Positions 1-64,000 of a stretch of DNA of 64,000 nucleotides are shown here, one piece after another. Source of the stretch: Escherichia coli (lineage in GTDB: Bacteria; Pseudomonadota; Gammaproteobacteria; Enterobacterales; Enterobacteriaceae). The stretch is taken from the NCBI RefSeq assembly GCF_001677475.2, contig NZ_CP015229.1. One strand, given 5' to 3'. The position numbers were made by a program, and so were the translations under genes. Every line of letters starts with the position of its first letter. Positions within the stretch are counted from its first letter, which is position 1. The notes under the pieces are model-generated. The model had not been told where the DNA came from, did no database searches, and saw only the letters and a program-made list of their open reading frames with translations.

Positions 1-240
1 GGCAACGTGCTGCAGCTGTCATTGCCAGATATTGCTTTACCGGAGCCTGAAACGCCGCCTGCCGCAACGGTTGTCGCTCAGGAGGGCGAAGATGAATATC
101 AGTTGATTGTTCGCGTGCTGAAAGAAACAAACGGCGTGGTTGCCGGGCCTAAAGGCGCTGCGCAACGTCTGGGGCTGAAACGCACGACTCTGCTGTCACG
201 GATGAAGCGACTGGGAATTGATAAATCGGCATTGATTTAA
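1..240 (+). CDS. fhlA: Formate hydrogenlyase transcriptional activator FhlA, C-terminal fragment (gene continues upstream of window)
   Basis: Frame is open from the window start; C-terminal HTH-like tail (...LKRTTLLSRMKRLGIDKSALI) ends at a stop at 238-240; position matches fhlA upstream of ygbA/mutS. Confidence 0.7.
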   Translation, partial: GNVLQLSLPDIALPEPETPPAATVVAQEGEDEYQLIVRVLKETNGVVAGPKGAAQRLGLKRTTLLSRMKRLGIDKSALI

Positions 241-284
241 CAGATGTGGTTATACTCGATCAACATTCAATGAAAGGAGGCAGT

Positions 285-713
285 ATGGCAGTTTCAGCAA
301 GAAATCAATTAACCGGAACAGTTAGCGCAGTAGCAATGGGCGCGGTGAATGACGAAGTAGAACTGACGCTGGCAGGTGGTGCAAAGCTGGTGGCAATTGT
401 GACTCACAGCAGCCAGCAGGCTCTGGGTCTGGCGAAAGGGAAAGAAGCGATTGCCCTGATTAAAGCCCCGTGGGTAACGCTGGCAACGGAAGACTGTGGA
501 CTGAAATTCTCTGCTCGCAACCAGTTTGCTGGCAGCGTGTCGACAATCACCGAAGGCGCAGTGAACGCCACTGTCCATATCAAAACGGATGCGGGTTTTG
601 AAATTGTGGCAGTGGTAACAAATGAAAGTCAGGATGAAATGAAACTCACCACTGGCTCACGCGTTATTGCATTGATCAAAGCATCAGCCATCCTGATTGC
701 CACCAAAGCGTAA
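285..713 (+). CDS. Tandem TOBE (Mop-type) molybdate/oxyanion-binding protein, about 142 aa
   Basis: Two about 70-aa repeats (ARNQLTG.VS.V.....V...V.L.GG..L.A.VT / ARNQFAGSVSTITEGAVNATVHIKTDAGFEIVAVVT) typical of Mop/TOBE domains. Start taken at ATG 285, preceded by AAAGGAGG; the ORF-track start at 246 is GTG with no SD. Confidence 0.7.
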   Translation: MAVSARNQLTGTVSAVAMGAVNDEVELTLAGGAKLVAIVTHSSQQALGLAKGKEAIALIKAPWVTLATEDCGLKFSARNQFAGSVSTITEGAVNATVHIKTDAGFEIVAVVTNESQDEMKLTTGSRVIALIKASAILIATKA

Positions 714-751
714 GCGCCTTATTTGCCGGAGAGTATGGCTCTCCGGCAGAT

Positions 752-1096
752 TTATTTCTTTGGACGATATTTTTCTGGCAACTCCGGCACCGGACGCTTG
801 TCATCGATGAGATGACGCACAGTTAAGATCGGGTGACGCCACAGCATTCTCGGCCCGGCCCAACGCATAATCTGTTTCATCTCTTCACGCTTTGCAGGCT
901 GGTAACAGTGCACCGGACACTGCTTACAGGCTGGTTTCTCTTCGCCGAACACACATTTATCCAGCCGCTTTTGCGCGTAAGTAAACAACGCCTCATAATG
1001 CTCCGGCTCCGCTGACGCCTGCGGGCATTTCGCTTGATAAAGATCGATCATTTTTTTAATCGTCAGTTTTTCACGAGAGATACGCTTGCCGGACAT
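752..1096 (-). CDS. ygbA: Cys-rich small protein, NO-stimulated-promoter family (YgbA-like)
   Basis: 114-aa ORF with CxxC...C...CxxC pattern (CPQ...CVFGEEKPACKQCPVHC), divergent from mutS as in E. coli; the family assignment is from recall. Confidence 0.7.
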   Translation of the reverse strand: MSGKRISREKLTIKKMIDLYQAKCPQASAEPEHYEALFTYAQKRLDKCVFGEEKPACKQCPVHCYQPAKREEMKQIMRWAGPRMLWRHPILTVRHLIDDKRPVPELPEKYRPKK

Positions 1097-1113
1097 GCTG
1101 CCTCCATACTCTT

Positions 1114-1136
1114 AAGGTGTATTTATATTACAACTT
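1114..1136. promoter_or_regulatory. Putative NsrR-type operator upstream of ygbA
   Basis: AAGGTGTATTTATATTACAACTT matches about 16-18 of 23 positions of the recalled NsrR inverted-repeat consensus (AAGATGCATTT-N-AAATGCATCTT) and lies 18-40 nt upstream of the ygbA start. Manual match only. Confidence 0.35.
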
Positions 1137-1382
1137 AATTTGAAAGGGGACTATGGCTCTGAAGGAGGAGGTTTATTCAACCGACGCAATTTTGCGTACT
1201 TGCTTCATAATCATCACGCAAAAGCTGCAAAACAGCATCTTTCCCGGAATCACCATCAAGAACTCGCCGTTCGCTTCTTCCCCTGAAATGATTAACTCCG
1301 GTATCATGTGCGCCTTATGTGATTACAACGAAAATAAAAACCATCACACCCCATTTAATATCAGGGAACCGGACATAACCCC

Positions 1383-3944
1383 ATGAGTGCAATAGAAAAT
1401 TTCGACGCCCATACGCCCATGATGCAGCAGTATCTCAAGCTGAAAGCCCAGCATCCCGAGATCCTGCTGTTTTACCGGATGGGTGATTTTTATGAACTGT
1501 TTTATGACGACGCAAAACGTGCGTCGCAACTGCTGGATATTTCACTGACCAAACGCGGTGCTTCAGCGGGAGAGCCGATCCCGATGGCGGGGATTCCCTA
1601 CCATGCAGTGGAAAACTACCTCGCCAAACTGGTGAATCAGGGCGAGTCCGTTGCCATCTGCGAACAAATTGGCGATCCGGCGACCAGCAAAGGTCCGGTT
1701 GAGCGCAAAGTTGTGCGTATCGTTACGCCTGGCACCATCAGCGATGAAGCCCTGTTGCAGGAGCGTCAGGACAACCTGTTGGCGGCTATCTGGCAGGACA
1801 GTAAAGGTTTCGGCTACGCGACGCTGGATATTAGTTCCGGTCGTTTTCGCCTGAGCGAACCGGCTGACCGGGAAACGATGGCGGCAGAACTGCAACGCAC
1901 TAATCCTGCGGAACTGCTGTATGCAGAAGATTTTGCTGAAATGTCGTTAATTGAAGGTCGTCGCGGTCTGCGCCGTCGCCCGCTGTGGGAGTTTGAAATC
2001 GACACCGCGCGCCAGCAGTTAAACCTGCAATTTGGCACTCGTGATCTGGTCGGTTTTGGCGTCGAGAACGCGCCGCGCGGACTTTGTGCTGCCGGTTGTC
2101 TGTTGCAGTATGCGAAAGATACCCAACGCACGACCCTGCCGCATATTCGTTCTATCACCATGGAACGTGAGCAGGACAGCATCATTATGGATGCCGCGAC
2201 GCGTCGTAACCTGGAAATTACCCAGAACCTGGCGGGCGGTGCGGAAAACACGCTGGCTTCAGTGCTCGACTGCACTGTAACGCCGATGGGTAGTCGTATG
2301 CTGAAACGCTGGCTGCATATGCCAGTGCGCGATACCCGCGTGTTGCTTGAGCGCCAGCAAACTATTGGCGCATTGCAGGATTTCACCGCCGAGCTGCAGC
2401 CGGTACTGCGTCAGGTCGGCGACCTGGAACGTATTCTGGCACGTCTGGCTTTACGAACAGCTCGCCCACGCGATCTGGCCCGTATGCGTCACGCTTTCCA
2501 GCAACTGCCGGAGTTGCGTGCGCAGTTAGAAACTGTCGATAGCGCTCCGGTGCAGGCGCTACGTGAGAAGATGGGCGAGTTTGCCGAGCTGCGCGATCTG
2601 CTGGAGCGAGCAATCATCGACACACCGCCAGTGCTGGTACGCGACGGTGGTGTTATCGCATCAGGCTATAACGAAGAGCTGGATGAGTGGCGCGCGCTGG
2701 CTGACGGCGCGACCGATTATCTGGAGCGTCTGGAAGTCCGCGAGCGTGAACGTACCGGCCTGGACACGCTGAAAGTTGGCTTTAATGCGGTGCACGGCTA
2801 CTACATTCAGATCAGCCGTGGGCAAAGCCACCTGGCACCGATTAACTACATGCGCCGCCAGACGCTGAAAAACGCCGAACGCTACATTATTCCAGAGCTA
2901 AAAGAGTACGAAGATAAAGTTCTCACCTCAAAAGGCAAAGCACTGGCACTGGAAAAACAGCTTTATGAAGAGCTGTTCGACTTGCTGTTGCCGCATCTGG
3001 AAGCGTTGCAACAGAGCGCGAGCGCGCTGGCGGAACTCGACGTGCTGGTTAACCTGGCGGAACGGGCCTATACCCTGAACTACACCTGCCCGACCTTTAT
3101 TGATAAACCGGGTATTCGCATCACCGAAGGCCGCCATCCGGTGGTTGAACAGGTACTGAACGAGCCATTTATCGCCAACCCGCTGAACCTGTCGCCGCAG
3201 CGTCGCATGTTGATCATTACCGGTCCGAATATGGGCGGTAAAAGTACCTATATGCGCCAGACCGCACTGATTGCGCTGATGGCGTATATCGGCAGCTATG
3301 TACCGGCACAAAAAGTCGAGATTGGACCTATCGATCGCATCTTTACCCGCGTAGGGGCAGCGGATGATCTGGCATCCGGGCGTTCAACCTTTATGGTGGA
3401 GATGACCGAAACCGCTAATATTCTGCATAACGCCACCGAGTACAGCCTGGTGTTGATGGATGAGATTGGGCGCGGGACGTCCACTTACGATGGCCTGTCG
3501 CTGGCGTGGGCGTGCGCGGAAAATCTGGCGAATAAGATTAAAGCGTTGACGCTGTTTGCCACCCACTATTTCGAGCTGACCCAGTTACCGGAGAAAATGG
3601 AAGGCGTCGCCAACGTGCATCTCGATGCACTGGAGCACGGCGACACCATTGCCTTTATGCACAGCGTGCAGGATGGCGCGGCGAGCAAAAGCTACGGCCT
3701 GGCGGTTGCAGCTCTGGCAGGCGTGCCAAAAGAGGTTATTAAGCGCGCACGGCAAAAACTGCGTGAGCTGGAAAGCATTTCGCCGAACGCCGCCGCTACG
3801 CAAGTGGATGGTACGCAAATGTCTTTGCTGTCCGTACCAGAAGAAACTTCGCCTGCGGTCGAGGCACTGGAAAACCTCGACCCGGATTCACTGACTCCGC
3901 GTCAGGCGCTGGAATGGATTTATCGCTTGAAGAGTCTGGTGTAA
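1383..3944 (+). CDS. mutS: DNA mismatch repair protein MutS
   Basis: 853-aa ORF; Walker [10 protein letters not shown], MutS signature [14 protein letters not shown], start [18 protein letters not shown]. Confidence 0.97.
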
Positions 3945-3949
3945 TAACA

Positions 3950-3978
3950 ATTCCCGATAGTCTTTTGCTATCGGGAAT
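3950..3978 (+). terminator. Stem-loop after mutS (possible terminator, no strong U-tract)
   Basis: 10-11 bp inverted repeat TTCCCGATAG / CTATCGGGAA with a 7-nt loop, 6 nt after the mutS stop. Confidence 0.35.
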
Positions 3979-4049
3979 ATTAACGACAACTGACGAATCA
4001 AATAAAAATACCCTGTATAATAGGAAATCTTATTTTACAGGGTAAAACC

Positions 4050-4706
4050 ATGCCATCTACACGCTATCAAAAAATTAATGCCCATCACTATCGTTATATA
4101 TGGGCCGTTGGTGATATTCATGGTGACTATCAATTATTACAATCCCGCTTACATCAACTCTCTTTTTGCCCTGAAACCGACTTACTTATTTCTGTCGGCG
4201 ATAATATTGATCGTGGGCCGGAGAGTCTTAACGTACTACGCCTGTTAAACCAGCCCTGGTTTACATCGGTTAAAGGCAACCATGAAGCGATGGCGCTTGA
4301 TGCATTCGAAACTGGCGATGGAAATATGTGGCTTGCCAGCGGCGGCGACTGGTTCTTTGAATTAAATGAGACGGAACAACAAGAAGCAATAAATCTGTTG
4401 CTGAAATTTCATCGCCTTCCACATATTATTGAAATCACTAACGACATAATAAAATATGTCATCGCACATGCAGATTATCCGGGGAATGAATATCTCTTTG
4501 GCAAAGAAATAGCGGAGAGCGAATTACTCTGGCCTGTTGATCGTGTGCAGAAATCACTTAATGGCGAGTTACAACAAATAAACGGCGCTGATTATTTTAT
4601 ATTTGGACATATGATGTTTGATAACATTCAGACGTTCGCTAACCAGATTTATATTGATACCGGATCGCCGAAAAGCGGGCGGCTGTCATTTTATAAAATA
4701 AAGTAG
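4050..4706 (+). CDS. pphB: Serine/threonine protein phosphatase 2 (PrpB)
   Basis: 218 aa; calcineurin-like metallophosphatase motifs GDIHG, GDNIDRG, GNHE. Confidence 0.9.
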   Translation: MPSTRYQKINAHHYRYIWAVGDIHGDYQLLQSRLHQLSFCPETDLLISVGDNIDRGPESLNVLRLLNQPWFTSVKGNHEAMALDAFETGDGNMWLASGGDWFFELNETEQQEAINLLLKFHRLPHIIEITNDIIKYVIAHADYPGNEYLFGKEIAESELLWPVDRVQKSLNGELQQINGADYFIFGHMMFDNIQTFANQIYIDTGSPKSGRLSFYKIK

Positions 4707-4707
4707 T

Positions 4708-4733
4708 CTCATGCTTCTTCTGTGAAGCATGAG
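4708..4733. terminator. Hairpin between convergent pphB and ygbI
   Basis: 9-bp inverted repeat CTCATGCTT / AAGCATGAG with an 8-nt loop; AT-rich flank on the minus-strand side. Confidence 0.35.
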
Positions 4734-4756
4734 TAACCCGGTGTTATTGCAGGCCA

Positions 4757-5524
4757 TTATTCATTTTTCGCTACCAGCAAAGAGAGATCCTGCTTCGCCA
4801 GCGCGCGACTGGCACTCTCCGGCAAACCGTCGTCTGTAATGATCTGATCAAACTCGCTTAATGGTAACGCCAGCCATGTCGCCACCTGACCATATTTCGT
4901 CGCATCACAGACCAAAACTCGCTGGCGGCTGGCACTGGCAATCGCCCGTTTCACCGTGACTTTATCTTCCGCTGGCGTAGAAATCCCCCGCACACTCCAT
5001 GACGATGCAGAAATAAAAGCCTGATCAATCATCAGGCTGCGCAGCATAGTCGCAGCGGCTTCCCCGACACAGGAACGGTTTTCCCGACACACTGCACCGC
5101 CAGTGTGAATAATTGTGCAATTACTATTGTCGAGCAAGTAGTCTGCAATAACGAAATCGTTTGTGACCACAGTCAGTGACTCCATGTGAATCAGATGCTG
5201 TGCTATCGCTAACGTGGTCGTTCCCGCATCCAGATAGATACAACTTCCCGGCTGAACAAGACTTGCCGCCAGCTTGCCAATAGCCGCTTTTTGCGTCATT
5301 GCCAGCGCAGTTTTTACCTGATGAGAAGGTTCATGCGCCACGCGTCCCGGAGACTGGACGCCTCCGGACACCAGCACAACGGCTCCCTGCTGCTCCAGTT
5401 TTTGTAAATCCCGACGAATGGTCATATGTGACACATTCATTCTGTCCGTTAGTTCAGCAATACTGACAATGCCTTTTTCAGCTACCATCTCAAGGATGAT
5501 TTGGCGACGCTCTACGGGTATCAA
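4757..5524 (-). CDS. ygbI: DeoR-family transcriptional regulator
   Basis: N-terminal DeoR HTH (IAELTDRMNVSHMTIRRDL) plus sugar-binding domain. Start set at TTG 5524, preceded by AAGGAAGGAG at 6-nt spacing, giving 255 aa; the ORF-track ATG at 5554 has no SD. Confidence 0.85.
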   Translation of the reverse strand: MIPVERRQIILEMVAEKGIVSIAELTDRMNVSHMTIRRDLQKLEQQGAVVLVSGGVQSPGRVAHEPSHQVKTALAMTQKAAIGKLAASLVQPGSCIYLDAGTTTLAIAQHLIHMESLTVVTNDFVIADYLLDNSNCTIIHTGGAVCRENRSCVGEAAATMLRSLMIDQAFISASSWSVRGISTPAEDKVTVKRAIASASRQRVLVCDATKYGQVATWLALPLSEFDQIITDDGLPESASRALAKQDLSLLVAKNE

Positions 5525-5719
5525 CTTTTGCTCCTTCCTTTGTCCTGCTGACATTCTACGCTATTTGCCTGCGAAACGTGCGCGGCGCAACTAATGCTTA
5601 GTTCACATAAAATAACACACAATGTTAATTTTTGTGAATCAGCTCACCATATCGTTATCTTCCAGCGCTTATATTCACAATATCAAACAAAATATCACTT
5701 AAATTAACAAGGAGAGAAG

Positions 5720-6628
5720 ATGAAAACGGGATCTGAGTTTCATGTCGGTATCGTTGGCTTAGGGTCAATGGGAATGGGAGCAGCACTGTCATGTGTCCGC
5801 GCAGGTCTTTCTACCTGGGGCGCAGACCTGAACAGCAATGCCTGCGCTACGTTGAAAGAGGCAGGTGCTTGCGGGGTTTCTGATAACGCCGCGACGTTTG
5901 CCGAAAAACTGGACGCTCTGCTGGTGCTGGTGGTCAATGCGACCCAGGTTAAACAGGTGCTGTTTGGTGAAACAGGCGTTGCACAACATCTGAAACCCGG
6001 TACGGCAGTAATGGTTTCTTCCACTATCGCTAGTGCTGATGCGCAAGAAATTGCTACCGCTCTGGCTGGATTCGATCTGGAAATGCTGGATGCGCCAGTT
6101 TCTGGTGGTGCAGTAAAAGCCGCTAACGGTGAAATGACTGTCATGGCCTCCGGTAGCGATATTGCCTTTGAACGACTGGCACCCGTGCTGGAAGCCGTTG
6201 CCGGAAAAGTTTATCGCATCGGTGCAGAACCGGGACTAGGTTCGACCGTAAAAATTATTCACCAGTTGTTAGCGGGCGTACATATTGCTGCCGGAGCCGA
6301 AGCGATGGCACTTGCAGCCCGTGCGGGGATCCCGCTGGATGTGATGTATGACGTCGTGACCAATGCCGCCGGAAATTCCTGGATGTTCGAAAACCGGATG
6401 CGTCATGTGGTGGATGGCGATTACACCCCGCATTCAGCCGTCGATATTTTTGTTAAGGATCTTGGTCTGGTTGCCGATACAGCCAAAGCCCTGCACTTCC
6501 CGCTGCCATTGGCCTCAACAGCATTGAATATGTTCACCAGCGCCAGTAACGCGGGTTACGGGAAAGAAGACGATAGCGCAGTTATCAAGATTTTCTCTGG
6601 CATCACTCTACCGGGAGCGAAATCATGA
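5720..6628 (+). CDS. ygbJ: NAD-dependent 3-hydroxyisobutyrate-dehydrogenase-family enzyme (L-threonate dehydrogenase LtnD-like)
   Basis: 302 aa; N-terminal Rossmann GxGxxG (VGIVGLGSMGMG); first gene of the ygbJKLM cluster. Confidence 0.85.
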   Translation: MKTGSEFHVGIVGLGSMGMGAALSCVRAGLSTWGADLNSNACATLKEAGACGVSDNAATFAEKLDALLVLVVNATQVKQVLFGETGVAQHLKPGTAVMVSSTIASADAQEIATALAGFDLEMLDAPVSGGAVKAANGEMTVMASGSDIAFERLAPVLEAVAGKVYRIGAEPGLGSTVKIIHQLLAGVHIAAGAEAMALAARAGIPLDVMYDVVTNAAGNSWMFENRMRHVVDGDYTPHSAVDIFVKDLGLVADTAKALHFPLPLASTALNMFTSASNAGYGKEDDSAVIKIFSGITLPGAKS

Positions 6629-7887
6629 TCAAGATTGGCGTTATCGCCGATGATTTTACCGGCGCGACGGATATCGCCAGTTTTCTGGTGGAAAACGGTC
6701 TACCAACGGTACAAATTAACGGTGTTCCCACAGGTAAAATGCCGGAAGCAATCGACGCACTAGTGATCAGCCTGAAAACGCGCTCCTGTCCGGTGGTTGA
6801 AGCCACACAGCAATCGCTGGCGGCTCTGAGCTGGTTGCAACAGCAAGGTTGCAAACAGATCTATTTCAAATACTGCTCTACTTTCGACAGTACGGCGAAA
6901 GGTAATATCGGCCCGGTTACCGATGCGTTAATGGATGCTCTCGACACGCCGTTTACGGTCTTCTCTCCGGCCCTGCCGGTCAACGGACGTACGGTTTATC
7001 AGGGGTATTTGTTCGTAATGAATCAACTGCTGGCCGAATCTGGGATGCGCCATCACCCGGTAAATCCCATGACCGACAGCTATCTTCCCCGTCTGGTTGA
7101 AGCGCAATCCACAGGGCGCTGCGGCGTCGTTTCGGCACATGTTTTCGAACAAGGTGTAGATGCCGTTCGTCAGGAGCTGGCTCGCTTACAGCAAGAGGGC
7201 TATCGCTACGTGGTACTTGATGCGCTGACCGAACACCATCTGGAAATTCAGGGAGAAGCCTTGCGCGATGCTCCACTGGTAACGGGCGGTTCTGGTCTGG
7301 CGATTGGCCTGGCCCGGCAGTGGGCGCAAGAAAACGGTAACCAGGCTCGCGAAGCAGGGCGTCCGCTCGCTGGGCGCGGCGTAGTGCTCTCCGGTTCATG
7401 CTCTCAAATGACCAACCGCCAGGTGGCACATTACCGTCAAATTGCACCAGCCCGTGAAGTTGATGTGGCACGCTGCCTCTCAACCGAAACTCTGGCCGCT
7501 TATGCACACGAACTGGCAGAGTGGGTTCTGGGCCAGGAAAGTGTACTTGCTCCACTGGTTTTTGCCACCTCCAGCACTGACGCATTGGCAGCAATTCAAC
7601 AGCAATACGGTGCACAAAAAGCCAGTCAGGCAGTAGAAACGCTGTTTTCTCAACTAGCGGCGCGGTTAGCAGCGGAAGGCGTGACACGCTTTATTGTCGC
7701 AGGCGGTGAGACCTCCGGCGTAGTCACACAGAGCCTGGGCATAAAAGGGTTTCATATTGGCCCAACCATTTCCCCCGGCGTGCCGTGGGTAAACGCACTG
7801 GATAAGCCTGTCTCACTCGCCCTTAAATCTGGCAACTTCGGTGATGAAGCCTTTTTTTCACGAGCCCAAAGAGAGTTTTTATCATGA
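6625..7887 (+). CDS. ygbK: Four-carbon acid-sugar kinase, DUF1537 family (3-oxo-tetronate kinase OtnK-like)
   Basis: 420 aa; N-terminus MIKIGVIADDFTGATD typical of DUF1537 kinases; ATGA overlap with ygbJ stop. Confidence 0.85.
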   Translation: MIKIGVIADDFTGATDIASFLVENGLPTVQINGVPTGKMPEAIDALVISLKTRSCPVVEATQQSLAALSWLQQQGCKQIYFKYCSTFDSTAKGNIGPVTDALMDALDTPFTVFSPALPVNGRTVYQGYLFVMNQLLAESGMRHHPVNPMTDSYLPRLVEAQSTGRCGVVSAHVFEQGVDAVRQELARLQQEGYRYVVLDALTEHHLEIQGEALRDAPLVTGGSGLAIGLARQWAQENGNQAREAGRPLAGRGVVLSGSCSQMTNRQVAHYRQIAPAREVDVARCLSTETLAAYAHELAEWVLGQESVLAPLVFATSSTDALAAIQQQYGAQKASQAVETLFSQLAARLAAEGVTRFIVAGGETSGVVTQSLGIKGFHIGPTISPGVPWVNALDKPVSLALKSGNFGDEAFFSRAQREFLS

Positions 7888-8522
7888 GCGATTTCGCAAA
7901 AGTAGAGCAGTCTTTGCGAGAGGAGATGACGCGGATTGCCAGTTCATTCTTTCAGCGCGGCTATGCAACCGGTTCGGCTGGCAATCTGTCGCTGCTTTTA
8001 CCTGACGGGAATTTACTGGCGACACCGACAGGTTCATGCCTGGGTAATCTCGATCCGCAGCGGCTTTCCAAAGTCGCCGCGGATGGCGAATGGTTAAGTG
8101 GTGACAACCCCTCGAAAGAGGTGCTCTTTCATCTGGCGCTGTATCGCAACAATCCGCGCTGTAAAGCGGTGGTGCATTTGCACAGCACATGGTCGACGGC
8201 GCTTTCCTGCCTGCAAGGGCTGGACAGCAGCAACGTTATTCGTCCGTTCACACCATATGTGGTGATGCGGATGGGAAATGTCCCGCTGGTGCCCTATTAC
8301 CGACCGGGCGATAAACGCATCGCACAGGATCTGGCGGAACTGGCAGCAGACAATCAGGCTTTTTTACTGGCAAATCATGGCCCAGTGGTTTGCGGTGAAA
8401 GCCTGCAAGAAGCCGCCAACAATATGGAAGAGCTGGAGGAAACGGCAAAGCTGATTTTTATTCTCGGTGACCGCCCGATCCGTTATCTGACCGCAGGTGA
8501 AATTGCGGAATTAAGGAGTTAA
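7884..8522 (+). CDS. ygbL: Class II aldolase/adducin-family decarboxylase (OtnC-like)
   Basis: 212 aa; class II aldolase-like fold; ATGA overlap with ygbK stop. Confidence 0.85.
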
Positions 8523-8526
8523 TGCA

Positions 8527-9303
8527 ATGCCTCGTTTTGCAGCTAATTTATCCATGATGTTCACCGAAGTGCCTTTTATTGAACGCTTCGCCGCAGCGCG
8601 AAAAGCCGGGTTCGATGCTGTGGAATTTCTGTTTCCCTATGACTACTCCCCCCTGCAAATCCAAAAGCAACTGGTGCAAAACCATCTGACACTGGCGCTG
8701 TTCAATACCGCTCCCGGAGATATTAATGCGGGGGAATGGGGATTATCCGCCCTTCCCGGACGTGAGCAGGAAGCACGCGCAGACATCGACCTGGCACTGG
8801 AATATGCATTGGCGCTCAATTGTGAACAAGTCCATGTGATGGCAGGCGTCGTGCCCGCTGGCGAAGATGCTGAACGGTACCGGGCGGTATTTATCGATAA
8901 TCTCCGCTACGCTGCCGACCGCTTTGCGCCACACGGCAAGCGAATATTGGTTGAAGCACTCAGCCCCGGCGTTAAGCCTCATTATCTCTTCTCCAGCCAG
9001 TATCAGGCACTGGCTATTGTTGAAGAGGTTGCGCGAGATAACGTGTTTATTCAACTAGATACTTTCCATGCGCAAAAAGTAGATGGCAACCTGACGCATT
9101 TAATCCGCGACTACGCCGGGAAATATGCGCACGTACAAATTGCCGGACTACCTGATCGTCATGAACCGGACGATGGAGAAATCAACTATCCGTGGCTGTT
9201 CCGCCTGTTCGATGAAGTGGAATATCAGGGCTGGATCGGTTGTGAATACAAACCTCGTGGCCTCACCGAAGAAGGGCTTGGCTGGTTTGACGCCTGGCGC
9301 TAA
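8527..9303 (+). CDS. ygbM: Hydroxypyruvate-isomerase-family (TIM-barrel) isomerase (OtnI-like)
   Basis: 258 aa; xylose-isomerase-like TIM barrel; follows ygbL by 4 nt. Confidence 0.85.
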
Positions 9304-9391
9304 TTCGCTAAATCCCTAATTACAACGTACCCATACATCCCCCCATCTACGGATGGGGTAGGTTAACTATAACTTTCAGACAGGGTTTCCC

Positions 9392-10756
9392 ATGTCCACA
9401 ATTACATTGTTATGCATTGCGTTAGCTGGCGTAATCATGCTGTTGCTGCTGGTCATCAAGGCAAAGGTTCAACCATTCGTTGCTCTGCTCCTCGTCAGCC
9501 TGTTAGTCGCACTTGCGGCGGGTATACCGGCGGGCGAAGTGGGTAAAGTGATGGTCGCCGGGATGGGCGGTGTGCTTGGTTCCGTCACTATTATTATTGG
9601 TCTGGGCGCTATGCTGGGGCGTATGATCGAACACTCTGGTGGTGCAGAGTCACTGGCTAATTATTTCAGTCGCAAGTTAGGTGACAAACGAACTATCGCT
9701 GCGCTGACTCTGGCAGCGTTCTTCCTCGGTATTCCCGTCTTCTTTGATGTCGGCTTTATTATTCTTGCGCCAATCATTTACGGTTTTGCCAAGGTTGCCA
9801 AAATATCGCCACTCAAATTTGGCCTGCCTGTCGCTGGGATCATGCTCACTGTTCACGTGGCGGTACCGCCGCATCCAGGCCCTGTCGCCGCAGCGGGGTT
9901 ACTCCACGCAGACATCGGCTGGCTAACCATCATCGGTATTGCGATTTCTATTCCCGTAGGGATTGTTGGCTACTTTGCAGCGAAAATAATCAATAAGCGC
10001 CAATATGCGATGTCAGTAGAAGTACTGGAACAGATGCAACTGGCTCCGGCCAGTGAGGAAGGCGCGACAAAATTAAGCGATAAAATAAATCCACCGGGCG
10101 TCGCGCTGGTCACCTCGCTAATTGTTATTCCTATCGCGATTATCATGGCGGGTACGGTTTCTGCAACACTGATGCCGCCTTCGCATCCCCTGCTTGGTAC
10201 GCTACAGCTGATCGGCTCACCAATGGTAGCTCTAATGATTGCGCTGGTGCTGGCATTCTGGTTATTGGCTTTACGTCGCGGCTGGAGCTTACAACACACC
10301 AGCGACATTATGGGCTCAGCGCTTCCTACTGCGGCGGTAGTGATTTTGGTTACTGGTGCTGGAGGGGTATTTGGCAAAGTGCTGGTGGAATCGGGCGTCG
10401 GCAAAGCCCTTGCCAACATGTTACAAATGATTGACCTGCCTCTGTTACCAGCCGCATTTATTATTTCACTGGCGCTGCGTGCATCGCAGGGGTCAGCAAC
10501 CGTAGCAATACTGACAACCGGCGGGTTACTCTCAGAAGCGGTGATGAGATTGAATCCGATTCAGTGCGTATTGGTGACGCTGGCAGCCTGCTTTGGTGGG
10601 CTTGGTGCGTCACATATTAATGACTCAGGGTTCTGGATTGTGACCAAATATCTGGGATTGTCGGTAGCAGACGGTCTGAAAACCTGGACAGTGTTAACGA
10701 CCATTCTTGGTTTTACCGGATTCTTAATCACCTGGTGCGTATGGGCGGTGATTTAA
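9392..10756 (+). CDS. ygbN: GntP-family acid-sugar permease
   Basis: 454 aa, polytopic membrane protein; completes the ygbIJKLMN cluster. Confidence 0.85.
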   Translation: MSTITLLCIALAGVIMLLLLVIKAKVQPFVALLLVSLLVALAAGIPAGEVGKVMVAGMGGVLGSVTIIIGLGAMLGRMIEHSGGAESLANYFSRKLGDKRTIAALTLAAFFLGIPVFFDVGFIILAPIIYGFAKVAKISPLKFGLPVAGIMLTVHVAVPPHPGPVAAAGLLHADIGWLTIIGIAISIPVGIVGYFAAKIINKRQYAMSVEVLEQMQLAPASEEGATKLSDKINPPGVALVTSLIVIPIAIIMAGTVSATLMPPSHPLLGTLQLIGSPMVALMIALVLAFWLLALRRGWSLQHTSDIMGSALPTAAVVILVTGAGGVFGKVLVESGVGKALANMLQMIDLPLLPAAFIISLALRASQGSATVAILTTGGLLSEAVMRLNPIQCVLVTLAACFGGLGASHINDSGFWIVTKYLGLSVADGLKTWTVLTTILGFTGFLITWCVWAVI

Positions 10757-10763
10757 CCTTAAT

Positions 10764-10794
10764 AAAAAGGTCCGATGAGCATCGGACCTTTTAT
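10764..10794. terminator. Bidirectional rho-independent terminator between ygbN and the decarboxylase operon
   Basis: AAAGGTCCGAT-GAGC-ATCGGACCTTT hairpin flanked by an A-run upstream and TTTTATTT downstream; sits between convergent stops at 10756 and 10795. Confidence 0.75.
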
Positions 10795-11031
10795 TTAGCG
10801 CTTATCTGCCGCCAGCAGCGGCGGGATGCTCGGCACCATTGGCGCGTCATCAATATCTTTTTGTGTCATACGGAACGCTTGTGGGTAATGTTCACGGCTG
10901 GTGCGGCGTAGCGGTTCGGTATCGCGCCAGGTATAAAGGCAATGCTGGCACTGATATACCGTCCAGACATCTTTCACCGGCGATTTCGCCATCACTTCAA
11001 TCTGTTCATCGGCACAACGTGGACAAATCAT
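10795..11031 (-). CDS. Small subunit of UbiD-family (de)carboxylase (EcdD/KpdD/BsdD-like)
   Basis: 78 aa with Cys motifs (MICPRC...CQHC), directly downstream of the UbiD-like gene; arrangement typical of phenolic-acid decarboxylase BCD operons. Confidence 0.7.
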   Translation of the reverse strand: MICPRCADEQIEVMAKSPVKDVWTVYQCQHCLYTWRDTEPLRRTSREHYPQAFRMTQKDIDDAPMVPSIPPLLAADKR

Positions 11032-11041
11032 CTTCTTCTCC

Positions 11042-12469
11042 TTATTGACGCGCGGCCAGCATAGCGGTCAGTTTTTCAGCCCAGGCTTTGGTTTCCGGCA
11101 AATCCACCACCGGCTGGCTGTAGTGACCACGGTTGTCCGGGGCGACAGGCGTGGTGGCGTCGATAATCAGCTTGTCGGTGATGCCTGCCGGGCTTGAGCC
11201 AGGGTCGAGTTCCAGCACGGACATATTTGGTAGTTGCACCAAGTCGCCCGCCGGGTTCACTTTCGAGGAGAGCGCCCACATCACCTGCGGCAGGTTGAAC
11301 GGGTCAACGTCTTCATCGACCATAATCACCATCTTCACGTAGCCCAGACCGTGCGGCGTGGTCATCGCACGCAGGCCCACCGCGCGGGCAAAGCCGCCGT
11401 AGCGTTTTTTGGTGGAGATAATCGCCAGCAGGCCGTGGGTGTACATGGCGTTTACCGCCTGCACTTCCGGGAACTCGGCTTTCAGTTGTTGATACAGCGG
11501 TACGCAGGTGGCTGGCCCCATCAGGTAGTCGATTTCGGTCCACGGCATGCCGAGGTACAGCGATTCGAAAATCGGCCTGGTGCGGTAAGAGACTTTATCG
11601 ATGCGCACCACGGTCATGTTACGCCCGCCGGAGTAGTGTCCGGTAAACTCACCGAACGGCCCTTCGATTTCGCGTTTACGGCTTTCGATGACCCCTTCGA
11701 GGATCACTTCTGAACCCCACGGCACATCAAAACCGGTCAGCGGGGCGGTAGCGATCGGGTATGGGCTTTCACGCAGCGCGCCTGCCATTTCATACTCAGA
11801 CTGATCGTATTTCAGTGGCGTAGCCCCCATCAGCGTGATGATCGGATCGTTACCGAGCGTGATCGCAATCGGTAGATCTTCACCGCGCTCTTCTGCTTTA
11901 TGTAGATGCAGGGCGATATCGTGCATCGGCACCGGTTGTAGGCCGAGCTTTCGCTTGCCCTTCACTTCCATGCGGTAGATGCCGACGTTCTGCTTGCCGA
12001 AGTTATCCGGGTCGAGCGGATCGCGGGAAACCACGCAGGCTTTGTCGAGATAGAAACCGCCATCGCCATCGTTTAAACGAAACAGCGGCAGGATATCGAA
12101 CAGGTTAATCTCGTCGCTATCAACGGTGTTCTGCGCCCAGGCAGGATTGGCGCGGCGCTCCGGGGCAATCGGGAAGTTATCCCAGCGGCGAATAAACTCA
12201 TCAATCTGTTTTTTAACCGGAGTGTTTGCCGGCAGGCCGAGGGAAATCGCATGGTTCTGCCAGGAACCGATGGTATTCATCGCCACGCGGGCATCGGTAA
12301 AGCCGCGAATATTGTCAAACCACAGCGCCGGTGCGCCGTCGCCGATACGCCCGGTGGCGTTAGCTGCTGCTGCCAGATCCGGCTCAGCGTTCACCTCTTC
12401 GCTGATTTTCAGTAACTGGCCGTGGTCATCAAGCGCCTGTAAAAAGCTGCGTAAATCATCAAATGCCAT
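11042..12469 (-). CDS. UbiD-family prenylated-FMN-dependent aromatic-acid decarboxylase (EcdC/YclC-like)
   Basis: 475 aa; UbiD-like N-terminus MAFDDLRSFLQALDDHGQLLKISEEVNAEPDLAAAA. Confidence 0.85.
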   Translation of the reverse strand: MAFDDLRSFLQALDDHGQLLKISEEVNAEPDLAAAANATGRIGDGAPALWFDNIRGFTDARVAMNTIGSWQNHAISLGLPANTPVKKQIDEFIRRWDNFPIAPERRANPAWAQNTVDSDEINLFDILPLFRLNDGDGGFYLDKACVVSRDPLDPDNFGKQNVGIYRMEVKGKRKLGLQPVPMHDIALHLHKAEERGEDLPIAITLGNDPIITLMGATPLKYDQSEYEMAGALRESPYPIATAPLTGFDVPWGSEVILEGVIESRKREIEGPFGEFTGHYSGGRNMTVVRIDKVSYRTRPIFESLYLGMPWTEIDYLMGPATCVPLYQQLKAEFPEVQAVNAMYTHGLLAIISTKKRYGGFARAVGLRAMTTPHGLGYVKMVIMVDEDVDPFNLPQVMWALSSKVNPAGDLVQLPNMSVLELDPGSSPAGITDKLIIDATTPVAPDNRGHYSQPVVDLPETKAWAEKLTAMLAARQ

Positions 12470-13062
12470 TATTTATTCTCCTGAGAAAAATTCCGGGCCT
12501 GCGGCAATCCTTGCCAGCGCCTGGCGTGGGGATGTTCGAGGCCAAATTGATCCAGCACGCGGGCTACCACATGGTGGACAATGTCATCTACCGTTTCGGG
12601 ATGGTTATAAAAGGCAGGCATCGGCGGCACCATCGCCACGCCCATGCGTGAAAGTGCGAGCATATTTTCGAGATGGATGGTGCTAAGCGGCATTTCACGC
12701 GGCACCAGCACCAGTTTGCGGCCTTCTTTGAGCACGACGTCCGCCGCGCGCCCTACCAGGCCATCGGCGTAACCAGCGCGGATACCGGAGAGCGTTTTCA
12801 TACTGCACGGAATAACGATCATGCCGTCGGTACGAAAAGAACCGGATGAGATGATCGCCGCCTGATCCGCCGGGTTATGGCTGAAGTCTGCGAGGGCAGC
12901 AACATCGCGAGCGCTGTAAGGCGTTTCCAGTTCAATGGTGGTTTTCGCCCACTTCGACATCACCAGATGAGTCTCGACATTCGGCATCTCCCGCAGCGCT
13001 TGCAGTAATGCCACACCAAGAGGCGCACCGGTAGCCCCTGTCATCCCGACGATCAGTTTCAT
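12469..13062 (-). CDS. UbiX/Pad1-family flavin prenyltransferase (EcdB-like)
   Basis: 197 aa; N-terminal MKLIVGMTGATGAPLGVALLQAL is the UbiX/PAD1 flavoprotein signature; stop overlaps the UbiD-like start by 1 nt. Confidence 0.85.
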   Translation of the reverse strand: MKLIVGMTGATGAPLGVALLQALREMPNVETHLVMSKWAKTTIELETPYSARDVAALADFSHNPADQAAIISSGSFRTDGMIVIPCSMKTLSGIRAGYADGLVGRAADVVLKEGRKLVLVPREMPLSTIHLENMLALSRMGVAMVPPMPAFYNHPETVDDIVHHVVARVLDQFGLEHPHARRWQGLPQARNFSQENK

Positions 13063-13208
13063 TGCTTATTCTCTTAATTGTTCGTATACGAACGTTATTA
13101 TTAACATACTCCTTCATTTCCACAGCGGCAAGGATTGAAAAGTAACAACATCTTCTTCGTCACTAAAAAACCGCTATGATAGCGACAGAGAATTAGCCCG
13201 GAGTTTAC

Positions 13209-13616
13209 ATGGCGTTACGAAATAAAGCGTTCCATCAGTTACGACAGCTTTTTCAGCAGCACACGGCTCGCTGGCAGCACGAGTTACCTGACCTGACCAA
13301 ACCACAGTATGCGGTGATGCGCGCCATTGCTGATAAGCCTGGTATCGAACAGGTGGCACTGATAGAAGCAGCAGTCAGCACCAAAGCAACGTTGGCAGAA
13401 ATGTTGGCAAGAATGGAGAATCGTGGCTTAGTCAGACGTGAACATGATGCCGCTGACAAGCGGCGTCGCTTTGTCTGGCTGACTGCCGAAGGAGAAAAGG
13501 TACTTGCTGCGGCGATACCGATTGGTGACAGTGTGGATGAGGAATTTTTGGGGCGTTTGAGTGCAGAAGAGAAGGAGCTGTTTATGCAGCTGGTGCGCAA
13601 GATGATGAGCACATAG
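13209..13616 (+). CDS. MarR-family transcriptional regulator, divergent from the decarboxylase operon
   Basis: 135 aa; winged-helix MarR architecture (…QYAVMRAIADKPGIEQVALIEAAVSTKATLAEMLARMENRGLVRR…). Confidence 0.8.
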   Translation: MALRNKAFHQLRQLFQQHTARWQHELPDLTKPQYAVMRAIADKPGIEQVALIEAAVSTKATLAEMLARMENRGLVRREHDAADKRRRFVWLTAEGEKVLAAAIPIGDSVDEEFLGRLSAEEKELFMQLVRKMMST

Positions 13617-13624
13617 AATGCTGA

Positions 13625-13660
13625 TTGCCGGGTAGGACGCTGACGTGTCTTATCCAGGCG
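13625..13660. repeat. REP-like palindromic element
   Basis: GACGCTGACGTGTCTTATCCAGGC closely matches the E. coli REP core (GACGCTGACGCGTCTTATCAGGC). Confidence 0.4.
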
Positions 13661-13683
13661 ACAAAAACACATGCATCCCAAAC

Positions 13684-13720
13684 AAAAGAAAAAAGGCCAG
13701 CCTCGCTTGAGACTGGCCTT
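13684..13720 (-). terminator. rpoS rho-independent terminator
   Basis: GGCCAG / CTGGCC stem with 12-nt loop, followed on the minus strand by TTTTTTCTTTTGTTT; 17 nt after the rpoS stop. Confidence 0.7.
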
Positions 13721-13736
13721 TCTGACAGATGCTTAC

Positions 13737-14729
13737 TTACTCGCGGAACAGCGCTTCGATATTCAGCCCCTGCGTTTGCAGGATTTCGCGCAAACGGCGC
13801 AGGCCTTCAACCTGAATCTGGCGAACACGTTCACGGGTGAGGCCAATTTCACGACCTACATCTTCCAGTGTTGCCGCTTCGTACCCCAGCAAACCGAATC
13901 GACGTGCCAGTACTTCACGCTGTTTGGCGTTCAGCTCGAACAGCCATTTGACGATGCTCTGCTTCATATCGTCATCTTGCGTGGTATCTTCCGGACCGTT
14001 CTCTTTTTCATCGGCCAGGATGTCCAGCAACGCTTTTTCGGAATCACCACCCAGCGGGGTGTCTACCGAGGTAATGCGCTCGTTAAGACGAAGCATACGG
14101 CTGACGTCATCAACTGGCTTATCCAGTTGCTCTGCGATCTCTTCCGCACTTGGTTCATGGTCCAGCTTATGGGACAACTCACGTGCGGTTCGCAGGTAAA
14201 CGTTCAGCTCCTTTACGATGTGAATCGGCAAACGAATAGTACGGGTTTGGTTCATAATCGCCCGTTCAATCGTCTGGCGAATCCACCAGGTTGCGTATGT
14301 TGAGAAGCGGAAACCACGTTCCGGGTCAAACTTCTCTACCGCGCGGATCAGCCCCAGGTTGCCCTCTTCGATCAGGTCCAGCAACGCCAGACCACGATTG
14401 CCATAACGGCGGGCAATTTTTACCACCAGACGCAAGTTACTCTCGATCATCCGGCGGCGGGAGGCAACATCTCCACGCAGTGCGCGACGCGCAAAATAAA
14501 CTTCTTCTTCGGCCGTTAACAGTGGTGAATAACCAATCTCACCAAGGTAAAGCTGAGTCGCGTCCAACACACGCTGTGTGGCTCCCTGCGATAACAGTTC
14601 CTCTTCGGCCAAATCGTTATCACTGGGTTCCTCTTCTACTAAGGCCTTTTCGTCAAAAACCTCAACTCCGTTCTCATCAAATTCCGCATCTTCATTTAAA
14701 TCATGAACTTTCAGCGTATTCTGACTCAT
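13737..14729 (-). CDS. rpoS: RNA polymerase sigma factor RpoS (sigma-38)
   Basis: 330 aa from ATG 14729 ([14 protein letters not shown]…), GGAG SD upstream; sigma-70 regions 2-4 present. Full length, no premature stop. Confidence 0.95.
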
Positions 14730-14791
14730 AAGGTGGCTCCTACCCGTGATCCCTTGACGGAACATTTAAGCAAAAGCCTGGTTCCGCCGAT

Positions 14792-15931
14792 TTATCGCTG
14801 CGGCAAATAACGCAGCGGGTTTACGGATTTCCCCTTGTAACGAATTTCAAAATGCAAGCGTGTTGAACTGGTTCCGGTGCTACCCATGGTTGCTATTTTT
14901 TGCCCCGCCTTCACTTCTTGTTGTTCCCGGACCAGCATTGTGTCGTTATGGGCGTAGGCACTCAGGTAATCATCATTATGTTTGATGATAATCAGATTAC
15001 CGTAGCCGCGCAGCGCGTTACCGGCATAAACAACGCGGCCATCTGCGGTCGCGATAATTGCCTGTCCTTTGCTGCCTGCGATATCAATCCCCTTGTTGCC
15101 CCCCTCAGAAGCGCCAAAGGTTTCGATCACTTTACCCTCAGTCGGCCAGCGCCAGGTGGAGATAGGCGTACTGGTTGATGTACTGCTGACAGTCGGCTCG
15201 GTTGTGCTTGCTGTTGGTACCGTTACAGGCGCTGTGACCGTGGTCGCAGTTGGCTTGTTGTTCGGCAACATTTTGTTAGCACTCTGTTCACCCGAAGACT
15301 CAGAATACGTAATTGTCGGTTGCGAAGCAACAGCAACGGTGGAATTTTGTGCAGGCTTGATCACAACTCCTTGCTCTGCTGCGTCGGCCTGGGTAATGGC
15401 ATTTCCGCCAGTGATTGGAGTACCGGAAGCATTCCCCACCTGTAAGGTCTGACCGACGTTCAGCGCGTATGGTGCCTGAATATTGTTGCGCTGAGCAAGG
15501 TCACGGAAATCGTTGCCAGTAATCCAGGCGATATAGAAAAGTGTGTCGCCTTTTTTCACTGTATAGGTACTGCCGCTATAACTGCCTTTCGGAATGTTCC
15601 CATACTGACGGTTATAGACGATGCGTCCGTTTTCCATCTGTACCGGCTGCTGAGCTACTGGCTGCACCGGCTGGATTTGCGGTTGTTGAGTGGCCTGAAT
15701 TTGTGGCTGCTGTACCGGCTGAATTTGCGGTTGCTGAGTTGTAGACGTCGTCCCCATTTTCGGCGGCGGCGTAATCAACATACCAGAATTGGTATTTGCA
15801 GGCGCATTGCCATTAACGGAGCTGACCGGGGCCGGTGGATTTGAAGTGTCAGAACAGCCTGCCAGCCATAGCGAAACCAGTGACAAAGCCGCAATGCGGC
15901 GAACGGTGAATTTTGGGCTTCCCGCGCTCAT
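14792..15931 (-). CDS. nlpD: Murein hydrolase activator lipoprotein NlpD (LysM plus M23 peptidase domains)
   Basis: 379 aa; lipobox LAGCS, Gln/Pro-rich repeats, C-terminal M23 domain. Confidence 0.93.
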
Positions 15932-16070
15932 TTATCCCCCAGGAAAAATTGGTTAATAACCAGTGACATAATTACCGTGCAAGGCACCATACTGAACACT
16001 GGAAAAGATGTTCACGATACGCTGACCTGCGGCAAAATAACCAGGAAAAATCCAGGTATTTCCTCACGTT

Positions 16071-17432
<1,362 letters not shown>

Positions 17433-17452
<20 letters not shown>

Positions 17453-18482
17453 AATCACCTGTTGTGTTGATAAGTTCCCTGACAACGCTGGTTGCAAAAC
17501 TACCCGCCGGAAGCCAGAAACGGATTTCTACGGTGACGTCATCCCACCAGTTCCAGCTTAATTGTTGCGGATACAGCAGCATCGCTCTGCGCGCGGCTTC
17601 AACTTTTTCGCGCACCAGTAAGGCTTGTAATTCAGTTTCTGCGGCGACAGCTGCTTGTTCGAATGCCAGCGCTTCACGCTGAGTTCCCCATTCGCCACTG
17701 CCCGGCAATGTGGCGGTTATCATTAGCTCTTTATCGTTGACGCGACGCTGTAATTCCGCCAGTTCTTCGGTGGTTGCAACAAACCAGCTACCACGTCCGG
17801 CTAATTGTAGCGCATCGCCGTCAACAACTTGATTAACGTCTGCTTTTTTGAGGCGCTCAGCAACAATCTGATTAAACAACGCACTGCGGGCTGCCGACAA
17901 CCAAAAACTCCGTTTATTGCGATCGCGCACCGGAGTATTGGTTTGCGCCCAGCGCAGCGCGCCCTGCAAGTTGCTACCGCCAATCCCAAAACGTTGGGCA
18001 CCGAAGTAGTTCGGTACACCTTTTACGCAAATATCGATCAGACGTTGTTCAACGTCATCGCGATTGCTCACTTCGCGCAGAACCAGGGTAAAGGCGTTAC
18101 CTTTCAGCGCGCCTAAACGCAGCTTGCGCTTGTGCCGCGCATACTCCAGCACCTGGCAGCCTTCCAGTTGAAAGGCGCTCAGATCGGGCATTTCCTTGCC
18201 CGGCACGCGAGCGCATAACCACTGTTCCGTAACAGCATGTTTGTCTTTTTGCCCAGCGAAGCTGACTTCACGGGAATGAATTTTCAGGAATTTCGCCAGT
18301 GCATCCGCCACAAAACGGGTATTGCAGCCGTTTTTGAGGATTCTAACCAGAATATGCTCACCTTCACCATCAGGCTCAAAGCCCAAATCTTCCACCACCA
18401 CAAAGTCTTCCGGATTGGCTTTCAGCAGCCCGGTGCCTTGCGGTTTACCGTGGAGGTAAGTGAGATTATCAAACTCAATCAT
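17433..18482 (-). CDS. truD: tRNA pseudouridine(13) synthase TruD
   Basis: 349 aa; conserved position between ispF and surE. Confidence 0.93.
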
Positions 18483-18958
18483 TTTGTTGCCTTAATGAGT
18501 AGCGCCACCGCTTCACAGGCAATCCCTTCCCCACGTCCGGTAAATCCAAGTTTTTCCGTAGTAGTGGCTTTCACGTTAACATCATCCATATGGCAGCCGA
18601 GATCTTCGGCAATAAACACGCGCATTTGTGGAATGTGCGGCAACATCTTCGGTGCCTGAGCGATGATAGTGACATCGACGTTGCCCAGGGTATAACCCTT
18701 CGCCTGAATACGACGCCAGGCTTCGCGTAGCAGCTCGCGGCTGTCGGCACCTTTAAATGCCGGATCGGTATCCGGGAACAGTTTGCCGATATCCCCCAGC
18801 GCCGCCGCGCCAAGCAATGCATCGGTCAACGCATGGAGCGCCACGTCGCCATCAGAATGCGCCAGCAATCCTTTTTCGTAAGGAATGCGTACGCCACCAA
18901 TGATAATTGGGCCTTCACCGCCAAAGGCGTGTACGTCAAAACCGTGTCCAATTCGCAT
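18479..18958 (-). CDS. ispF: 2-C-methyl-D-erythritol 2,4-cyclodiphosphate synthase
   Basis: 159 aa; [14 protein letters not shown]…HSDGDV motif. Confidence 0.95.
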
Positions 18959-19668
18959 TATGTATTCTCCTGATGGATGGTTCGGGTGAGGTAAAACTCG
19001 GCCAGTGCCAAATCTTCCGGGCGCGTGACTTTAATGTTATCCGCGCGGCCTTCGACCAACTGCGGATGAAATCCGCAATATTCCAGCGCCGAGGCTTCGT
19101 CGGTAATGGTAGCGCCTTCATTTAGAGCGCGCGTCAGACAGTCATATAACAGCTCACGAGGGAAAAATTGCGGCGTCAGCGCGTGCCATAAGCCGTTGCG
19201 ATCAACGGTATGAGCAATGGCATTTTTGCCCGGTTCGGCACGTTTCATCGTATCGCGCACTGGTGCGGCGAGGATCCCCCCCGTGCGGCTGGTTTCGCTC
19301 AACGCCAACAATCGCGCGAGGTCATCCTGATGCAGACAAGGACGAGCGGCGTCATGCACCAATACCCACTGCGCGTCGCCAGCGGCTTTCAGACCTGCCA
19401 GCACGGAATCGGCACGCTCATCACCGCCATCTACAACGGTGATTTGCGGATGATTCGCCAGAGGAAGTTGTGCAAAACGGCTATCGCCAGGACTTATGGC
19501 AATGACGACATGTTTCACCCGGGGATGCGCCAGCAGCGCATGCACCGAGTGTTCAAGAATGGTTTGATTACCGATTGAGAGATATTGCTTAGGACATTCC
19601 GTTTGCATTCGACGGCCAAATCCGGCCGCCGGAACCACGGCGCAAACATCCAAATGAGTGGTTGCCAT
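18958..19668 (-). CDS. ispD: 2-C-methyl-D-erythritol 4-phosphate cytidylyltransferase
   Basis: 236 aa; N-terminal [11 protein letters not shown] motif; 1-nt overlap with ispF. Confidence 0.95.
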
Positions 19669-19686
19669 GTTAATTCCTGGGCTGAT

Positions 19687-19998
19687 TTATCGATTGTTTT
19701 GCCCCGCAGACTGTGCGCGCTTCGACGCGTCAGGCACCAGACGATAAAAAGTTTCGCCCGGCCTGGTCATGCTGAGTTCATTACGCGCACGCTCTTCGAG
19801 CGCCTCCTGGCCGCCATTGAGATCGTCAATTTCGGCAAAAAGTTGATCGTTTCGCGCTTTAAGTTTCGCGTTTGTAGCTTGCTGTGCCGCCACATCATCA
19901 TTGACGCGGGTATAGTCATGTATACCGTTCTTACCGAACCACAGCGAATACTGTAGCCAGACCAGAATAGCCAGCAACAGCAGCGTTAGTTTACCCAT
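19687..19998 (-). CDS. ftsB: Cell division protein FtsB
   Basis: 103 aa; N-terminal TM segment followed by a coiled coil. Confidence 0.93.
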
Positions 19999-20191
19999 CC
20001 TGCCCCCTGAAAAACGGCATCATCATCCCATGCATCCGAAGACGACTCTACATCCTCTGTTGGGGATACCGCGACAACGCGGGCAAATGTACCACATTTG
20101 TCCATTGTTACGTATACCCAGGGCGTGCAGAACATAATCTCATTATTAGTTACGGTTTGAATTATGAACAGAGGAGACAAGAAAGTACAAA

Positions 20192-20515
20192 TTAGCCCAG
20201 TAGCCACATAAACAGTGCGCCAAACATAATGCCTACTGTCACCAGGGTGAAAACAATACTGTAGCGTAGCTTTCCGTCCATCAATGAATGCAGCGCAATT
20301 CCCACCACTACCGCGACGGGCATCAGCGCCAGAAAGAAAGGCCAAGTGTAGATAAAAAAGAACAGCGTGTTAGAACCATAAATCAACATCGGCATCGCCA
20401 GCGCAAATAACCAGGAGATAAAACCGACCACGGCACCTGGCAGTGACCATGTGGTTTCTTCATCCTCAGTAAGGCTGTCGTTATTTGTTAGTGTAATGTT
20501 ATGGCTATTACGCAT
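20192..20515 (-). CDS. ygbE: Small inner-membrane protein YgbE (DUF3561)
   Basis: 107 aa, 3 predicted TM helices; conserved position upstream of cysC. Confidence 0.8.
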   Translation of the reverse strand: MRNSHNITLTNNDSLTEDEETTWSLPGAVVGFISWLFALAMPMLIYGSNTLFFFIYTWPFFLALMPVAVVVGIALHSLMDGKLRYSIVFTLVTVGIMFGALFMWLLG

Positions 20516-20564
20516 ATTTGATCCTGTTACTTTGACGAACCGGGCATGAAAACCCGGTGGTGTC

Positions 20565-21170
20565 TCAGGATCTGATAATATCGTTCTGTCTCAACAGATC
20601 TAATAATTGCTGTACCAAATTTGTTACTAATTGTTCACCATTGAGATGAATTTCTGCCGATTCAGGCGCTTCGTAAACGGAATCTATTCCCGTAAAGTTG
20701 CGCAGTTCACCGGCACGCGCTTTCTTATATAAGCCTTTTGGATCGCGGGCTTCGCAAATCGCCAGCGGCGTATCGACAAGCACTTCGATAAAGCGCCCTT
20801 CTCCTACGCGTTCGCGAACCATCTGGCGTTCGGCGCGGTGTGGGGAGATAAATGCGGTCAGCACCACCAGCCCGGCATCTACCATCAGGTTAGCCACTTC
20901 ACCGACCCGACGGATATTTTCTTTGCGATCGGCATCGCTAAAACCGAGATCACTGCATAAGCCGTGGCGAACGTTGTCGCCATCCAGCAGATACGTACTG
21001 ACGCCGAGTTTATGTAACGCCTCCTCCAGCGCCCCGGCGACCGTCGATTTACCGGACCCGGAGAGGCCGGTAAACCACAGCACTACACCGCGATGACCGT
21101 GGTGTAGTTCGCGTTGTTGTACAGTGACTGGATGGCTATGCCAGACGACGTTTTCGTCATGCAGCGCCAT
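20565..21170 (-). CDS. cysC: Adenylyl-sulfate (APS) kinase
   Basis: 201 aa; P-loop GLSGSGKST. Confidence 0.95.
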
Positions 21171-22597
21171 TATTTATCCCCCAGTAAATCGCGCGCGCCC
21201 CAGTGTGGAAAGTGGCGGCGAACCAGGGCATTCAATTCCAGTTCGAATGCACTGAATTCAGATGGCGCAGCAGTCGCCTGGCTAACTGGCTCGTGCACCA
21301 TACCGGCACCCACGGTCACATTGCTCAGGCGATCGATAAAAATCAGCCCACCGGTAACCGGGTTTTGCTGATAGCGATCTAACACCAGCGGCTCGTCAAA
21401 AGTGAGATCCACCAGGCCGATGCCATTCAGCGGCAGGTTTTCAACTTCGCGTTGGGTAAGATTATTAATATCAACCTGATAACGAATGCCATCAACACGA
21501 GCACGCGTCTTCTTACCGGCAATTTTGATGTCGTAACTCTGGCCTGGGGAAAGCGGCTGTTCCGCCATCCATACCACATCCACCGACGCGCTCTGCACAG
21601 CCGGTAACGCTTCGTCTGCCGCCAGCAGCAGATCGCCACGGCTGATGTCGATCTCATCCGTCAGCACCAGGGTGATCGCTTCTCCGGCAAAGGCTTCTTC
21701 GCGATCGCCATCAAAAGTCACGATCCGCGCGACGTTTGATTCCACACCAGAGGGCAGCACTTTTACACGTTGCCCGACTTCCACGCGACCGGATGCCAGC
21801 GTTCCGGCGTAGCCACGAAAATCGAGATTCGGGCGGTTAACGTACTGCACCGGGAAGCGCATTGGCTGAACATCCACCACTCGCTGGATCTCCACGGTTT
21901 CCAGCACTTCGAGCAGTGTCGGACCGCTGTACCACGGCATACTTTCACTTTGCGAAGCCACGTTGTCACCTTCCAGTGCGGAGAGCGGCACAAAGCGGAT
22001 ATCCAGATTACCCGGCAGCTGCCCGGCAAAGGTCAGATAATCTTCACGAATACGGGTGAACGTCTCTTCACTGTAATCCACCAGATCCATTTTGTTGATC
22101 GCCACGACCAGATGTTTGATCCCCAACAGTGTGGAGATAAAACTGTGACGACGGGTTTGATCGAGCACGCCTTTACGGGCGTCGATCAGTAAGATCGCCA
22201 GTTCGCATGTCGATGCGCCGGTCGCCATATTGCGGGTGTACTGCTCGTGCCCAGGGGTGTCGGCGATAATAAATTTGCGCTTCTCGGTAGAGAAATAACG
22301 GTAAGCCACGTCAATGGTGATGCCCTGTTCGCGCTCAGCTTGCAGGCCGTCCACCAGCAGTGCCAGATCCAGCTTTTCGCCCTGAGTGCCGTGACGCTTA
22401 CTGTCGTTATGCAGCGATGAGAGCTGATCTTCGTAGATTTGGCGGGTATCGTGCAGCAGGCGACCAATCAGGGTACTTTTGCCGTCATCGACGCTACCAC
22501 AGGTCAGAAAACGCAGCAGGCTTTTATGTTGTTGCGCAATCATCCAGGCTTCGACGCCGCCTTCATTGGCGATTTGTTGTGCAAGTGCGGTGTTCAT
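21170..22597 (-). CDS. cysN: Sulfate adenylyltransferase subunit 1 (GTPase)
   Basis: 475 aa; G-domain motifs [19 protein letters not shown]. Confidence 0.95.
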
Positions 22598-22598
22598 C

Positions 22599-23507
22599 TT
22601 AAAAATACCCCTGACGTTTTTTCAACTCCATGGATCCCGCCTGGTCGCGGTCAATCACGCGACCCTGACGTTCACTGGTGGTGGAAACCAGCATCTCTTC
22701 GATGATTTCCGGCAGTGTTTGTGCATTTGACTCCACCGCACCGGTCAGCGGCCAGCAGCCCAGCGTACGGAAACGCACCATCCGTTTTTTAATCACTTCT
22801 CCCGGTTGCAGGTCGATACGGTTGTCATCAATCATCATCAACATACCGTCGCGTTCCAGAACCGGTCGTTCCGCAGCGAGATACAGCGGAACAATGTCGA
22901 TATTTTCCAGCCAGATGTATTGCCAGATATCCTGCTCGGTCCAGTTAGAGAGCGGGAAGACGCGAATGCTTTCGCCTTTGTTAATTTGCCCGTTGTAGTT
23001 GTGCCACAGCTCCGGGCGCTGATTTTTCGGATCCCAGCGATGGAAGCGGTCACGGAAAGAGTAGATTCGCTCTTTAGCGCGGGATTTCTCTTCGTCACGG
23101 CGCGCACCACCGAAGGCGGCATCAAAACCGTATTTATTCAGCGCCTGTTTCAGGCCTTCAGTTTTCATAATATCGGTATGTTTCGCGCTGCCATGAACGA
23201 ATGGATTAATCCCCATCGCTACGCCTTCCGGGTTTTTATGCACCAGCAGCTCGCAGCCGTAGGCTTTAGCCGTACGATCGCGGAACTCATACATCTCGCG
23301 GAATTTCCAGCCGGTATCGACATGCAGCAACGGGAAAGGCAGCGTACCTGGATAAAACGCCTTGCGCGCCAGATGCAGCATGACGCTGGAATCTTTACCG
23401 ATAGAGTAGAGCATCACCGGATTTGAGAATTCTGCCGCCACCTCGCGAATAATGTGGATGCTTTCCGCCTCCAGTTGCCGCAGGTGAGTAAGTCGTTTTT
23501 GATCCAT
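22599..23507 (-). CDS. cysD: Sulfate adenylyltransferase subunit 2
   Basis: 302 aa; PAPS-reductase-like fold (SIGKDSSV). Confidence 0.95.
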
Positions 23508-23758
23508 AACCGTTCCTTTGCAATACCGCTATTTTCTTGCCATCAGATGTTTCGACTATAGGGAGCGTAAGAGAACGAATGAAATTACCAATTAGAATGA
23601 GTAGTTCCTTAACGGAATAACGATTTGGCAAAGCTAATATCAAAAAGTGCTTAAGGCACCGGATTTCGGGCGTTTAGGAAGATTTGAAATTGTTTTAGCG
23701 CATCGGCAGTTTCATACTATGACGGTAAAAAAATTTGCATGGTATTTAAGGACTCACT

Positions 23759-24796
23759 ATGTTTTCCGCATTGCGCCACCGTACCGCTGCCCTGGCGCTC
23801 GGCGTATGCTTTATCCTCCCCGTACACGCCTCGTCACCTAAACCTGGCGATTTTGCTAATACCCAGGCACGACATATTGCTACTTTCTTTCCGGGACGCA
23901 TGACCGGAACTCCTGCAGAAATGTTATCTGCCGATTATATTCGCCAACAGTTTCAGCAAATGGGTTATCGCAGTGATATTCGGACATTTAATAGTCGGTA
24001 TATCTTCACCGATAAAAACAAGCGTAAAAGCTGGCATAACGTGACAGGAAGTACGGTGATTGCCGCTCATGAAGGAAAAGTGCCCCAGCAAATCATCATC
24101 ATGGCGCATCTTGATACCTATGCTCCGCAAAGCGATGCAGATATTGATGCCAACCTTGGCGGGTTAACATTACAAGGTGTGGATGATAATGCCGCAGGCC
24201 TTGGTGTTATGCTTGAACTGGCAGAGCGCCTGAAAGATATTCCTACTGAGTATGGGATTCGTTTTATTGCCACCAGTGGTGAAGAGGAAGGGAAATTAGG
24301 TGCTGAGAATTTACTCAAGCGGATGAGCGATACTGAAAAGAAAAATACCTTACTGGTGATTAATCTCGATAATTTGATCGTGGGCGATAAGCTTTATTTT
24401 AATAGTGGCGTAAATACACCGGAAGCTGTCAGGAAATTAACCCGTGATCGAGCGCTGGCAATTGCGCGTAGTCATGGAATTGCCGCAACGACCAATCCGG
24501 GTTTGAATAAAAATTATCCGAAAGGCACTGGGTGTTGTAATGACGCAGAAATATTCGACAAAGCCGGTATTGCTGTACTTTCGGTGGAAGCGACTAACTG
24601 GAATCTTGGGAATAAGGATGGTTATCAGCAACGCGCAAAAACAGCCGCATTCCCTGCGGGAAATAGCTGGCATGATGTAAGGCTTGATAATCAACAACAT
24701 ATTGATAAGGCGCTTCCTGGAAGAATAGAACGTCGCTGCCGTGATGTTATGCGGATAATGCTACCTCTGGTGAAGGAGTTGGCGAAGGCGTCTTGA
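23759..24796 (+). CDS. iap: Alkaline phosphatase isozyme conversion aminopeptidase (M28 family)
   Basis: 345 aa with signal peptide; gene immediately precedes CRISPR array 1, as in E. coli. Confidence 0.9.
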   Translation: MFSALRHRTAALALGVCFILPVHASSPKPGDFANTQARHIATFFPGRMTGTPAEMLSADYIRQQFQQMGYRSDIRTFNSRYIFTDKNKRKSWHNVTGSTVIAAHEGKVPQQIIIMAHLDTYAPQSDADIDANLGGLTLQGVDDNAAGLGVMLELAERLKDIPTEYGIRFIATSGEEEGKLGAENLLKRMSDTEKKNTLLVINLDNLIVGDKLYFNSGVNTPEAVRKLTRDRALAIARSHGIAATTNPGLNKNYPKGTGCCNDAEIFDKAGIAVLSVEATNWNLGNKDGYQQRAKTAAFPAGNSWHDVRLDNQQHIDKALPGRIERRCRDVMRIMLPLVKELAKAS

Positions 24797-24816
24797 TGGG
24801 TTTGAAAATGGGAGTT

Positions 24817-25516
24817 GGGAGTTCTACCGCAGGGGCGGGGAACTCCAAGTGATATCCATCATCGCATCCAGTGCGCCCGGTTTATCCCCGCTGGCGCGGG
24901 GAACACCAAATCCAGCCAGCCGCCGACGGTAATCACCCCGGTTTATCCCCGCTGGCGCGGGGAACACTATGGGGTAGGGCGCTATCAGACATTTACGCAC
25001 GGTTTATCCCCGCTGGCGCGGGGAACACTGCAAGTAACGTTAAGGGAACCGTGGAGACAGCGGTTTATCCCCGCTGGCGCGGGGAACACTTAGAAAACGC
25101 AATGAGCCGCGCGCCCATACCCGGTTTATCCCCGCTGGCGCGGGGAACACGGCACGCTGGACTGAACAAATCCCTGGGCCATCGGTTTATCCCCGCTGGC
25201 GCGGGGAACACACTTACAACCACAATAATAAAAAAAGCCTCGTCGGTTTATCCCCGCTGGCGCGGGGAACACGCCGCTATCTCACCACCAGAACTGTTAC
25301 CCGTCGGTTTATCCCCGCTGGCGCGGGGAACACTTGCAGTGGATAGTCATGTAGCCCGCGCGGGCCGGTTTATCCCCGCTGGCGCGGGGAACACTTTAAA
25401 TACTGCCGTTCCAGCTTGTTGATCGCCGGTTTATCCCCGCTGGCGCGGGGAACACCGTAACTGCCTGTACACGCTGTAATGGCTCACCGGTTTATCCCCG
25501 CTGGCGCGGGGAACAC
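24817..25516 (-). CRISPR. CRISPR array 1 (type I-E): 11 identical 29-nt repeats plus 1 degenerate terminal repeat, 11 spacers of 32 nt
   Basis: Repeat CGGTTTATCCCCGCTGGCGCGGGGAACAC (plus strand) recurs at 24878 + 61k for k=0..10. Degenerate distal repeat at 24817-24845 (GGGAGTTCTACCGCAGGGGCGGGGAACTC). Leader is on the cas2 side, so transcription is on the minus strand. Confidence 0.97.
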
Positions 25517-25612
25517 ACTAAGCATACATAACTGTTTTTAAACAAATTTATTCCGCATCAACAATCTACCAACTAAATTAAAACATTTCCTTATTTTTAA
25601 AGAACGGATAAC
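25517..25612 (-). promoter_or_regulatory. CRISPR array 1 leader (AT-rich) between cas2 stop and first repeat
   Basis: AT-rich 96 nt; contains ACAATCTACCAAC about 42 nt from the first repeat, a motif also present in the array 2 leader. Confidence 0.7.
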
Positions 25613-26822
<1,210 letters not shown>

Positions 26823-26826
<4 letters not shown>

Positions 26827-27473
26827 GCCTCTGCTCCGGGTTTGATCAGCATCAGACCACAACCGAACGCCCGGCTTTTGCCATACCCCTGACTGAGACG
26901 TTGCAGAAATAACCCAGGATCGGTGACCGTAAGCATCCCCGTATAATCCACGCTACTGAACTGGATCAGTTGCCGGGAGTTTTCCCGCCGCAGTTGCTGT
27001 TGTCGGTAGGCATCAACCGAAGTATCCAGCAGTGTAAAACCGCTTCTCTCCCCCTGCGCTGCCAGCCAGTTCAGCGCAGCCTGTTGTTGATGCAACCAGA
27101 CATCACTTCCTTCCACCGGCCCCCTCACCTGCCGTTTCGCCTCCATCAGCAAGTCGTGGCGTTTGCCCGCTTTACAAATTGTTGGATTCGCCCGCAGGTT
27201 GAAACAAAGGGATTGTCCGGTACGCAACTCTGGCGCAAATGGTCGGCATTCGATGGTGAAAATATCACTTTCCGCCGGGCGTTCCTGCGACAGGACAAAA
27301 AAGCGAAACGCCCCCTGGAGTTCTTCCCGACGATAAAGAAATTGCCTTTCTTTGCCGCCAGGAAAAAGATCCCACAGCCACTGATGCATTACATATTCAC
27401 CGCGATCCACCAAATGCAGCAACTGCGCAGGCGAAAGCTGGCCGGTATGTAATGTTATTCTTGAGAGGTACAT
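26823..27473 (-). CDS. cas6e: crRNA endoribonuclease Cas6e (CasE)
   Basis: Start at ATG 27473 (MYLSRITLH…) preceded by AAGGAGGA; 216 aa; Gly-rich C-terminal segment (GYGKSRAFGCGLM). Strongly diverged from K-12 CasE as recalled. Confidence 0.9.
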
Positions 27474-28201
27474 GGTTCCTCCTTGCTGAGCCACGGCCCC
27501 TGATTGATGGTGCGTTCCCCAAACAGCCACTGCTGACGATTTAAAGGAACATCCCGGCGACGTAATATTTTGCTCGCGACCAGGCCGTCGTGTTCCCCTT
27601 CCCACCAGCATTCATCCTGAAGTTTCGGGAGTGAGACTTTCAGTTCGCGGAAACTATCCTGATACTGTTGGTATGCGTTACGTAAGACATCAGACGCGTT
27701 GCCTTCGAGCAGTAACGGCGCAAGTGGTAACGCCAGCGGATGACTTTTTCGCCCCAGATAAAGCGGAAAAACCGGATGACGTAAACCGTCCTGCAACTGT
27801 TCAAGGCTGTAAGGCGCATCGGGGGTTGTTGCCACCGCCACCATCCACCAGGCATCGGTGTAGTAGTCGCGCCGGGAGATAATCGCGCTCAGAAGATCAG
27901 GGGCGCTCAACTCTTCGCGACGGCTGAAATAACGCGCTTTACGCACCTCTTTTGGCATCTGGACCGTGTGATAATCCCGTGCCCAGCGCGGGTTACGGCT
28001 GGCGCAAACCACCAGTGAATAGTGGCGGTTAAACGCGTTTAATCGTTCGGTATCATCACGCCGAATCCCTACCCCGGCAGCCAGCAGCCCCAGCAATGCT
28101 GAGCGCGAAGGCAGTTCATGGGTATGACGCACTTCGCCGGGGGCATCGACGCCCCAGGATGCCATTGGCCCATGAAGCTGAAAAATCAAATATTGGCTCA
28201 T
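27455..28201 (-). CDS. cas5: Cascade subunit Cas5e (CasD)
   Basis: 248 aa; N-terminus MSQYLIFQLHGPMASWG parallels K-12 CasD (MRSYLILRLAGPMQAWG); 19-nt overlap with cas6e start. Confidence 0.9.
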   Translation of the reverse strand: MSQYLIFQLHGPMASWGVDAPGEVRHTHELPSRSALLGLLAAGVGIRRDDTERLNAFNRHYSLVVCASRNPRWARDYHTVQMPKEVRKARYFSRREELSAPDLLSAIISRRDYYTDAWWMVAVATTPDAPYSLEQLQDGLRHPVFPLYLGRKSHPLALPLAPLLLEGNASDVLRNAYQQYQDSFRELKVSLPKLQDECWWEGEHDGLVASKILRRRDVPLNRQQWLFGERTINQGPWLSKEEPCTSQE

Positions 28202-28211
28202 TAGCCGCCCC

Positions 28212-29267
28212 TTACGCGCAGATAAAGTCCAGCACGTCCTTCATGCTTCCCTGTTTGTTCATCACGTCAAAGCTTGCGCATTCGGTCTTCTGTTCATAGA
28301 CCGTATTCATATTTTCGCGAAGCGTTGTAATACGCTGCACCGCCACATCTAACTGCCGGGTGCCATTAATGGGTTCATAGAAAGCCGCCGCCAGAGAGCG
28401 TGGTTGTTCAGTGCCTTTTTCTGCCAGCGCCCAGGAGGCGTAGGCACGGCTGGCAAAGCTGTTCTGTTTGCCGGTTGGGGAGACTTTAAGTGCGGCTTCC
28501 GTAAAGGCGCGCAAGGTCTGATTAGCTAACGCTTCGTCACCGCCGAGGTTTTCGACCAGCAGATCTTTATCGATGCAGATATAGGTGTAGAACAGCGCAG
28601 AACCGAATCCGGTTTCACCAAGATGCCCGGCACCGGCATCTTCAGAAGCCTGGCGCAAATCATCAACGGCGGTGAAAAAATCATCTTCGACAATCGTTTC
28701 ACTGACACCAAATGCATGCGCGACCTGGCAGGCGGCTTCAACATTAAATTCGGGTTTATTCGCCAGCATACGACCAAACATAGCGATATCTACTGCCATG
28801 CGATCTTTACGTAACAAAGCGAGATCTTCCTCTTTTGGCGCGCGCTTTTCTTCGGCCAGTTGATGGGCCAGCGCTTTTACGGCGTCAAATTCTGCCGGGC
28901 TGATATGGACTAGCTGTTCAGTTTCGGCGTTAGTGAGCGGATCTTTTGGTTTTTTGTCGTTTTTAGCTTTCCCAAGATAATCCGCAATTTTCGCCGCCCA
29001 TTCGATGGCTTTTTTCTCTTCGATGCCTTTCTCAATCAGGATAGTTGCCGCCTCACGCGCAATACGCCCACTGCGAATACCAATATGGCCCGCCAGCGCC
29101 TGTTCAAAAAGTGCAGAAGTGCGCCACGCACGTTTCAGACTTTGTGAGGAAACGCGCAGACGCGTTGCTCCACCCAGTACCACAGTTTTTGGCGCACCGG
29201 TGTCATCACGGTTAAGGTTGGCAGCAGGGTAAGCGGTTAACAAATGAAGCTGAATAAATGTCGTCAT
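28212..29267 (-). CDS. cas7: Cascade backbone subunit Cas7e (CasC)
   Basis: 351 aa; N-terminal …LNRDDTGAPKTVVLGGATRLRVSSQSLKRAWR… typical of Cas7e. Confidence 0.9.
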   Translation of the reverse strand: MTTFIQLHLLTAYPAANLNRDDTGAPKTVVLGGATRLRVSSQSLKRAWRTSALFEQALAGHIGIRSGRIAREAATILIEKGIEEKKAIEWAAKIADYLGKAKNDKKPKDPLTNAETEQLVHISPAEFDAVKALAHQLAEEKRAPKEEDLALLRKDRMAVDIAMFGRMLANKPEFNVEAACQVAHAFGVSETIVEDDFFTAVDDLRQASEDAGAGHLGETGFGSALFYTYICIDKDLLVENLGGDEALANQTLRAFTEAALKVSPTGKQNSFASRAYASWALAEKGTEQPRSLAAAFYEPINGTRQLDVAVQRITTLRENMNTVYEQKTECASFDVMNKQGSMKDVLDFICA

Positions 29268-29281
29268 GAGATAGTCCTTTA

Positions 29282-29818
29282 TTAATTTTGTTCGTTATCG
29301 GCGTCGCCAGCCTGGTAATATTCCAGCGCCCAGCGGATACGGATAAATTCTGTTGGCCGCTGCTGGCGGCGGTGATGATTGAGCAGATCGTCGCTCTCCT
29401 GGCACCAGCGGAAAATATCGTCTGCCAAAGAGATAAGATTGACGGAACCATTTAATAATTTGACCGCGCGACGTAACTGGCGCAGTAATTCATCCGGCGT
29501 TTTGACTGCCGACAGGCGAGTAAAACGCCCCTCAGACATTACCGCCGCCAACTGCGCGGCAAAAGGCTGCCGTTCATCAATGGCTTTTACATTGGCGGCA
29601 ACGGCGGCAACCAGCGCCAGTGCGGTAAAACGCCACTCCTGTGATTCAATTTTCCACAACGTGTGGGTCTGCATCAGCAGTGAACGAAACCCTTCTGACA
29701 GACAAACATCATTAACCGTTGTGCTACGCCGCAGACTGGCACGATTGCCGCGTTTTTCCTGCAACTCTTCGTGCCATTTACGCAGCGTGGCTTTGTGCTC
29801 CTCTTTTACAATACTCAT
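29282..29818 (-). CDS. cse2: Cascade small subunit Cse2 (CasB)
   Basis: 178 aa, basic helical protein between cse1 and cas7; ATGA overlap with cse1 stop. Confidence 0.85.
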   Translation of the reverse strand: MSIVKEEHKATLRKWHEELQEKRGNRASLRRSTTVNDVCLSEGFRSLLMQTHTLWKIESQEWRFTALALVAAVAANVKAIDERQPFAAQLAAVMSEGRFTRLSAVKTPDELLRQLRRAVKLLNGSVNLISLADDIFRWCQESDDLLNHHRRQQRPTEFIRIRWALEYYQAGDADNEQN

Positions 29819-31377
29819 TCAGCAGCCTCCTGCTTTTTCTCCCTGGCGGCTTTAGCACTTTGCTTCTCCGCCGATGTTGTAAAATATTTCTTGCGCGCGG
29901 TCATGACGCGTTTCAAATCAACGGGCTCATAAGGATTAGTGAATACACGCTCGTCAAAATCCTGACGCGCGAATAACCAAATTTCCTTTTGCCATTTGCC
30001 GAGTAATTCATCCGCATCCTGACCTTCTTCAATTTGGCGCACTAACCTCAGGAAGCGATGCTGAGTTTTGTTCCAGAAGTCGATATCCACAAAACTGAAA
30101 TCACCCCTTGCACCTTTTGGATCGGAGAACCATGCTTCTTTCAATGCACTCCGTAACAGACTCAGAATCCGTGAAGCCGTTTGCGCAGCCAGCCGCAGCT
30201 TCGGTATCTGGCCTTCTTTTTTATTGAGCAGTAGCGGGAAATGGTGTTCGTACCAACAGCGCGCTTTCATGTTGTCAAAATCATAACCAAATCCCCACAG
30301 GCCCACTTTTGCCTGTTTCAGACTGCTGGCATTAAAGAGTTTCACCACCAGCGCGGGAAGTTCCGTATTGTTTTCTGATTTACCCGTTTCGATAAGGCCT
30401 AACCAGTCGCGCCAGATTAAACCGCCCGGTTGTGGTTTAACGGAGTAAAACTCGCCACCCTCTTTAAGTGGTACACGGTAAGGCGTTAAGGGATGCTGCC
30501 ACATGGCATAATTGGCACCATAATTTTTGGTCGTCATCAGGCTCAGGAGCGCGTCGTTCTGCTCGTCGCAAATATCGCAGTTGCCGACTGTCGTGGTATT
30601 AAAATCAATACGTATACGCCGCGGCATTCCCCAGTACGCCTGGAGTTTATTGACCTGATCATGGGTTACCACCGCACCGGCCAGTTCGCTGGTACGCGTC
30701 GGGCCTAGCCAGGGGAAAATCAGATCGTCAAATTTTTTGGGTAGCGGTAAGTCGGCTTCATCCTGCGGCATCACGTTGAGCCACAGTTTGCGCCACAAGG
30801 GTGTTTGTTGATTGCCCTGATATTCCTGTAATTCAATGAGAGTCGTCATCGGCCCACCGCCGCGTAAACCGGTGCGATAGCCTTTGCCGCCCGCGGGTGC
30901 ATTCAACTGTAAAGAGAACAAGGCCAATGCTAAGCAATGGGGGCACAGATATTCCGTTACACCCCGCTTGATAAAATGGTCTTTATTAAACTTCGTCGTT
31001 TGAGAACCGGGAATCTCAGGCAGTAGCGAAGCGACCGGAACTTTATCTCCCGTGAGCGCCTCAAAATCCTGCATAAATGAAGGGGAATCTGGCCCAAACT
31101 GGAAAGCATGTTCTAAGGACAGCAATGCTTCCCGTAGCTTTTCAGCTTCCAGTCCGTCTTCCCAGATATCATCCCAACGACGATGATCTTTTGGCGCGAA
31201 GCTGGTTTGTAGTAGCCCCAGCAAAAACTGCCAGGCCGCCCCCTGGAGATCTGCCCGCGGCGCAGCGATATCGACAACATTTTCATCCGCCAGATCGACT
31301 GGCGCCAGTTTGCCTGTCGTTCCGTCTTTATAACGAACGGGCAACCACGGGGTTGTTATAATTGAAAAAAATTCCAT
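29815..31377 (-). CDS. cse1: Cascade large subunit Cse1 (CasA)
   Basis: Start at ATG 31377 (MEFFSIITTPWLPVRYKDG…) with GAGG SD; ORF-track start 31392 is TTG. N-terminus parallels K-12 Cse1 (…NWIPVRPRNG…). Confidence 0.88.
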   Translation of the reverse strand: MEFFSIITTPWLPVRYKDGTTGKLAPVDLADENVVDIAAPRADLQGAAWQFLLGLLQTSFAPKDHRRWDDIWEDGLEAEKLREALLSLEHAFQFGPDSPSFMQDFEALTGDKVPVASLLPEIPGSQTTKFNKDHFIKRGVTEYLCPHCLALALFSLQLNAPAGGKGYRTGLRGGGPMTTLIELQEYQGNQQTPLWRKLWLNVMPQDEADLPLPKKFDDLIFPWLGPTRTSELAGAVVTHDQVNKLQAYWGMPRRIRIDFNTTTVGNCDICDEQNDALLSLMTTKNYGANYAMWQHPLTPYRVPLKEGGEFYSVKPQPGGLIWRDWLGLIETGKSENNTELPALVVKLFNASSLKQAKVGLWGFGYDFDNMKARCWYEHHFPLLLNKKEGQIPKLRLAAQTASRILSLLRSALKEAWFSDPKGARGDFSFVDIDFWNKTQHRFLRLVRQIEEGQDADELLGKWQKEIWLFARQDFDERVFTNPYEPVDLKRVMTARKKYFTTSAEKQSAKAAREKKQEAAE

Positions 31378-31752
31378 ACGCTTTCCTCGCAAATAAGACC
31401 ATCCATGGTAGGTTGTCCATCACCATATTCAAGAATCAATCGAAAAGAGAGATTACATCATATTAAATGAATATATTGAAAATTAGATTATTATTAAATA
31501 ATCAATAAATCACACGAATATATAAAGATAATTTTCTATAATGCTTTTCGCTCAGGCTCTATCACTTAATAAAAACCAAAGTATTCTTTATCAAAAGGTT
31601 TTTCAACTCTGCTTCCGGACATTGTTACATATATCAATAACTCTTAGAGATTTTCTTTATTTCGAATAACCCTTATTTTTGATATAAACGTCTTCAGTTC
31701 CCTGTCTAAGGGATTAACCAAGTTAGTGATACACGTATATCATTTTATGCTC
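31378..31752 (-). promoter_or_regulatory. AT-rich cas3-cse1 intergenic region, presumed Cascade operon promoter
   Basis: 375-nt strongly AT-rich spacer upstream of cse1. By analogy with K-12, where this region holds the H-NS-silenced, LeuO-activated Pcas promoter; not demonstrated here. Confidence 0.45.
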
Positions 31753-31781
31753 CTGTTCCCCGCGTCAGCGGGGATAAGCCC
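31753..31781 (+). repeat. Solo CRISPR-repeat-like sequence, inverted relative to both arrays, just downstream of cas3
   Basis: Plus strand CTGTTCCCCGCGTCAGCGGGGATAAGCCC; its reverse complement matches the array repeat at 25 of 29 positions; begins 26 nt from the cas3 stop. Confidence 0.6.
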
Positions 31782-31806
31782 TGGCGTCATCCGACTCCAG
31801 GGCATC

Positions 31807-34506
31807 TCAATCAACCTTACCAATCAATCCCTCCGTAGCCGAATACCCGCAACTTTCGTCATCGGTAACTAAAATCACATTTGCCATCTCCGGATCTTGC
31901 CGCTGTTCAACGCACCACTGCCTGAACGCATCCCCTTCCAGTAAAGAAAACTCATCGCGATGTTTTTTCCACCAGCTTCGACGCACTCTGACAACGCTCA
32001 TTTCCCATGCGTGAGCACCGGTGGCATAAGGCTTCACCACACCGTCAATACAGGTAGCCAGCCACAGGGAAACAGATTCCTCAGCCAGACGTGTCGACAG
32101 CTTTTCCGGAAGGTAATCGTTGATATTGGCGGCATAGCCAGGCTTGAAGTTCAGGACAAACTTTTTAGCCATTGCACGATCGCAGTAATATTTGCCCACT
32201 TGCTCCTGCTCGCTGCGGGCAAATCCTTCCGGCATTACCACGTCCTCACCGTAGACTGATTCAATAAGAAGGCGGGCTGCGTGTGGCATTTGAATAGCGC
32301 CTTGCTCACGCAGTACACGCTGCGTCAGCCAGATTCGTCCATGATCGGGATAGACATATGCACTGTTACGCATGGCACTGCCGAACCATTCGTCACCAGG
32401 AGCGTCGTCCCAGACGGGGGCCAGAATCAGCAATTCAGGAGGGGAACGCTCGTCTTTTCCGTCACGCTTTAACTGACCATTAATATCGCGGATATGCCGC
32501 TGTAATCGCCCCGCCCGTTGGATCAGCAAATCAACAGAGGCCAGGTCGGAGATCATTTCGTCCAGGTCAATATCCACACTTTGTTCAATTACTTGCGTAC
32601 AAACAATGACTTGCGATAATCTCTGTAAACTACAACTTTTACCAAAGCGTGCCAACGTTTCCGTTTCAATTCGCTGGCGATCGCTAAAAGCAAAGCGGCT
32701 ATGAAAAAGAGAAAGGCTGGAAGCAGGAATGACGCCGCGGGCAAGTAACTGACGATAAACTTTAATAGCATCATCGACAGAATTCCGGATCCAGGCGATG
32801 CATTTCCCCTGACTTACCGCCGATTCGATACGCGCAATACACTCTTGTTCGCTATGAAGCCAACCCACGCTCACGCTACGCTCAACGTCTTTGCGCGTCG
32901 CTACCCGGTGTGAATGCACATCGGATTTCGTAACGTGCGTCAGCCAGGGGTAATCATCCTTTTCCAGGAACGGAGCTTCTTGCTGGCCCTCTGTACCACG
33001 CGCAAAGGCAGCAACGAGTTTGTCGCGCTGCTGTTGAGATAACGTGGCAGAAAGCAAAATGACGCTGTTTCCGCCACGCGCCTGCAGCTCGATCAGCCCT
33101 TCAAGAATGCATGACATGTAAGCGTCACAGGCATGGATCTCATCAGCCAGCAGGATTTTGTTACTCAGTCCCAGAAGCCGCAGATTATTATGTTTGAACG
33201 GCATCACAGCCATCATCGCCTGATCCAGCGTGCCGACGCCAATTTCAGCCAGCAACGCCTTCTTGTTACTGTCAGCAAACCAGGCCGCACATCCCTGGCT
33301 GAAAGCTTGTTCATCCGGTTCTTCTGACCCGACTAAATCACCGGACCAGAGTGATTCATTAAAGCGGTCCATTAATGTGCGGGCACTGTGTGCCAGCACC
33401 AGGCTGGGGCGGGATTGTGGCGAATAGAAAGCAAGCCAGGTTTTGACCAGCCGATCGTACATGGCATTGGCCGTTGCCATTGTTGGCAGGCCAAAAAACA
33501 AACCCTGCGCTTTCCCCGCAGCCATCAACCTGTGCGCCAGGATAAGCGCCGCTTCTGTTTTACCTGCGCCGGTTACATCCTCCAGAATAAATAACTGTGG
33601 TCCCGGCTGGCTGATATCCAGATCCAGCACCTTTTGCTGTAGCGGTGTCGGATTCTCAATAAAAGGAAACAGCGTATTAATTCCGGTGAAAGGCGCGGTT
33701 TCTGCTTTTGGAGGAAAGACGGTTAAGGCGTTTTGAGCCTGAACTAAAGTTTTCTGCCAGTAATCTTCAATATCCATTGTCTGTGCGACGCGTGGAAAAA
33801 ATCGCGTTGACGATCCCGTCCAGTCTGCAAGTACGACGGTTGCAGAGATATACCAGGAAAGTTGTTTTATAAGTTCAACGCCCTCGTCATCATCCCAGAA
33901 TGTGGGGATCTCTATGAGCGGAAACAGTGCCTTGATTGCAAGGAGAAAATCTCGTGCGGCAGCTTTGTCTTCAGGCAGAAAGTTGTCCAGTTCATCCATA
34001 CGGTCAGGAGGCCGACCATGATGCCCGGTAGTTATGGGCATCCACATATCTATTACCCGTTTGAGCTTGCGCGGAGAGAGTGAAGATGCAGGAAGCAATT
34101 CTTCGCATTCACTTAAATAATGGTGCCACAACCAGTAACCCAGCGTTGAATGAGAGATTTTTTCGTAATTTTTTCTAGAGCTTTCCGGAACCTTGAGTTG
34201 CGGGTGCAGGTAAAGTTGCTGAAAAGAGCGGGCAAATTTTCCAGTATCGTGCCAGCACAATAGCCAGGCGAAAAATTGTGCTGCCTGCTCCGTATCAGCG
34301 AAACCTAGTTGACGAAAATAGTCAGCCAGCCCGAAGCAATTGCTTTTAACCATTAAATAGCCCATCGCGGCTACATCCAGCGAATGCCAGCAAAGAAGGT
34401 GATAGTCGTCGCCCCCGTCTTTCTCGCCGCGTCGGGTTTTTCCCCAGAAATCAAAAAAAGTCACAATATTTTTATCCTTCAGTAAACTTAAAGGATATTT
34501 ACGCAT
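31807..34506 (-). CDS. cas3: Cas3 HD-nuclease/helicase (type I-E)
   Basis: 899 aa; N-terminal HD domain (…LLCWHSLDVAA…), helicase motif I (TGAGKTEAA) and motif II (LLADEIHACD). Confidence 0.93.
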   Translation of the reverse strand: MRKYPLSLLKDKNIVTFFDFWGKTRRGEKDGGDDYHLLCWHSLDVAAMGYLMVKSNCFGLADYFRQLGFADTEQAAQFFAWLLCWHDTGKFARSFQQLYLHPQLKVPESSRKNYEKISHSTLGYWLWHHYLSECEELLPASSLSPRKLKRVIDMWMPITTGHHGRPPDRMDELDNFLPEDKAAARDFLLAIKALFPLIEIPTFWDDDEGVELIKQLSWYISATVVLADWTGSSTRFFPRVAQTMDIEDYWQKTLVQAQNALTVFPPKAETAPFTGINTLFPFIENPTPLQQKVLDLDISQPGPQLFILEDVTGAGKTEAALILAHRLMAAGKAQGLFFGLPTMATANAMYDRLVKTWLAFYSPQSRPSLVLAHSARTLMDRFNESLWSGDLVGSEEPDEQAFSQGCAAWFADSNKKALLAEIGVGTLDQAMMAVMPFKHNNLRLLGLSNKILLADEIHACDAYMSCILEGLIELQARGGNSVILLSATLSQQQRDKLVAAFARGTEGQQEAPFLEKDDYPWLTHVTKSDVHSHRVATRKDVERSVSVGWLHSEQECIARIESAVSQGKCIAWIRNSVDDAIKVYRQLLARGVIPASSLSLFHSRFAFSDRQRIETETLARFGKSCSLQRLSQVIVCTQVIEQSVDIDLDEMISDLASVDLLIQRAGRLQRHIRDINGQLKRDGKDERSPPELLILAPVWDDAPGDEWFGSAMRNSAYVYPDHGRIWLTQRVLREQGAIQMPHAARLLIESVYGEDVVMPEGFARSEQEQVGKYYCDRAMAKKFVLNFKPGYAANINDYLPEKLSTRLAEESVSLWLATCIDGVVKPYATGAHAWEMSVVRVRRSWWKKHRDEFSLLEGDAFRQWCVEQRQDPEMANVILVTDDESCGYSATEGLIGKVD

Positions 34507-34674
34507 ATATTAAAAATTATCTGTGATATATATCGTTCAATAAAATATTTACATTATGAATAATCAAATAATTTTCATCCGTAATATATATGAATAATAA
34601 ACATAGGCATAATATTCACATAAACAATATAAATTAAAAAAGGGTGCAGGAGACCAAACCATCACAATTCAGTA

Positions 34675-34697
34675 CGCGGGGTTTTATCCCCGCGTGG
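34675..34697 (+). repeat. Partial CRISPR-repeat-like hairpin upstream of cas3
   Basis: CGCGGGG-TTTTAT-CCCCGCG is a perfect 7-bp stem; GGTTTTATCCCCGCGTGG matches the first about 19 nt of the array repeat (GGTTTATCCCCGCTGG) with 2 indels. Confidence 0.4.
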
Positions 34698-34794
34698 TGG
34701 CTACTTCTTCGATTCGTAAGCGAAAACTGCCTTAAACTCCATACCACGTTCTCTGATACTCAACTCACACAACGAGTCGCCTACCATCAGCGTG

Positions 34795-34827
34795 AATCAT
34801 CGTACTGTACAACACAGTACGATGATT
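34795..34827. promoter_or_regulatory. Perfect 14-bp inverted repeat in the cas3-cysH intergenic region (candidate operator or terminator)
   Basis: AATCATCGTACTGT-acaac-ACAGTACGATGATT; no U-tract on either side. Confidence 0.4.
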
Positions 34828-35059
34828 GCCACAAGGGCATATTTTGTCAGCATGTCTTGCCTCCCTGCAAAGAAGAGACTAACATTCGAATTGTTTGGGT
34901 TCGAACGTAAGCCTCAGGTTGATAGAAATATCGCCTGGGGCTTTTGTCCATCTGGAACCTCGCGAATGCTTAACGCCAGACAGCCTCAAGCACCCGACGC
35001 CATTCTATACCTGATAATTCTTCCAGCGGCGTTCACGTTTAAAATCAGGAATGCTGCTC

Positions 35060-35100
35060 GCAAAATAAAAACGCCCCCATCATTTCTGACAGAGGCGTTT
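35060..35100 (-). terminator. Putative cysJIH operon terminator
   Basis: AAACGCC … GGCGTTT 7-bp stem with an 18-nt loop, followed on the minus strand by TTTATTTTG; 18 nt after the cysH stop. Confidence 0.45.
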
Positions 35101-35117
35101 AATTTATCCGGCAATAT

Positions 35118-35852
35118 CTACCCTTCGTGTAACCCACATTCCCTTTTTAAGCCAAAGAAACGAGTTTCTTCTTCCGCCATGCCGGGTTCCCATTTACGGG
35201 TTGTATGGGTATCGCCCACCGATAAATATCCTTCGTCCCATAATGGGTGATATTTCAGGCCATGTTTTTGCAGATACTGATATATCGTTCGGTTATCCCA
35301 GTCGATAATCGGCAGCACTTTAAATACGCCACGCTGAATTGCCAGCACCGGTAAATTGGCGCGACTGCCGGATTGTTCGCGGCGCAGGCCAGCAAACCAC
35401 GTTTGCGCATTCAGTTCTTTCAGCGCCCGGTTCATCGGTTCGACTTTGTTGATGTCATTGTACTTTTCAATGCCTTCAACGCCCTGCTCCCATAGTTTTC
35501 CGTAACGTGCTTCCTGCCAGGCGGCGCTTTCGGTAGCGCGGTACACTTTCAGGTTGAGCTTGAGTTTGTCCGTTAACTCGTCAATAAAGCGGTAGGTTTC
35601 CGGGAACAAGTAACCCGTATCGGTGAGGATCACTGGAATATCCGGGCGAATCTGATTCACCAGATGCAGGCTCACCGCCGCCTGAATGCCGAAACTGGAA
35701 GAAAGTACATATTCACCGGGCAGATTATCCAGCGCCCAGGCAACGCGGCCTTCAGCGTCCAGTTTTTCCAGTTCGGCGTTAGTTTCTGCCAGCGCCAGAA
35801 TGCGATCTACCTTCGGCAGTTCGTTCAGGGCGTTTAGATCGAGTTTGGACAT
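35118..35852 (-). CDS. cysH: Phosphoadenosine phosphosulfate (PAPS) reductase
   Basis: Start at ATG 35852 ([14 protein letters not shown]…), 244 aa; C-terminal ECGLH motif. ORF track extends 51 codons upstream. Confidence 0.95.
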
Positions 35853-35873
35853 AGATTCCTCACTGTTTGCCTT

Positions 35874-35909
35874 GCCTGATGCGACGCTCACGCGTCTTAT
35901 CAGGCCTAC
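35874..35909. repeat. REP element between cysI and cysH
   Basis: GCCTGATGCGACGCTCACGCGTCTTATCAGGCCTAC is a canonical E. coli REP palindrome. Confidence 0.7.
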
Positions 35910-35925
35910 AAGACCGGGCTGATGG

Positions 35926-37638
35926 TTAATCCCACAAATCGCGCGCCGGATCGAGCACCGGGCGAATGATGCCCGCACGCACCGTAAAGTCGCCGAAGCC
36001 TTCACCCGCTTCGCGCTCTTTCGCCCAGCGCCCTATCAGTTCATCAAGCGACGCCAGGATTTCCGGTTCGGTGATGTTTTCTTTATACATCCGTGGGATA
36101 CGTGTCCCAATGCGGTTGCCGCCAAGATGCAGGTTGTAGCGACCCGGCGCTTTACCCACCAGGCCCACTTCCGCCAGCATCGCGCGACCACAACCGTTCG
36201 GGCAGCCTGTTACACGCATCACGATATGCTCATCGCTGACACCATGTTTCGCCATTAAATTATCGATGTTGTCGATAAAAGACGGCAGGAAACGCTCCGC
36301 TTCCGCCATCGCCAGCGGGCAAGTCGGGAATGACACGCAGGCCATTGAGTTTTCACGCTGCGGCGTGACGGCATTCATTAACCCGCTCTCTTTAGCGATC
36401 TTCTCGATCTTTGCTTTCTCACTTTCCGGCACACCGGCGATGATCAGATTCTGGTTCGCCGTAATGCGGAAATCACCTTTGTGGATCTTCGCGATCTCCA
36501 GCAGGCCGGTTTTCAGCGGACGCCCAGGATAATCAAGGATGCGACCATTTTCGATAAACAGCGTCAGGTGCCAGTTATCATCAATGCCTTTAACCCAGCC
36601 AATACGATCGCCACGTCCGGTAAATTCATACGGGCGGATAGGTTCGAACTTGACCCCCGCACGACGTTCCACTTCCGCTTTAAACGTCTCAATACCCACG
36701 CGCTCCAGCGTGTATTTGGTTTTGGCATTTTTACGATCGGTTCGATTACCCCAGTCACGCTGAGTCGTCACGACGGCTTCCGCCACCGCCAGCGTATGCT
36801 CCAGCGGCAGATAGCCAAACTCGCTCGCGGTGCGGGCGTAGGTTTTTTTGTTACCGTGTTCGATGGAAAGCCCACCGCCCACCAGCAGGTTAAAGCCCAC
36901 CAGCTTGCCGTTTTCGGCGATCGCCACGAAGTTCATGTCGTTGGCGTGCAGATCGATATCGTTCTGCGGCGGGATCACTACCGTGGTTTTGAATTTACGC
37001 GGCAAATAAGTCTGACCGAGGATCGGTTCTTCATCGGTGGTGGCGACTTTTTCCTGATCGAGCCAGATCTCCGCATACGCGCGGGTACGCGGCAGCAGAT
37101 GTTCAGATATTTTCTTCGCCCATTCATAAGCTTCCGCGTGCAGCTGCGACTCGTAAGGGTTCGAGGTGCAGAGTACGTTACGGTTCATGTCGTTAGCAGT
37201 CGCCAGCGCATCAAGACCGACCGAGTGCAGCATCTGGTGCACCGGTTTGACGTTCTTTTTCAGAATGCCGTGGAACTGAAACGTCTGGCGGTTGGTCAGG
37301 CGAATGCTGCCATAGATGGTGTTTTCACCGGCAAATTTGTCTATCGCCTGCCACTGTTTGGTGGTGATCACGCCACCCGGCAGACGGCAGCGCAACAGCA
37401 TCGCGTGGCGCGGCGCCAGCTTCTGTTCAGCACGTTCGGCGCGGATGTCGCGGTCATCCTGCTGATACATGCCGTGGAAGCGGATCAGCAGGAAGTTGTC
37501 GCCCTTAAAGCCGCCGGTCAGACCGTCGTTTAAATCTTCCGCAATGGTGCCGCGCAGGTAGTTGCTTTCAAGCTTCATGCGCTCGGCGTCTGTCAGTTTT
37601 CCTTCGACCACTAAAGGCCCTGGATGTTTTTCGCTCAT
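35926..37638 (-). CDS. cysI: Sulfite reductase hemoprotein beta subunit
   Basis: 570 aa; siroheme/4Fe-4S Cys motif (…TGCPNGC…). Confidence 0.96.
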
Positions 37639-39437
37639 TAGTAGACATCTCGCTGATAACGGCGCTCTACGCGCAGCTCACTTAAAAATTCATCCGCCGC
37701 TTCGGTGTCCATGCCACCAAATTCGGCAATCACTTCCAGAAGTGCCTGCTCAACGTCTTTCGCCATGCGATTAGCGTCGCCGCAGACATAAATGTGGGCA
37801 CCGTCATTGATCCAGCGCCACAGCTCCGCGCCCTGTTCGCGCAGTTTGTCTTGTACGTAAACTTTTTCTTTTTGATCGCGCGACCAGGCGAGATCGATAC
37901 GTGTCAGCACGCCCTCTTTGACGTAGCGCTGCCACTCCACCTGGTAGAGGAAATCTTCCGTAAAGTGCGGGTTGCCAAAGAACAGCCAGTTTTTACCCGG
38001 CGCTTCATCGGCAGCACGTTGCTGCATAAAGGCGCGGAACGGCGCGATGCCGGTGCCTGGGCCAATCATAATCACCGGGGTTTCCGGGTTAGCGGGCAGG
38101 CGGAAGTTATCGTTATGTTCGATAAAGACGCGGACTTCGCCCTCTTCTTCCACGCGGTCAGCGAGGAAGCTGGAGGCACCACCGGCACGGGCGCGGCCTT
38201 CCACGTCGTAACGCACCACACCAACGGTAACGTGCACTTCGTTCTCGACTTCCGCCTGCGAGGAGGCGATGGAATACAGGCGCGGGGTCAGCGGGCGCAG
38301 CAGATTAATCAGCGCTTCGGCATCCAGTTGCGCCGGAGAGAAACGCACCATGTCGACAATCGGCGTCGTCGCGGCGTAATGCTGTAACTTCGCTTTATCG
38401 CCCACCAGCGGCAGCAGCGTTTCGCTGCGCGTTAAGGTAGCGTAGTTCTCAACGATATTGGCGGTGTTGACGGTTAGTTCGAAGTGCCACTGTAGCGCTT
38501 CGTTCAGAGGCAACGTTTTGCCCTCGACGGTGACAGGTTCATCGCCTTTCAGCCACAGCAGTTCGACAAGTTCTTTCACCAGTGCCGGATCGTTTTGATA
38601 CCAGACGCCCAGCGCATCGCCCGGCTGATAACGCAGACCAGAGTCACCTAAGTCAATTTCGATATGGCGAACGTCTTTTTCAGAGTTACGCCCGGTAATT
38701 TTCTGGTTAACCGAAAGGCTGGCCACCAGCGGCGCGTCTTTGCTATACGGGCTGGTGTGGATTTCATTTACCGCGCCAGTAGCGACGGATTGCGAAGGTG
38801 CCGCGACAGGCGCACGCGATTTAAGCGCATCAACCACGCGGGCGCGCCACTCGCTGGCAGCAGCCTGGTATTCAACATCGGCATCGACACGGTCGAGCAG
38901 GCGTTCACCACCCAGTTCCGCCAGCTTGCTGTCAAAATCTTTCCCGGACTGGCAGAAAAATTCATAAGAGCTATCGCCGAGGCTAAACACGGCAAACGCG
39001 GTGTTTTCCAGCTTTGGCGCTTTTTTGGAGAACAGGAACTTATGCAGCGCGACGGCTTCTTCCGGCGGTTCCCCTTCCCCTTGCGTTGACGTCACCACGA
39101 TAAGCAGTTTTTCGCTGGCGATTTGTTTGAATTTATAGTCGCCCGCGTTCACCAGCTTAACGTTCAGTTTTGCCGCTAATAAATCATCGCGTAATGCTTC
39201 AGCAACCCGGCGCGCATTGCCGGTTTGCGAAGCGGAGATAATAGTTATACCCGGCATTTCTGCGGCGGGCGCTGGCGTCGCTGCAAGCGCAGCAGGCTGC
39301 TGGTTGAGCACGCCCCAGAAATAGCCAGAAACCCAGGCAAGCTGGGTGGGAGTTAAATCGGTCGTGGCCGCCTGAAGGCGTGCCAGTTGCTCCGGGTTCA
39401 ACGGAAGCAACGCGGAAGGTGGGACCTGTGTCGTCAT
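37638..39437 (-). CDS. cysJ: Sulfite reductase flavoprotein alpha subunit
   Basis: 599 aa; flavodoxin-like N-terminal domain plus FAD/NADPH-binding ferredoxin-reductase-type domain. Confidence 0.96.
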
Positions 39438-39752
39438 GCGTCGTTATGTTCCAGTAAGCAAAGCTGTTTCTGCGCCCTGTCAGCGCCCATAAAACAGAAG
39501 AGAAGGTAAGGTTAACGGGGTGAACGGTGTGGATTAAAGACGGGATAGCGATAACTAATAACCAAATCGACTAACCTGTTTTAGCAATAGTCTTTAACAA
39601 CAAAACAGATTAACCAACCCAATGAAAAACAAATGAATTTAGCCAATCATTAAGATAAATTAGCGATTTTGCGCAACAAAGTCGTTTTAGATAATGCGAA
39701 AAAACAGCCTTTCCGGTACTCTACGGCGGTTTTATCGTCCTGTAGAGAAATT

Positions 39753-40118
39753 ATGATGTCCACCACGTTATTTAAAGATTTCACCTTCGAAGCCGCTCAC
39801 CGCTTACCACACGTCCCGGAAGGACATAAATGTGGTCGCCTGCACGGGCATTCCTTTATGGTGCGACTGGAAATTACCGGGGAAGTCGATCCGCATACGG
39901 GCTGGATTATCGATTTCGCTGAACTGAAAGCGGCGTTTAAGCCAACTTATGAGCGCCTCGATCACCATTATCTCAATGATATTCCAGGCCTGGAAAACCC
40001 GACCAGCGAGGTTTTAGCAAAATGGATTTGGGATCAGGTTAAACCCGTTGTGCCGCTGTTAAGTGCGGTGATGGTAAAAGAAACCTGCACCGCAGGTTGT
40101 ATCTATCGCGGCGAATGA
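39753..40118 (+). CDS. queD: 6-carboxy-5,6,7,8-tetrahydropterin synthase (PTPS family)
   Basis: Start at ATG 39753 ([18 protein letters not shown]…HGHSF…), 121 aa; ORF track extends 28 codons upstream. Confidence 0.93.
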
Positions 40119-40195
40119 TAAGAGTGTGTCGGCGGTCAATTTCCCTTAAGTAACGCTATGTTAGGGTATTGTGTTCTGGATATCTGGGGCATGAC

Positions 40196-41467
40196 ATGGA
40201 AGACGACTGCGACATTATTATTATTGGTGCCGGTATTGCAGGCACCGCTTGCGCGTTACGCTGCGCGCGAGCGGGTTTATCCGTTTTGTTACTGGAACGC
40301 GCTGAAATCCCCGGCAGCAAAAATCTTTCCGGCGGGCGTTTATATACCCAGGCGCTCGCGGAACTCCTCCCACAATTTCATCTGACCGCGCCTCTTGAAC
40401 GACGCATCACTCACGAAAGCCTTTCCCTGTTAACGCCGGATGGCGCAACGACGTTTTCCAGCTTACAGCCCGGCGGTGAATCCTGGAGTGTATTACGTGC
40501 ACGTTTCGATCCGTGGCTGGTTGCCGAAGCCGAAAAAGAAGGTGTCGAATGCATCCCTGGTGCGACGGTGGATGCGCTGTATGAAGAAAACGGCAGGGTG
40601 TGTGGTGTCATTTGTGGTGACGATATTCTCCGCGCCCGTTATGTGGTGCTGGCAGAAGGTGCCAACAGCGTCCTGGCTGAACGTCACGGGTTAGTGACTC
40701 GTCCTGCTGGCGAAGCGATGGCGTTGGGGATCAAAGAAGTGCTGTCGCTGGAAACATCCGCTATTGAAGAACGTTTTCATCTGGAGAATAACGAAGGCGC
40801 AGCGTTGCTGTTCAGCGGCGGGATCTGTGATGACTTACCCGGCGGCGCATTTCTTTATACTAATCAACAAACGCTCTCGTTAGGGATTGTTTGCCCGCTC
40901 TCTTCCCTTACGCAAAGTCGTGTTCCGGCAAGCGAGCTGCTGGCTCGCTTTAAAACGCATCCGGCAGTGCGCCCGCTTATCAAAAACACGGAATCACTGG
41001 AGTATGGTGCGCATCTGGTGCCAGAAGGTGGCTTGCACAGTATGCCGGTGCAATACGCCGGTAACGGCTGGCTGCTGCTGGGCGATGCGTTGCGCAGTTG
41101 CGTCAATACCGGAATTTCCGTGCGCGGCATGGATATGGCGCTAACTGGCGCGCAGGCGGCGGCACAAACGCTGATAAGCGCCTGCCAGCATCGCGAGCCG
41201 CAAAATCTGTTTGCGCTTTATCATTACAACGTAGAGCGCAGCCTGCTGTGGGATGTTCTACAGCGCTATCAGCATGTTCCGGCGCTTTTGCAACGCCCTG
41301 GCTGGTATCGGGCGTGGCCTGCGCTAATGCAGGATATTTCCCGTGATTTATGGGATCAGGGTGATAAACCTGTTCCGCCGCTGCGCCAGTTGCTCTGGCG
41401 TCATTTACGTCGTCATGGCCTGTGGCATCTGGCGGGCGATGTTGTCAGGAGTATTCGATGTCTGTAG
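40196..41467 (+). CDS. ygcN: FAD-dependent oxidoreductase, FixC / ETF-quinone-oxidoreductase-like
   Basis: Start at ATG 40196 (MEDDCDIIIIGAGIAGTACA…, FAD-binding GxGxxG), 423 aa; ORF-track start is TTG 40169. Confidence 0.88.
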   Translation: MEDDCDIIIIGAGIAGTACALRCARAGLSVLLLERAEIPGSKNLSGGRLYTQALAELLPQFHLTAPLERRITHESLSLLTPDGATTFSSLQPGGESWSVLRARFDPWLVAEAEKEGVECIPGATVDALYEENGRVCGVICGDDILRARYVVLAEGANSVLAERHGLVTRPAGEAMALGIKEVLSLETSAIEERFHLENNEGAALLFSGGICDDLPGGAFLYTNQQTLSLGIVCPLSSLTQSRVPASELLARFKTHPAVRPLIKNTESLEYGAHLVPEGGLHSMPVQYAGNGWLLLGDALRSCVNTGISVRGMDMALTGAQAAAQTLISACQHREPQNLFALYHYNVERSLLWDVLQRYQHVPALLQRPGWYRAWPALMQDISRDLWDQGDKPVPPLRQLLWRHLRRHGLWHLAGDVVRSIRCL

Positions 41468-41718
41468 CCCGTAATCTCTGGCGCGCTGCTGATGCGCCGC
41501 ACATTGTTCCGGCTGACTCCGTTGAGCGTCAGACGGTACAACGGTTGATTAACGCTTGTCCGGCTGGTCTTTTTTCGCTCACACCGGAAGGTGACTTACG
41601 CGTTGATTATCGCGGCTGCCTGGAGTGTGGCACCTGCCGTTTGCTGTGCGACGAATCAACACTACAACAGTGGCGCTATCCGCCTTCCGGATTCGGCATC
41701 ACCTACCGTTTTGGATAA
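41458..41718 (+). CDS. ygcO: Ferredoxin-like protein (FixX-like)
   Basis: Start at ATG 41458 (GGAG SD 8 nt upstream), 86 aa; overlaps ygcN stop. Confidence 0.85.
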   Translation: MSVARNLWRAADAPHIVPADSVERQTVQRLINACPAGLFSLTPEGDLRVDYRGCLECGTCRLLCDESTLQQWRYPPSGFGITYRFG

Positions 41719-41734
41719 ATAATAAGGATAATTT

Positions 41735-42310
41735 ATGCCCCTCTTACACCTGCTCCGCCAGAATCCGGTGATTGCTGCCGTTAAAGATAATGCCAGCCTG
41801 CAACTGGCAATCGACTCTGAATGCCAGTTTATTTCCGTGTTGTACGGCAATATCTGCACCATTAGTCAAATCGTTAAAAAGATTAAAAATGCCGGAAAAT
41901 ATGCTTTTATTCATGTTGATTTGCTGGAAGGCGCGTCAAATAAAGAAGTGGTGATTCAGTTTTTGAAACTGGTGACTGAGGCGGATGGAATTATCAGCAC
42001 CAAAGCATCGATGCTAAAAGCGGCAAAAGCGGAAGGTTTTTTCTGTATTCATCGTCTGTTTATTGTTGATTCAATTTCGTTTCACAACATTGATAAGCAA
42101 GTTGCGCAATCGAATCCGGATTGTATTGAGATCCTGCCAGGCTGTATGCCCAAAGTGCTGGGCTGGGTGACGGAGAAAATCCGCCAACCGCTGATTGCCG
42201 GCGGGCTGGTGTGCGATGAAGAAGATGCGCGTAATGCGATTAACGCGGGTGTTGTGGCGCTTTCCACCACGAATACCGGGGTCTGGACGTTAGCGAAAAA
42301 ATTGCTTTGA
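41735..42310 (+). CDS. ygcP: GlpP-family (glycerol-3-phosphate-responsive-antiterminator-like) protein
   Basis: 191 aa; G3P_antiterm-type protein by recall of E. coli ygcP annotation. RNA-binding antiterminator function is inferred from the family only. Confidence 0.85.
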   Translation: MPLLHLLRQNPVIAAVKDNASLQLAIDSECQFISVLYGNICTISQIVKKIKNAGKYAFIHVDLLEGASNKEVVIQFLKLVTEADGIISTKASMLKAAKAEGFFCIHRLFIVDSISFHNIDKQVAQSNPDCIEILPGCMPKVLGWVTEKIRQPLIAGGLVCDEEDARNAINAGVVALSTTNTGVWTLAKKLL

Positions 42311-42339
42311 CGGGATACTCGTAACGAGTTGAATTTGTG

Positions 42340-42420
42340 TGATTTGTAGGCTGCACGCCACATCCGACATTCAGCGCCTGATACGACGCTTGACGCTTGA
42401 CGCGTCTTATCAGGCTTGCA
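42340..42420. repeat. REP/BIME-type palindromic elements between convergent ygcP and ygcQ
   Basis: GCCTGATACGACGCTTGACGCTTGACGCGTCTTATCAGGC at 42376-42415, plus an adjacent partial REP arm. Confidence 0.6.
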
Positions 42421-42463
42421 AGTCCCCAGCCCAGAACCGTAGGCAGGATCATCCGGCAGCACG

Positions 42464-43324
42464 TTATTGGCAATCTGCGTGAATGGTTGTCACCAGTGCC
42501 TCCAGTACCGCTTTCCAGTCATCTACCACGCCAACATCTGCCTGTGAAAATACCGCTGCGCTGGCGTCATGATTAATCGCCACCACAAACTTGCTATTGC
42601 GTACGCCCGCCATTAACGCTGCTGCGCCGGAAGCGCCAACAACAATGCACACCTCAGGCGCCAGCAGATGTCCGGAAATACCAATCACTTTTTCAGCATC
42701 AACGCCACCGTTCATCACTCGCGCCCGACTGTAGCCCACTTCGGCTCCCAGCTTTTCTGCCAGCATAGCAATTTCCTGGTTATCTGCCTCTCCGCCCTGC
42801 CCCACCACCAGCACCTGTCTGGCCTCAGCTAATGGGTCGCGGGTAACATTTTTCAGGTTTTCTATGCTAACCAGCCAGTCGGGAAGCGCACCTGGGACAA
42901 TGTTCAGTTGCTGCATACCAGAGGGCAACGTGGCGTTTTTATCTGCTCCCGCCTGACGTGCCAGCGAAAGGCATAGCGGGCGTTTTTCTGTTTGCAGCGT
43001 CGCCGTTAGCGCATTTCCCCAGTGGGATTTGCGCACGCTTACGGTTGGAATATCTAACGAAGTCACCTGGCAGATGCTTGCACCATGTAAACGCCAGGCC
43101 AGCCGGGTCGACAGTTCATCGCCAAATGTTCCCGGCGGAAAGAGAACAACGTCCGCAGGCGTTCGCTGCCACTGTTCCACCAGCGCATCCAGCACCTGTT
43201 CCGCCACTACGGGCTGTGGTTCAATCTGCCAGTGCGCCAGCGTACAACCGCTGAAATCCTGCGCCGCCAGCCAGCTCGCTATTGCGGCATTCTCCTGATT
43301 TATTGTCACAATTGCGATATTCAT
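42464..43324 (-). CDS. ygcQ: Electron transfer flavoprotein alpha-subunit-like (FixB-like)
   Basis: Start at ATG 43324 (MNIAIVTINQ…), 286 aa, ATGA overlap with ygcR stop. Confidence 0.88.
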   Translation of the reverse strand: MNIAIVTINQENAAIASWLAAQDFSGCTLAHWQIEPQPVVAEQVLDALVEQWQRTPADVVLFPPGTFGDELSTRLAWRLHGASICQVTSLDIPTVSVRKSHWGNALTATLQTEKRPLCLSLARQAGADKNATLPSGMQQLNIVPGALPDWLVSIENLKNVTRDPLAEARQVLVVGQGGEADNQEIAMLAEKLGAEVGYSRARVMNGGVDAEKVIGISGHLLAPEVCIVVGASGAAALMAGVRNSKFVVAINHDASAAVFSQADVGVVDDWKAVLEALVTTIHADCQ

Positions 43325-44100
43325 GGCTGCATCCTTTGGCGTAAATAGTCCTGCCATAGCTTTTGCGCTTTTTCTGCTACCGTTTGCCCATCAATCAGCG
43401 TCGCTCCGCGTCGTTGCTCTGCTCTTGCCAGTTGCAGACACTGCATCGCTGGCATTTCGGCAGCAACAGTTTTACGGATAATTTCTGCTTTCCCCGCCGC
43501 CATTCGCTGACGCATTCCCGGTACTGGCAAGGCCACTTCACCGCACTGACGCACGGCAATCACCGCAGGCAAGCGAACCCGGCAACAGCGCAGCCCGTTT
43601 TCAGTACGCTGTTCGAGGGTGATAAACGGCGCGTCGAGAGTAAAACGCTCCACCTGGGTGAAGCAGGGCCAGCCCAGCATTTCCGCCAGCAAAAATGGCG
43701 TTTGCCCATTCTGCCCTTCGCTGCTTTGGCAGCCGGTAATTATCAGATCCAGCGGATTCTGACGCTGCCATTCGGCAATATGGCGAGCGACAAATTCCGG
43801 CGCAAAGCGCAGATCTGCCGCCGTCTCCAGCAATACAGCTTCCTCAAACCCAAGCGCCATGAGATAGCGCAGCCAGTGCAACGCCCGTTCATTCCCCATG
43901 CTCAACGCGGTTAAAGACATCGACGTACCGTTTTTTCTCTGCGCCAACAGCAGCGCGGCGGCAGCCTGTTCATCAGCACCGAGTAAACTTCGCAGAAACG
44001 AAACATCCGGTCCGCTATTACCCTGAGCCGCCGCCTGCCACTCTTTTTCCGCCAGCATTCCGGCATCCGGTTCGGCTTTAAACGCTAACAGAATGTTCAT
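43321..44100 (-). CDS. ygcR: Electron transfer flavoprotein beta-subunit-like (FixA-like)
   Basis: 259 aa; ETF beta fold; overlaps ygcS stop. Confidence 0.88.
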   Translation of the reverse strand: MNILLAFKAEPDAGMLAEKEWQAAAQGNSGPDVSFLRSLLGADEQAAAALLLAQRKNGTSMSLTALSMGNERALHWLRYLMALGFEEAVLLETAADLRFAPEFVARHIAEWQRQNPLDLIITGCQSSEGQNGQTPFLLAEMLGWPCFTQVERFTLDAPFITLEQRTENGLRCCRVRLPAVIAVRQCGEVALPVPGMRQRMAAGKAEIIRKTVAAEMPAMQCLQLARAEQRRGATLIDGQTVAEKAQKLWQDYLRQRMQP

Positions 44101-45415
44101 TCGTACCTCCTACATTTCCCGCCGCCACCAGCGGGAGTGCTTTGGTTTCTGGTGCCCATAGCCAGGTCACGACAAAACCAACCAACAACACTGCCGCCAG
44201 GAGCAATAAGGTGACTTGCATTCCCCACTGCGCCAGCACCCACGGCAGCAGGCCAGTACTTACCGCCGCGCCCAACCGACTCATGGCGGTGGCAAAACCG
44301 ACGCCCAGCGAGCGAATGTCAGTAGGAAAACTTTCCGCAGGCAAAATGCCCACCAGATTACTGACTGCCGAAATGGTGGTGCTGAAGAGAACAAAAAGCA
44401 GCAGCGTTAATGAACTGCCGGAAGGCAAACAGGCCATCACGACCAGCGTTGCCGCCAGCAGCAAAAAACTTCCCAGCAAAAATTTGCGATGTGCCAGCAG
44501 GTGCGTCAGAACTAATCCCAGCAGCGCACCCACAATTAACAACGCATTAAGCATCAGGCTAGCGGTCAACGCATCTTCCAGACCAATAGTCTGGGCGATA
44601 GTTGGCAGCCAGGTATAAATCACAAACCATGGGATTACGAGGCAGACAAAGAAGACACTGTTAAACGCCGTGCGCCGCCAGTAGCGCGAAGAGAACAAGG
44701 TTTTGATGTGTTTATGGGTCGCCGTTGCCACTTCATCGCCCAGTAAAACATGGGGACCAAAATAGCGATGCACGATAGCGTGAGCTTCAGCAAAACGCCC
44801 CTGTCGCAGTAGCCAGCGTGGCGATTCTGGCGTTCCCCAGCGTAATAACGTAATCAATAACGCGGGCAGAGCTGCCGATGCCAGCAGCCAGCGCCAGGCC
44901 TCCGGGCTTTCGCTAATAAAGTGATGTCCGGCAATACTTGCCAGCACATAGCCTACGGTCCACACCACGCTGAACGCGCCCAGCAAAATACCGCGGTGGC
45001 GGCGCGGGGAAAATTCAGCCAGCAAGGTGTGACCGACTGAGTAATCGCCTCCCAGACCAATGCCAATCAAAATGCGCAGTCCAATAAGATGCTCTGGCGT
45101 GGTGGCAAAAAATTGTAAAAACGAAGCAAGCGTAATCAGCAAAAAGCTGAAGGTGAAGATTTTTTGTCGCCCAATATGGTCGGAGATCCAGCCCAGAACC
45201 AGGCTGCCAAGAAACAAACCAAGGAGTGCTGAGCCGCCAATCATTCCCGCCATAAACGGCGTCAGTTGCATGGCGGGCGTAAGCTGAATAATGGCGTAAC
45301 CAATGACGCCGAGGACATAACCGTCGGTCAGGTGTGCGCCGAAAGTGAGCGCAGCAATGCGGCAGTGAAAACGGTTAAGTGGTAAATCATCCATTCGCAC
45401 CGGTGAAGTGTTCAT
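44078..45415 (-). CDS. ygcS: MFS transporter (sugar-porter-like)
   Basis: Start at ATG 45415 (MNTSPVRMDDLPLNRFH…), 445 aa; 12-TM MFS. Confidence 0.85.
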   Translation of the reverse strand: MNTSPVRMDDLPLNRFHCRIAALTFGAHLTDGYVLGVIGYAIIQLTPAMQLTPFMAGMIGGSALLGLFLGSLVLGWISDHIGRQKIFTFSFLLITLASFLQFFATTPEHLIGLRILIGIGLGGDYSVGHTLLAEFSPRRHRGILLGAFSVVWTVGYVLASIAGHHFISESPEAWRWLLASAALPALLITLLRWGTPESPRWLLRQGRFAEAHAIVHRYFGPHVLLGDEVATATHKHIKTLFSSRYWRRTAFNSVFFVCLVIPWFVIYTWLPTIAQTIGLEDALTASLMLNALLIVGALLGLVLTHLLAHRKFLLGSFLLLAATLVVMACLPSGSSLTLLLFVLFSTTISAVSNLVGILPAESFPTDIRSLGVGFATAMSRLGAAVSTGLLPWVLAQWGMQVTLLLLAAVLLVGFVVTWLWAPETKALPLVAAGNVGGTNEHSVSV

Positions 45416-45435
45416 CTTTACCCCTTCATTGTCCG

Positions 45436-45467
45436 GTAATAAGAACGGCTTCTCGCCTGAGAAGCCG
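45436..45467 (-). terminator. Intercistronic hairpin between ygcU and ygcS (possible attenuator or partial terminator)
   Basis: CGGCTTCTC-gcct-GAGAAGCCG 9-bp stem, followed on the minus strand by TTCTTATTACC. Confidence 0.35.
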
Positions 45468-45508
45468 AAAAGGCAACGCTCCGTCATCGCGGAACGCTGC
45501 CTGACACA

Positions 45509-46963
45509 TTATTTTTCAATCGGATAGATAGTACCCGTATTCATAATGCCGTTAGGATCGAACTGCTTTTTCAGCCCTTCCAGCAACGCCCACGCGCTGC
45601 CGTGTTCCAGTTTGCTCCAGTGAACGCGATGTTTACCGATACCGTGGTGGTGCACCATCGAACCACCGAGGCGAATGGTTTCTTCGCAGATGATTTTGTT
45701 GAGCGGATTGTGGTACTTGTCGATTTCCTCTTCCGGCTTACAGTCAACGACGTTGTAGTCGTAGACGAAGTACATGTTGGTGCCGTTCTGGTAGCTATGA
45801 GAGGAGTGACCGCCCAGCATGGTGATGTCGTCGGCGTGCGGGAACTCGGTACGAATACGGTTAATAACGCTTTCGTAGATTTCGTGAATGCAGCTCCAGC
45901 AGCCGGACACTTCGGTGGTAAAGCCCATGTTGCCGGTTTTGAGGATCTGCACACGTTCAGCGGCCACTTTATCCGGCCCCCAGTTCAGGTGATTAAACCA
46001 GGTTTCGATCAGCTTGCTGTCCACTCGCTGGCATTGCGGGTAACGTGCCACGATTTCCGCAATCCCTTCGCCTGTCGCCTTCGCAATGCGAGGGTTACCT
46101 TCAGCCATAAAGATCAGCACACATTTACCATCGGCAAAATGGGTGAAGTGTTGGGTGCCATCTTCAGCGTCATACAAACGAGCGATCGACGGACGATACC
46201 CTTCCACCATGATTTCACGCAGGATGTTGAAGCCGGTTTTCATGTCTTCCAGGATATAGCCGTAGAAGAGGTTGTTTTCCGGGGTGAACTTAAAGATTTT
46301 CACAGTTACTTCAGTGATATAGCACAATGCACCTTCGTTGCCGATGATGATGTGACGAATGTCCGGGCCTGCCGCGCGGCGTGGTACGTTTTTAATGCGT
46401 GTTACGGTGCCATCAGCCAATACTGCTTCCAGACCAACGACCATATCTTCGATTGCGCCGTAGAGTGTGGAGAACTGCCCGATACTGCGGGTTGCTACCA
46501 GGCCGCCCATCTGCGCCAGCGGCTTTGACTGCGGAGAATGCCCCGTGGTGTAACCTTTTTCACGCAACGCGTTTTCCAGCACTTCCAGCGGAACACCGCA
46601 TTGCGCCGTGGCCTGCATATTCTCAATATCAATATTAATGATTTGATTCATGGCAGAGCCGTCGAGCACCACCGAGTTTTCCACAACGGTTTCCAGCCCA
46701 CCTTCGGTGGCGGAAGCACCGGTACGTGGCACACCGTTAATTTTGTGCGCATTCATAAAATTCAGCACACGGGATACTTGTTCTGTGGAACCGAGTTTTA
46801 CGACCGCTGCCGGAATCGGCAAAGTATAAATGCCATGAATATCCGGAAATTTACGAAAACGGTCAATACTGTTCTTCTTTAATACTGTTTCATCGGTAAT
46901 TATGCGATCTGCACCAACAATTTCCTTTAGCTGGTCGACAATCGCTGCGCGAGATAAAGACAT
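45509..46963 (-). CDS. ygcU: FAD-linked oxidase, alkyl-DHAP-synthase/glycolate-oxidase-like
   Basis: 484 aa; PCMH-type FAD-binding domain followed by FAD-oxidase C-terminal domain. Confidence 0.88.
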   Translation of the reverse strand: MSLSRAAIVDQLKEIVGADRIITDETVLKKNSIDRFRKFPDIHGIYTLPIPAAVVKLGSTEQVSRVLNFMNAHKINGVPRTGASATEGGLETVVENSVVLDGSAMNQIINIDIENMQATAQCGVPLEVLENALREKGYTTGHSPQSKPLAQMGGLVATRSIGQFSTLYGAIEDMVVGLEAVLADGTVTRIKNVPRRAAGPDIRHIIIGNEGALCYITEVTVKIFKFTPENNLFYGYILEDMKTGFNILREIMVEGYRPSIARLYDAEDGTQHFTHFADGKCVLIFMAEGNPRIAKATGEGIAEIVARYPQCQRVDSKLIETWFNHLNWGPDKVAAERVQILKTGNMGFTTEVSGCWSCIHEIYESVINRIRTEFPHADDITMLGGHSSHSYQNGTNMYFVYDYNVVDCKPEEEIDKYHNPLNKIICEETIRLGGSMVHHHGIGKHRVHWSKLEHGSAWALLEGLKKQFDPNGIMNTGTIYPIEK

Positions 46964-47032
46964 AGTAATTCCTTCCTGATAATAAAAATGGAATAATCAT
47001 TAATAAGAGAAAACAGAAACCACCGTTATGGA

Positions 47033-47818
47033 TTAGCGCACTAAATAACCACCATCGACCACTAATAAATGCCCGTTAACATAATTTGAAGCCGGACTTG
47101 CGAGGAATACGGCTGCGCCCATTAAATCCTGAGTATCGCCCCAACGGTTTGCTGGAATATGATCAAGAACGCGCTGATTGGTTTCTGGATTACTGCGTGT
47201 CGCCAGCGTAATATCTGTTGCATAATAGCCAGGGGCAATACCATTTACCTGAATATTATATTGACCTAGTTCATCACAATAAGCTTTGGTGAATCCGGCA
47301 AGAGCATGTTTAGTGGCAGAATATGCAGGTGACCATTGTCCACCTAAGTAAGAGAATAATGAACAGATATTAATGATTTTACCGCTTTTCTGCGGGATCA
47401 TAATTTTTGCAGCTTCATAGCTTAACTCGAATGCGGCGGTCAGGTTCACATCAATCATCGGGTCCCAGTCGGCACGACCGAAGTCCAGCACCTTATTCAG
47501 CTTACAAATACCGGCATTGTTAATCAGAATATCGACGGTACCGAAACGTTCGCAACAGGCGGCGATTATCTTCTGCGGCGCGCCTTCTGCGGTGATATCC
47601 ACCTGCATGAAGTCCACCTCAACACCCTGTTTTTCAATCATTTCCTTTGTTTCGCCGTTATCTTTAACGAAGCTTGGAATAAAGATATTTGCGCCTGCTT
47701 TGGCCAGCGCCATGGCAAATGCCTGGCCTAAACCGCTATTCCCGCCGGTAACAATTGCGGTTTTACCTTTCAGGGAGAAAAAATCCATTGAGAACGCATT
47801 GAGAGATTCGATTGACAT
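47033..47818 (-). CDS. ygcW: Short-chain dehydrogenase/reductase (SDR)
   Basis: Start at ATG 47818 (MSIESLNAFS…), GGAG SD, 261 aa; TGGNSGLG cofactor motif, YxxxK active site. Confidence 0.88.
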   Translation of the reverse strand: MSIESLNAFSMDFFSLKGKTAIVTGGNSGLGQAFAMALAKAGANIFIPSFVKDNGETKEMIEKQGVEVDFMQVDITAEGAPQKIIAACCERFGTVDILINNAGICKLNKVLDFGRADWDPMIDVNLTAAFELSYEAAKIMIPQKSGKIINICSLFSYLGGQWSPAYSATKHALAGFTKAYCDELGQYNIQVNGIAPGYYATDITLATRSNPETNQRVLDHIPANRWGDTQDLMGAAVFLASPASNYVNGHLLVVDGGYLVR

Positions 47819-47840
47819 AGTTAGCTCCAATTTCCGTAAG

Positions 47841-47888
47841 GCAAAAAAAAAGAAAGGTAACTTCCCCCGCGAGAGGGAAGTTACCTTT
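47841..47888 (-). terminator. Intrinsic-terminator-like hairpin plus U9 tract in the ygcW 5' leader (candidate attenuator)
   Basis: Minus-strand transcript: AAAGGUAACUUCCC-UCUCGCGG-GGGAAGUUACCUUU (14-bp stem) then CUUUUUUUUU, ending about 24 nt upstream of the ygcW ATG. No gene ends upstream on this strand. Confidence 0.6.
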
Positions 47889-48064
47889 CTCATTATCTCT
47901 GGTAACTGGAGATAATTTTTATCATAAGGGCATAATCGCTAATGTGATCGTAATCACAGTGTGATATTCGAATTGTCAAATAATTTTAAAAAGCAGAAGC
48001 GTGATTACTCTCACACAACACCACTGCTTTCCATGTTATTTCTTATTGCAATTACTAGAGACCT

Positions 48065-48112
48065 GAGAAAAGTAATCCACCTGAAAGGGCGGCTTACTTT
48101 TCTCTTTTTTTT
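48065..48112 (+). terminator. Intrinsic-terminator-like hairpin plus U8 tract in the yqcE 5' leader (candidate attenuator)
   Basis: GAGAAAAGTAA-(18-nt loop)-TTACTTTTCTC (11-bp perfect stem) then TTTTTTTT, ending 25 nt upstream of the yqcE ATG. Confidence 0.6.
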
Positions 48113-48136
48113 GTCTATTACAAATGGGAATACGAT

Positions 48137-49414
48137 ATGCAACACAACTCATATCGCCGTTGGATAACCCTCGCGATAATTAGTTTTAGCGGCGGCGTTA
48201 GTTTCGACCTGGCTTATTTACGTTATATTTATCAAATTCCCATGGCGAAATTTATGGGATTCAGCAATACCGAGATAGGTTTAATAATGAGTACCTTTGG
48301 TATTGCGGCTATTATTCTTTATGCCCCCAGCGGCGTTATTGCCGATAAATTTTCACACCGCAAAATGATTACTTCCGCGATGATCATTACCGGATTACTG
48401 GGTCTGTTAATGGCAACATATCCACCGCTGTGGGTAATGCTCTGTATTCAGGTCGCCTTTGCGATAACGACGATTTTAATGCTGTGGTCGGTGTCGATTA
48501 AAGCCGCATCGTTGCTGGGCGATCATAGCGAGCAAGGGAAAATTATGGGCTGGATGGAAGGGCTGCGCGGCGTCGGTGTAATGTCGCTGGCGGTGTTTAC
48601 CATGTGGGTCTTTTCTCGCTTTGCACCGGATGACAGCGCCAGCCTGAAAACGGTCATTATTATCTATAGTGTGGTTTACATTCTGCTGGGCATTTTGTGT
48701 TGGTTTTTTGTTAGCGATAACAACAACCTGCGCAATACCAATAACGAAGAAAAACAGTCATTCCAGCTTAGCGACATCCTGGCCGTTTTGCGCATCAGCA
48801 CCACCTGGTATTGCAGCATGGTGATTTTTGGTGTCTTCACCATCTACGCCATTCTGAGTTACTCCACCAACTATCTGACCGAAATGTACGGCATGTCGCT
48901 GGTGGCGGCGAGCTACATGGGGATTGTGATCAACAAAATATTCCGCGCACTGTGCGGCCCACTTGGTGGCATTATCACCACCTACAGCAAAGTGAAATCC
49001 CCTACCCGCGTGATCCAAATCCTTTCCGTACTCGGCTTGCTGGCGTTAACTGCCCTGCTCGTCACGAACTCTAACCCGCAATCGGTCGCGATGGGGATTG
49101 GCCTGATTTTACTGCTGGGATTCACCTGTTACGCCTCACGCGGGCTGTACTGGGCCTGCCCTGGCGAAGCGAGAACACCGTCTTACATTATGGGCACCAC
49201 GGTAGGTATTTGTTCGGTGATTGGATTCCTGCCGGATGTCTTCGTTTACCCGATTATCGGCTACTGGCAAGACACCCTGCCCGCTGCAGAAGCCTACCGC
49301 AATATGTGGCTGATGGGCATGGCGGCGCTTGCCATGGTGATCGTCTTTACCTTTTTGCTGTTCCAAAAAATTCGTACTGCTGATAGCACCCCTGCTATGG
49401 CTAGCAGCAAGTAA
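48137..49414 (+). CDS. yqcE: MFS transporter
   Basis: 425 aa; 12-TM MFS profile. Confidence 0.88.
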   Translation: MQHNSYRRWITLAIISFSGGVSFDLAYLRYIYQIPMAKFMGFSNTEIGLIMSTFGIAAIILYAPSGVIADKFSHRKMITSAMIITGLLGLLMATYPPLWVMLCIQVAFAITTILMLWSVSIKAASLLGDHSEQGKIMGWMEGLRGVGVMSLAVFTMWVFSRFAPDDSASLKTVIIIYSVVYILLGILCWFFVSDNNNLRNTNNEEKQSFQLSDILAVLRISTTWYCSMVIFGVFTIYAILSYSTNYLTEMYGMSLVAASYMGIVINKIFRALCGPLGGIITTYSKVKSPTRVIQILSVLGLLALTALLVTNSNPQSVAMGIGLILLLGFTCYASRGLYWACPGEARTPSYIMGTTVGICSVIGFLPDVFVYPIIGYWQDTLPAAEAYRNMWLMGMAALAMVIVFTFLLFQKIRTADSTPAMASSK

Positions 49415-49440
49415 GTCCAGAAAATTACAGGAGAAAAATC

Positions 49441-50919
49441 ATGTCGAAAAAATACATCATAGGGATTGATGGCGGAAGTCAGAGCACAAAAGTGGTGATG
49501 TATGATCTGGAAGGTAATGTGGTTTGCGAAGGCAAAGGCTTATTGCAGCCGATGCACACGCCAGATGCCGATACCGCAGAACATCCTGACGACGATTTAT
49601 GGGCATCATTATGTTTTGCCGGTCACGATTTGATGAGTCAGTTTGCCGGGAATAAAGAAGATATTGTCGGTATTGGTCTGGGATCCATCCGTTGCTGCCG
49701 TGCGTTATTGAAAGCCGATGGCACGCCAGCTGCGCCGTTGATTAGCTGGCAGGATGCACGCGTTACACGCCCTTACGAACATACGAATCCTGACGTGGCA
49801 TATGTCACCTCTTTTTCAGGTTATCTGACGCATCGCTTAACCGGCGAGTTTAAAGACAATATCGCCAACTATTTTGGTCAGTGGCCGGTGGATTATAAGA
49901 CCTGGGCATGGAGCGAAGATGCCGCGGTAATGGAAAAGTTTAATATCCCCCGCCAGATGCTTTTTGACGTGCAAATGCCGGGCACCGTTCTTGGGCATAT
50001 CACACCTCAAGCCGCGCTGGCGACGCATTTCCCGGCAGGACTGCCGGTTGTTTGTACCACCAGTGATAAACCGGTAGAAGCTCTGGGAGCTGGGTTACTG
50101 GATGATGAAACGGCGGTGATTTCTCTTGGCACCTACATCGCGCTGATGATGAACGGTAAAGCACTGCCGAAAGATCCAGTAGCGTACTGGCCGATTATGT
50201 CTTCTATTCCGCAAACATTGCTGTATGAAGGTTACGGTATCCGCAAAGGCATGTGGACAGTAAGCTGGCTGCGCGACATGTTAGGCGAGTCGTTAATTCA
50301 GGATGCCAAAGCACAGGATCTTTCACCGGAAGATTTGCTCAACAAAAAAGCTTCTTATGTGCCGCCTGGCTGTAATGGTCTGATGACGGTGCTGGACTGG
50401 CTGACCAATCCGTGGGAACCGTACAAACGCGGGATTATGATCGGCTTTGATTCCAGCATGGATTACGCATGGATATATCGTTCGATACTGGAAAGCGTGG
50501 CGCTGACGCTGAAGAACAATTACGACAATATGTGTAATGAAATGAATCACTTTGCAAAGCATGTGATCATTACTGGCGGCGGTTCGAACAGCGATCTGTT
50601 TATGCAGATTTTTGCCGACGTGTTCAACCTTCCGGCACGCCGTAACGCCATTAATGGTTGTGCAAGCCTGGGGGCAGCGATTAATACGGCGGTAGGTCTG
50701 GGGCTATACCCGGATTACGCAACGGCTGTCGACAAAATGGTTCGCGTGAAAGATATCTTTATGCCTGTTGAGAGCAACGCCAAACGCTACGACGCGATGA
50801 ATAAAGGCATTTTCAAAGACCTAACCAAACACACTGATGTGATCCTGAAAAAATCGTATGAAGTGATGCATGGTGAGCTGGGAAATGCGGATTCTATCCA
50901 GAGCTGGTCGAATGCGTGA
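49441..50919 (+). CDS. ygcE: FGGY-family carbohydrate kinase
   Basis: 492 aa; N-terminal IGIDGGSQSTKVVMYD (actin-like ATPase phosphate-1 motif), C-terminal GGGSNSDLFMQIFADV. Confidence 0.9.
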   Translation: MSKKYIIGIDGGSQSTKVVMYDLEGNVVCEGKGLLQPMHTPDADTAEHPDDDLWASLCFAGHDLMSQFAGNKEDIVGIGLGSIRCCRALLKADGTPAAPLISWQDARVTRPYEHTNPDVAYVTSFSGYLTHRLTGEFKDNIANYFGQWPVDYKTWAWSEDAAVMEKFNIPRQMLFDVQMPGTVLGHITPQAALATHFPAGLPVVCTTSDKPVEALGAGLLDDETAVISLGTYIALMMNGKALPKDPVAYWPIMSSIPQTLLYEGYGIRKGMWTVSWLRDMLGESLIQDAKAQDLSPEDLLNKKASYVPPGCNGLMTVLDWLTNPWEPYKRGIMIGFDSSMDYAWIYRSILESVALTLKNNYDNMCNEMNHFAKHVIITGGGSNSDLFMQIFADVFNLPARRNAINGCASLGAAINTAVGLGLYPDYATAVDKMVRVKDIFMPVESNAKRYDAMNKGIFKDLTKHTDVILKKSYEVMHGELGNADSIQSWSNA

Positions 50920-50926
50920 ATGAGGT

Positions 50927-50952
50927 AGGCCGGGCGGAAAACTGCCCGGCCT
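50927..50952 (+). terminator. GC-rich hairpin after ygcE (no U-tract)
   Basis: AGGCCGGGC-ggaaaact-GCCCGGCCT, 9-bp stem, 8 nt after the ygcE stop. Confidence 0.4.
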
Positions 50953-50964
50953 GAACATACCTAA

Positions 50965-51786
50965 ATGGTTATCCCCGCTAACGCGGGGAACTCACTGAAA
51001 ACACCGGCGAGATCGTATTTTTTGCCGGTTTATCCCCGCTCGCGCGGGGAACTCTACCGGAAGGCAGGCACATTAGATCAGGTGATCGGTTTATCCCCGC
51101 TCGCGCGGGGAACTCCAGTGAGCGGAAGAAGAATGACTAACAGAGAGCGGTTTATCCCCGCTCGCGCGGGGAACTCCCCAGCCACAACAGCCACGCGTCG
51201 CGCTGTTCCGGTTTATCCCCGCTCGCGCGGGGAACTCGGAAACCGCCCCGGCGGTGGTTGGCTGTTTGCCGGTTTATCCCCGCTCGCGCGGGGAACTCTT
51301 TGCGCCGGAAATAGGAATCGTATTCGGTCTCGGTTTATCCCCGCTCGCGCGGGGAACTCTTATGCATCTCATCAAGCTTGTCGCCAAACGACGGTTTATC
51401 CCCGCTCGCGCGGGGAACTCTTAAATCGCGCTGGAAAAAAATGGTTTTTGCGCGGTTTATCCCCGCTCGCGCGGGGAACTCACACCCCGTTGCAATAAAT
51501 GGTCTGGGGGCTGCGGTTTATCCCCGCTCGCGCGGGGAACTCCAAACGCTTCTTCGTAGGCAGCACTGTAGGCCCGGTTTATCCCCGCTCGCGCGGGGAA
51601 CTCGGTGAAAAGATGAGTGCATACTGGTTTGTTTTCGGTTTATCCCCGCTCGCGCGGGGAACTCTCTTTTCCCGCTAATCACGACCAGATCCTGTCCGGT
51701 TTATCCCCGCTCGCGCGGGGAACTCGTAAAACCTCCTCGCGCCCACAATCGCAGCGGCGGTTTATCCCCGCTCGCGCGGGGAACTC
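50965..51786 (-). CRISPR. CRISPR array 2 (type I-E): 13 identical 29-nt repeats plus 1 degenerate terminal repeat, 13 spacers of 32 nt
   Basis: Repeat CGGTTTATCCCCGCTCGCGCGGGGAACTC recurs at 51026 + 61k for k=0..12. Degenerate distal repeat (GGTTATCCCCGCTAACGCGGGGAACTC) at 50966-50993. Leader on the queE side. Confidence 0.97.
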
Positions 51787-51960
51787 TCTAAACATAACCT
51801 ATTATTAATTAATGATTTTTTAAGCCAGTCACAATCTACCAACTTTACAGGATCACACAAACAACACATCTATTATGTTAAAGAGCACTTAATCCATTGA
51901 TTGAAAAGGTAAATATTTAAAATAACTCTATACAAACTAAAATCTACCAAACTCCGACGT
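51787..51960 (-). promoter_or_regulatory. CRISPR array 2 leader (AT-rich)
   Basis: AT-rich; contains CACAATCTACCAAC about 44 nt from the first repeat, shared with the array 1 leader. The outer boundary is approximate. Confidence 0.6.
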
Positions 51961-52125
51961 AATAATTTTCACCCCAGAGAAAAATTAACGCCACAGAATT
52001 TGTAGAGAATGACAATGATTAGTCCGGAATGGGCAAAATGGATGAGTTTTCAGAGGCGACAAAAAATATAAATGAGTGGAAGTCTTTACAGGTTCCACCC
52101 ATTTATAACGTATATAAATGTGTAA

Positions 52126-52797
52126 TCAGGCAATATTTAAATATTTATGTGTTTGCATCGACAAACGCCAGTTACGCGCAATGCAAGTTTCAATGCACAA
52201 ACGTGTGGCATCATCCTTTTGGCTAATCGGCTGCAGTGCAATGACTCGCGGTTTATCATCGGTCAGCGTCGCAAGCAATTCATCCAGTGCTTCGATATCA
52301 CGTACGCGTCCAACTGGGTGTTTGATTTCGTTAGCTCGCTCCAGGGCTTGCGACAATACTTCATAACCACCACGCATATTTAGCTTTGGCGACACGGTGA
52401 CCCAGGTATTCGGCGTACAACGCACTTCATGAGTACCGCTGGTTTCTATCTGGCAACTGAAACCGTTCTTTTCGAGCAGGTCAGTTAGTGGCATCAAGTC
52501 ATGAATACAAGGTTCACCACCCGTAATCACCACGTGACGCGCGGTGTATCCCTGACGACCGATGACTGCGAGTAAGTCTTCACTGCTTGCTGCTCCCCAC
52601 TTATCACTCTCTTTCGTTTTACCTAGAATGCTGAAAAGGGAAACTTCCCGATCCTCAAGCTTTTCCCATGTGTGTTTGGTGTCGCACCAGGCACAGCCGA
52701 CCGGGCATCCCTGTAAACGAATAAAAATAGCGGGGACGCCGGTAAAGTAACCCTCACCTTGCAGGGTCTGGAACATCTCGTTAATCGGGTACTGCAT
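52126..52797 (-). CDS. queE: 7-carboxy-7-deazaguanine synthase (radical SAM)
   Basis: 223 aa; radical-SAM Cys cluster (…RLQGCPVGCAWCDT…). Confidence 0.95.
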   Translation of the reverse strand: MQYPINEMFQTLQGEGYFTGVPAIFIRLQGCPVGCAWCDTKHTWEKLEDREVSLFSILGKTKESDKWGAASSEDLLAVIGRQGYTARHVVITGGEPCIHDLMPLTDLLEKNGFSCQIETSGTHEVRCTPNTWVTVSPKLNMRGGYEVLSQALERANEIKHPVGRVRDIEALDELLATLTDDKPRVIALQPISQKDDATRLCIETCIARNWRLSMQTHKYLNIA

Positions 52798-52969
52798 AGC
52801 ATTCTCTGTGAAGTGGATAATTGTTAATTATTGCAGATCCTGCCACAACAATCATGTCTTATTAACATTCTGTTACAGGCAGGTTTAAAGAAAAATGAGA
52901 AACAGATCGTTAATAATAAAAGGGAGTAACGTATTATGTCAGAAATAAATAAAGTAAAGGGATTTAATC

Positions 52970-53077
52970 ATGTCAAAAACATTCACCAAAATTATACTTA
53001 TTTTTTCTGTGTTCGTTTTTAATTATAACGAATCTCAAATTACCGATGCCGCCGTCAATTTATTTATCCAGCTTTAA
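52970..53077 (+). CDS. Candidate small hydrophobic protein (35 aa), hypothetical
   Basis: ATG 52970 preceded by AAGGGA at 7-nt spacing; [35 protein letters not shown] has a TM-like N-terminal segment and ends 14 nt before the ygcG ATG. No homology evidence. Confidence 0.25.
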
Positions 53078-53090
53078 TGGGAAATTTATA

Positions 53091-53945
53091 ATGCGCTATT
53101 TCATACTAATATTCACATTCGTGTGTTCCTTTGTTGCAGCCCAACCAACTATTGTCCCACAATTACAGCAACAAGTTACGGATCTTACGAGTAGCTTAAA
53201 CTCACAAGAAAAGAAAGAACTGACGCGGAAGTTAGAATCTATTTTCAATAATACCCAAGTGCAAATTGCTGTATTAATTGTTCCCACAACCAAAGACGAG
53301 ACAATTGAACAATATGCTACACGGGTTTTTGACAATTGGCGTTTAGGAGATGCCAAACGTAATGATGGGATACTGGTCATTGTTGCCTGGTCGGATCGTA
53401 CTGTCCGCATCCAGGTAGGTTATGGGCTGGAAGAAAAGGTAACCGATGCTCTGGCTGGAGATATCATCCGTAGCAACATGATACCCGCATTTAAACAACA
53501 AAAATTAGCTCAGGGATTAGAGCTAGCTATAAACGCTTTGAATAACCAACTCACTTCACAACACCAATATCCGGCTAATCCTTCAGAAAGTGAATCAGCG
53601 TCTTCCAGTGATCATTATTACTTTGCTATTTTTTGGGTATTTGCAGTGATGTTCTTCCCTTTCTGGTTTTTTCATCAAGGCAGTAGTTTTTGTCGCGCAT
53701 GTAAAAGTGGAGTCTGTATTTCAGCAATCTATCTTTTAGATTTATTCCTGTTCTCCGATAAAACTTTTTCCATTGCTGTATTTTCCTTCTTTTTTACTTT
53801 CACCATATTTATGGTCTTTACCTGTTTATGTGTACTTCAGAAAAAAGCATCTGGTAGAATTTATCATTCAGACAACAGCGGTTCCGGTGGCGGCTCAGAT
53901 AGCGGCGGATTTAGCGGCGGGGGCGGCGCATCTGGCCGCTGGTAA
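53091..53945 (+). CDS. ygcG: TPM-domain (TLP18.3/Psb32/MOLO-1-like) membrane-associated protein with Gly-rich C-terminal tail
   Basis: Start at ATG 53091 ([18 protein letters not shown]…, signal-peptide-like); ORF-track ATG at 53046 lacks an SD. TPM domain, TM segment, Gly/Ser-rich tail. Confidence 0.8.
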
Positions 53946-53954
53946 CTCAACCAT

Positions 53955-53985
53955 AAAAAATGCCAGCCCGGAGGCTGGCATTTTT
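53955..53985. terminator. Bidirectional rho-independent terminator between ygcG and eno
   Basis: AAAAAATGCCAGCC-cgga-GGCTGGCATTTTT with A/T runs on both sides, between convergent stops at 53945 and 54005. Confidence 0.8.
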
Positions 53986-54004
53986 AAATCAGATAAAGTC
54001 AGTC

Positions 54005-55318
<1,314 letters not shown>

Positions 55319-55348
55319 TCACTAGTTAAACTGAAACTCCAGACAAAC

Positions 55349-55371
55349 AACGCGTACCCAGGGTACGCGTT
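55349..55371 (-). terminator. Palindromic stem-loop between pyrG and eno (possible partial terminator or processing site)
   Basis: AACGCGTACCC-a-GGGTACGCGTT palindrome; a U-rich stretch follows on the minus strand. Confidence 0.4.
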
Positions 55372-55390
55372 GCCGTTCTAACTTTTTTAC

Positions 55391-57043
<1,653 letters not shown>

Positions 57044-57255
57044 TTAGGTTGAAAAGACGATGGAATAACCAGGACGGGAAAGCAGTATACCCGAACATGA
57101 CCTGTGCCACAAACTTTCATTATCCCTCCTCTTCGCCAGCGCACTATTGAAATCAGGAGTGAGAAAATAGCCCCTTTGGGGTAAATGTTTTTGACGCAAA
57201 TCAAGCGCTTGTCATTTAAAAAATGACACAAATCGCGCTTGACCACGTAATTCCC

Positions 57256-58047
57256 TTAGAGATCAATTTCCTGCCGTTTTACCTGTTGCCAGACTTCTTC
57301 CATTGTTTCGAGGTCAACACCTGTCATTTCCAGTCCACGCGCGGCAACAATACGCTCCACTTCGCGAAAACGACGCTCGAATTTTTCGTTCGCTTTTTGC
57401 AATGCGATTTCCGCTTTTGTCCCTAAATGACGAGCCAGATTGACCGTGGCAAACAGCAGGTCGCCCATTTCCTCCTCCAGTTTAGCCTGGTCGATAACAG
57501 CCTGCCGTGCCTCGTACATCACCTCGTCGATCTCTTCGTAGACTTTATCGACTACCGGACCAAGCGTCGTCCAGTCAAAACCAACGTTGGCGCAACGTTT
57601 CTGGATTTTTTGCGCACGCATTAAAGCCGGTAAACTACGAGGAATATCGTCCAGCGCCGAATGCTGCGCTTTCTGCGCGCGCTCTTCGGTTTTGATTTGC
57701 TCCCAACGGGCAAGCACTTCACTACTGTTTTCGGCAGAACTGTAAGCAAAAACATGCGGATGGCGACGTTCTAACTTATCGCTGATCGCGGCGCAAATAT
57801 CATTAAAGTCAAAGCGCCCTTCTTCCTGGGCCATTTGTGCGTAAAACACCACCTGGAACAGCAGATCGCCCAGTTCACCGCGAAGATCGTCAAAATCTTC
57901 ACGGGCGATGGCGTCCAGCACCTCGTAGGTTTCTTCAAGGGTGTAAGGCGCAATGGTGGCAAATGTCTGCTCTTTATCCCACGGGCAGCCGTTTTCCGGA
58001 TCGCGCAGGCGCTGCATAATAGTGAGCAAACGGTCGATTTGATTCAT
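57256..58047 (-). CDS. mazG: Nucleoside triphosphate pyrophosphohydrolase MazG
   Basis: 263 aa; tandem MazG domains with EExxE motifs. Confidence 0.95.
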   Translation of the reverse strand: MNQIDRLLTIMQRLRDPENGCPWDKEQTFATIAPYTLEETYEVLDAIAREDFDDLRGELGDLLFQVVFYAQMAQEEGRFDFNDICAAISDKLERRHPHVFAYSSAENSSEVLARWEQIKTEERAQKAQHSALDDIPRSLPALMRAQKIQKRCANVGFDWTTLGPVVDKVYEEIDEVMYEARQAVIDQAKLEEEMGDLLFATVNLARHLGTKAEIALQKANEKFERRFREVERIVAARGLEMTGVDLETMEEVWQQVKRQEIDL

Positions 58048-58117
58048 TGAATTGTCCTGAAAATTGCGGGTCTGTCAGGTGGAAACCTGTGACCAGAATA
58101 GAAGTGAGTAAGTAACA

Positions 58118-58453
58118 CTACCCAATCAGCACGTTAATTTTGGCTTTAATGAGCTGTAATTCCTCTGGGGCAACCGTTCCTTTTTTCGTTGCTCCTCTTG
58201 CCCGCCAGGCGATACTTTTTACCTGATCAGCTAACGCTACGCCATCACGTTTCTGACCGGATAAAACAACTTCGAACGGATATCCTTTTGATTGCGTTGT
58301 ACAAGGAACACACAAACACATACCTGTTTTGTTGTTGTACATGAACGGACTCAGGACAACAGCCGGACGATGTCCGGCTTGCTCGCTACCTTTTGTCGGG
58401 TCAAAATCAACCCAAATCAGATCGCCCGTATCGGGTACGTATCGGCTTACCAT
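58118..58453 (-). CDS. mazF: mRNA interferase toxin MazF
   Basis: 111 aa; [35 protein letters not shown]… (PemK/MazF fold). Confidence 0.95.
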   Translation of the reverse strand: MVSRYVPDTGDLIWVDFDPTKGSEQAGHRPAVVLSPFMYNNKTGMCLCVPCTTQSKGYPFEVVLSGQKRDGVALADQVKSIAWRARGATKKGTVAPEELQLIKAKINVLIG

Positions 58454-58701
58454 TACCAGACTTCCTTATCTTTCGGCTCCCCCCAGTCGATATTCTCGTG
58501 GAGGTTTTCCGGCGTGATGTCGTTGACCAGTTCAGCAAGCGTAAATACGGGCTCTTTACGCACTGGCTCAATAATTAATTTGCCATCCACCAGGTCAATC
58601 TTCACTTCATCATCAATATTCAGATTGAGCGCCTGCATTAACGTAGCCGGGATCCGCACTGCAGGAGAATTTCCCCAACGCTTTACGCTACTGTGGATCA
58701 T
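58453..58701 (-). CDS. mazE: Antitoxin MazE
   Basis: 82 aa; AbrB-type swapped-hairpin N-terminus ([19 protein letters not shown]…); 1-nt overlap with mazF. Confidence 0.95.
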
Positions 58702-58724
58702 AACCCTTTCCTCAAACCGCTATC

Positions 58725-58775
58725 ATATGTAGATACAGTATATATCAATCTACATTGTAGATACGAGCTAATTTC
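58725..58775 (-). promoter_or_regulatory. mazEF promoter/operator region with alternating palindrome
   Basis: TGTAGATAC direct repeats and GTAGAT/ATCTAC inverted repeats (ATGTAGATACAGTATATATCAATCTACATTGTAGATAC) 25-75 nt upstream of mazE; matches the recalled MazE-MazF autoregulatory site. Confidence 0.45.
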
Positions 58776-58778
58776 GGT

Positions 58779-61013
58779 CTAACTCCCGTGCAACCGACGC
58801 GCGTCGATAACATCCGGCACCTGGTTGAGTTTACCCAGCACGCGGCCCAGCACTTGCAGGTTGTAAATCTCAATGGTCATGTCGATGGTCGCCAGTTGCT
58901 GTTTGGTGTCGCTACGGCTGGCAACGCCAAGTACGTTCACCTTCTCGTTGGCGAGAATGGTCGTGATATCACGTAACAACCCACTACGATCATTAGCCAC
59001 CACGCGGACCACCAGCGAATACCCGGCGGAGTAGCTCTCGCCCCATACCGCATCAACAATGCGTTCCGGCGCATGGGAGCGCAGTTCCGCCAGTTGTTCG
59101 CAATCGGCGCGGTGTACTGAAATACCGCGTCCCTGGGTAATGAAGCCGACAATCTCATCTCCAGGAATCGGCTGGCAGCAGCGCGCGATGTGGTGCATCA
59201 GGTTACCGACACCTTCAACCACCACACGACCGTTATCTTTACTGCGGTTTTGCGGTGTGTAGCTTTTTTGCTGAAGCTGTTTCAGCGCGGCGGCGTCCTG
59301 CTCTTCGGCACTCGGCTTATTAAATTGCGATTGCAGGAAGTTCACCATCTGATTGAGACGGATATCCCCGCCACCAATCGCCGCCAGCAACTCGTCGACA
59401 TCATTGAAGTTGTAACGCGGCAGCAGATGTTTTTCTGCTTCTTTCAGGCTGATCCCCAGATGTTCCAGCTCGTCGTCAAGGATTTGCCGCCCAGCCAGAA
59501 TGTTTTTGTCACGGTCCTGTTTACGGAACCAGGCGTGAATTTTCGAACGCCCACGGCTGGTTGTGACGTAACCGAGGTTTGGGTTTAACCAGTCACGGCT
59601 GGGGTTCGGCTGTTTCTGGGTGATAATTTCAATCTGGTCGCCCATCTGCAGCTGGTAGGTGAACGGCACAATGCGCCCGCCAATTTTTGCCCCAATGCAG
59701 CGGTGTCCGACATCACTGTGGATGTGGTAAGCGAAGTCCAGCGGCGTTGATCCCGCAGGCAAATCAACGACGTCACCTTTCGGCGTAAAGACGTACACCC
59801 GGTCGTCAAAGACCTGGCTGCGTACTTCGTCGAGCATTTCGCCGGAATCAGCCATCTCTTCCTGCCACGCAATCAGTTTACGCAGCCAGGCAATTCGGTC
59901 TTCATGTCCCGAACGTGCGCCGCCAGCTGCCGCGCCTTCTTTATATTTCCAGTGCGCAGCAACACCCAACTCTGCATCTTCATGCATCTGTTTGGTGCGG
60001 ATTTGGATCTCTACGGTTTTGCCACCCGGCCCCAGAACCACGGTATGAATAGACTGATAACCGTTTGGTTTCGGGTTAGCGACGTAATCGTCAAACTCAT
60101 CCGGCAGGTGGCGATAGTGAGTGTGCACTATCCCCAGTGCGGCATAACAATCCTGTAAACGCTCGGCGACAATACGTACCGCACGCACATCAAACAGCTC
60201 ATCGAAGGCGAGGTTCTTTTTCTGCATTTTGCGCCAGATGCTGTAGATGTGTTTCGGTCGACCATACACTTCAGCTTTAACGCCTTCAGCTTTCATCTCA
60301 GCGCGCAGATGGCCGACAAACTCTTCGATATAGTGTTCGCGGTCGAGACGGCGTTCATGCAACAGTTTTGCGATGCGTTTGTATTCGGTCGGGTGGAGAT
60401 AACGGAAGCAGTAATCTTCCAGCTCCCATTTCAGTTGCCCAATCCCAAGACGGTTTGCCAACGGCGCGTAGATATTGGTGCACTCTTTTGCCGCCAGTAC
60501 GCGTTCATCTTCCGGCGCATCTTTTACTTCACGCAGATGAGCAATACGCTCCGCCAGTTTGATGACCACGCAGCGAAAATCATCGACCATCGCCAATAAC
60601 ATCCGGCGAACGTTATCGACCTGTTCGGAGGAAACAGAATCAGTGTGCGTCGCTTTCAGCTGGCGGATCGCCGCCATATCACGCACGCCGTGAATAAGGT
60701 TAACGACAGACTTACCGACGCTCTCACGCAGCACATCTTCGCTGACTACGTTGGCATCGGCCAGAGGGAACAGCAGCGCCGCCCGCAGCGTGTCAATGTC
60801 CATACTTAATGTCGAGAGGATCTCCACCATCTCAACACCACGCCACAATAACAGACTGGCATCCGGATGCCCCTGCGTCTGTTGCAGACAATACGCCCAG
60901 GTTTCGGCTAAGCACTCACACGACTTCTGGCTGGTAATACCCAGACTTGCGATCCATTTTTCCGGATCAAATTCACCAGCCTTATTGATATGTGCACTTC
61001 TTACCGCAACCAT
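58779..61013 (-). CDS. relA: GTP pyrophosphokinase, (p)ppGpp synthetase I
   Basis: 744 aa; RelA/SpoT synthetase domain, TGS and ACT domains. Confidence 0.98.
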   Translation of the reverse strand: MVAVRSAHINKAGEFDPEKWIASLGITSQKSCECLAETWAYCLQQTQGHPDASLLLWRGVEMVEILSTLSMDIDTLRAALLFPLADANVVSEDVLRESVGKSVVNLIHGVRDMAAIRQLKATHTDSVSSEQVDNVRRMLLAMVDDFRCVVIKLAERIAHLREVKDAPEDERVLAAKECTNIYAPLANRLGIGQLKWELEDYCFRYLHPTEYKRIAKLLHERRLDREHYIEEFVGHLRAEMKAEGVKAEVYGRPKHIYSIWRKMQKKNLAFDELFDVRAVRIVAERLQDCYAALGIVHTHYRHLPDEFDDYVANPKPNGYQSIHTVVLGPGGKTVEIQIRTKQMHEDAELGVAAHWKYKEGAAAGGARSGHEDRIAWLRKLIAWQEEMADSGEMLDEVRSQVFDDRVYVFTPKGDVVDLPAGSTPLDFAYHIHSDVGHRCIGAKIGGRIVPFTYQLQMGDQIEIITQKQPNPSRDWLNPNLGYVTTSRGRSKIHAWFRKQDRDKNILAGRQILDDELEHLGISLKEAEKHLLPRYNFNDVDELLAAIGGGDIRLNQMVNFLQSQFNKPSAEEQDAAALKQLQQKSYTPQNRSKDNGRVVVEGVGNLMHHIARCCQPIPGDEIVGFITQGRGISVHRADCEQLAELRSHAPERIVDAVWGESYSAGYSLVVRVVANDRSGLLRDITTILANEKVNVLGVASRSDTKQQLATIDMTIEIYNLQVLGRVLGKLNQVPDVIDARRLHGS

Positions 61014-61060
61014 CGTCCTCTCCTTTAGGGACCAGACCTGCCGAAATCGGCAAATCGCAA

Positions 61061-62362
61061 CTATTTAACGCGCGAGAAAAGTACCATCGATTCCAGATGT
61101 CCCGTGTGTGGGAACATATCCAGCATCGCCAGTCGCGCAATGGTAAATCCTGCTTTTAATAACGCTTCGCTATCCCGAGCCAGCGTTGCAGGGTTACAGG
61201 ATACATAAACTATACGAATAGGTTCCAGTTTTATAATTTGCTGCATAACACCTGCGGCACCTGCTCGCGCCGGGTCCAGCAACACTTTATCGAAGCCGTT
61301 TTTCGCCCACGGCTGCTTTGTGACATCTTCTTCAAGATTTTCGTGATAAAACGTCACATTCTGTAAGCCATTAAGACGCGCATTCTGCTGGCCTTTTTCC
61401 ACCAGCGCCGGAACACCTTCTACACCGACCACACTGGCAGCTTGTGTCGCCAATGGCAGTGTAAAGTTGCCCATTCCGCAGAACAGATCCAGTACGCGAT
61501 CTTCAGGTTGCACATCCAGCCATTCCAACGCACGCGCTACCATTTTTTGGTTCACACCCGCATTGACCTGAATAAAATCGCGCGGGCTAAAAGTTAAGCG
61601 CAACCCATTTGAGTCATACCAAGGCATCTCACCAGAGACGGTTTCGAGTATCTCACTATCGGGGGCGAGATACAGATCCAGGCCTTCAGAATGCGAAAAG
61701 CGTTCCAGTTTTTCGCGATCTGCCGAACTTAGCGGTGCGGTATGGCGCAAAATCATCAGCGTGCCGCTGGTTGCCTGTACCAGTTCAACATGACCAAGAT
61801 GGCGCATAGCTTGTAAGCTGCCCAGGCATGCCCTGACTTTGGGCAGCAATGCTTCAAGTTGGGGCACTAAAATGGGGCATTGTTTAACGTCGACAATGTC
61901 ACTGGAGCCCGCTTTGCGAAACCCCATCTGAAGTTGCTGTGTTTTCGGTAAGTAGTTCAGACTTAAACGCGCGCGACGGCGATAGCCCCAGGGAACATCG
62001 GCGATCACTTCAGAGACTTCGTGTTTCATTAATCGGGCGAGTGCCGCACTTTTGCTTCGCTGCTGTAAATCCACACTGGCGTGTTGTTGCTGACAGCCGC
62101 CGCATACGCCAAAATGAGGACAGCGTGGCGTTTCGCGTTCCGGGCTATCGCTTAACCGGCGTACGACTTTAGCGCGGGCATACTGTTTTTTATCTTCAGT
62201 AACAGTAACTTCCGCGTTTTCCTGCGGCAATAATCCGGGGATAAATAGCGTTTTGCCGTTATGTCGCGCCACGCCCTGACCAAAAGAGTCGAGGTCGTTG
62301 ACTGAAACGGTTATGATCTGACGCGTCGTCGTGCGTCGTTTTGCAGAGTAGAATTGCGCCAT
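61061..62362 (-). CDS. rlmD: 23S rRNA (uracil1939-C5)-methyltransferase RlmD (RumA)
   Basis: 433 aa; TRAM domain, 4Fe-4S Cys motif ([11 protein letters not shown]), SAM-dependent MTase fold. Confidence 0.95.
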
Positions 62363-62418
62363 TGGCGAGACTTTCTCAATTTAACAGTGTGACCTTAATT
62401 GTCCCATAACGGAACTCC

Positions 62419-64000
62419 ATGACCAACTACAGCCTGCGCGCACGCATGATGATTCTGATCCTGGCACCGACCGTCCTTATTGGTTTATTGCTGAGTATCT
62501 TTTTCGTCGTGCATCGCTATAACGACTTGCAGCGTCAACTGGAAGATGCCGGTGCCAGCATTATTGAGCCGCTTGCAGTTTCTACTGAATATGGCATGAG
62601 CCTGCAAAATCGCGAATCTATCGGTCAGTTAATAAGCGTACTGCATCGTCGCCATTCCGATATTGTTCGCGCGATTTCGGTTTATGATGAAAATAACCGA
62701 CTCTTTGTCACCTCCAATTTTCATCTTGATCCTTCATCAATGCAGCTCGGCAGCAACGTGCCGTTTCCACGCCAGCTCACTGTCACTCGTGACGGCGATA
62801 TTATGATCCTCCGCACGCCGATTATTTCTGAGAGTTACTCCCCCGACGAATCGCCCAGTAGCGATGCCAAAAATAGTCAAAATATGTTGGGATATATTGC
62901 GCTTGAGCTGGATCTTAAATCGGTTCGCTTGCAGCAATATAAAGAGATCTTTATTTCCAGCGTGATGATGCTGTTTTGTATCGGTATTGCGCTTATTTTT
63001 GGCTGGCGCTTAATGCGCGATGTAACCGGTCCGATTCGCAACATGGTGAATACCGTCGACCGCATCCGTCGCGGGCAACTCGACAGCCGGGTGGAAGGAT
63101 TTATGCTCGGCGAGCTGGATATGCTGAAAAACGGTATCAACTCGATGGCAATGTCGCTGGCTGCTTATCACGAAGAGATGCAGCACAATATCGACCAGGC
63201 GACGTCCGATCTGCGTGAAACGCTGGAGCAGATGGAAATTCAGAACGTTGAGTTGGATCTGGCGAAAAAGCGCGCCCAGGAAGCGGCGCGTATTAAATCC
63301 GAGTTTTTGGCAAATATGTCACACGAGCTGCGTACACCACTGAATGGTGTTATTGGCTTTACCCGCCTGACGCTGAAAACAGAATTAACACCAACGCAGC
63401 GCGATCACCTGAATACGATTGAACGTTCGGCAAATAATTTGCTGGCAATTATTAATGATGTTCTCGACTTCTCGAAACTGGAAGCAGGTAAGCTGATTCT
63501 GGAAAGTATTCCATTCCCACTACGCAGCACGCTGGATGAAGTCGTTACCCTGCTGGCACATTCTTCTCACGATAAAGGGCTGGAACTGACGCTCAATATT
63601 AAGAGCGACGTGCCCGATAACGTAATTGGCGACCCACTGCGATTACAGCAAATCATCACTAACCTGGTAGGGAATGCAATTAAATTCACCGAGAATGGCA
63701 ACATTGATATTCTGGTAGAAAAACGTGCGCTGAGTAATACCAAAGTTCAGATTGAAGTGCAGATTCGGGATACCGGCATTGGTATTCCTGAACGCGATCA
63801 ATCGCGCTTATTCCAGGCCTTCCGACAGGCTGATGCCAGTATTTCCCGCCGTCATGGTGGCACCGGGCTGGGGCTGGTGATTACACAAAAACTGGTTAAT
63901 GAAATGGGCGGCGATATTTCGTTCCATAGCCAGCCGAATCGCGGTTCAACTTTCTGGTTCCACATTAATCTCGATCTGAATCCGAACATTATTATCGAAG
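62419..64000 (+). CDS. barA: Two-component sensor histidine kinase BarA, N-terminal part (continues beyond window)
   Basis: ATG 62419 ([22 protein letters not shown]…), TM segments, HAMP, H-box ([17 protein letters not shown]) and ATPase motifs (GTGLGL); no stop before the window end. Confidence 0.93.

Follow-up and report, generated by a model that had tools for sequence, protein, structure and literature searches.

The ygc locus of Escherichia coli, a core-genome catabolic regulon with leader RNAs probably read by the GlpP-family protein YgcP

Closest Described Systems

In Bacillus subtilis, GlpP together with glycerol-3-phosphate (G3P) opens the glpD, glpFK, and glpTQ operons. In the 5' UTR of B. 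subtilis glpD, a short helix enclosing the purine loop GAGAU..GAG overlaps a terminator; a canonical GlpP/G3P-dehydrogenase locus has a leader of the same layout. Here we describe two leader RNAs of this layout in the ygc locus of Escherichia coli, together with a flavoenzyme of the alkyl-DHAP synthase (ADPS) type. We found neither a functional assignment nor a substrate for the ygc locus in the literature. None of its proteins reaches an NCBIfam curated cutoff, and their families are assigned at family level only. A preliminary description made from the sequence had likewise called the substrate uncharacterized, which agrees with the lack of any NCBIfam equivalog.

Gene Content and Conservation

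The window analyzed is a stretch of 64,000 nucleotides of E. coli DNA, in which the locus occupies positions 39753-50919 (Table 1). The gene content and three-unit layout of the preliminary description were right: all 11 genes lie at the coordinates and on the strands claimed, according to both the open reading frame list and the RefSeq annotation (closest genome and K-12). Its flanks were also seen where it placed them, namely cysJIH and cas3/Cascade upstream and a type I-E CRISPR array (~50960-51605, 61-nt period) downstream. Each of the eleven genes has the length of its K-12 counterpart, with a nucleotide identity of 95-98% and a pN/pS of 0.00-0.28 (0.02 for ygcU and 0.04 for ygcP). The ygc genes are real, intact, and under purifying selection.

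Of 5426 complete E. coli genomes, 5425 have a match to the region, and 5060 carry 80% or more of it; the GC content of the locus is ordinary. The locus therefore belongs to the core genome and is not a mobile island, if "island" is taken in the sense of horizontal transfer. queD, which had been placed in one unit with ygcN-ygcO-ygcP, is a lineage-specific neighbor outside the module: it stands next to ygc only in the Escherichia, Citrobacter, Klebsiella, and Enterobacter group and is missing from the clusters of Serratia, Rahnella, Budvicia, Pantoea, and all non-enteric loci. The 77-nt queD-ygcN spacer shows no terminator, so read-through into ygcN is conceivable.

Table 1. Features of the ygc locus (positions in the 64,000-nucleotide window).
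Feature	Position	Strand	Assignment or basis
queD	39753-40118	+	annotation; flanking queuosine-biosynthesis gene
ygcN	40196-41467	+	FixC/ETF-QO-like FAD oxidoreductase
ygcO	41458-41718	+	FixX-like ferredoxin
ygcP	41735-42310	+	GlpP-family antiterminator protein; predicted regulator of both leaders
ygcQ	42464-43324	-	ETF alpha (FixB-like) subunit
ygcR	43321-44100	-	ETF beta (FixA-like) subunit
ygcS	44078-45415 (45487 with longer start)	-	MFS, sugar-porter/aromatic-acid/organic-cation type; start codon ambiguous, 45415 (K-12) vs. 45487 (PGAP)
ygcU	45509-46963	-	FAD enzyme, alkyl-DHAP-synthase type
ygcW	47033-47818	-	KduD-like short-chain dehydrogenase
ygcW leader RNA switch	47842-47911	-	terminator scan, fold, covariance model, covariation
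CRP site	47943-47958		perfect consensus, read from sequence
CRP-like site (putative)	48000-48015		sequence only
yqcE leader RNA switch (second copy)	48046-48112	+	covariance model, fold
yqcE	48137-49414	+	MFS transporter, weakly ACS (anion:cation symporter)-family-like
ygcE	49441-50919	+	FGGY-family kinase

A CRP Site and Leader RNAs in the Divergent Region

A conserved leader RNA occurs twice in the 318 bp between ygcW and yqcE, which also contain a CRP site with experimentally shown binding. The CRP site (TGTGATCGTAATCACA) is bound in ETEC ChIP data and in vitro (estimated Kd 1.7 nM); the inferred transcription start of ygcW would be ~41 nt downstream of it. A second, CRP-like site (CGTGATTACTCTCACA), invariant across three E. 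coli lineages, may be placed similarly, ~41 nt upstream of the yqcE leader start. Since CRP binds the ygcW/yqcE region and yqcE-ygcE is listed as CRP-activated, the catabolic role suggested in the preliminary description stands.

In both leaders, an intrinsic terminator overlaps a covariation-supported 7-bp antiterminator helix. In the ygcW copy, this helix pairs 47907-47901 with 47885-47879 around the loop AGAGAUAAUGAGAAA, and the terminator scan places a 19-bp stem at 47891-47850, followed by U9. The leader folds at -42 kcal/mol (z -6.6), scores 85 bits with the covariance model, and is 100% identical to that of K-12, compared with 99% for the intergenic region and a difference of ~10% at synonymous sites. 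The yqcE copy (52 bits, E 9e-9) has the antiterminator arms AAUUAC and GUAAU and a terminator stem at 48065-48104, followed by U8. Of 5426 E. coli genomes, 5063 have it, and no feature is annotated beneath it; a second, divergent copy is present at nearly all Enterobacterales loci.

An alignment of 38 leaders, drawn from three phyla, gives 99% pairing and 3 compensatory pairs for the antiterminator helix, and column 31 shows covariation with each of its two alternative partners. Further, in an alignment of 91 elements made to a model lacking this helix, it is 93% paired (16-54% in slid controls), and five of its seven pairs are compensatory. Covariation backs both helices of the ygcW leader.

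YgcP as the Probable Reader of Both Leaders

YgcP is a full-length match to Pfam G3P_antiterm (PF04309, E 7e-63) and matches the Listeria GlpP structure 3KTS over its whole length (E 4e-28). The leader element ranges from Enterobacterales to Bacillota, almost only alongside a ygcP gene: it is present in 54 of the 55 loci encoding YgcP and absent from 22 of the 31 without it (raw locus counts, uncorrected for phylogeny). YgcP probably reads both leaders, that is, regulates the ygc operons; we infer its binding to the leader RNA as well as the identity of its inducer. The preliminary description had named the gene and missed its probable role as the key regulator, with a probable RNA target in each divergent operon. 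With the covariance model built on the ygc leaders, a canonical glp leader scores only 15.8 bits, so that the kinship of the two leader classes rests on their shared architecture and short motif.

The least probable of the readings we considered is that the leaders are metabolite-binding riboswitches, or plain bidirectional terminators insulating the divergent operons, and that YgcP acts elsewhere. The elements are indeed conserved, structured, and located in 5' UTRs, and the ygcW hairpin is near-palindromic and scores on both strands. However, a plain terminator has no need of an alternative helix backed by covariation, and each copy lies between promoter and start codon instead of between convergent genes. 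The ~15 unpaired conserved nucleotides would be too few for a typical ligand pocket. Both versions are also at odds with the way the element tracks YgcP across phyla, and with an architecture and loop motif common to leaders known as GlpP targets.

The Enzyme Core

A trio consisting of the short-chain dehydrogenase (SDR), the FGGY kinase, and YgcU is conserved across phyla, its members being present in 71-84 of 86 loci. The closest solved relatives of YgcU are ADPS (E 1e-55, family profile), and YgcU R262, Y398, and H438-H440 align with ADPS R419, Y578, and H615-617; 13 sequences from 4 phyla show no variation at these positions. The catalytic residues of alkyl-DHAP synthase (Arg, Tyr, and His-His-His) are thus retained in YgcU. 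It is 65-73% identical in Firmicutes, Desulfobacterota, and Actinomycetes. It had been described as an FAD-linked oxidase, and at family level it does match GlcD/FAD-oxidase; it is an FAD enzyme, of the alkyl-DHAP-synthase type and not a generic oxidase.

The gene for YgcW, the SDR, adjoins ygcU in 79 of 86 loci. YgcW scores 350 bits with NF005390 (cutoff 369), and its closest solved relatives are 2-deoxy-D-gluconate 3-dehydrogenases. The kinase gene ygcE is present in 71 of 86 loci. The best NCBIfam scores of YgcE, xylulokinase (144 bits) and the AI-2 kinase LsrK (141 bits), are far under the cutoffs, and its closest solved relatives are LsrK and glycerol kinases.

A second glycerol/G3P route, in which YgcE would be a glycerol-type kinase, YgcU with the ETF an alternative G3P dehydrogenase, and YgcP a G3P sensor, appears improbable. 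It would suit a YgcP from a G3P-responsive antiterminator family, the many glycerol kinases among the solved relatives of YgcE, which keeps the positions of GlpK R84, W104, and D246, and a YgcU whose nearest relatives bind a DHAP derivative. However, YgcE lacks GlpK E85 and Y136 and reaches only 105 bits on GlpK models with cutoffs of 498-590. Such a route would also be redundant with glpK, glpD, and glpABC, which E. coli already possesses; the extra SDR would be superfluous, and the betaine-type importers and MttB described below would make no sense for glycerol.

Electron Transfer

The FixABCX-like electron-transfer set is present as described earlier, with family matches for ETF alpha and beta and for FixC- and FixX-like proteins. 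YgcN scores 377 bits with PRK10015 and 362 bits with FixC, both under curated cutoffs. Its gene occurs in Enterobacterales loci only, and its Serratia orthologue bears Pfam ETFQO_UQ-bd and ETF-QO_FixC_C. YgcO scores 84 bits with FixX (cutoff 166), and the 10-nt overlap of its gene with the ygcN stop codon suggests that the two may be translationally coupled. The ygcR and ygcQ genes overlap by 4 nt; YgcQ scores 63-75 bits with ETF-alpha models, far under cutoffs, and YgcR 27-44 bits with ETF-beta models. The ETF genes are absent from several loci (Halobacillus, Pantoea, Erwinia) and evolve much faster than the ygc enzymes, YgcQ being 58-62% identical to its Citrobacter and Klebsiella counterparts vs. 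93% for YgcU. The link between YgcU and the ETF is therefore by adjacency only, and we infer the direction of electron flow.

This adjacency, together with glycolate oxidase, LctD, LDHD, and D2HGDH among the solved relatives of YgcU, could also mean that YgcU and YgcRQ form an LctBCD-like dehydrogenase-ETF complex for a D-2-hydroxyacid of the lactate/glycolate type, with the remaining cluster loosely associated. Anaerobes indeed have both an additional FAD oxidase and an additional ETF, with a ferredoxin-type domain in the alpha subunit of the latter. We consider this reading very improbable: ADPS is much closer to YgcU (E 1e-55 vs. 8e-36 or weaker), YgcU has HHHG vs. the usual EHG of the additional oxidase, which E. 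coli lacks, and lactate-ETF clusters do not show the tight linkage to kinase, SDR, and antiterminator seen here across phyla.

Transporters and the Class of Substrate

The two MFS transporters, like the FGGY kinase and the SDR, were correctly recognized, as family-level matches all below NCBIfam curated cutoffs. YgcS scores 183 bits with TIGR00895, 144 with TIGR00879, and 137 with TIGR00898 (organic cation). It is reported to be ~26% identical to the niacin transporter NiaP and, when overexpressed, to increase NMN yield. YqcE scores 68 bits with TIGR00893, and its gene is paired with the kinase gene in Enterobacterales; similarly, a Photobacterium MFS_1 gene lies directly upstream of the kinase gene.

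Outside enterics, the trio is instead accompanied by BCCT or Opu importers. BCCT importers occur in 14 loci and OpuAC-type binding proteins in 6, and Halobacillus, Thalassobacillus, and Virgibacillus have a minimal operon that consists of the trio and a BCCT or Opu importer. Copies of the leader lie directly 5' of BCCT genes, and also 5' of Opu operons and, in some Bacillota, of MttB-family methyltransferase genes. These importers and the leader before MttB genes point to a hydroxylated quaternary amine and not an ordinary sugar, and make the earlier "sugar, polyol or acid" doubtful. The resemblance of YgcS to organic-cation and NiaP-type carriers is a further hint. As a best guess, the substrate would be a small quaternary-ammonium (betaine-type) compound that is hydroxylated and perhaps has a glycerol-like moiety. 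E. coli ygc has MFS transporters in place of BCCT, Opu, or MttB, so that the enteric substrate may differ from that of Bacillota or Desulfobacterota. The kinase YgcE is hard to place if the substrate has a single hydroxyl, as in carnitine or choline.

The preliminary description had envisaged an oxidative pathway for a sugar, polyol, or acid. On this reading, an ordinary sugar, polyol, or sugar acid would be imported by the MFS proteins, phosphorylated by YgcE, and dehydrogenated by YgcW and YgcU, with the ETF carrying the electrons. This is consistent with an FGGY kinase, a KduD/gluconate-5-dehydrogenase-like SDR, the matches of YgcS to a sugar-porter model and of YqcE to a galactonate-transporter model, and a CRP control typical of sugar operons. 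We nevertheless consider it rather unlikely. No isomerase, aldolase, dehydratase, or epimerase is kept with the trio in the 86 loci, the curated sugar-enzyme cutoffs are all missed, and YgcU, with its HHHG motif, belongs with ADPS and not with the polyol oxidases or 2-hydroxyacid dehydrogenases. Four other phyla have a BCCT- or Opu-type importer, and the same leader also stands before MttB methyltransferase genes.

Proposed Mechanism

We slightly favor a reading of ygc as a CRP- and antiterminator-controlled catabolic regulon, with leaders read by YgcP, an ADPS-type pathway, and a betaine-like substrate. CRP-dependent promoters would start both divergent operons, ygcW-U-S-R-Q and yqcE-ygcE, the first product of each being a leader of ~70 nt that by default would fold into a strong intrinsic terminator. 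In the alternative fold, the 7-bp helix would capture the 5' half of the terminator and expose the conserved purine-rich loop AGAGAnnAUGAGAAA. YgcP, made from the separate ygcN-O-P unit, would hold this helix when loaded with a phosphorylated pathway intermediate, presumably the product of YgcE, mirroring the action of GlpP with G3P in B. subtilis.

The pathway core would consist of three enzymes, YgcE (kinase), YgcW (NAD(P)-dependent SDR), and YgcU (flavoenzyme). Given the ADPS-type catalytic residues of YgcU, its most likely target would be a DHAP-like keto compound adjacent to a leaving group. Electrons may then pass, in E. coli, from the YgcU flavin to the ETF YgcR/YgcQ, to the FixC/FixX-like YgcN/YgcO, and on to the quinone pool. 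ADPS itself catalyzes no net redox reaction, which fits poorly with this dedicated ETF-to-quinone route.

The ygc locus is a known, uncharacterized locus, for which a testable regulatory mechanism is newly defined, and in E. coli it is a chromosomal catabolic regulon maintained by selection.

Gene Content and Conservation of the ygc Locus

The preliminary description had placed eleven genes in the ygc locus, and all of them were found on the strands given there, both in ORF lists and as RefSeq annotates K-12 and the closest genome. The flanks are likewise as claimed, with cysJIH and cas3/Cascade upstream and a CRISPR array downstream (type I-E, 61-nt period). A 177-aa ORF in the array is rejected as a gene, as its frame runs through the CRISPR repeats and contains the recurring peptides VYPRSRGEL, FIPARAGNS, and GLSPLARGT. 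On the other side, between cas3 and cysH, a Hok/Gef toxin gene is annotated in the closest genome (949-1101 of its fetched locus, L001), and K-12 has only the sokX RNA there.

Features of the ygc locus and its surroundings (window coordinates; genes from ORF lists and RefSeq annotation, protein families from NCBIfam at the family level)
Feature	Position	Strand	Family or remark
queD	within 39753-50919	+	
ygcN	within 39753-50919	+	FixC / ETF-QO-like
ygcO	within 39753-50919	+	FixX-like
ygcP	within 39753-50919	+	
ygcQ	within 39753-50919	-	ETF alpha
ygcR	within 39753-50919	-	ETF beta
ygcS	within 39753-50919	-	MFS carrier
ygcU	within 39753-50919	-	GlcD-like FAD oxidase
ygcW	within 39753-50919	-	KduD-like SDR
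yqcE	within 39753-50919	+	MFS carrier
ygcE	within 39753-50919	+	FGGY kinase; top matches xylulokinase and AI-2 kinase LsrK
Hok/Gef toxin gene of closest genome	~34700-34850		
REP-type palindrome	42349-42420		GCCTGATACGACGC...GCGTCTTATCAGGC
ygcS start	45416-45508		45415 in K-12, 45487 in TUM20902 (PGAP)
Hairpin in disputed ygcS start stretch	45467-45446	-	9 bp, GC-rich
ygcW leader hairpin	47891-47850	-	19-bp perfect stem, then 9 U; just upstream of ygcW RBS; z-score -6.6
CRP site, perfect	47943-47958		read from sequence
CRP-like site, second	48000-48015		CGTGATTACTCTCACA, from sequence; ~41 nt upstream of yqcE leader start
yqcE leader, covariance model match	48046-48112		52 bits, E 9e-9
yqcE leader terminator stem	48065-48104	+	then U8
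CRISPR array	~50960-51605		
177-aa ORF, rejected	50965-51498		

The ygc stretch was matched in 5425 of the 5426 complete E. coli genomes, chromosomally every time, and at least 80% of it in 5060. With a GC content of 43-57% and no mobility genes present, it belongs to the core genome, and the term "island" fails in its horizontal-transfer sense. The roughly 365 genomes that cover less than 80% of the stretch include H34 (NZ_CP053731.1), which retains just queD and the kinase gene's 3' end, as if the whole module had been cleanly deleted; H35 (NZ_OZ197100.1) is another genome with poor coverage, and in a further genome (H12) IS1397 is inserted within the stretch. Identity to complete RefSeq E. 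coli genomes ranges from 98.1% down to 95.7% (96.8% for K-12); the lineage of the window is absent from these genomes, and the ygc locus is unusually diverse for core genome. The genes are real, intact, and under selection, since their lengths all equal those in K-12 and pN/pS is 0.00-0.28, lowest in queD, ygcU, ygcW, ygcP, and ygcE and highest in the electron-transfer genes ygcN, ygcO, and ygcR. Between E. coli and Citrobacter/Klebsiella (loci L012-L036), YgcQ is 58-62% and YgcR about 70% identical, compared with 92-96% for YgcU, YgcW, and YgcP. The ETF subunits diverge far faster than the enzymes, and ETF pN/pS within E. coli is also the highest of the set. On comparison of ygc clusters across taxa, the earlier inclusion of queD in the module was rejected.

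Several smaller features were recorded along the way. The REP-type palindrome occupies the convergent ygcP/ygcQ gap, and Rfam gave it a weak naRNA4 match (25.5 bits, threshold 59.5). The start of ygcS is annotated differently in K-12 and TUM20902, and the hairpin within the disputed stretch favours a shorter YgcS and a structured ygcU-ygcS spacer. A locus labelled as a Planctomycetota MAG (L009, JADFMM010000147.1) encodes a YgcU 99% identical to that of the window, with 97% identity at the DNA level, and is almost certainly Escherichia contamination.

Protein Families and Earlier Literature

NCBIfam searches with ten proteins gave recognition at the family level only, with no equivalog at its curated cutoff, and no match to YgcP. 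As literature searches for the genes by name and for their set of domains likewise gave no functional assignment, the locus is rightly described as uncharacterised. Apart from lists of CRP targets and promoters, earlier mentions are few: deletion of ygcU was without effect in a D-serine study, MazF proteomics mentions the ygc genes, and YgcS is reported to be a distant NiaP homologue whose overexpression led to a higher NMN yield. The "ygcO"/"YgcO" of a PTS-Ntr review (PMC13104625) is a misprint for the potassium efflux protein YcgO and is irrelevant to this locus.

Two more specific assignments were considered and rejected. YgcW as KduD (2-dehydro-3-deoxy-D-gluconate 5-dehydrogenase) falls below both curated equivalog scores (NF005390, 350.1 bits vs. 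369; TIGR01832, 275.5 vs. 338.85). YgcE as GlpK reaches only 106 bits against a TIGR01311 cutoff of 590, and it keeps three of the five glycerol-binding positions of E. coli GlpK (R84, W104, and D246), E85 and Y136 being replaced; this residue comparison is compatible with a substrate with or without a glycerol-like moiety. Identity of YgcE is 52-58% with the kinases of Bacillota clusters but only 42-50% with those from Serratia, Rahnella, Budvicia, Erwinia, and Pantoea (loci L008 and L037-L053 against L067-L083). The kinase gene seems, from such comparisons, to have been exchanged within Enterobacterales.

A Two-State Leader RNA Upstream of ygcW and yqcE

Over the 318 bp that separate the divergent genes ygcW and yqcE, identity to K-12 is 99%, and it rises to 100% in the 120 nt ahead of the ygcW start codon, whereas synonymous divergence of the flanking genes is 7-16%; the region is better conserved than the genes that surround it. 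CRP has been shown to occupy the perfect site in vivo, in ETEC, and to bind it in vitro (estimated Kd, 1.7 nM), and yqcE-ygcE has been listed as CRP-activated. Each of the two divergent promoters may have its own class II CRP site. The spacing between the second CRP-like site and the yqcE leader mirrors that between the known site and the ygcW leader.

Downstream of these sites, both ygcW and yqcE are preceded by a hairpin followed by a run of U. An intrinsic terminator between a promoter and the first gene is a hallmark of attenuation, and the sole regulator encoded in the locus, YgcP, is an antiterminator-family protein.

For a wider view of the leader, we inspected the sequence before the SDR gene in 86 loci anchored on YgcU, 80 from species-representative genomes and six from look-ups. 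A near-identical leader is present in all Enterobacterales, Photobacterium, Halobacillus, Thalassobacillus, Virgibacillus, Geosporobacter, Dethiosulfatibacter, Sporomusa, and several Bacillota MAGs. Its consensus consists of cAGUUACyAGAGAnnAuGAGAAArGUAACUUCC, a variable apical stem, and GGAAGUUrCyUUUCUC, followed by U8-9. The outer stem of the terminator is 97% paired and the 7-bp antiterminator helix (AGUUACC/GGUAACU) 99% paired, each with three pairs changed on both sides. At column 31 of the alignment, covariation is seen with both alternative partners, as C-G-C in 16 sequences and U-A-U in 22. Covariation therefore backs both of these mutually exclusive helices.

As a further test of the antiterminator helix, 91 matches of a covariance model built from the leaders were aligned to that model, whose structure excludes the helix. 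The helix was 93% paired in this alignment, with five of seven pairs compensatory (one position, for example, is G-C in 61 and A-U in 26), compared with 16-54% pairing when the partners were shifted by one to three columns as a control.

The same covariance model detected the second copy before yqcE, and no third copy before ygcN in the 64-kb window. A divergent second copy occurs in nearly every Enterobacterales locus, and elsewhere extra copies precede BCCT or MFS genes. The yqcE leader is present in 5063 of the 5426 E. coli genomes, and RefSeq annotates nothing there. Rfam, searched with 13.5 kb and with the 351-nt regulatory region, returned no family near its gathering score, the best hit within 47800-48150 scoring 26 bits against 90.

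YgcP and Probable GlpP-Type Antitermination

YgcP matches Pfam PF04309 (G3P_antiterm) over model positions 1-173 of 173 (E 7e-63), and the Listeria GlpP structure 3KTS over its full length (E 4e-28). The leader was found in 54 of the 55 loci that encode YgcP and was missing from 22 of the 31 without YgcP in the fetched stretch (Fisher p 2e-12, a value not corrected for phylogeny). The nine leader-bearing loci without YgcP are mostly short contigs or genomes with YgcP encoded elsewhere, and the leader is absent from the Desulfobacterota clusters in which a GntR or LysR regulator takes the place of YgcP.

In B. subtilis, GlpP together with glycerol-3-phosphate relieves termination at the leader terminators of glpD, glpFK, and glpTQ. 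The glpD 5'UTR contains a short GGUC/GACC helix around the loop CUGAGAUGAGGAGA, and the 3' arm of this helix starts the terminator. Similarly, a canonical GlpP locus beside an anaerobic-type G3P dehydrogenase has the leader GCUA[GAGAGAUGAGAGUA]UAGC followed by a terminator. The ygc covariance model placed its best match in that locus exactly on this leader, at only 15.8 bits (E 0.1). As they share this layout and the GAGAU..GAG loop motif with glpD and the canonical GlpP leader yet give so low a score, the ygc leaders probably represent a distinct subclass of GlpP-type leaders.

The resemblance to the B. subtilis glp regulon extends to the system as a whole. The ygc locus has a PF04309 regulator encoded away from its predicted targets, several target operons each with a 5' intrinsic terminator, and an alternative helix, short and with a GAGAU..GAG purine loop, that overlaps the 5' arm of the terminator. 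By analogy, the FGGY kinase could supply a phosphorylated inducer, and YgcP loaded with such a phosphorylated intermediate would bind the antiterminator hairpin. Catabolite control is superimposed in both, by CRP in ygc and by CcpA in glp. The ygc system differs in its helix (AGUUAC/GUAAC) and in its targets, which are an SDR, an ADPS-like flavoenzyme, and ETF instead of GlpF, GlpK, GlpD, GlpT, and GlpQ. Further, unlike B. subtilis, its host is a gamma-proteobacterium, a class in which, to our knowledge, no GlpP-type antitermination has been described.

YgcU, Its Partner Enzymes, and Putative Electron Transfer

YgcU is conserved to an unusual degree, at 65-73% identity in Bacillota, Desulfobacterota, Actinomycetes, and SAR324. 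Its nearest solved relatives are alkyl-DHAP synthases (ADPS), well ahead of glycolate oxidase, LctD, LDHD, and D2HGDH. In a profile alignment, YgcU R262, Y398, and H438-H440 (GGSMVHHHGIGK) correspond to Arg419, Tyr578, and His615-617 (GGSLSHHHGVGK) of guinea-pig ADPS, which are its catalytic residues, and all five are invariant in 13 sequences from four phyla. A deposited Tyr-to-Phe variant of ADPS agrees with a catalytic role of Tyr578.

YgcU has the same FAD_binding_4 and FAD-oxidase_C fold family as ADPS/AGPS (PDB 2UUU, 4BBY) and lacks their N-terminal extension of about 150-180 residues; at 484 aa, its alignment starts at residue 158-180 of 658, so that the full-length ADPS architecture is not present. 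YgcU also lies among genes for a kinase, an SDR, ETF, and importers of small molecules rather than those for making lipids, a context that argues against a role in lipid synthesis. ADPS catalyzes acyl-for-alkyl exchange on DHAP, a reaction without net redox change, whereas a dedicated ETF suggests net electron transfer at YgcU.

The SDR (YgcW), FGGY kinase (YgcE), and YgcU form a recurrent trio, found in 79, 71, and 84 of the 86 loci, respectively. ETF genes lie beside the trio in 56-59 of the 86, and FixC/FixX-like genes in Enterobacterales only. In Halobacillus, Thalassobacillus, and Virgibacillus, the whole operon consists of the leader, SDR, kinase, YgcU, and an importer, with ETF absent; because of this minimal operon, the three enzymes seem to suffice for a route into central metabolism or to some other known intermediate.

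In E. coli, the FixABCX-like set is complete, comprising ETF beta, ETF alpha, a FixC-like protein, and a FixX-like protein, all four below the curated equivalog cutoffs, and the YgcN orthologue in Serratia has ETFQO_UQ-bd and ETF-QO_FixC_C domains. Gene adjacency points to YgcU as the probable dehydrogenase partner of this ETF/quinone module. The other FixABCX-like sets of E. coli are fixABCX, beside the carnitine genes caiTABCDE, and ydiQRST. All three combine ETF beta/alpha, a FixC-like flavoprotein, and a FixX-like ferredoxin with neighbouring small-molecule pathway genes. BCCT importers, the family to which CaiT belongs, also occur in ygc-type clusters of other phyla. The ygc set differs in that its partner is an ADPS-like VAO-family flavoprotein and not an acyl-CoA dehydrogenase or reductase, in that two oppositely oriented units share its four genes between them, and in scores well below the Fix/Ydi cutoffs.

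The LctBCD-type lactate dehydrogenase-ETF complex (PDB 7QH2) offers a second comparison, as its VAO-family flavoenzyme, too, is encoded beside the two ETF subunits. LctD can be recognised as related to YgcU, and anaerobic ygc-type clusters contain an LctD-like oxidase and a ferredoxin-domain ETF. Many anaerobes have this second FAD oxidase, with the usual EHG motif, in the cluster; YgcU instead has HHHG, and E. coli lacks a second oxidase. Electrons in E. coli would pass to quinone via the FixC/FixX-like proteins and not by confurcation with ferredoxin.

Hints to the Substrate

Outside Enterobacterales, the importers in the cluster are BCCT proteins in 14 loci and OpuAC/OpuB-type ABC transporters in six. 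OpuAC-type binding proteins of the Virgibacillus and Bacillota clusters are encoded at 13900-14835 of locus L078 and 12934-13887 of L075. The characterised substrates of BCCT and Opu systems are overwhelmingly trimethylammonium or dimethylsulfonium compounds, with a few related compatible solutes, among them ectoine and proline. MttB-family methyltransferases adjoin the cluster in Desulfobacterota and Bacillota MAGs, one locus adding a corrinoid protein and a pterin-binding methyltransferase; non-pyrrolysine MttB demethylates quaternary amines. When metagenomes were scanned with the leader as it occurs in Bacillota, 20 stretches were returned, in which it stood in three places: before an SDR-kinase-YgcU-ETF operon, directly before MttB-family genes (in some stretches followed by a PanB-like gene and an Opu ABC operon), and before Opu operons. 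This common leader places the methyltransferase and the betaine-type importer in one regulon there. In E. coli itself, YgcS resembles organic-cation and NiaP-type carriers.

Because of the importers, MttB, the placement of the leader, and the likeness of YgcS taken together, a quaternary amine that bears a hydroxyl group, or a derivative of one containing a glycerol-like part, appears more likely as the substrate than an ordinary sugar. As both BCCT and MttB are missing from the E. coli locus, the E. coli substrate could be a related and not the same compound. Carnitine, hydroxyproline betaine, trimethylammonio-propanediol, and deacylated betaine-lipid head groups were considered; as none explains every gene, none is put forward.

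Other neighbours in further taxa (proline-racemase-like, PanB-like, HIBADH-like, aspartase-like, Fae-like, AKR, and SSADH-type) are suggestive yet too inconsistent to name a compound. In an ETF-less enteric variant (Erwinia, Pantoea, and Serratia proteamaculans) and in a SAR324 locus, the additional proteins are Fae-like, an aldo-keto reductase, and an aldehyde dehydrogenase of the SSADH type. Fae reaches its curated cutoff next to a YgcS or BCCT gene in four loci (L038, 2386-2889; L043, 2583-3101; L050, 2298-2801; L054, 6890-7390), the Fae-bearing loci being from Erwinia, the Enterobacterales isolate CwR94, Serratia proteamaculans, and a SAR324 MAG. We know of no tetrahydromethanopterin in Enterobacterales that would account for Fae there.

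A Working Model and Its Implications

By analogy, the ygc locus would be comparable in function to the glp regulon of B. subtilis joined to an electron-transfer set of the FixABCX type. In our working model, the substrate would enter via YgcS and/or YqcE, and YgcE would phosphorylate a hydroxyl group, generating the inducer for YgcP. YgcW would oxidise an adjacent secondary alcohol to a ketone, and YgcU would perform ADPS-like flavin chemistry at the carbon next to it, its flavin being linked to the quinone pool in E. coli by YgcRQ and YgcN/YgcO. We infer the order of these reactions, their products, and the direction in which electrons would flow. Two points fit the model poorly: the ADPS reaction involves no net redox change, and ETF is dispensable in several lineages.

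A wider proposal, made with low confidence, is that the trio constitutes a widespread and unrecognised pathway for hydroxylated quaternary-ammonium compounds. Oxidation and phosphorylation would build a DHAP-like ketone beside the charged group, and YgcU would then break the adjacent C-N or C-O bond without oxygen, giving a triose-phosphate-level product and a betaine or methylamine. In anaerobes, MttB would demethylate this amine, which E. coli would perhaps export, and the pathway would be governed by a GlpP-type protein-RNA switch, which would be the first such device reported in E. coli.

The ygc locus and its uncharacterised status were already known; new are the leader switches and their conservation across phyla, the active site of ADPS type, and the connection to the transport and demethylation of quaternary amines. 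In the best-studied bacterium, the ygc genes have long lacked an assigned function, and they include one of its three FixABCX-like sets. The finding is no surprise in kind, and it makes an old open question directly testable. The switch, made up of a pair of leader terminators, the conserved antiterminator helix, and a GlpP-like protein of its own, is a direct handle on the inducer, and the links to BCCT/Opu importers and MttB in other phyla shorten the list of candidate substrates. Gut Enterobacteriaceae may process a quaternary amine by an undescribed route, and this would be relevant to how microbes metabolise methylamines. Should the substrate prove to be a plain sugar derivative, the regulatory finding would still hold, as a clear case of GlpP-type antitermination outside the Firmicutes.

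Follow-up and report, generated by a model that had tools for sequence, protein, structure and literature searches.

The divergent ygcW and yqcE operons of Escherichia coli are each preceded by a short leader that ends in an intrinsic terminator. These two leaders are most likely conserved terminator/antiterminator switches of the GlpP type, which would be operated by the neighbouring YgcP protein. An earlier note on this DNA had proposed that expression of the divergent ygc operons is gated at two related leaders, each acting as an attenuator. The proposal is supported by all computational tests that were run and by two published transcriptome sets, the part given to YgcP being argued from analogy with its protein family. 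The explanation that best accounts for the data as a whole, to which we give a probability of about three in four, would be that the leaders are started by CRP, are terminated by default and are antiterminated by effector-loaded YgcP. The mechanism would be of a known kind, namely GlpP-type antitermination with RNA binding by YgcP assumed from its homologues, and the E. coli case is unannotated.

The window, that is the whole stretch of 64,000 nucleotides that was analysed, is a segment of an E. coli chromosome; it shares 99.6% identity with strain NRZ14408 and about 97% with K-12. The order of genes is queD, ygcN-ygcO-ygcP on the plus strand, ygcQ-R-S-U-W on the minus strand, yqcE-ygcE on the plus strand, a CRISPR array and queE. 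The start codons of ygcW (ATG at 47818) and yqcE (ATG at 48137) belong to divergent genes separated by a gap of 318 bp, and both leaders lie in this gap. According to annotation and synteny, ygcW (47033..47818, minus strand), encoding an SDR oxidoreductase, is the first gene behind the minus-strand leader and is followed on the same strand by ygcU, ygcS, ygcR and ygcQ. On the same basis, yqcE and ygcE (48137..50919, plus strand), encoding an MFS transporter and an FGGY kinase, stand behind the plus-strand leader. The regulated genes ygcW/U/S/R/Q and yqcE/ygcE thus specify an SDR, a GlcD-like FAD oxidase, ETF, an MFS transporter and an FGGY kinase. The gene of the proposed antiterminator protein, ygcP (41735..42310, plus strand), does belong to this locus, but not at the distance of three genes once given for it, as four genes (ygcU, ygcS, ygcR and ygcQ) stand between ygcP and ygcW. 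YgcP is the sole regulator-like gene annotated there: the E. coli locus has no other annotated transcription factor gene, and no CAT/PRD antiterminator gene is annotated between queD and queE.

The leader terminator of ygcW (47843..47891, minus strand) consists of a 19-bp stem with a 4-nt loop (47891-47850) and of a U9 tract (47851-47843). Hence, the terminator and the U9 tract described earlier stand, and the stem, previously given as 14 bp, has 19 pairs in our scan. For the 145-nt leader, the folding energy is -48.1 kcal/mol (z = -5.8), and none of 200 shuffled sequences was equally stable. On the yqcE side (48065..48112, plus strand), sequence and folding both recovered the 11-bp stem and the U8 tract previously described: the terminator has an 11-bp basal stem (48065-48075 with 48094-48104), an imperfect inner stem and a U8 tract (48105-48112). 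The fold of its 140-nt leader has a free energy of -33.8 kcal/mol (z = -4.5), again with 0 of 200 shuffles equally stable. Both U-tracts end 24 nt upstream of the ATG, in agreement with the 24-25 nt first estimated. Neither annotation nor the ORF list places a gene end at either leader on either strand, so that, as had been argued, these are not ordinary operon terminators.

The two leaders are related in sequence. The shared 5′-arm motif which the earlier note had pointed out, TGAGAAARGTAAY, has mismatch-free occurrences at the two leader 5′ arms and nowhere else in the 64-kb window. When one half of the gap is aligned with the other, they stay in register all the way between CRP site and start codon. 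The similarity between the leaders also reaches upstream of the 5′ arm, where both read TTACYAGAGA-N2-5-TGAGAAA; this pattern has two exact matches in the window for none expected, a count that is descriptive only since the pattern was derived from these two leaders themselves. Apart from these two copies, pattern and model searches detected the motif nowhere in the window, the region before ygcN-ygcO-ygcP included. Model matches on the strand opposite each terminator (for instance at 47818-47900 of the window, plus strand, 36.9 bits) were rejected as echoes of the palindromes and do not represent additional copies.

Transcripts of both leaders have already been published. Two short RNAs were reported in the ygcW-yqcE gap, ecr2774 on the minus strand and ecr2775 on the plus strand, the latter being detected by northern blot (Romero 2014, PMC4681348). 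The coordinates of that study refer to an older K-12 version; an offset of +1978, verified on csrB, was applied, and positions were transferred to the window through K-12 gene coordinates. In the window, the ygcW leader RNA, ecr2774 (73 nt; 2898315-2898388 in Table S5 of Romero 2014), covers 47838..47911 on the minus strand, and the yqcE leader RNA, ecr2775 (63 nt; Table S5 and Fig. 7 of the same study), covers 48050..48113 on the plus strand. The leader RNAs are therefore about 74 nt long for ygcW and about 64 nt long for yqcE. Each starts a few bases past an extended -10 element and has its end at the U-run. Had transcription begun downstream of both hairpins, the proposal would, by its own terms, have been contradicted; the RNA 5′ ends, at 47911 and 48050, are upstream of both.

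Term-seq data point to the same structures. Published 3′ ends at 2900311(-) and 2900556(+) (Adams 2021, PMC7815308) correspond to positions 47856, in the ygcW leader, and 48101, in the yqcE leader. Their Rho scores, 0.50 for ygcW and 0.61 for yqcE, are both classified as 'No', and their intrinsic-terminator scores, 15.8 and 11.4 respectively, are well above the value of 3 beyond which intrinsic termination is predicted (Adams 2021, PMC7815308). The peak in the ygcW leader is strong (40,640; Adams 2021, PMC7815308). These 3′ ends fall 5 nt short of the U-runs, within the A/U-rich bases of the stems, an offset which we assume to reflect exonuclease trimming. The Term-seq experiment once suggested for this locus, a search for transcripts ending at the leader terminators, thus has an answer in published 3′ ends that lie there and are Rho-independent. 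With a stem-loop, a U-run and a Rho-independent 3′ end in each case, both leader hairpins are intrinsic terminators. The locus is not mentioned in the main text of either study (Romero 2014, PMC4681348; Adams 2021, PMC7815308). The statement that the arrangement had not been described for this locus must therefore be qualified: the short RNAs and the 3′ ends were already present in supplements, but they were never interpreted. Two orphan "sRNAs" from 2014 and two orphan Term-seq 3′ ends from 2021 hereby gain an explanation.

Upstream of each leader, a promoter can be read from the sequence. The extended -10 element of ygcW, TGaTAAAAA (47916..47924, minus strand), lies 5 nt before the 5′ end of ecr2774, and the form TGnTAAAAAT is kept upstream of ygcW-type leaders in orthologous loci. 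That of yqcE, TGtTATTTC (48034..48042, plus strand), precedes the 5′ end of ecr2775 at 48050, its conserved form in orthologous loci being cATGtTATTT. Two CRP sites are placed between the promoters. Site 1, TGTGATCGTAATCACA (47943..47958), is a perfect match to the consensus, and the ygcW leader starts about 39.5-41.5 bp downstream of its centre, a placement that looks class II-like. In vitro, CRP binds this site with a Kd of 1.7 nM, as given under the "ygcW / yqcE" entry in Table 1 of a Footprint-seq study (PMC12871828). Site 2, CGTGATTACTCTCACA (48000..48015), deviates from the consensus at one position, and its centre precedes the start of the yqcE leader by about 41.5-42.5 bp. Every one of the 48 Enterobacterales loci with a divergent leader pair (48/48) has two or more CRP-like sites in the space between its leaders.

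Comparison of leaders defines the element more closely. The consensus comprises a few nucleotides, AGUUACY, 0-3 nt, NGAGA, 3-4 nt, GAGAAARGUAACUUCC, a variable apical stem-loop, the 3′ arm (..YUUUCUC) and U7-9. As judged from these sequences, the conserved core is a predicted helix, hereafter P1, in which AGUUACY pairs with RGUAACU around a loop carrying two GAGA repeats, and the 3′ strand of P1 is part of the terminator 5′ arm. In the ygcW leader, the 5′ strand AGUUACC (47901..47907, minus strand), which would belong to the antiterminator, is complementary to 47879-47885. The 3′ strand GGUAACU at that place (47879..47885, minus strand) is common to P1 and the terminator 5′ arm. Between the two strands lies the loop AGAGAUAAUGAGAAA (47886..47900, minus strand), with two GAGA repeats, for which conservation among leaders suggests a role as the protein-binding site. 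The yqcE leader has AAUUACU as 5′ strand (48050..48056, plus strand), six nucleotides of which (48051-48056) pair with the 3′ strand AGUAAU (48071..48076, plus strand), located within the terminator 5′ arm. Its loop, AGAGACCUGAGAAA (48057..48070, plus strand), identified by motif matches and leader conservation, also contains two GAGA repeats. Relative to ygcW, P1 of yqcE has an A-U pair in place of a G-C pair. The P1 loop is 14-15 nt long with the layout AGAGA-N3-4-GAGAAA, and in 90 leaders AGAGA and GAGAAA are invariant or nearly so.

P1 is the minimum free energy structure of the nascent RNA, with -6.7 kcal/mol in ygcW and -1.4 kcal/mol, a very weak value, in yqcE. The terminator folds of the leader RNAs are far more stable: -34.2 kcal/mol for the 74-nt ygcW leader RNA and -21.6 kcal/mol for that of yqcE. 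Thus, termination is expected to prevail by default, and P1 needs a factor that holds it if transcription is to continue.

The alignment of the leaders contains the compensatory changes that a covariation analysis, one of the checks initially suggested, should reveal, both in P1 and in the terminator stem. P1 positions can pair in 93.6% of the alignment cells, against 15-54% when the partner strand is slid. Three of the seven P1 pairs are changed on both sides (G-C to A-U, U-A to C-G and A-U to G-C). With 20 representative leaders from several phyla, the figures are 97.1% and, for slid partners, 18-56%. For the terminator stem, pairing is maintained in 98.3% of the cells, with compensatory changes as well. 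Column 38 of the alignment, in the 5′ arm, covaries both with its P1 partner (column 18) and with its terminator partner (column 72), a double covariation that is predicted by two mutually exclusive pairings. In other bacteria, the P1 strands read AGUUGCU/AGCGACU (Listeria) or AAUUACU/AGUAAUU (Sporomusa). In Faecalibacterium, UGUUUGUUUC faces GAAACGGACA; these strands are quite different, and still complementary. Altogether, covariation brings good support for P1 as a predicted helix rather than proof of it, since independent events are few and were inherited by many orthologues.

The earlier note had proposed another antiterminator for ygcW, a second hairpin formed by TTATCTC-N9-GAGATAA (47893-47915). 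This hairpin is present in the sequence, and the complementarity noticed between GUUACC in its loop and GGUAAC in the terminator 5′ arm is correct. The hairpin itself is not conserved: pairing is possible in 40.4% of the cells, just as in the slid controls and, on average, in the shuffles. In addition, the mapped RNA 5′ end, 47911, falls inside it. It was therefore rejected, and the sequence comparison indicates instead that the antiterminator is the conserved AGUUACY:RGUAACU helix, also present in yqcE, and not the E. coli-specific upstream hairpin, of which the loop sequence GUUACC is the one part that counts. Attenuation by a leader peptide was also considered. The sole AUG of the ygcW leader (47893, in frame with ygcW) is absent from yqcE-type leaders and from many others, which read CCUGAGA or CGAAGAGA at this position, and this candidate was discarded.

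To follow the element in other genomes, a scan with YgcP, keeping one genome per species, gave 65 loci. Leaders were collected by a pattern search and then by a covariance model built from 90 of them. Each of 48 Enterobacterales loci, the window included, has exactly two divergent copies at E < 1e-7 with the covariance model. Such paired copies range from Escherichia to Serratia, Pantoea, Erwinia, Rahnella and Budvicia, and one further copy, also strong, is in Thalassobacillus. More distant YgcP homologues gave access to additional loci, among which those of Vibrio hannami, Clostridium sediminicola and Sporomusa have strong copies. Weaker copies occur at consistent positions in Lachnoclostridium, Faecalibacterium, a Bacillus sp. 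and five species of Listeria. Absence of conservation of the stem-loops would have spoken against the proposal; they are in fact kept in orthologous loci across phyla.

In all ygc-type loci, the element follows a sigma-70-type promoter and precedes, in sense orientation, the gene that opens an operon of the ygc cassette. This cassette comprises a YgcW-like SDR, a YgcU-like FAD oxidase, ETF subunits, a YgcE-like FGGY kinase, an MFS/BCCT transporter and a YgcP homologue, in an order that varies widely among taxa. A PF04309 homologue is encoded in every element-bearing locus, all loci having been fetched through that protein. Within Enterobacterales, the co-occurrence of element and ygcP is confounded by synteny. 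An orphan ygcP homologue of Serratia microhaemolytica has neither the cassette nor the motif at its locus. At four loci without a match, the sequence ends short of the expected position of the element.

In Bacillus subtilis, GlpP mediates glycerol-3-phosphate-dependent antitermination at the glpD, glpFK and glpTQ leaders. The assignment of ygcP to the GlpP family made in the earlier note is borne out by a full-length match: YgcP aligns with Pfam PF04309 (G3P_antiterm) over positions 1-173 of 173 (E 7e-63). It also matches PDB entry 3KTS, a solved Listeria protein (E 4e-28), and the GlpP of the B. subtilis group, with 28% identity and no gaps (E 2e-35). When aligned with 3KTS, YgcP shows conserved GG and S/T-rich C-terminal segments, which would fit a phosphate-binding barrel. 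In Lachnoclostridium, Faecalibacterium and Anaerococcus, YgcP homologues stand in glycerol loci with a G3P oxidase or glycerol kinase (glpK) gene. The same leader layout is found in clostridial glycerol loci, so that the presence of the element tracks that of the protein family and not that of the ygc cassette.

We know of no nucleotide-level mapping of the GlpP binding site, and none is given in reviews. A glp region of the B. subtilis group was recovered by a metagenome scan for a primer of a published study on GlpP-dependent reporters (PMC9604022), and both primer pairs of that study match. Its glpD leader reads GGUC-CUGAGA-CGA-GGAGA-GACC and its glpFK leader UGUG-AU-GGAGA-ACUC-GGAGA-C-CACA, each continuing directly into the 5′ arm of the terminator. 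Among further bacillar glpD/glpFK leaders, the layout is clear in two of Priestia and in the glpD leader of Bacillus sp. HMF5848, and is degenerate in two of Lysinibacillus. From these sequences, a shared plan may be proposed, in which two GAGA-type repeats 3-4 nt apart are flanked by short complementary strands, the 3′ strand being in the terminator; the likeness of ygc and glp leaders was judged by pattern and by eye on few sequences and a short motif. GAGA-N3-5-GAGA alone is not rare, with 4 occurrences in the window for 2.35 expected. What counts in this comparison is the position of the repeats in all four leaders, and not the bare pattern.

Considering these properties, the following sequence of events may be envisaged. 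Each divergent promoter, with its class II-like CRP site and extended -10 element, starts a short leader. P1 would form first during transcription and would be far too weak to resist the terminator alone. By default, the leader folds into the terminator, and RNA polymerase, having stopped with about 24-35 nt left to the start codon, releases an RNA of 64-74 nt; this default termination step is the one demonstrated by the published short RNAs and Rho-independent 3′ ends. In the presence of its effector, YgcP would bind the P1/GAGA element. If GlpK, glycerol-3-phosphate and GlpP are taken as a guide, the effector would probably be a phosphorylated compound made by the FGGY kinase YgcE. Binding of YgcP would keep the 5′ arm from the terminator and allow readthrough into ygcW-ygcU-ygcS-ygcR-ygcQ and yqcE-ygcE. 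With CRP acting at the promoter and YgcP at the terminator, expression would need both cAMP-CRP, for initiation, and a specific inducer, for elongation.

Other readings of the same leaders have to be weighed. The attenuators may be operated by another factor, such as an RNA-binding protein, an sRNA or an elongation factor, or they may be unregulated, leaky terminators that keep the locus quiet. The location of ygcP in a separate operon that lacks the motif, and the one species that carries ygcP without the motif, would fit such a view. However, covariation of the competing helix argues against a purely constitutive terminator. Moreover, every copy found has a GlpP-family gene beside it, the element is similar to validated GlpP targets, and no further regulator is encoded in the locus, so that we hold this reading to be unlikely. 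The dependence on a protein may itself be questioned, because a P1 helix overlapping a terminator, a conserved loop and a position in the leader are also the architecture of small riboswitches. In this case, the P1/GAGA element would bind the metabolite itself and YgcP would not be involved. Yet the element is merely a helix of 6-7 bp with a loop of 14-15 nt. No Rfam family matches within 47800-48150 at E <= 1, and Rfam searches of the B. subtilis-group glp leaders and of the Clostridium and Sporomusa ygc leaders gave no match either. Besides, a PF04309 gene accompanies the element in every locus, among loci fetched through a PF04309 protein, and does so in two unrelated metabolic contexts. 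Finally, the same layout is not self-sufficient in B. subtilis glpD, the induction of which is lost in a glpP deletion (PMC9604022). A protein-independent riboswitch thus appears very unlikely.

It may also be asked whether ecr2774 and ecr2775 are primarily trans-acting sRNAs whose position before ygcW and yqcE is incidental. Both are discrete, abundant and terminated transcripts with their own promoters, as illustrated by the detection of ecr2775 on northern blots and by the height of the ygcW Term-seq peak, and some 5′ UTR fragments act as sRNA sponges (Adams 2021, PMC7815308). Against this idea, the element always lies in sense orientation, directly before the first gene of a ygc-type operon, across gene orders and phyla. 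Furthermore, what is conserved is the terminator, the competing strand and the GAGA loop, and no seed-like single-stranded region is conserved. That these RNAs serve primarily in trans is therefore scarcely to be expected, but a trans role could be added to attenuation, for instance if the leader RNA acted as a decoy for YgcP.

Antitermination by YgcP thus remains the preferred reading, and the B. subtilis GlpP system is its closest parallel. In both systems, a PF04309 protein is encoded in the locus, a promoter is followed by a short leader and an intrinsic terminator, and two GAGA-type repeats lie between complementary strands, the 3′ strand of which opens the terminator 5′ arm. Both, too, couple specific antitermination to global carbon-catabolite control of the promoter. 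The differences concern the host, which is a proteobacterium for ygc, and the regulon, made of SDR, FAD-oxidase, ETF, FGGY-kinase and transporter genes instead of glycerol genes. The repeats are AGAGA...GAGAAA in ygc and GGAGA...GGAGA in the B. subtilis GlpP leaders. P1 of ygc (GUUAC:GUAAC) is located right at the RNA 5′ end, whereas bacillar GlpP leaders start with AAGUUAAUA. Moreover, the ygc locus has two mirror-image copies around paired CRP sites, and identity between the proteins is 28%. The genes controlled are not glpF, glpK or glpD, and the ygc regulon does not qualify as one of glycerol catabolism; this difference bears on whether the regulon is the same and not on whether the mechanism is.

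Parallels may be drawn with other antitermination and attenuation systems. The proposal recalls BglG, SacY and LicT with their RAT sequences (E. coli bgl; B. subtilis sac and lic) in that the 5′ arm of the terminator shares nucleotides with a weak antiterminator hairpin, which would depend on a protein; E. coli bgl likewise combines CRP-dependent initiation with antitermination. In contrast to these systems, the ygc protein belongs to an unrelated family, the sequence and shape of the RNA differ, and there is no link to the PTS. HutP, TRAP and PyrR of B. subtilis resemble the ygc proposal in that a leader terminator is placed under a protein reading short, repeated, purine-rich motifs. The repeats are NAG or GAG for HutP and TRAP. 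Protein folds, oligomeric states, and the number and spacing of repeats differ, and TRAP and PyrR promote termination, whereas in ygc termination would be prevented.

A wider view is possible rather than probable. P1 with its tandem GAGA repeats may be the general recognition RNA of the entire PF04309 family, forming an uncatalogued RNA family that spans phyla. The ygc version may belong to a self-contained module of regulator, RNA switch and catabolic cassette that moved between Firmicutes and Enterobacterales. YgcP may sense a phosphorylated product of YgcE and not glycerol-3-phosphate, in which case E. coli would possess, next to BglG, a second dedicated catabolic antitermination system. 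Finally, ecr2774 and ecr2775 may act as decoys that titrate YgcP. If so, such decoy leaders would sharpen induction.

Among the papers searched, none links ygcP, ygcW or yqcE to antitermination. If the proposal is true, the ygc locus would be the first proteobacterial case of GlpP-type antitermination to be described. From ygcN to ygcE, about ten genes of E. coli K-12 are without a known substrate or regulation, and the switch offers an experimental handle on them: leader fusions may be used to screen for the inducer and hence for the substrate of the pathway. In addition, P1 and two GAGA repeats abutting a terminator provide a definition, in sequence and structure, of GlpP-family leaders. A covariance model derived from this definition could predict PF04309 regulons across bacteria, and the definition would also be useful for the existing glycerol-inducible expression tools built on GlpP. 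Of 5426 complete E. coli genomes, 5063 carry the element, and in the E. coli genomes listed RefSeq has no annotation at its position.

The YgcW and YgcU proteins of distant taxa are close to those of E. coli. When the loci L057, L061, L062, L070, L071 and L072, retrieved like the other L-numbered loci through homologues of the GlpP-family protein YgcP, were compared with window positions 45509-47818, E. coli YgcW was 70-79% identical, and YgcU 61-73% identical, to the counterparts in Listeria, Bacillus, Clostridium, Sporomusa and Vibrio. Because such values are high for taxa so far apart, the sequence comparison suggests that the entire cassette moved horizontally, together with its regulator and the RNA element. 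In many of these loci, a BCCT transporter is found beside the MFS transporter or in place of it. The ygcP gene also occurs outside the cassette. Serratia microhaemolytica carries a homologue with 69% identity (L045 7431-7988), and within 10 kb of it there is neither another ygc gene nor a leader element.

Among Enterobacterales, the pair of divergent ygcW and yqcE leaders varies. In Limnobaculum allomyrinae and Budvicia, the terminator sequences of the two leaders are identical within the genome, and in Enterobacillus they share 96% identity (loci L034 16255-16653, L042 16310-16667 and L055 16215-16599), whereas elsewhere the two terminators of one genome are only about 50-60% identical. On these grounds, gene conversion between the inverted leader copies is suggested in the three genomes. 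In Limnobaculum eriocheiris (L033 13877-13960), the gap between ygcW and yqcE is reduced to about 130 bp and contains one palindromic hairpin, flanked by an A-run on one side and a T-run on the other; no promoter and neither strand of P1, the proposed antiterminator helix, was found in this gap. The arrangement resembles a collapse of both leaders into a single bidirectional terminator.

In the E. coli window, a minus-strand ATG at 47893, located within the GAGA loop and in the ygcW reading frame, opens a 286-aa ORF that appears in mechanically compiled lists (47816-47893). This ATG was ruled out as the ygcW start, since the resulting N-terminal extension crosses the leader terminator and is not conserved. 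The true start is therefore the annotated one, at 47818.

On the regulator side, a Term-seq 3′ end has been mapped at 2892741(+), inside ygcN (Adams 2021, Supplementary file 1, PMC7815308). It falls at about 40236-40280 on the plus strand of the window, ~85 nt past the ygcN start, and is immediately preceded by an inverted repeat of high G+C content (CGCTTGCGCG...CGCGCGAGCG), behind which stands GGGTTTAT. Transcription of ygcN-ygcO-ygcP, the operon of the proposed regulator, may be affected by a premature 3′ end here.

Downstream of this operon, between the convergent ygcP and ygcQ, a segment at 42327-42416 weakly matches the model of the nucleoid-associated RNA naRNA4 (25.5 bits, E 0.5) and probably represents a REP-type palindrome. 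A sub-threshold match to the model of the enterobacterial sRNA STnc370 (34.6 bits, for a gathering score of 54) lies at 53909-53990, where ygcG has its 3′ end. Finally, a CRISPR array with a 61-nt period and the repeat CGGTTTATCCCCGCTCGCGCGGGGAACTC lies between ygcE and queE (51147-51605); the 177-aa ORF that overlaps it (50965-51498) is probably spurious.

Follow-up and report, generated by a model that had tools for sequence, protein, structure and literature searches.

YqcG of Escherichia coli K-12 is a small protein of 46 aa (YQCG_ECOLI; WP_001288228.1). The original descriptions are said to be those of Hemm et al. in 2008 and 2010, in which the K-12 protein was reportedly detected as a tagged protein and induced by envelope stress. 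On strains with the K-12 type of allele, RefSeq annotates a 46-aa 'cell envelope stress response protein YqcG'. The location of yqcG was published in 2008, and the EcoCyc name of the product is likewise cell envelope stress response protein (PMC5821084). A transposon (TraDIS) study recorded sparse insertions in yqcG and listed it as 'potentially essential' (PMC5821084). The text of a ribosome-profiling preprint does not name yqcG. In genomic SELEX, the RpoD-holoenzyme and H-NS bind the spacer between queE and yqcG (PMC3946193). PhoP binds 300-600 bp upstream of queE, a segment that covers the yqcG region, and deletion of yqcG in a K-12 delta-mgrB strain raised queE transcription (PMC4974570). 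The DNA of the yqcG region may also be relevant in cis for queE.

Other E. coli strains carry lemA at the same position. In brief, LemA family proteins are approximately 200 aa long (e.g. WP_000944226.1) and are defined by a domain of approximately 150 residues (Pfam PF04011), which in intact E. coli LemA covers residues 32-193 (E = 4.6e-48). In the lemA-type strain HR5-1 the order of the locus is queE, lemA (200 aa), three TPM-domain genes, IS4 and eno. The lemA-TPM operon decays in various ways: the first TPM gene is truncated in strains KE48 and ECOR29, the last two TPM genes have given way in ECOR29 to an unrelated hypothetical gene of 120 aa, and IS4 lies between the last TPM gene and eno in HR5-1 and AR_0077.

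Here we describe a 35-codon open reading frame (ORF) on the plus strand of the window, that is, the whole 64,000-nt stretch of E. coli DNA that was analysed. The ORF begins with the ATG at 52970 and ends with the TAA at 53075-53077. It corresponds to the gene yqcG, in an allelic state that is common in nature, and is thereby already known. A search of the accessible literature found no paper linking yqcG to lemA, and the origin of yqcG as a remnant of lemA may be a small new observation.

Genomic context

The features of the locus are listed in Table 1. The spacer between queE and ygcG is 293 nt long, with 30% G+C. A promoter and terminator scan gave three promoter-like sites against 1.8 expected, which is not above background, and zero terminators. 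A search of window positions 52400-53400 against Rfam (E <= 1) found no RNA family.

Table 1. Coordinates of features at the queE-eno locus of the window
Feature	Position	Strand	Remarks
queE (7-carboxy-7-deazaguanine synthase)	52126-52797	-	Divergent neighbour; from the ORF list and RefSeq annotation of matching loci
AT-rich spacer between queE and yqcG, divergent promoter/regulatory region	52798-52935	.	First 85 nt identical in yqcG-type and lemA-type strains
SD1, AAGGGAG	52920-52926	+	Serves the yqcG start at 52936; predicted anti-SD duplex -7.9 kcal/mol
28-aa ORF	52936-53022	+	yqcG start codon and 13 in-frame codons; the extra A puts the remaining codons out of frame
SD2, AAGGGA (retained lemA ribosome-binding site)	52957-52962	+	7 nt 5' of ATG 52970; aligns with AAAAGGGATTTAAACATG of HR5-1 lemA
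35-aa ORF	52970-53077	+	C-terminal 33 codons of yqcG (residues 14-46), read from an internal (ancestral lemA) ATG
Homology with codons 1-30 of lemA (signal peptide, pre-domain region)	52970-53059	+	90 nt, ungapped, in frame
A run, indel site	52975-52979	+	A5 in the window, A4 in K-12; sets which start is in frame with the hydrophobic tail
ORF tail, TAA and 13-nt spacer before ygcG	53060-53090	+	Resembles the lemA stop/TPM1 start junction; short similarity, suggestive
ygcG, TPM-domain protein, 284 aa	53091-53945	+	Downstream gene of the remnant operon; Pfam PF04536, E = 2.5e-37; RefSeq
eno	54005-55303	-	Beyond ygcG in the window

Direct reading of the sequence agreed with the preliminary description of the locus on the ORF at 52970-53077 and on its SD, AAGGGA at a spacing of 7 nt. 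The distance from the stop codon to the ygcG start had been put at 14 nt; the actual gap is 13 nt, with the ATG of ygcG at 53091. The predicted anti-SD duplex of this SD (SD2) is -5.1 kcal/mol, the same value as for the SD of lemA. The SD in front of the upstream ATG (SD1) is predicted to be stronger than SD2 (-7.9 vs -5.1 kcal/mol). SD1 is common to the yqcG-type alleles with four and with five As in the A run, here termed A4 and A5, and is missing in the lemA-type strains, which have AAATGAAG. The SD of ygcG is weak, at a predicted -4.2 kcal/mol.

The length of the ORF alone lies within chance, since 34% of 2000 shuffled versions of the spacer, with dinucleotides preserved, contained a complete ORF of at least 35 codons starting with ATG. 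A chance ORF is ruled out, although the length is unremarkable, because the reading frame shows homology both with yqcG and with the 5' part of lemA.

The 'TM-like segment' reported earlier stands as an apolar stretch. Its core is 10 residues, a length that fits the h-region of a signal peptide better than a full transmembrane helix; the criterion applied for single-pass small membrane proteins was a hydrophobic segment of approximately 18-20 residues. The best 19-residue Kyte-Doolittle mean of the 35-aa ORF is 1.22, with a usual cut-off of 1.6, compared to 1.43 for K-12 YqcG and 1.91 for the N-terminus of LemA.

The queE allele of the window is rare and strongly divergent. At least 99% identity was found in 32 of 5421 complete E. 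coli genomes, and only 90-95% identity in 5059. Compared to K-12 queE, dS is 0.54 and dN/dS is 0.01, and the distance to other E. coli alleles (91-92%) is about that to E. albertii (89.9%). Strain AR_0077 is 99.8% identical to the window in the yqcG region and 91.4% identical in queE, which implies a recombination breakpoint near the queE start. A CRISPR array at approximately 51147-51808 adjoins queE; its repeat, CGGTTTATCCCCGCTCGCGCGGGGAAC, is of type I-E and recurs every 61 nt. This array is the source of many short 'FIPARAGNS'-type ORFs and is annotated as CRISPR in K-12-type records.

The ygcG gene is a mosaic. Its 3' four-fifths are 90-91% identical to the last TPM gene of the lemA-type strains KE48 and L046, and its first approximately 175 nt (approximately 58 codons) have no close match in the lemA-type loci sampled. 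Constraint on ygcG is weak (dN/dS 0.3-0.44), and the annotation of strains ETEC6334 and CI5 lists it as a pseudogene that contains an internal stop.

Identity with yqcG and annotation

Of 5426 complete E. coli genomes searched by megablast with positions 52700-53200, 5421 gave a match. When aligned with the 46-codon yqcG of strain BW25113 (K-12), the window differs by one extra A and scattered substitutions. Owing to this A, the frame from ATG 52936 stops at 53022 after 28 codons. The 28-aa and 35-aa ORFs jointly reconstitute the 46-aa YqcG, and 27 of 33 residues are identical between the 35-aa ORF and residues 14-46 of the K-12 protein. In a protein search, the frame-repaired 46-aa sequence matched YqcG clusters with E = 1e-13 to 1e-19. 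The window allele has the synteny of yqcG, between queE and ygcG, and its sequence similarity, and lacks an intact 46-codon ORF. Searches of NCBIfam and Pfam with the 28-, 35- and 46-aa peptides gave no match (hmmscan E <= 1 for the 35- and 46-aa peptides).

The proposal of a small-protein gene between queE and ygcG is borne out, the locus being yqcG. The overlapping 28-aa ORF at 52936-53022, which had been offered as an alternative, does exist; it is not an alternative, both ORFs being parts of one gene that is split by the +1 A. Nor was the gene missed by annotation, as had been suggested: RefSeq names either yqcG or its pseudogene, and the exact 35-aa sequence is already in GenBank. For this allele RefSeq gives one pseudogene, with the note 'frameshifted', that spans both ORFs (the equivalents of 52936-53077 in strains AR_0077 and AR_0081). 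The exact 35-aa sequence is found in GenBank/UniRef on at least 1000 contigs (e.g. ANO90581.1), deposited under names such as 'membrane stress resistance protein' and 'small protein involved in the cell envelope stress response'.

The putative variants P0004, P0006, P0008 and P0027 of the protein database, 46-47 aa long, are encoded by some E. coli assemblies and may be real alleles or homopolymer assembly errors. In them the extra A is offset by another indel in the T run further downstream, which brings the common C-terminus back into frame with the upstream start.

Homology to the 5' end of lemA

Over the 85 nt of the spacer next to queE, HR5-1 and the window do not differ, and the SD and start of HR5-1 lemA (AAAAGGGATTTAAACATG) align exactly with window positions 52957-52972. 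From the ATG onwards, 53 of 90 nt (59%) are identical between the window and lemA. Shuffled sequences gave 26.0 +/- 4.1 identities, and 0 of 10,000 reached 53. After nt 90 the identity drops to 2 of 18 nt. At the protein level, BLASTP of the 35-aa ORF against LemA gave 40% identity over residues 1-30 (12 of 30 identical). The N-terminus of LemA, MLRIFIVIIFIFNLSGCGYNDIQTYDEQVN, corresponds position by position with the first 30 residues of the 35-aa ORF, and both peptides have the pattern M..F..II.IF......YN[DE].Q..D..VN in common.

The LemA domain is missing as a whole from the 35-aa ORF. In terms of the LemA family (PF04011), the ORF has homology to the N-terminal region and synteny, and does not have the domain of approximately 150 residues. 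The lipobox [LVI][ASTVI][GAS]C is present as LSGC in LemA; the 35-aa ORF has no match to it and contains no cysteine. The alignment identifies the surviving part as pre-domain lemA, comprising the n-region and h-region of a signal peptide of the lipoprotein type.

The coding sequences of lemA and the ORF differ in length by 603 - 108 = 495 nt, which is 165 codons, in frame. A junction of the layout TAA, 13 nt, ATGCG is found between lemA and the first TPM gene (TPM1) of HR5-1, L046 and E. albertii, and not at the TPM2 or TPM3 junctions. In addition, the tail of the 35-aa product, ..F.Q.. before the stop codon, loosely matches the C-terminus of LemA, ..FSQNANAH before its stop codon. The length difference in whole codons, the layout of the junction and the likeness of the tails suggest an in-frame internal deletion that kept the translational layout of the operon. 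It should be noted that the likenesses of the stop/start junction and of the C-terminal tail are short and are to be read as suggestive.

The ancestral operon

One genome per species was scanned for the conserved N-terminus of queE, which gave at least 120 Enterobacterales loci, 94 of those listed having at least 1 kb upstream of queE. Among the matches listed, lemA was found in 4 of these 94 loci, 96% identical in E. albertii and in the representative of a second Escherichia species and 38% identical in two others. Also among the matches listed, eno lies within 500 nt of queE in 14 species. E. albertii and the representative of the second Escherichia species have lemA and three TPM genes between queE and eno. 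A protein search found the YqcG protein family confined to E. coli and Shigella. Since lemA is present in E. albertii and the second Escherichia species, the lemA-TPM cluster is placed at the level of Escherichia, and the yqcG state is regarded as derived within E. coli.

A simple two-breakpoint deletion of the present-day lemA operon is ruled out. Window positions 53005-53265 have no close relative in the lemA-type strains sampled (HR5-1, L046, KE48 and ECOR29) or in E. albertii, and ygcG is a mosaic of TPM paralogues. The deletion history given below is a reconstruction from present-day sequences rather than an observed intermediate.

Allele frequencies and stability of the A run

Alleles were counted in the 5426 complete E. 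coli genomes using allele-specific 36-mers and 37-mers and a megablast word of 28 nt, at which there was no cross-match. The window type, A5, is present in 1162 genomes (21%) and the K-12 type, A4, in 2722. In a further 1452 genomes (27%), an intact 200-aa lemA and up to three TPM-domain genes are found in place of yqcG. These three classes cover 98% of the genomes.

The window haplotype is combined with A4 in one complete genome only, and the exact K-12 haplotype is combined with A5 in at most one. At least 11 genomes combine A5 with a separate haplotype that resembles that of K-12, termed the WEC type. The length of the A run is a stable lineage marker among the complete genomes. An assembly or sequencing error in the homopolymer is ruled out by the presence of A5 in 1162 complete genomes with linked SNP haplotypes, and phase variation of the run is unlikely, off-type combinations of haplotype and run length being near zero.

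Which allele is older

Several observations bear on the order of the two alleles. Only the A4 allele needs a gap in the alignment against lemA. The lemA-type outgroups carry the G that the window has in SD2, where K-12 has T. In the K-12-type alleles SD2 is mutated to AAATGGA (-3.1 kcal/mol), as it is in O169:H41 and ETEC6334. Five divergent haplotype groups, the K-12-like WEC type among them, make up the A5 alleles, and the A4 alleles sampled are nearly uniform, with an identical 36-mer in 2718 of 2722. In the lemA strains the upstream ATG is followed by a stop after one codon and has no SD.

From these observations A5 is probably ancestral to A4, and the most parsimonious order is then intact lemA, followed by the 35-aa remnant, followed by the loss of one A in K-12. 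YqcG of K-12 would then probably be a derived fusion of the remnant to the upstream ATG. The presence of SD1 and the upstream ATG (ATG1, at 52936) in both A4 and A5 leaves room for the opposite order, in which the ancestor may have been A4, encoding 46 aa, and an A was later added in the lineage of the window.

Selection on the peptide

Diversity and selection were assessed on 17 sampled alleles. The 35-aa ORF has variable sites at 15 of 108 positions (13.9%), the queE-proximal spacer at 18 of 138 (13.0%), the 34-nt region of the N-terminal extension at 6 of 34 (17.6%) and the first 300 nt of ygcG at 23 of 300 (7.7%). The variable sites in the ORF, which number only 15, comprise 13 nonsynonymous and 2 synonymous sites; approximately 3 synonymous sites would be expected under neutrality. 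With these 17 alleles an omega of 0.3 or below is rejected with p = 0.008, and an omega of 0.2 or below with p = 0.0008. Pairwise dN/dS is 0.5-2.1 for the 35-aa ORF, 0.01-0.02 for queE and 0.3-0.44 for ygcG. The substitutions K7E and Y19D change the charge in or beside the apolar core. The peptide sequence is under no detectable purifying selection, the numbers being small.

The last seven residues, AVNLFIQ, are invariant, and the frame is open in all sampled alleles, including nine of the A5 type. The invariant AVNLFIQ and the always-open frame may be due to selection, acting either on the peptide or on the initiation region of ygcG. Conservation of the reading frame in related genomes, on which the preliminary description had let its proposal depend, is found in part: the frame is open in 9 of 9 sampled A5 alleles, but it is restricted to E. 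coli and Shigella, is replaced by lemA in 27% of the genomes and shows no purifying selection.

Proposed history and function

We consider it likely, with fairly good confidence, that the 35-aa ORF is the lemA-derived part of yqcG in the A5 state and a remnant, probably translated and probably functionless, of a lemA gene that has lost its domain. The ancestral Escherichia operon would have had lemA and three TPM-domain genes between queE and eno. The LemA domain was then lost, probably by an in-frame internal deletion of approximately 165 codons. Such a deletion would have left the ribosome-binding site and start of lemA, approximately 30 codons of the signal-peptide region, a few codons of the tail, and the stop codon at its distance of 13 nt from the next gene. 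In the K-12 lineage, the loss of one A would have brought the remnant in frame with the upstream ATG and its strong SD, giving the 46-aa YqcG, so that the 13-residue N-terminal extension of K-12 YqcG would be former 5' UTR. In the window, the extra A would leave the upstream start with a 28-aa out-of-frame product, and the remnant could start only at the old lemA ATG (ATG2, at 52970).

In the window, ribosomes probably load mostly at SD1 and ATG 52936 and make the 28-aa nonsense peptide. Fewer ribosomes would initiate at the lemA SD and ATG 52970, and these would probably make the 35-aa signal-peptide-like product at a modest level. This modest translation is deduced from the lemA initiation region, which is kept on the ygcG mRNA. 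The product would be a short, uncleaved, signal-peptide-like peptide without a sequence-specific function. Only the ribosomes that initiated at 52970 would end 13 nt from the weak ygcG start, in the way of ribosomes on lemA in the intact operon, and translational coupling to ygcG may be the main consequence of the arrangement. Translation at ATG2 is argued against by the position of this codon within the 28-aa ORF, whose SD is the stronger one and whose ribosomes could occlude it. In one A5 haplotype group, that of O169:H41 and ETEC6334, SD2 is degraded, and translation from ATG2 is thus not obviously maintained.

An alternative is that the ORF encodes a functional small membrane protein, a shorter isoform of YqcG in the envelope-stress response, of which the core and tail matter and which either start can serve. 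We regard this as unlikely. It would account for the open frame in all nine sampled A5 alleles, for the invariant AVNLFIQ and for the fact that in each major allele one start with an SD shares the frame of the tail, namely ATG1 for A4 and ATG2 for A5. Double-frameshift variants that restore the C-terminus are found in the protein database, although the search is biased and recovers only proteins with that tail. K-12 YqcG has, moreover, reportedly been detected as a tagged protein and induced by stress by Hemm et al. in 2008 and 2010, which is mirrored in the RefSeq and EcoCyc names. However, the excess of nonsynonymous over synonymous sites (13 vs 2) and a diversity equal to that of the non-coding flanks argue against a functional peptide, as do the absence of the ORF from the 27% of E. 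coli genomes that have lemA instead, and from species outside E. coli and Shigella. The apolar core has only 10 residues, and the adjacent ygcG is weakly constrained and a pseudogene in some strains.

The locus could also be a dead, untranslated pseudogene that acts only as leader sequence 5' of ygcG and, with H-NS and PhoP sites, as cis-regulatory DNA for the divergent queE promoter. The pseudogene call of RefSeq fits such a role, as do the rise in queE transcription upon yqcG deletion, the binding of PhoP to the region (PMC4974570) and the binding of RpoD and H-NS to the spacer (PMC3946193). The ORF also evolves like the non-coding flanks, and its length is within chance. On the other side, the SD and ATG of lemA are kept at the predicted strength of intact lemA, the region must be transcribed, as this is needed for the expression of ygcG, and the K-12 sister allele is translated according to what Hemm et al. 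are said to have reported in 2008. We find a dead pseudogene improbable; it differs from the translated remnant only on ribosome initiation at 52970.

It is further conceivable, if doubtful, that YqcG is a small protein which originated in the signal peptide of a lipoprotein gene since deleted, and that two start-codon solutions have been kept, the old lemA start in A5 and a start recruited from the 5' UTR in A4, with selection acting on the tail or on its translation next to ygcG and queE. The selected tail might then be, for instance, a membrane peptide feeding the PhoQ/QueE envelope-stress circuit.

It is highly improbable that the 46-aa YqcG is still made in A5 strains by a +1 slip of tRNA-Lys on the A run, or that the run is a phase-variable switch: a slip at 52975-52978 would fit the geometry, the 28-aa frame reading GTC AAA AAC so that AAA can pair again without mismatch after a shift of one base downstream, and a 46-aa version of that kind does occur naturally (P0001; strain FCI1), but five As are short for efficient slippage, no stimulatory element was found and Rfam gave no match, and the run is stable by lineage, with one genome having the window haplotype and A4 and at most one having the exact K-12 haplotype and A5.

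Consequences for annotation and essentiality

The same 141-142 nt are annotated as a named small-protein gene in half of the E. coli genomes and as a pseudogene in a fifth, and GenBank submitters annotate the 35-aa product. An essential or conserved role of yqcG is argued against by the frameshift in 1162 genomes, the replacement by lemA in 1452 and the viable delta-yqcG strain. The sparse transposon insertions in yqcG are possibly due instead to the binding of H-NS to the AT-rich spacer. YqcG, a validated small protein of K-12, appears as a neutrally evolving remnant of lemA, and it clearly shows how the decay of a gene can give rise to a small protein that is detectable. The finding on yqcG is ordinary, with a modest evolutionary twist.

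Comparison with known systems

The window ORF shares with K-12 YqcG the locus, the strand and the stop codon 13 nt before ygcG. Unlike K-12 YqcG, it has lost the hydrophilic N-terminal extension of 13 residues and has Met-Ser from the internal ATG instead, and the allele is a pseudogene in RefSeq.

Compared to intact lemA, the window ORF has the same position, orientation, SD, start and spacing from the stop codon to the next gene. It differs from LemA in having neither the domain (residues 32-193) nor the LSGC lipobox, and the shared 90 nt are only 59% identical.

Short upstream ORFs that are translationally coupled to a downstream gene are a general arrangement in bacteria, and the window ORF resembles them in ending 13 nt before a start with a weak SD on the same mRNA. 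In contrast to such leader ORFs, the layout in the window would be a legacy of the parent operon and would not have evolved as a leader, and the coupling to ygcG is, for this locus, a presumed one.

Follow-up and report, generated by a model that had tools for sequence, protein, structure and literature searches.

The mazEF toxin-antitoxin module at the relA-mazG site of an Escherichia coli chromosome, with a rare MazF allele

The chromosomal mazEF module of Escherichia coli K-12 (chpAI/chpAK; b2783/b2782), represented by PDB entries 1UB4, 1MVF, 3NFC and 5CK9/5CR2, consists of the genes for the antitoxin MazE and the toxin MazF. Catalytic roles have been assigned to R29 and T52 of MazF (PMC10864209), and the protein is inactivated by the E24A mutation, the role of this residue being described in PMC10864209 and PMC5888573. 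The mRNA of the module is itself cleaved by MazF at ACA, with nine ACA sites in mazF and two in mazE of K-12 (PMC5888573). The operator sites of MazE and the binding of MazE to the 'cab' oligonucleotide have been described (PMC4333400). Autorepression by the antitoxin or the toxin-antitoxin complex and the lability of MazE to ClpAP/Lon are known for K-12 (PMC4333400, PMC1626106), whose MazE and operator are identical to those reported below. The antisense RNA aMEF stimulates the synthesis of both MazE and MazF and is required for the abundant monocistronic mazE transcript, and stalling or termination of sense transcription has been proposed for the aMEF promoter region (PMC8749433).

Three further groups of systems are related to this module. 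Kid/Kis (parD) of plasmid R1 and PemK/PemI of R100 (PDB 1M1F) share with the locus described here the PemK/MazF fold family and the order of antitoxin gene followed by toxin gene, but they are only 31% identical to it, are plasmid-borne, and differ in cleavage preference and in the numbering of the catalytic residues. The catalytic residues of Kid are R73/D75/H17. The chpBIK module (ChpS/ChpB) of E. coli is a paralogous chromosomal module of MazF type, to which the present proteins give weak NCBIfam matches. Identity with chpBIK is rejected, because the scores are far below the cut-offs (54 versus 129 bits for ChpB and 35 versus 101 bits for ChpS). The third group consists of nine orthologous loci (L008-L016) from Salmonella, Pseudescherichia, Pantoea, Providencia, Kosakonia, Klebsiella aerogenes and metagenomic contigs. 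These resemble the present locus in MazF (67-84% identity), in the length of MazE (81-82 aa), in having overlapping or abutting genes and, in eight cases out of nine, in a TCTACAnTGTAGA-type palindrome, but they are never located between relA and mazG.

Identity and layout of the locus

The DNA analyzed is a stretch of 64,000 nt, referred to as the window, from contig NZ_CP015229.1 of the E. coli assembly GCF_001677475.2. According to the list of open reading frames, eno, pyrG, mazG, mazF, mazE, relA and rlmD are located on its minus strand at 54-62.4 kb, and this order from eno to rlmD is that annotated in E. coli K-12 MG1655. The coordinates of the genes and other elements are listed in Table 1. 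An alignment of 7,001 nt with K-12 is gap-free, with 127 substitutions, no indels and a coordinate offset of 55861. The gene relA is located upstream of mazE with a spacer of 77 nt, and mazG is located downstream of mazF with a gap of 70 nt, so that mazE and mazF occupy the site between relA and mazG in the order relA-mazE-mazF-mazG. The antitoxin gene is located 5' of the toxin gene on the same strand, the two genes overlap by 1 nt, and a palindromic operator precedes them, as is the case for type II toxin-antitoxin modules. These results indicate, with a probability of roughly 0.93, that the locus is the intact chromosomal type II mazEF (chpA) module of E. coli at its canonical relA/mazG site.

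Table 1. Positions of genes, regulatory elements and allelic differences in the window
Feature	Position	Strand	Description and basis
mazG	57256-58047	-	263 aa, NTP pyrophosphohydrolase; PF03819, NF007113
mazEF-specific cassette	58085-58778	-	approximate, ~0.69 kb; comparison with L003
mazF	58118-58453	-	111 aa, MazF/PemK-type ACA-specific endoribonuclease toxin, allele T9/K68; ORF, PF02452, NF007386
MazF codon 68 (E68K)	58252	-	compared with K-12
mazF mRNA hairpin	58361-58379	-	8 bp, 3-nt loop; mazF nt 75-93, codons 25-31 (Q25-A31, including catalytic R29); predicted
aMEF antisense RNA (ameF, b4844 in K-12)	58413-58812	+	colinearity with K-12 annotation 2911051-2911450(+)
MazF codon 9 (M9T)	58428	-	compared with K-12
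TAATG junction	58451-58455	-	mazE TAA stop and mazF ATG start share A at 58453
mazE	58453-58701	-	82 aa, AbrB/SpoVT-type antitoxin and autorepressor; ORF, PF04014, NF007312
AAGGAAG, Shine-Dalgarno-like for mazF	58461-58467	-	within mazE 3' end; read from sequence, function inferred
GAGGA, Shine-Dalgarno-like for mazE	58709-58713	-	8 nt 5' of mazE ATG; read from sequence, function inferred
mazEF operator 'cab'	58718-58767	-	three MazE-dimer sites; 50-nt oligonucleotide of PMC4333400 matched with 0 mismatches; holds the alternating palindrome
Alternating palindrome	58727-58762	.	arms 58727-58734, 58748-58755 and 58756-58762; middle arm pairs with either flank
relA	58779-61013	-	744 aa, GTP diphosphokinase; Pfam HD_4, RelA_SpoT, TGS and ACT domains

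MazE is identical to the proteins of PDB 1MVF (1MVF_D) and 1UB4 over 82 of 82 residues. It is matched by PF04014 (MazE_antitoxin) with 52.9 bits and by the NCBIfam equivalog NF007312 with 196.2 bits (cut-off 113), and thus belongs to the MazE antitoxins with an AbrB/SpoVT swapped-hairpin N-domain. MazF is identical to the proteins of PDB 3NFC and 5CK9 at 109 of 111 residues (98%), the two differences being M9T and E68K. It is matched by PF02452 (PemK_toxin) with 85.2 bits (cut-off 23.1) over residues 9-109 and, above the curated cut-off of 120 and over residues 1-111 of 111, by the equivalog NF007386 'endoribonuclease MazF' with 225.1 bits, and is thus a member of the MazF/PemK family. MazG is likewise matched by its NCBIfam equivalog, NF007113, with 368 bits (cut-off 208).

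The residues E24, Q25, R29, T52, L74 and D76 are all retained in MazF. In an alignment of 109 MazF homologues with 58-98% identity, E24 and T52 are each conserved in 108 and R29 in 106, and Q25, L74 and D76 show little or no variation. ACA-specific cleavage of single-stranded RNA, and toxicity of MazF when present alone, are expected for the T9/K68 protein from its 98% identity to the K-12 protein. When MazF and MazE were compared with PADLOC-DB v2, no family was matched at E<=0.001, and a defence role for mazEF is not supported by PADLOC.

The locus is the same as that of K-12 in its neighbours, gene lengths, MazE, TAATG overlap, operator and entire palindromic core, and is colinear with it over 7 kb. 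It differs from the K-12 locus in the two substitutions of MazF, in 14 nucleotide substitutions in mazE and mazF (12 of them synonymous), in three in the flanking spacers, in the loss of the ACA site at nt 277 of mazF, and in one pair of an intragenic hairpin, which is C-G instead of U-A. The original prediction, which had been made from the letters of the window, described an intact MazF and an intact MazE overlapping by 1 nt, preceded by an alternating-palindrome operator and positioned directly downstream of relA and before mazG. Every part of this description is upheld: both frames are full length and matched over their full length by equivalogs, base 58453 belongs to the coordinate ranges of both genes, three palindromic arms are found in the spacer together with the exact 'cab' match, and the position agrees with the coordinates, the Pfam domains and the colinearity with K-12. 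Its end coordinate, 58775, stops 3 nt before the relA stop codon, a difference of no consequence. The comparison with K-12 mazEF that it proposed gives an identical MazE, a MazF identical at 109 of 111 residues and a colinear region, and the inactivating substitutions in MazF catalytic residues that it named as counter-evidence are absent, R29, T52 and E24 all being present. As judged from the sequence, the module is complete and very probably functional.

The module is also well known, as had been said: the same locus is present in K-12 and the same haplotype in GenBank. One E. coli assembly, GCA_043014985.2 (L005), is 100% identical in nucleotide sequence over mazG-mazF-mazE-relA (3,758 nt) and shows no difference in the compared stretch, which indicates that the allele has already been deposited and named; L007 has 5 mismatches. 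A source other than E. coli was suspected, since the identity over mazG-relA is at most 99.0% in any complete RefSeq genome, but was rejected on the basis of the indel-free colinearity with K-12 and of this identical assembly.

Operator, gene junction and transcripts

The middle arm of the alternating palindrome, 58748-58755, is complementary to 58727-58734 over 8 nt with a 13-nt gap, and its part 58748-54 is complementary to 58756-58762 over 7 nt with a 1-nt gap. This alternating arrangement is non-random, being reproduced in 6 of 20,000 shuffles of the relA-mazE spacer. The surrounding 'cab' operator is identical to that of K-12, with site 'a' at 58735-58748. The palindrome at 58748-58762, TCTACAaTGTAGA, recurs 5' of mazE in eight of the nine orthologous loci, in which a TCTACAnTGTAGA or TACAnTGTA palindrome is present in one or two copies. 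Because this core box is kept upstream of mazE in cassettes of other genera despite their unrelated contexts, the E. coli operator looks like one full conserved box with one extra half-site. It differs in this 'one and a half' arrangement from the orthologous cassettes, which mostly have one or two full palindromes.

The relA-mazE spacer differs from that of K-12 at 58769 and 58778, both upstream of the operator. The change at 58769, from TTTGCTC to TTAGCTC on the sense strand, is located 2 nt upstream of the operator and is also found in L002, L004, L005 and L007; it might touch a promoter or a Fis element. The change at 58778 is also found in L005 and L007. A scan with the sigma-70 consensus gives 4 promoter-like sites versus 3.8 expected by chance, and the P2/P3 hexamers are therefore not assigned. 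No convincing intrinsic terminator is found within or after mazEF on the minus strand.

The sense sequence of the mazE/mazF junction is GTCTGGTAATGGTAAGC, which reads GTC TGG TAA TGG TAA GC. An overlap of 1 nt of the TAATG/TGATG type is also seen in the sequences of the orthologues L008, L010 and L011, and, as judged from gene coordinates, in L012, L015 and L016, while the genes do not overlap in L009, L013 and L014.

A recount of the ACA sites in K-12 agrees with the published numbers (PMC5888573). The window contains two in mazE and eight, not nine, in mazF, because the site at nt 277 is removed by a synonymous change. The aMEF RNA, which was absent from the original prediction, covers by colinearity the 5' end of mazF, the whole of mazE, the operator and the relA stop. 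The 36 nt preceding its mapped start (58377-58412) are identical to those of K-12, the nearest differences being located at 58376 and 58364. An open frame of 146 codons is located antisense to mazF and mazE at 58292-58732 (+) and partially overlaps the aMEF region. A scan with Rfam gives no family in the mazEF region, the sole match in the window being sok.

The following steps are those of the literature on the near-identical K-12 module. The genes mazE and mazF would be transcribed from a promoter region within the relA-mazE spacer and translationally coupled through the TAATG overlap. The disordered acidic C-terminus of MazE would wrap around the MazF dimer and thereby block its RNA groove. 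MazE dimers, helped by MazF, would occupy the three-site operator and repress transcription. In free MazF, R29 and T52 would act at the scissile phosphate and translation would be shut down, the mRNA of the module being among the targets through the ACA sites counted above. The aMEF RNA, starting inside mazF, would tune the ratio of the mazE and mazEF transcripts.

A hairpin is predicted in the mazF mRNA, with an energy of -18.6 kcal/mol (z = -3.5) in the window and -17.1 kcal/mol (z = -2.9) in K-12. Its nt 78/nt 90 pair is C-G here versus U-A in K-12, so that it differs on both sides, and both differences are synonymous. By exact 40-mer search, this pair is U-A in 2,998 complete genomes, C-G in 1,317, a U.G wobble (sense strand) in 38 and a C.A mismatch in 2. 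The genomes share clonal descent and the two nucleotides lie only 12 nt from each other, so that these counts are not independent. Allowing for this non-independence, the pattern would be that expected if the pair had evolved by compensatory changes, with a wobble as the intermediate. The amino acids A/G-G-H-R-P-A dictate five of the eight pairs of the hairpin. In the nine orthologues, the three pairs at free wobble positions are complementary in 13 of 27 cases versus about 10 by chance, and therefore give no cross-species support. Conservation of the hairpin across orthologues is rejected on these two grounds. At the ACA self-cleavage site at nt 81-83, two bases out of three are buried in the hairpin, which is located just upstream of the aMEF promoter, near the presumed end of the abundant monocistronic mazE transcript. 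If the hairpin were a selected cis-element, it could determine the ratio of mazE to mazF transcripts or protect one self-cleavage site of MazF; this is quite unlikely, and the hairpin is an unproven curiosity.

Position of mazEF between relA and mazG

The original prediction stated that the arrangement links ppGpp synthesis with a toxin-antitoxin system. The physical adjacency is real, but the statement is weak as a functional claim. It implies the classical programmed-cell-death model, according to which the placement is functional: transcription of mazEF is silenced by the ppGpp that RelA produces, MazE is lost by decay, the cell is killed or arrested by MazF, and the response is tempered by MazG. 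This model is consistent with the presence of the order relA-mazE-mazF-mazG in ~81% of complete E. coli genomes and with reports of co-transcription of mazEF with relA and of its repression by ppGpp (PMC1626106, PMC7167474). However, of the 5,426 complete E. coli genomes, 5,425 have relA/mazG and 4,415 have full-length mazEF at this site, so that in ~19% an undisturbed relA-mazG pair lacks mazEF. None of the nine orthologous cassettes is located beside relA or mazG. Their surroundings are unrelated and mostly mobile, with IS elements or transposases, plasmid Rep3 genes, genes of phages, higBA, hok and a resolvase as neighbours, and one of them is located in a cas3-cysH gap. According to a review (PMC7167474), mazEF has not been shown to be functionally linked to its neighbouring cistrons, and the data on ppGpp contradict one another; the review also notes that relA and mazG form an undisturbed pair in UTI89 and that the site is occupied by parDE in Salmonella. 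The literature is divided on co-transcription with relA and/or mazG, which is favoured in PMC7167474, whereas detection of a mazEFG transcript was not reproducible in PMC8749433. A functional placement is therefore unlikely. Because of the mazEF-less genomes and of the location of all nine orthologues elsewhere, the link with relA is physical and probably incidental, and the site of mazEF between relA and mazG most likely represents a historical insertion of a mobile cassette, not functional coupling to ppGpp metabolism.

The extent of this cassette was estimated by comparison with the mazEF-less L003, in which relA and mazG are 95 nt apart (L003 2501-2595). Only the final ~34-41 nt before mazG are common to L003 and the mazEF-positive strains, and the mazEF-specific cassette is therefore placed approximately as given in Table 1. 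The relA-mazG spacer of L003 is an unrelated sequence with the inverted repeat GCTGGATA...TATCCAGC.

The relA gene differs from that of K-12 by 58 nt, without any difference in the amino acid sequence. Divergence from K-12 is locally raised at 57362-57861 (mazG) and at 60112-60611 (relA), with a peak in relA of 20 mismatches in 60362-60611 (up to 20 per 250 nt), all synonymous; rlmD and pyrG, on either side, share >99% identity with K-12 or other strains. This mosaic divergence points to a recombination-type history. MazG differs from the K-12 protein by D102Y and V185I, and exactly this protein is already in public databases.

Elsewhere in the window, a sok antitoxin RNA (Rfam, 113 bits) is located at 34838-34995 (-), between cas3 (31807-34506) and cysH (35118-36005); the ORF list shows no intact frame of hok size nearby. 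The equivalent cas3-cysH gap of Pseudescherichia (L009 2752-4329) holds mazEF and higBA. In view of sok here and of these two modules there, the cas3-cysH gap looks like a second insertion hot spot for toxin-antitoxin systems. Two CRISPR arrays, at 25000-25516 and 51147-51605, have a periodicity of 61 nt and the repeat CGGTTTATCCCCGCTGGCGCGGGGAAC, and are type I-E-like; the former is located ~6 kb downstream of cas3.

The T9/K68 allele of MazF

The M9T and E68K substitutions were missed in the original prediction. Both are located at naturally variable surface positions. Among the 109 homologues, position 9 is occupied by A in 51, S in 25, M in 16, E in 8 and T in 5, and position 68 by E in 40, K in 19, S in 16, N in 7, R in 6 and others, so that K is the second commonest residue at the latter. 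The T9 codon context is found in 496 complete E. coli genomes, including that of the species type strain, and M9T is a common polymorphism. The K68 codon context is found in 0 of 5,426 complete RefSeq E. coli genomes. The same MazF protein is present in GenBank as 'endoribonuclease MazF [Escherichia coli]' (ANO90587.1 and others) in ~50 (draft) contigs.

E68K reverses the charge in the Ser65-Gly71 loop, beside the fairly conserved R69. In an alignment with Kid, for which the Kid sequence was checked to be identical to PDB 1M1F, K68 of MazF is aligned with Arg67, which is likewise basic. In the Kid-like MazF-SEA, Arg-67 is one of the basic residues that line the RNA groove (PMC10864209). The module might thus be structurally intact but contain a MazF that is attenuated or otherwise altered by E68K, possibly together with M9T, in its affinity or specificity for RNA or in its binding to MazE, and that is either weakened or hyperactive. 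The location of the charge reversal in the loop that corresponds to the Arg67 loop of Kid and MazF-SEA and the restriction of K68 to ~50 contigs would fit such a change, as would the existence of natural E. coli alleles that look like loss of function, such as P0005 with R29S. However, position 68 is K or R in 25 of the homologues, T9 is present even in the type strain, the near-invariant catalytic and RNA-contact positions are unchanged, and MazE is unchanged as well, so that no compensating change is seen in the antitoxin. A toxin altered in this way is very unlikely.

Because the two positions are variable and the key residues are kept, the T9/K68 toxin is very probably active, and most likely it is fully active and neutralisable, as suggested by these comparisons. 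E68K is rare, recent and probably neutral; it may alter the binding of RNA or MazE quantitatively. Among other public E. coli records are a MazF allele with the catalytic substitution R29S (P0005) and a MazE-MazF fusion product of 193 aa (P0036); inactivated or fused variants of mazEF therefore exist in nature.

The reading of the locus as a decaying or pseudogenised remnant, or as a chance pair of ORFs, is already refuted, since both frames are full length with full-length equivalog matches, 8 of the 10 nucleotide differences from K-12 in mazF and all 4 in mazE are synonymous, and the operator is intact, and no point has been found in its favour.

The locus is thus already known and already deposited, and is nothing new in kind, its sole peculiarity being a rare and probably harmless variant of the toxin. 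Its importance beyond annotation is small. It is nevertheless worth knowing for work on persistence, phages or stress that this strain has a complete mazEF with an unaltered operator and antitoxin. The comparative data provide independent support for regarding mazEF as a mobile cassette whose location next to relA is no sign of a functional link to ppGpp. For specialists in toxin-antitoxin systems, the lineage with the rare E68K allele allows the effect of an altered charge in an RNA-groove loop to be tested in nature.
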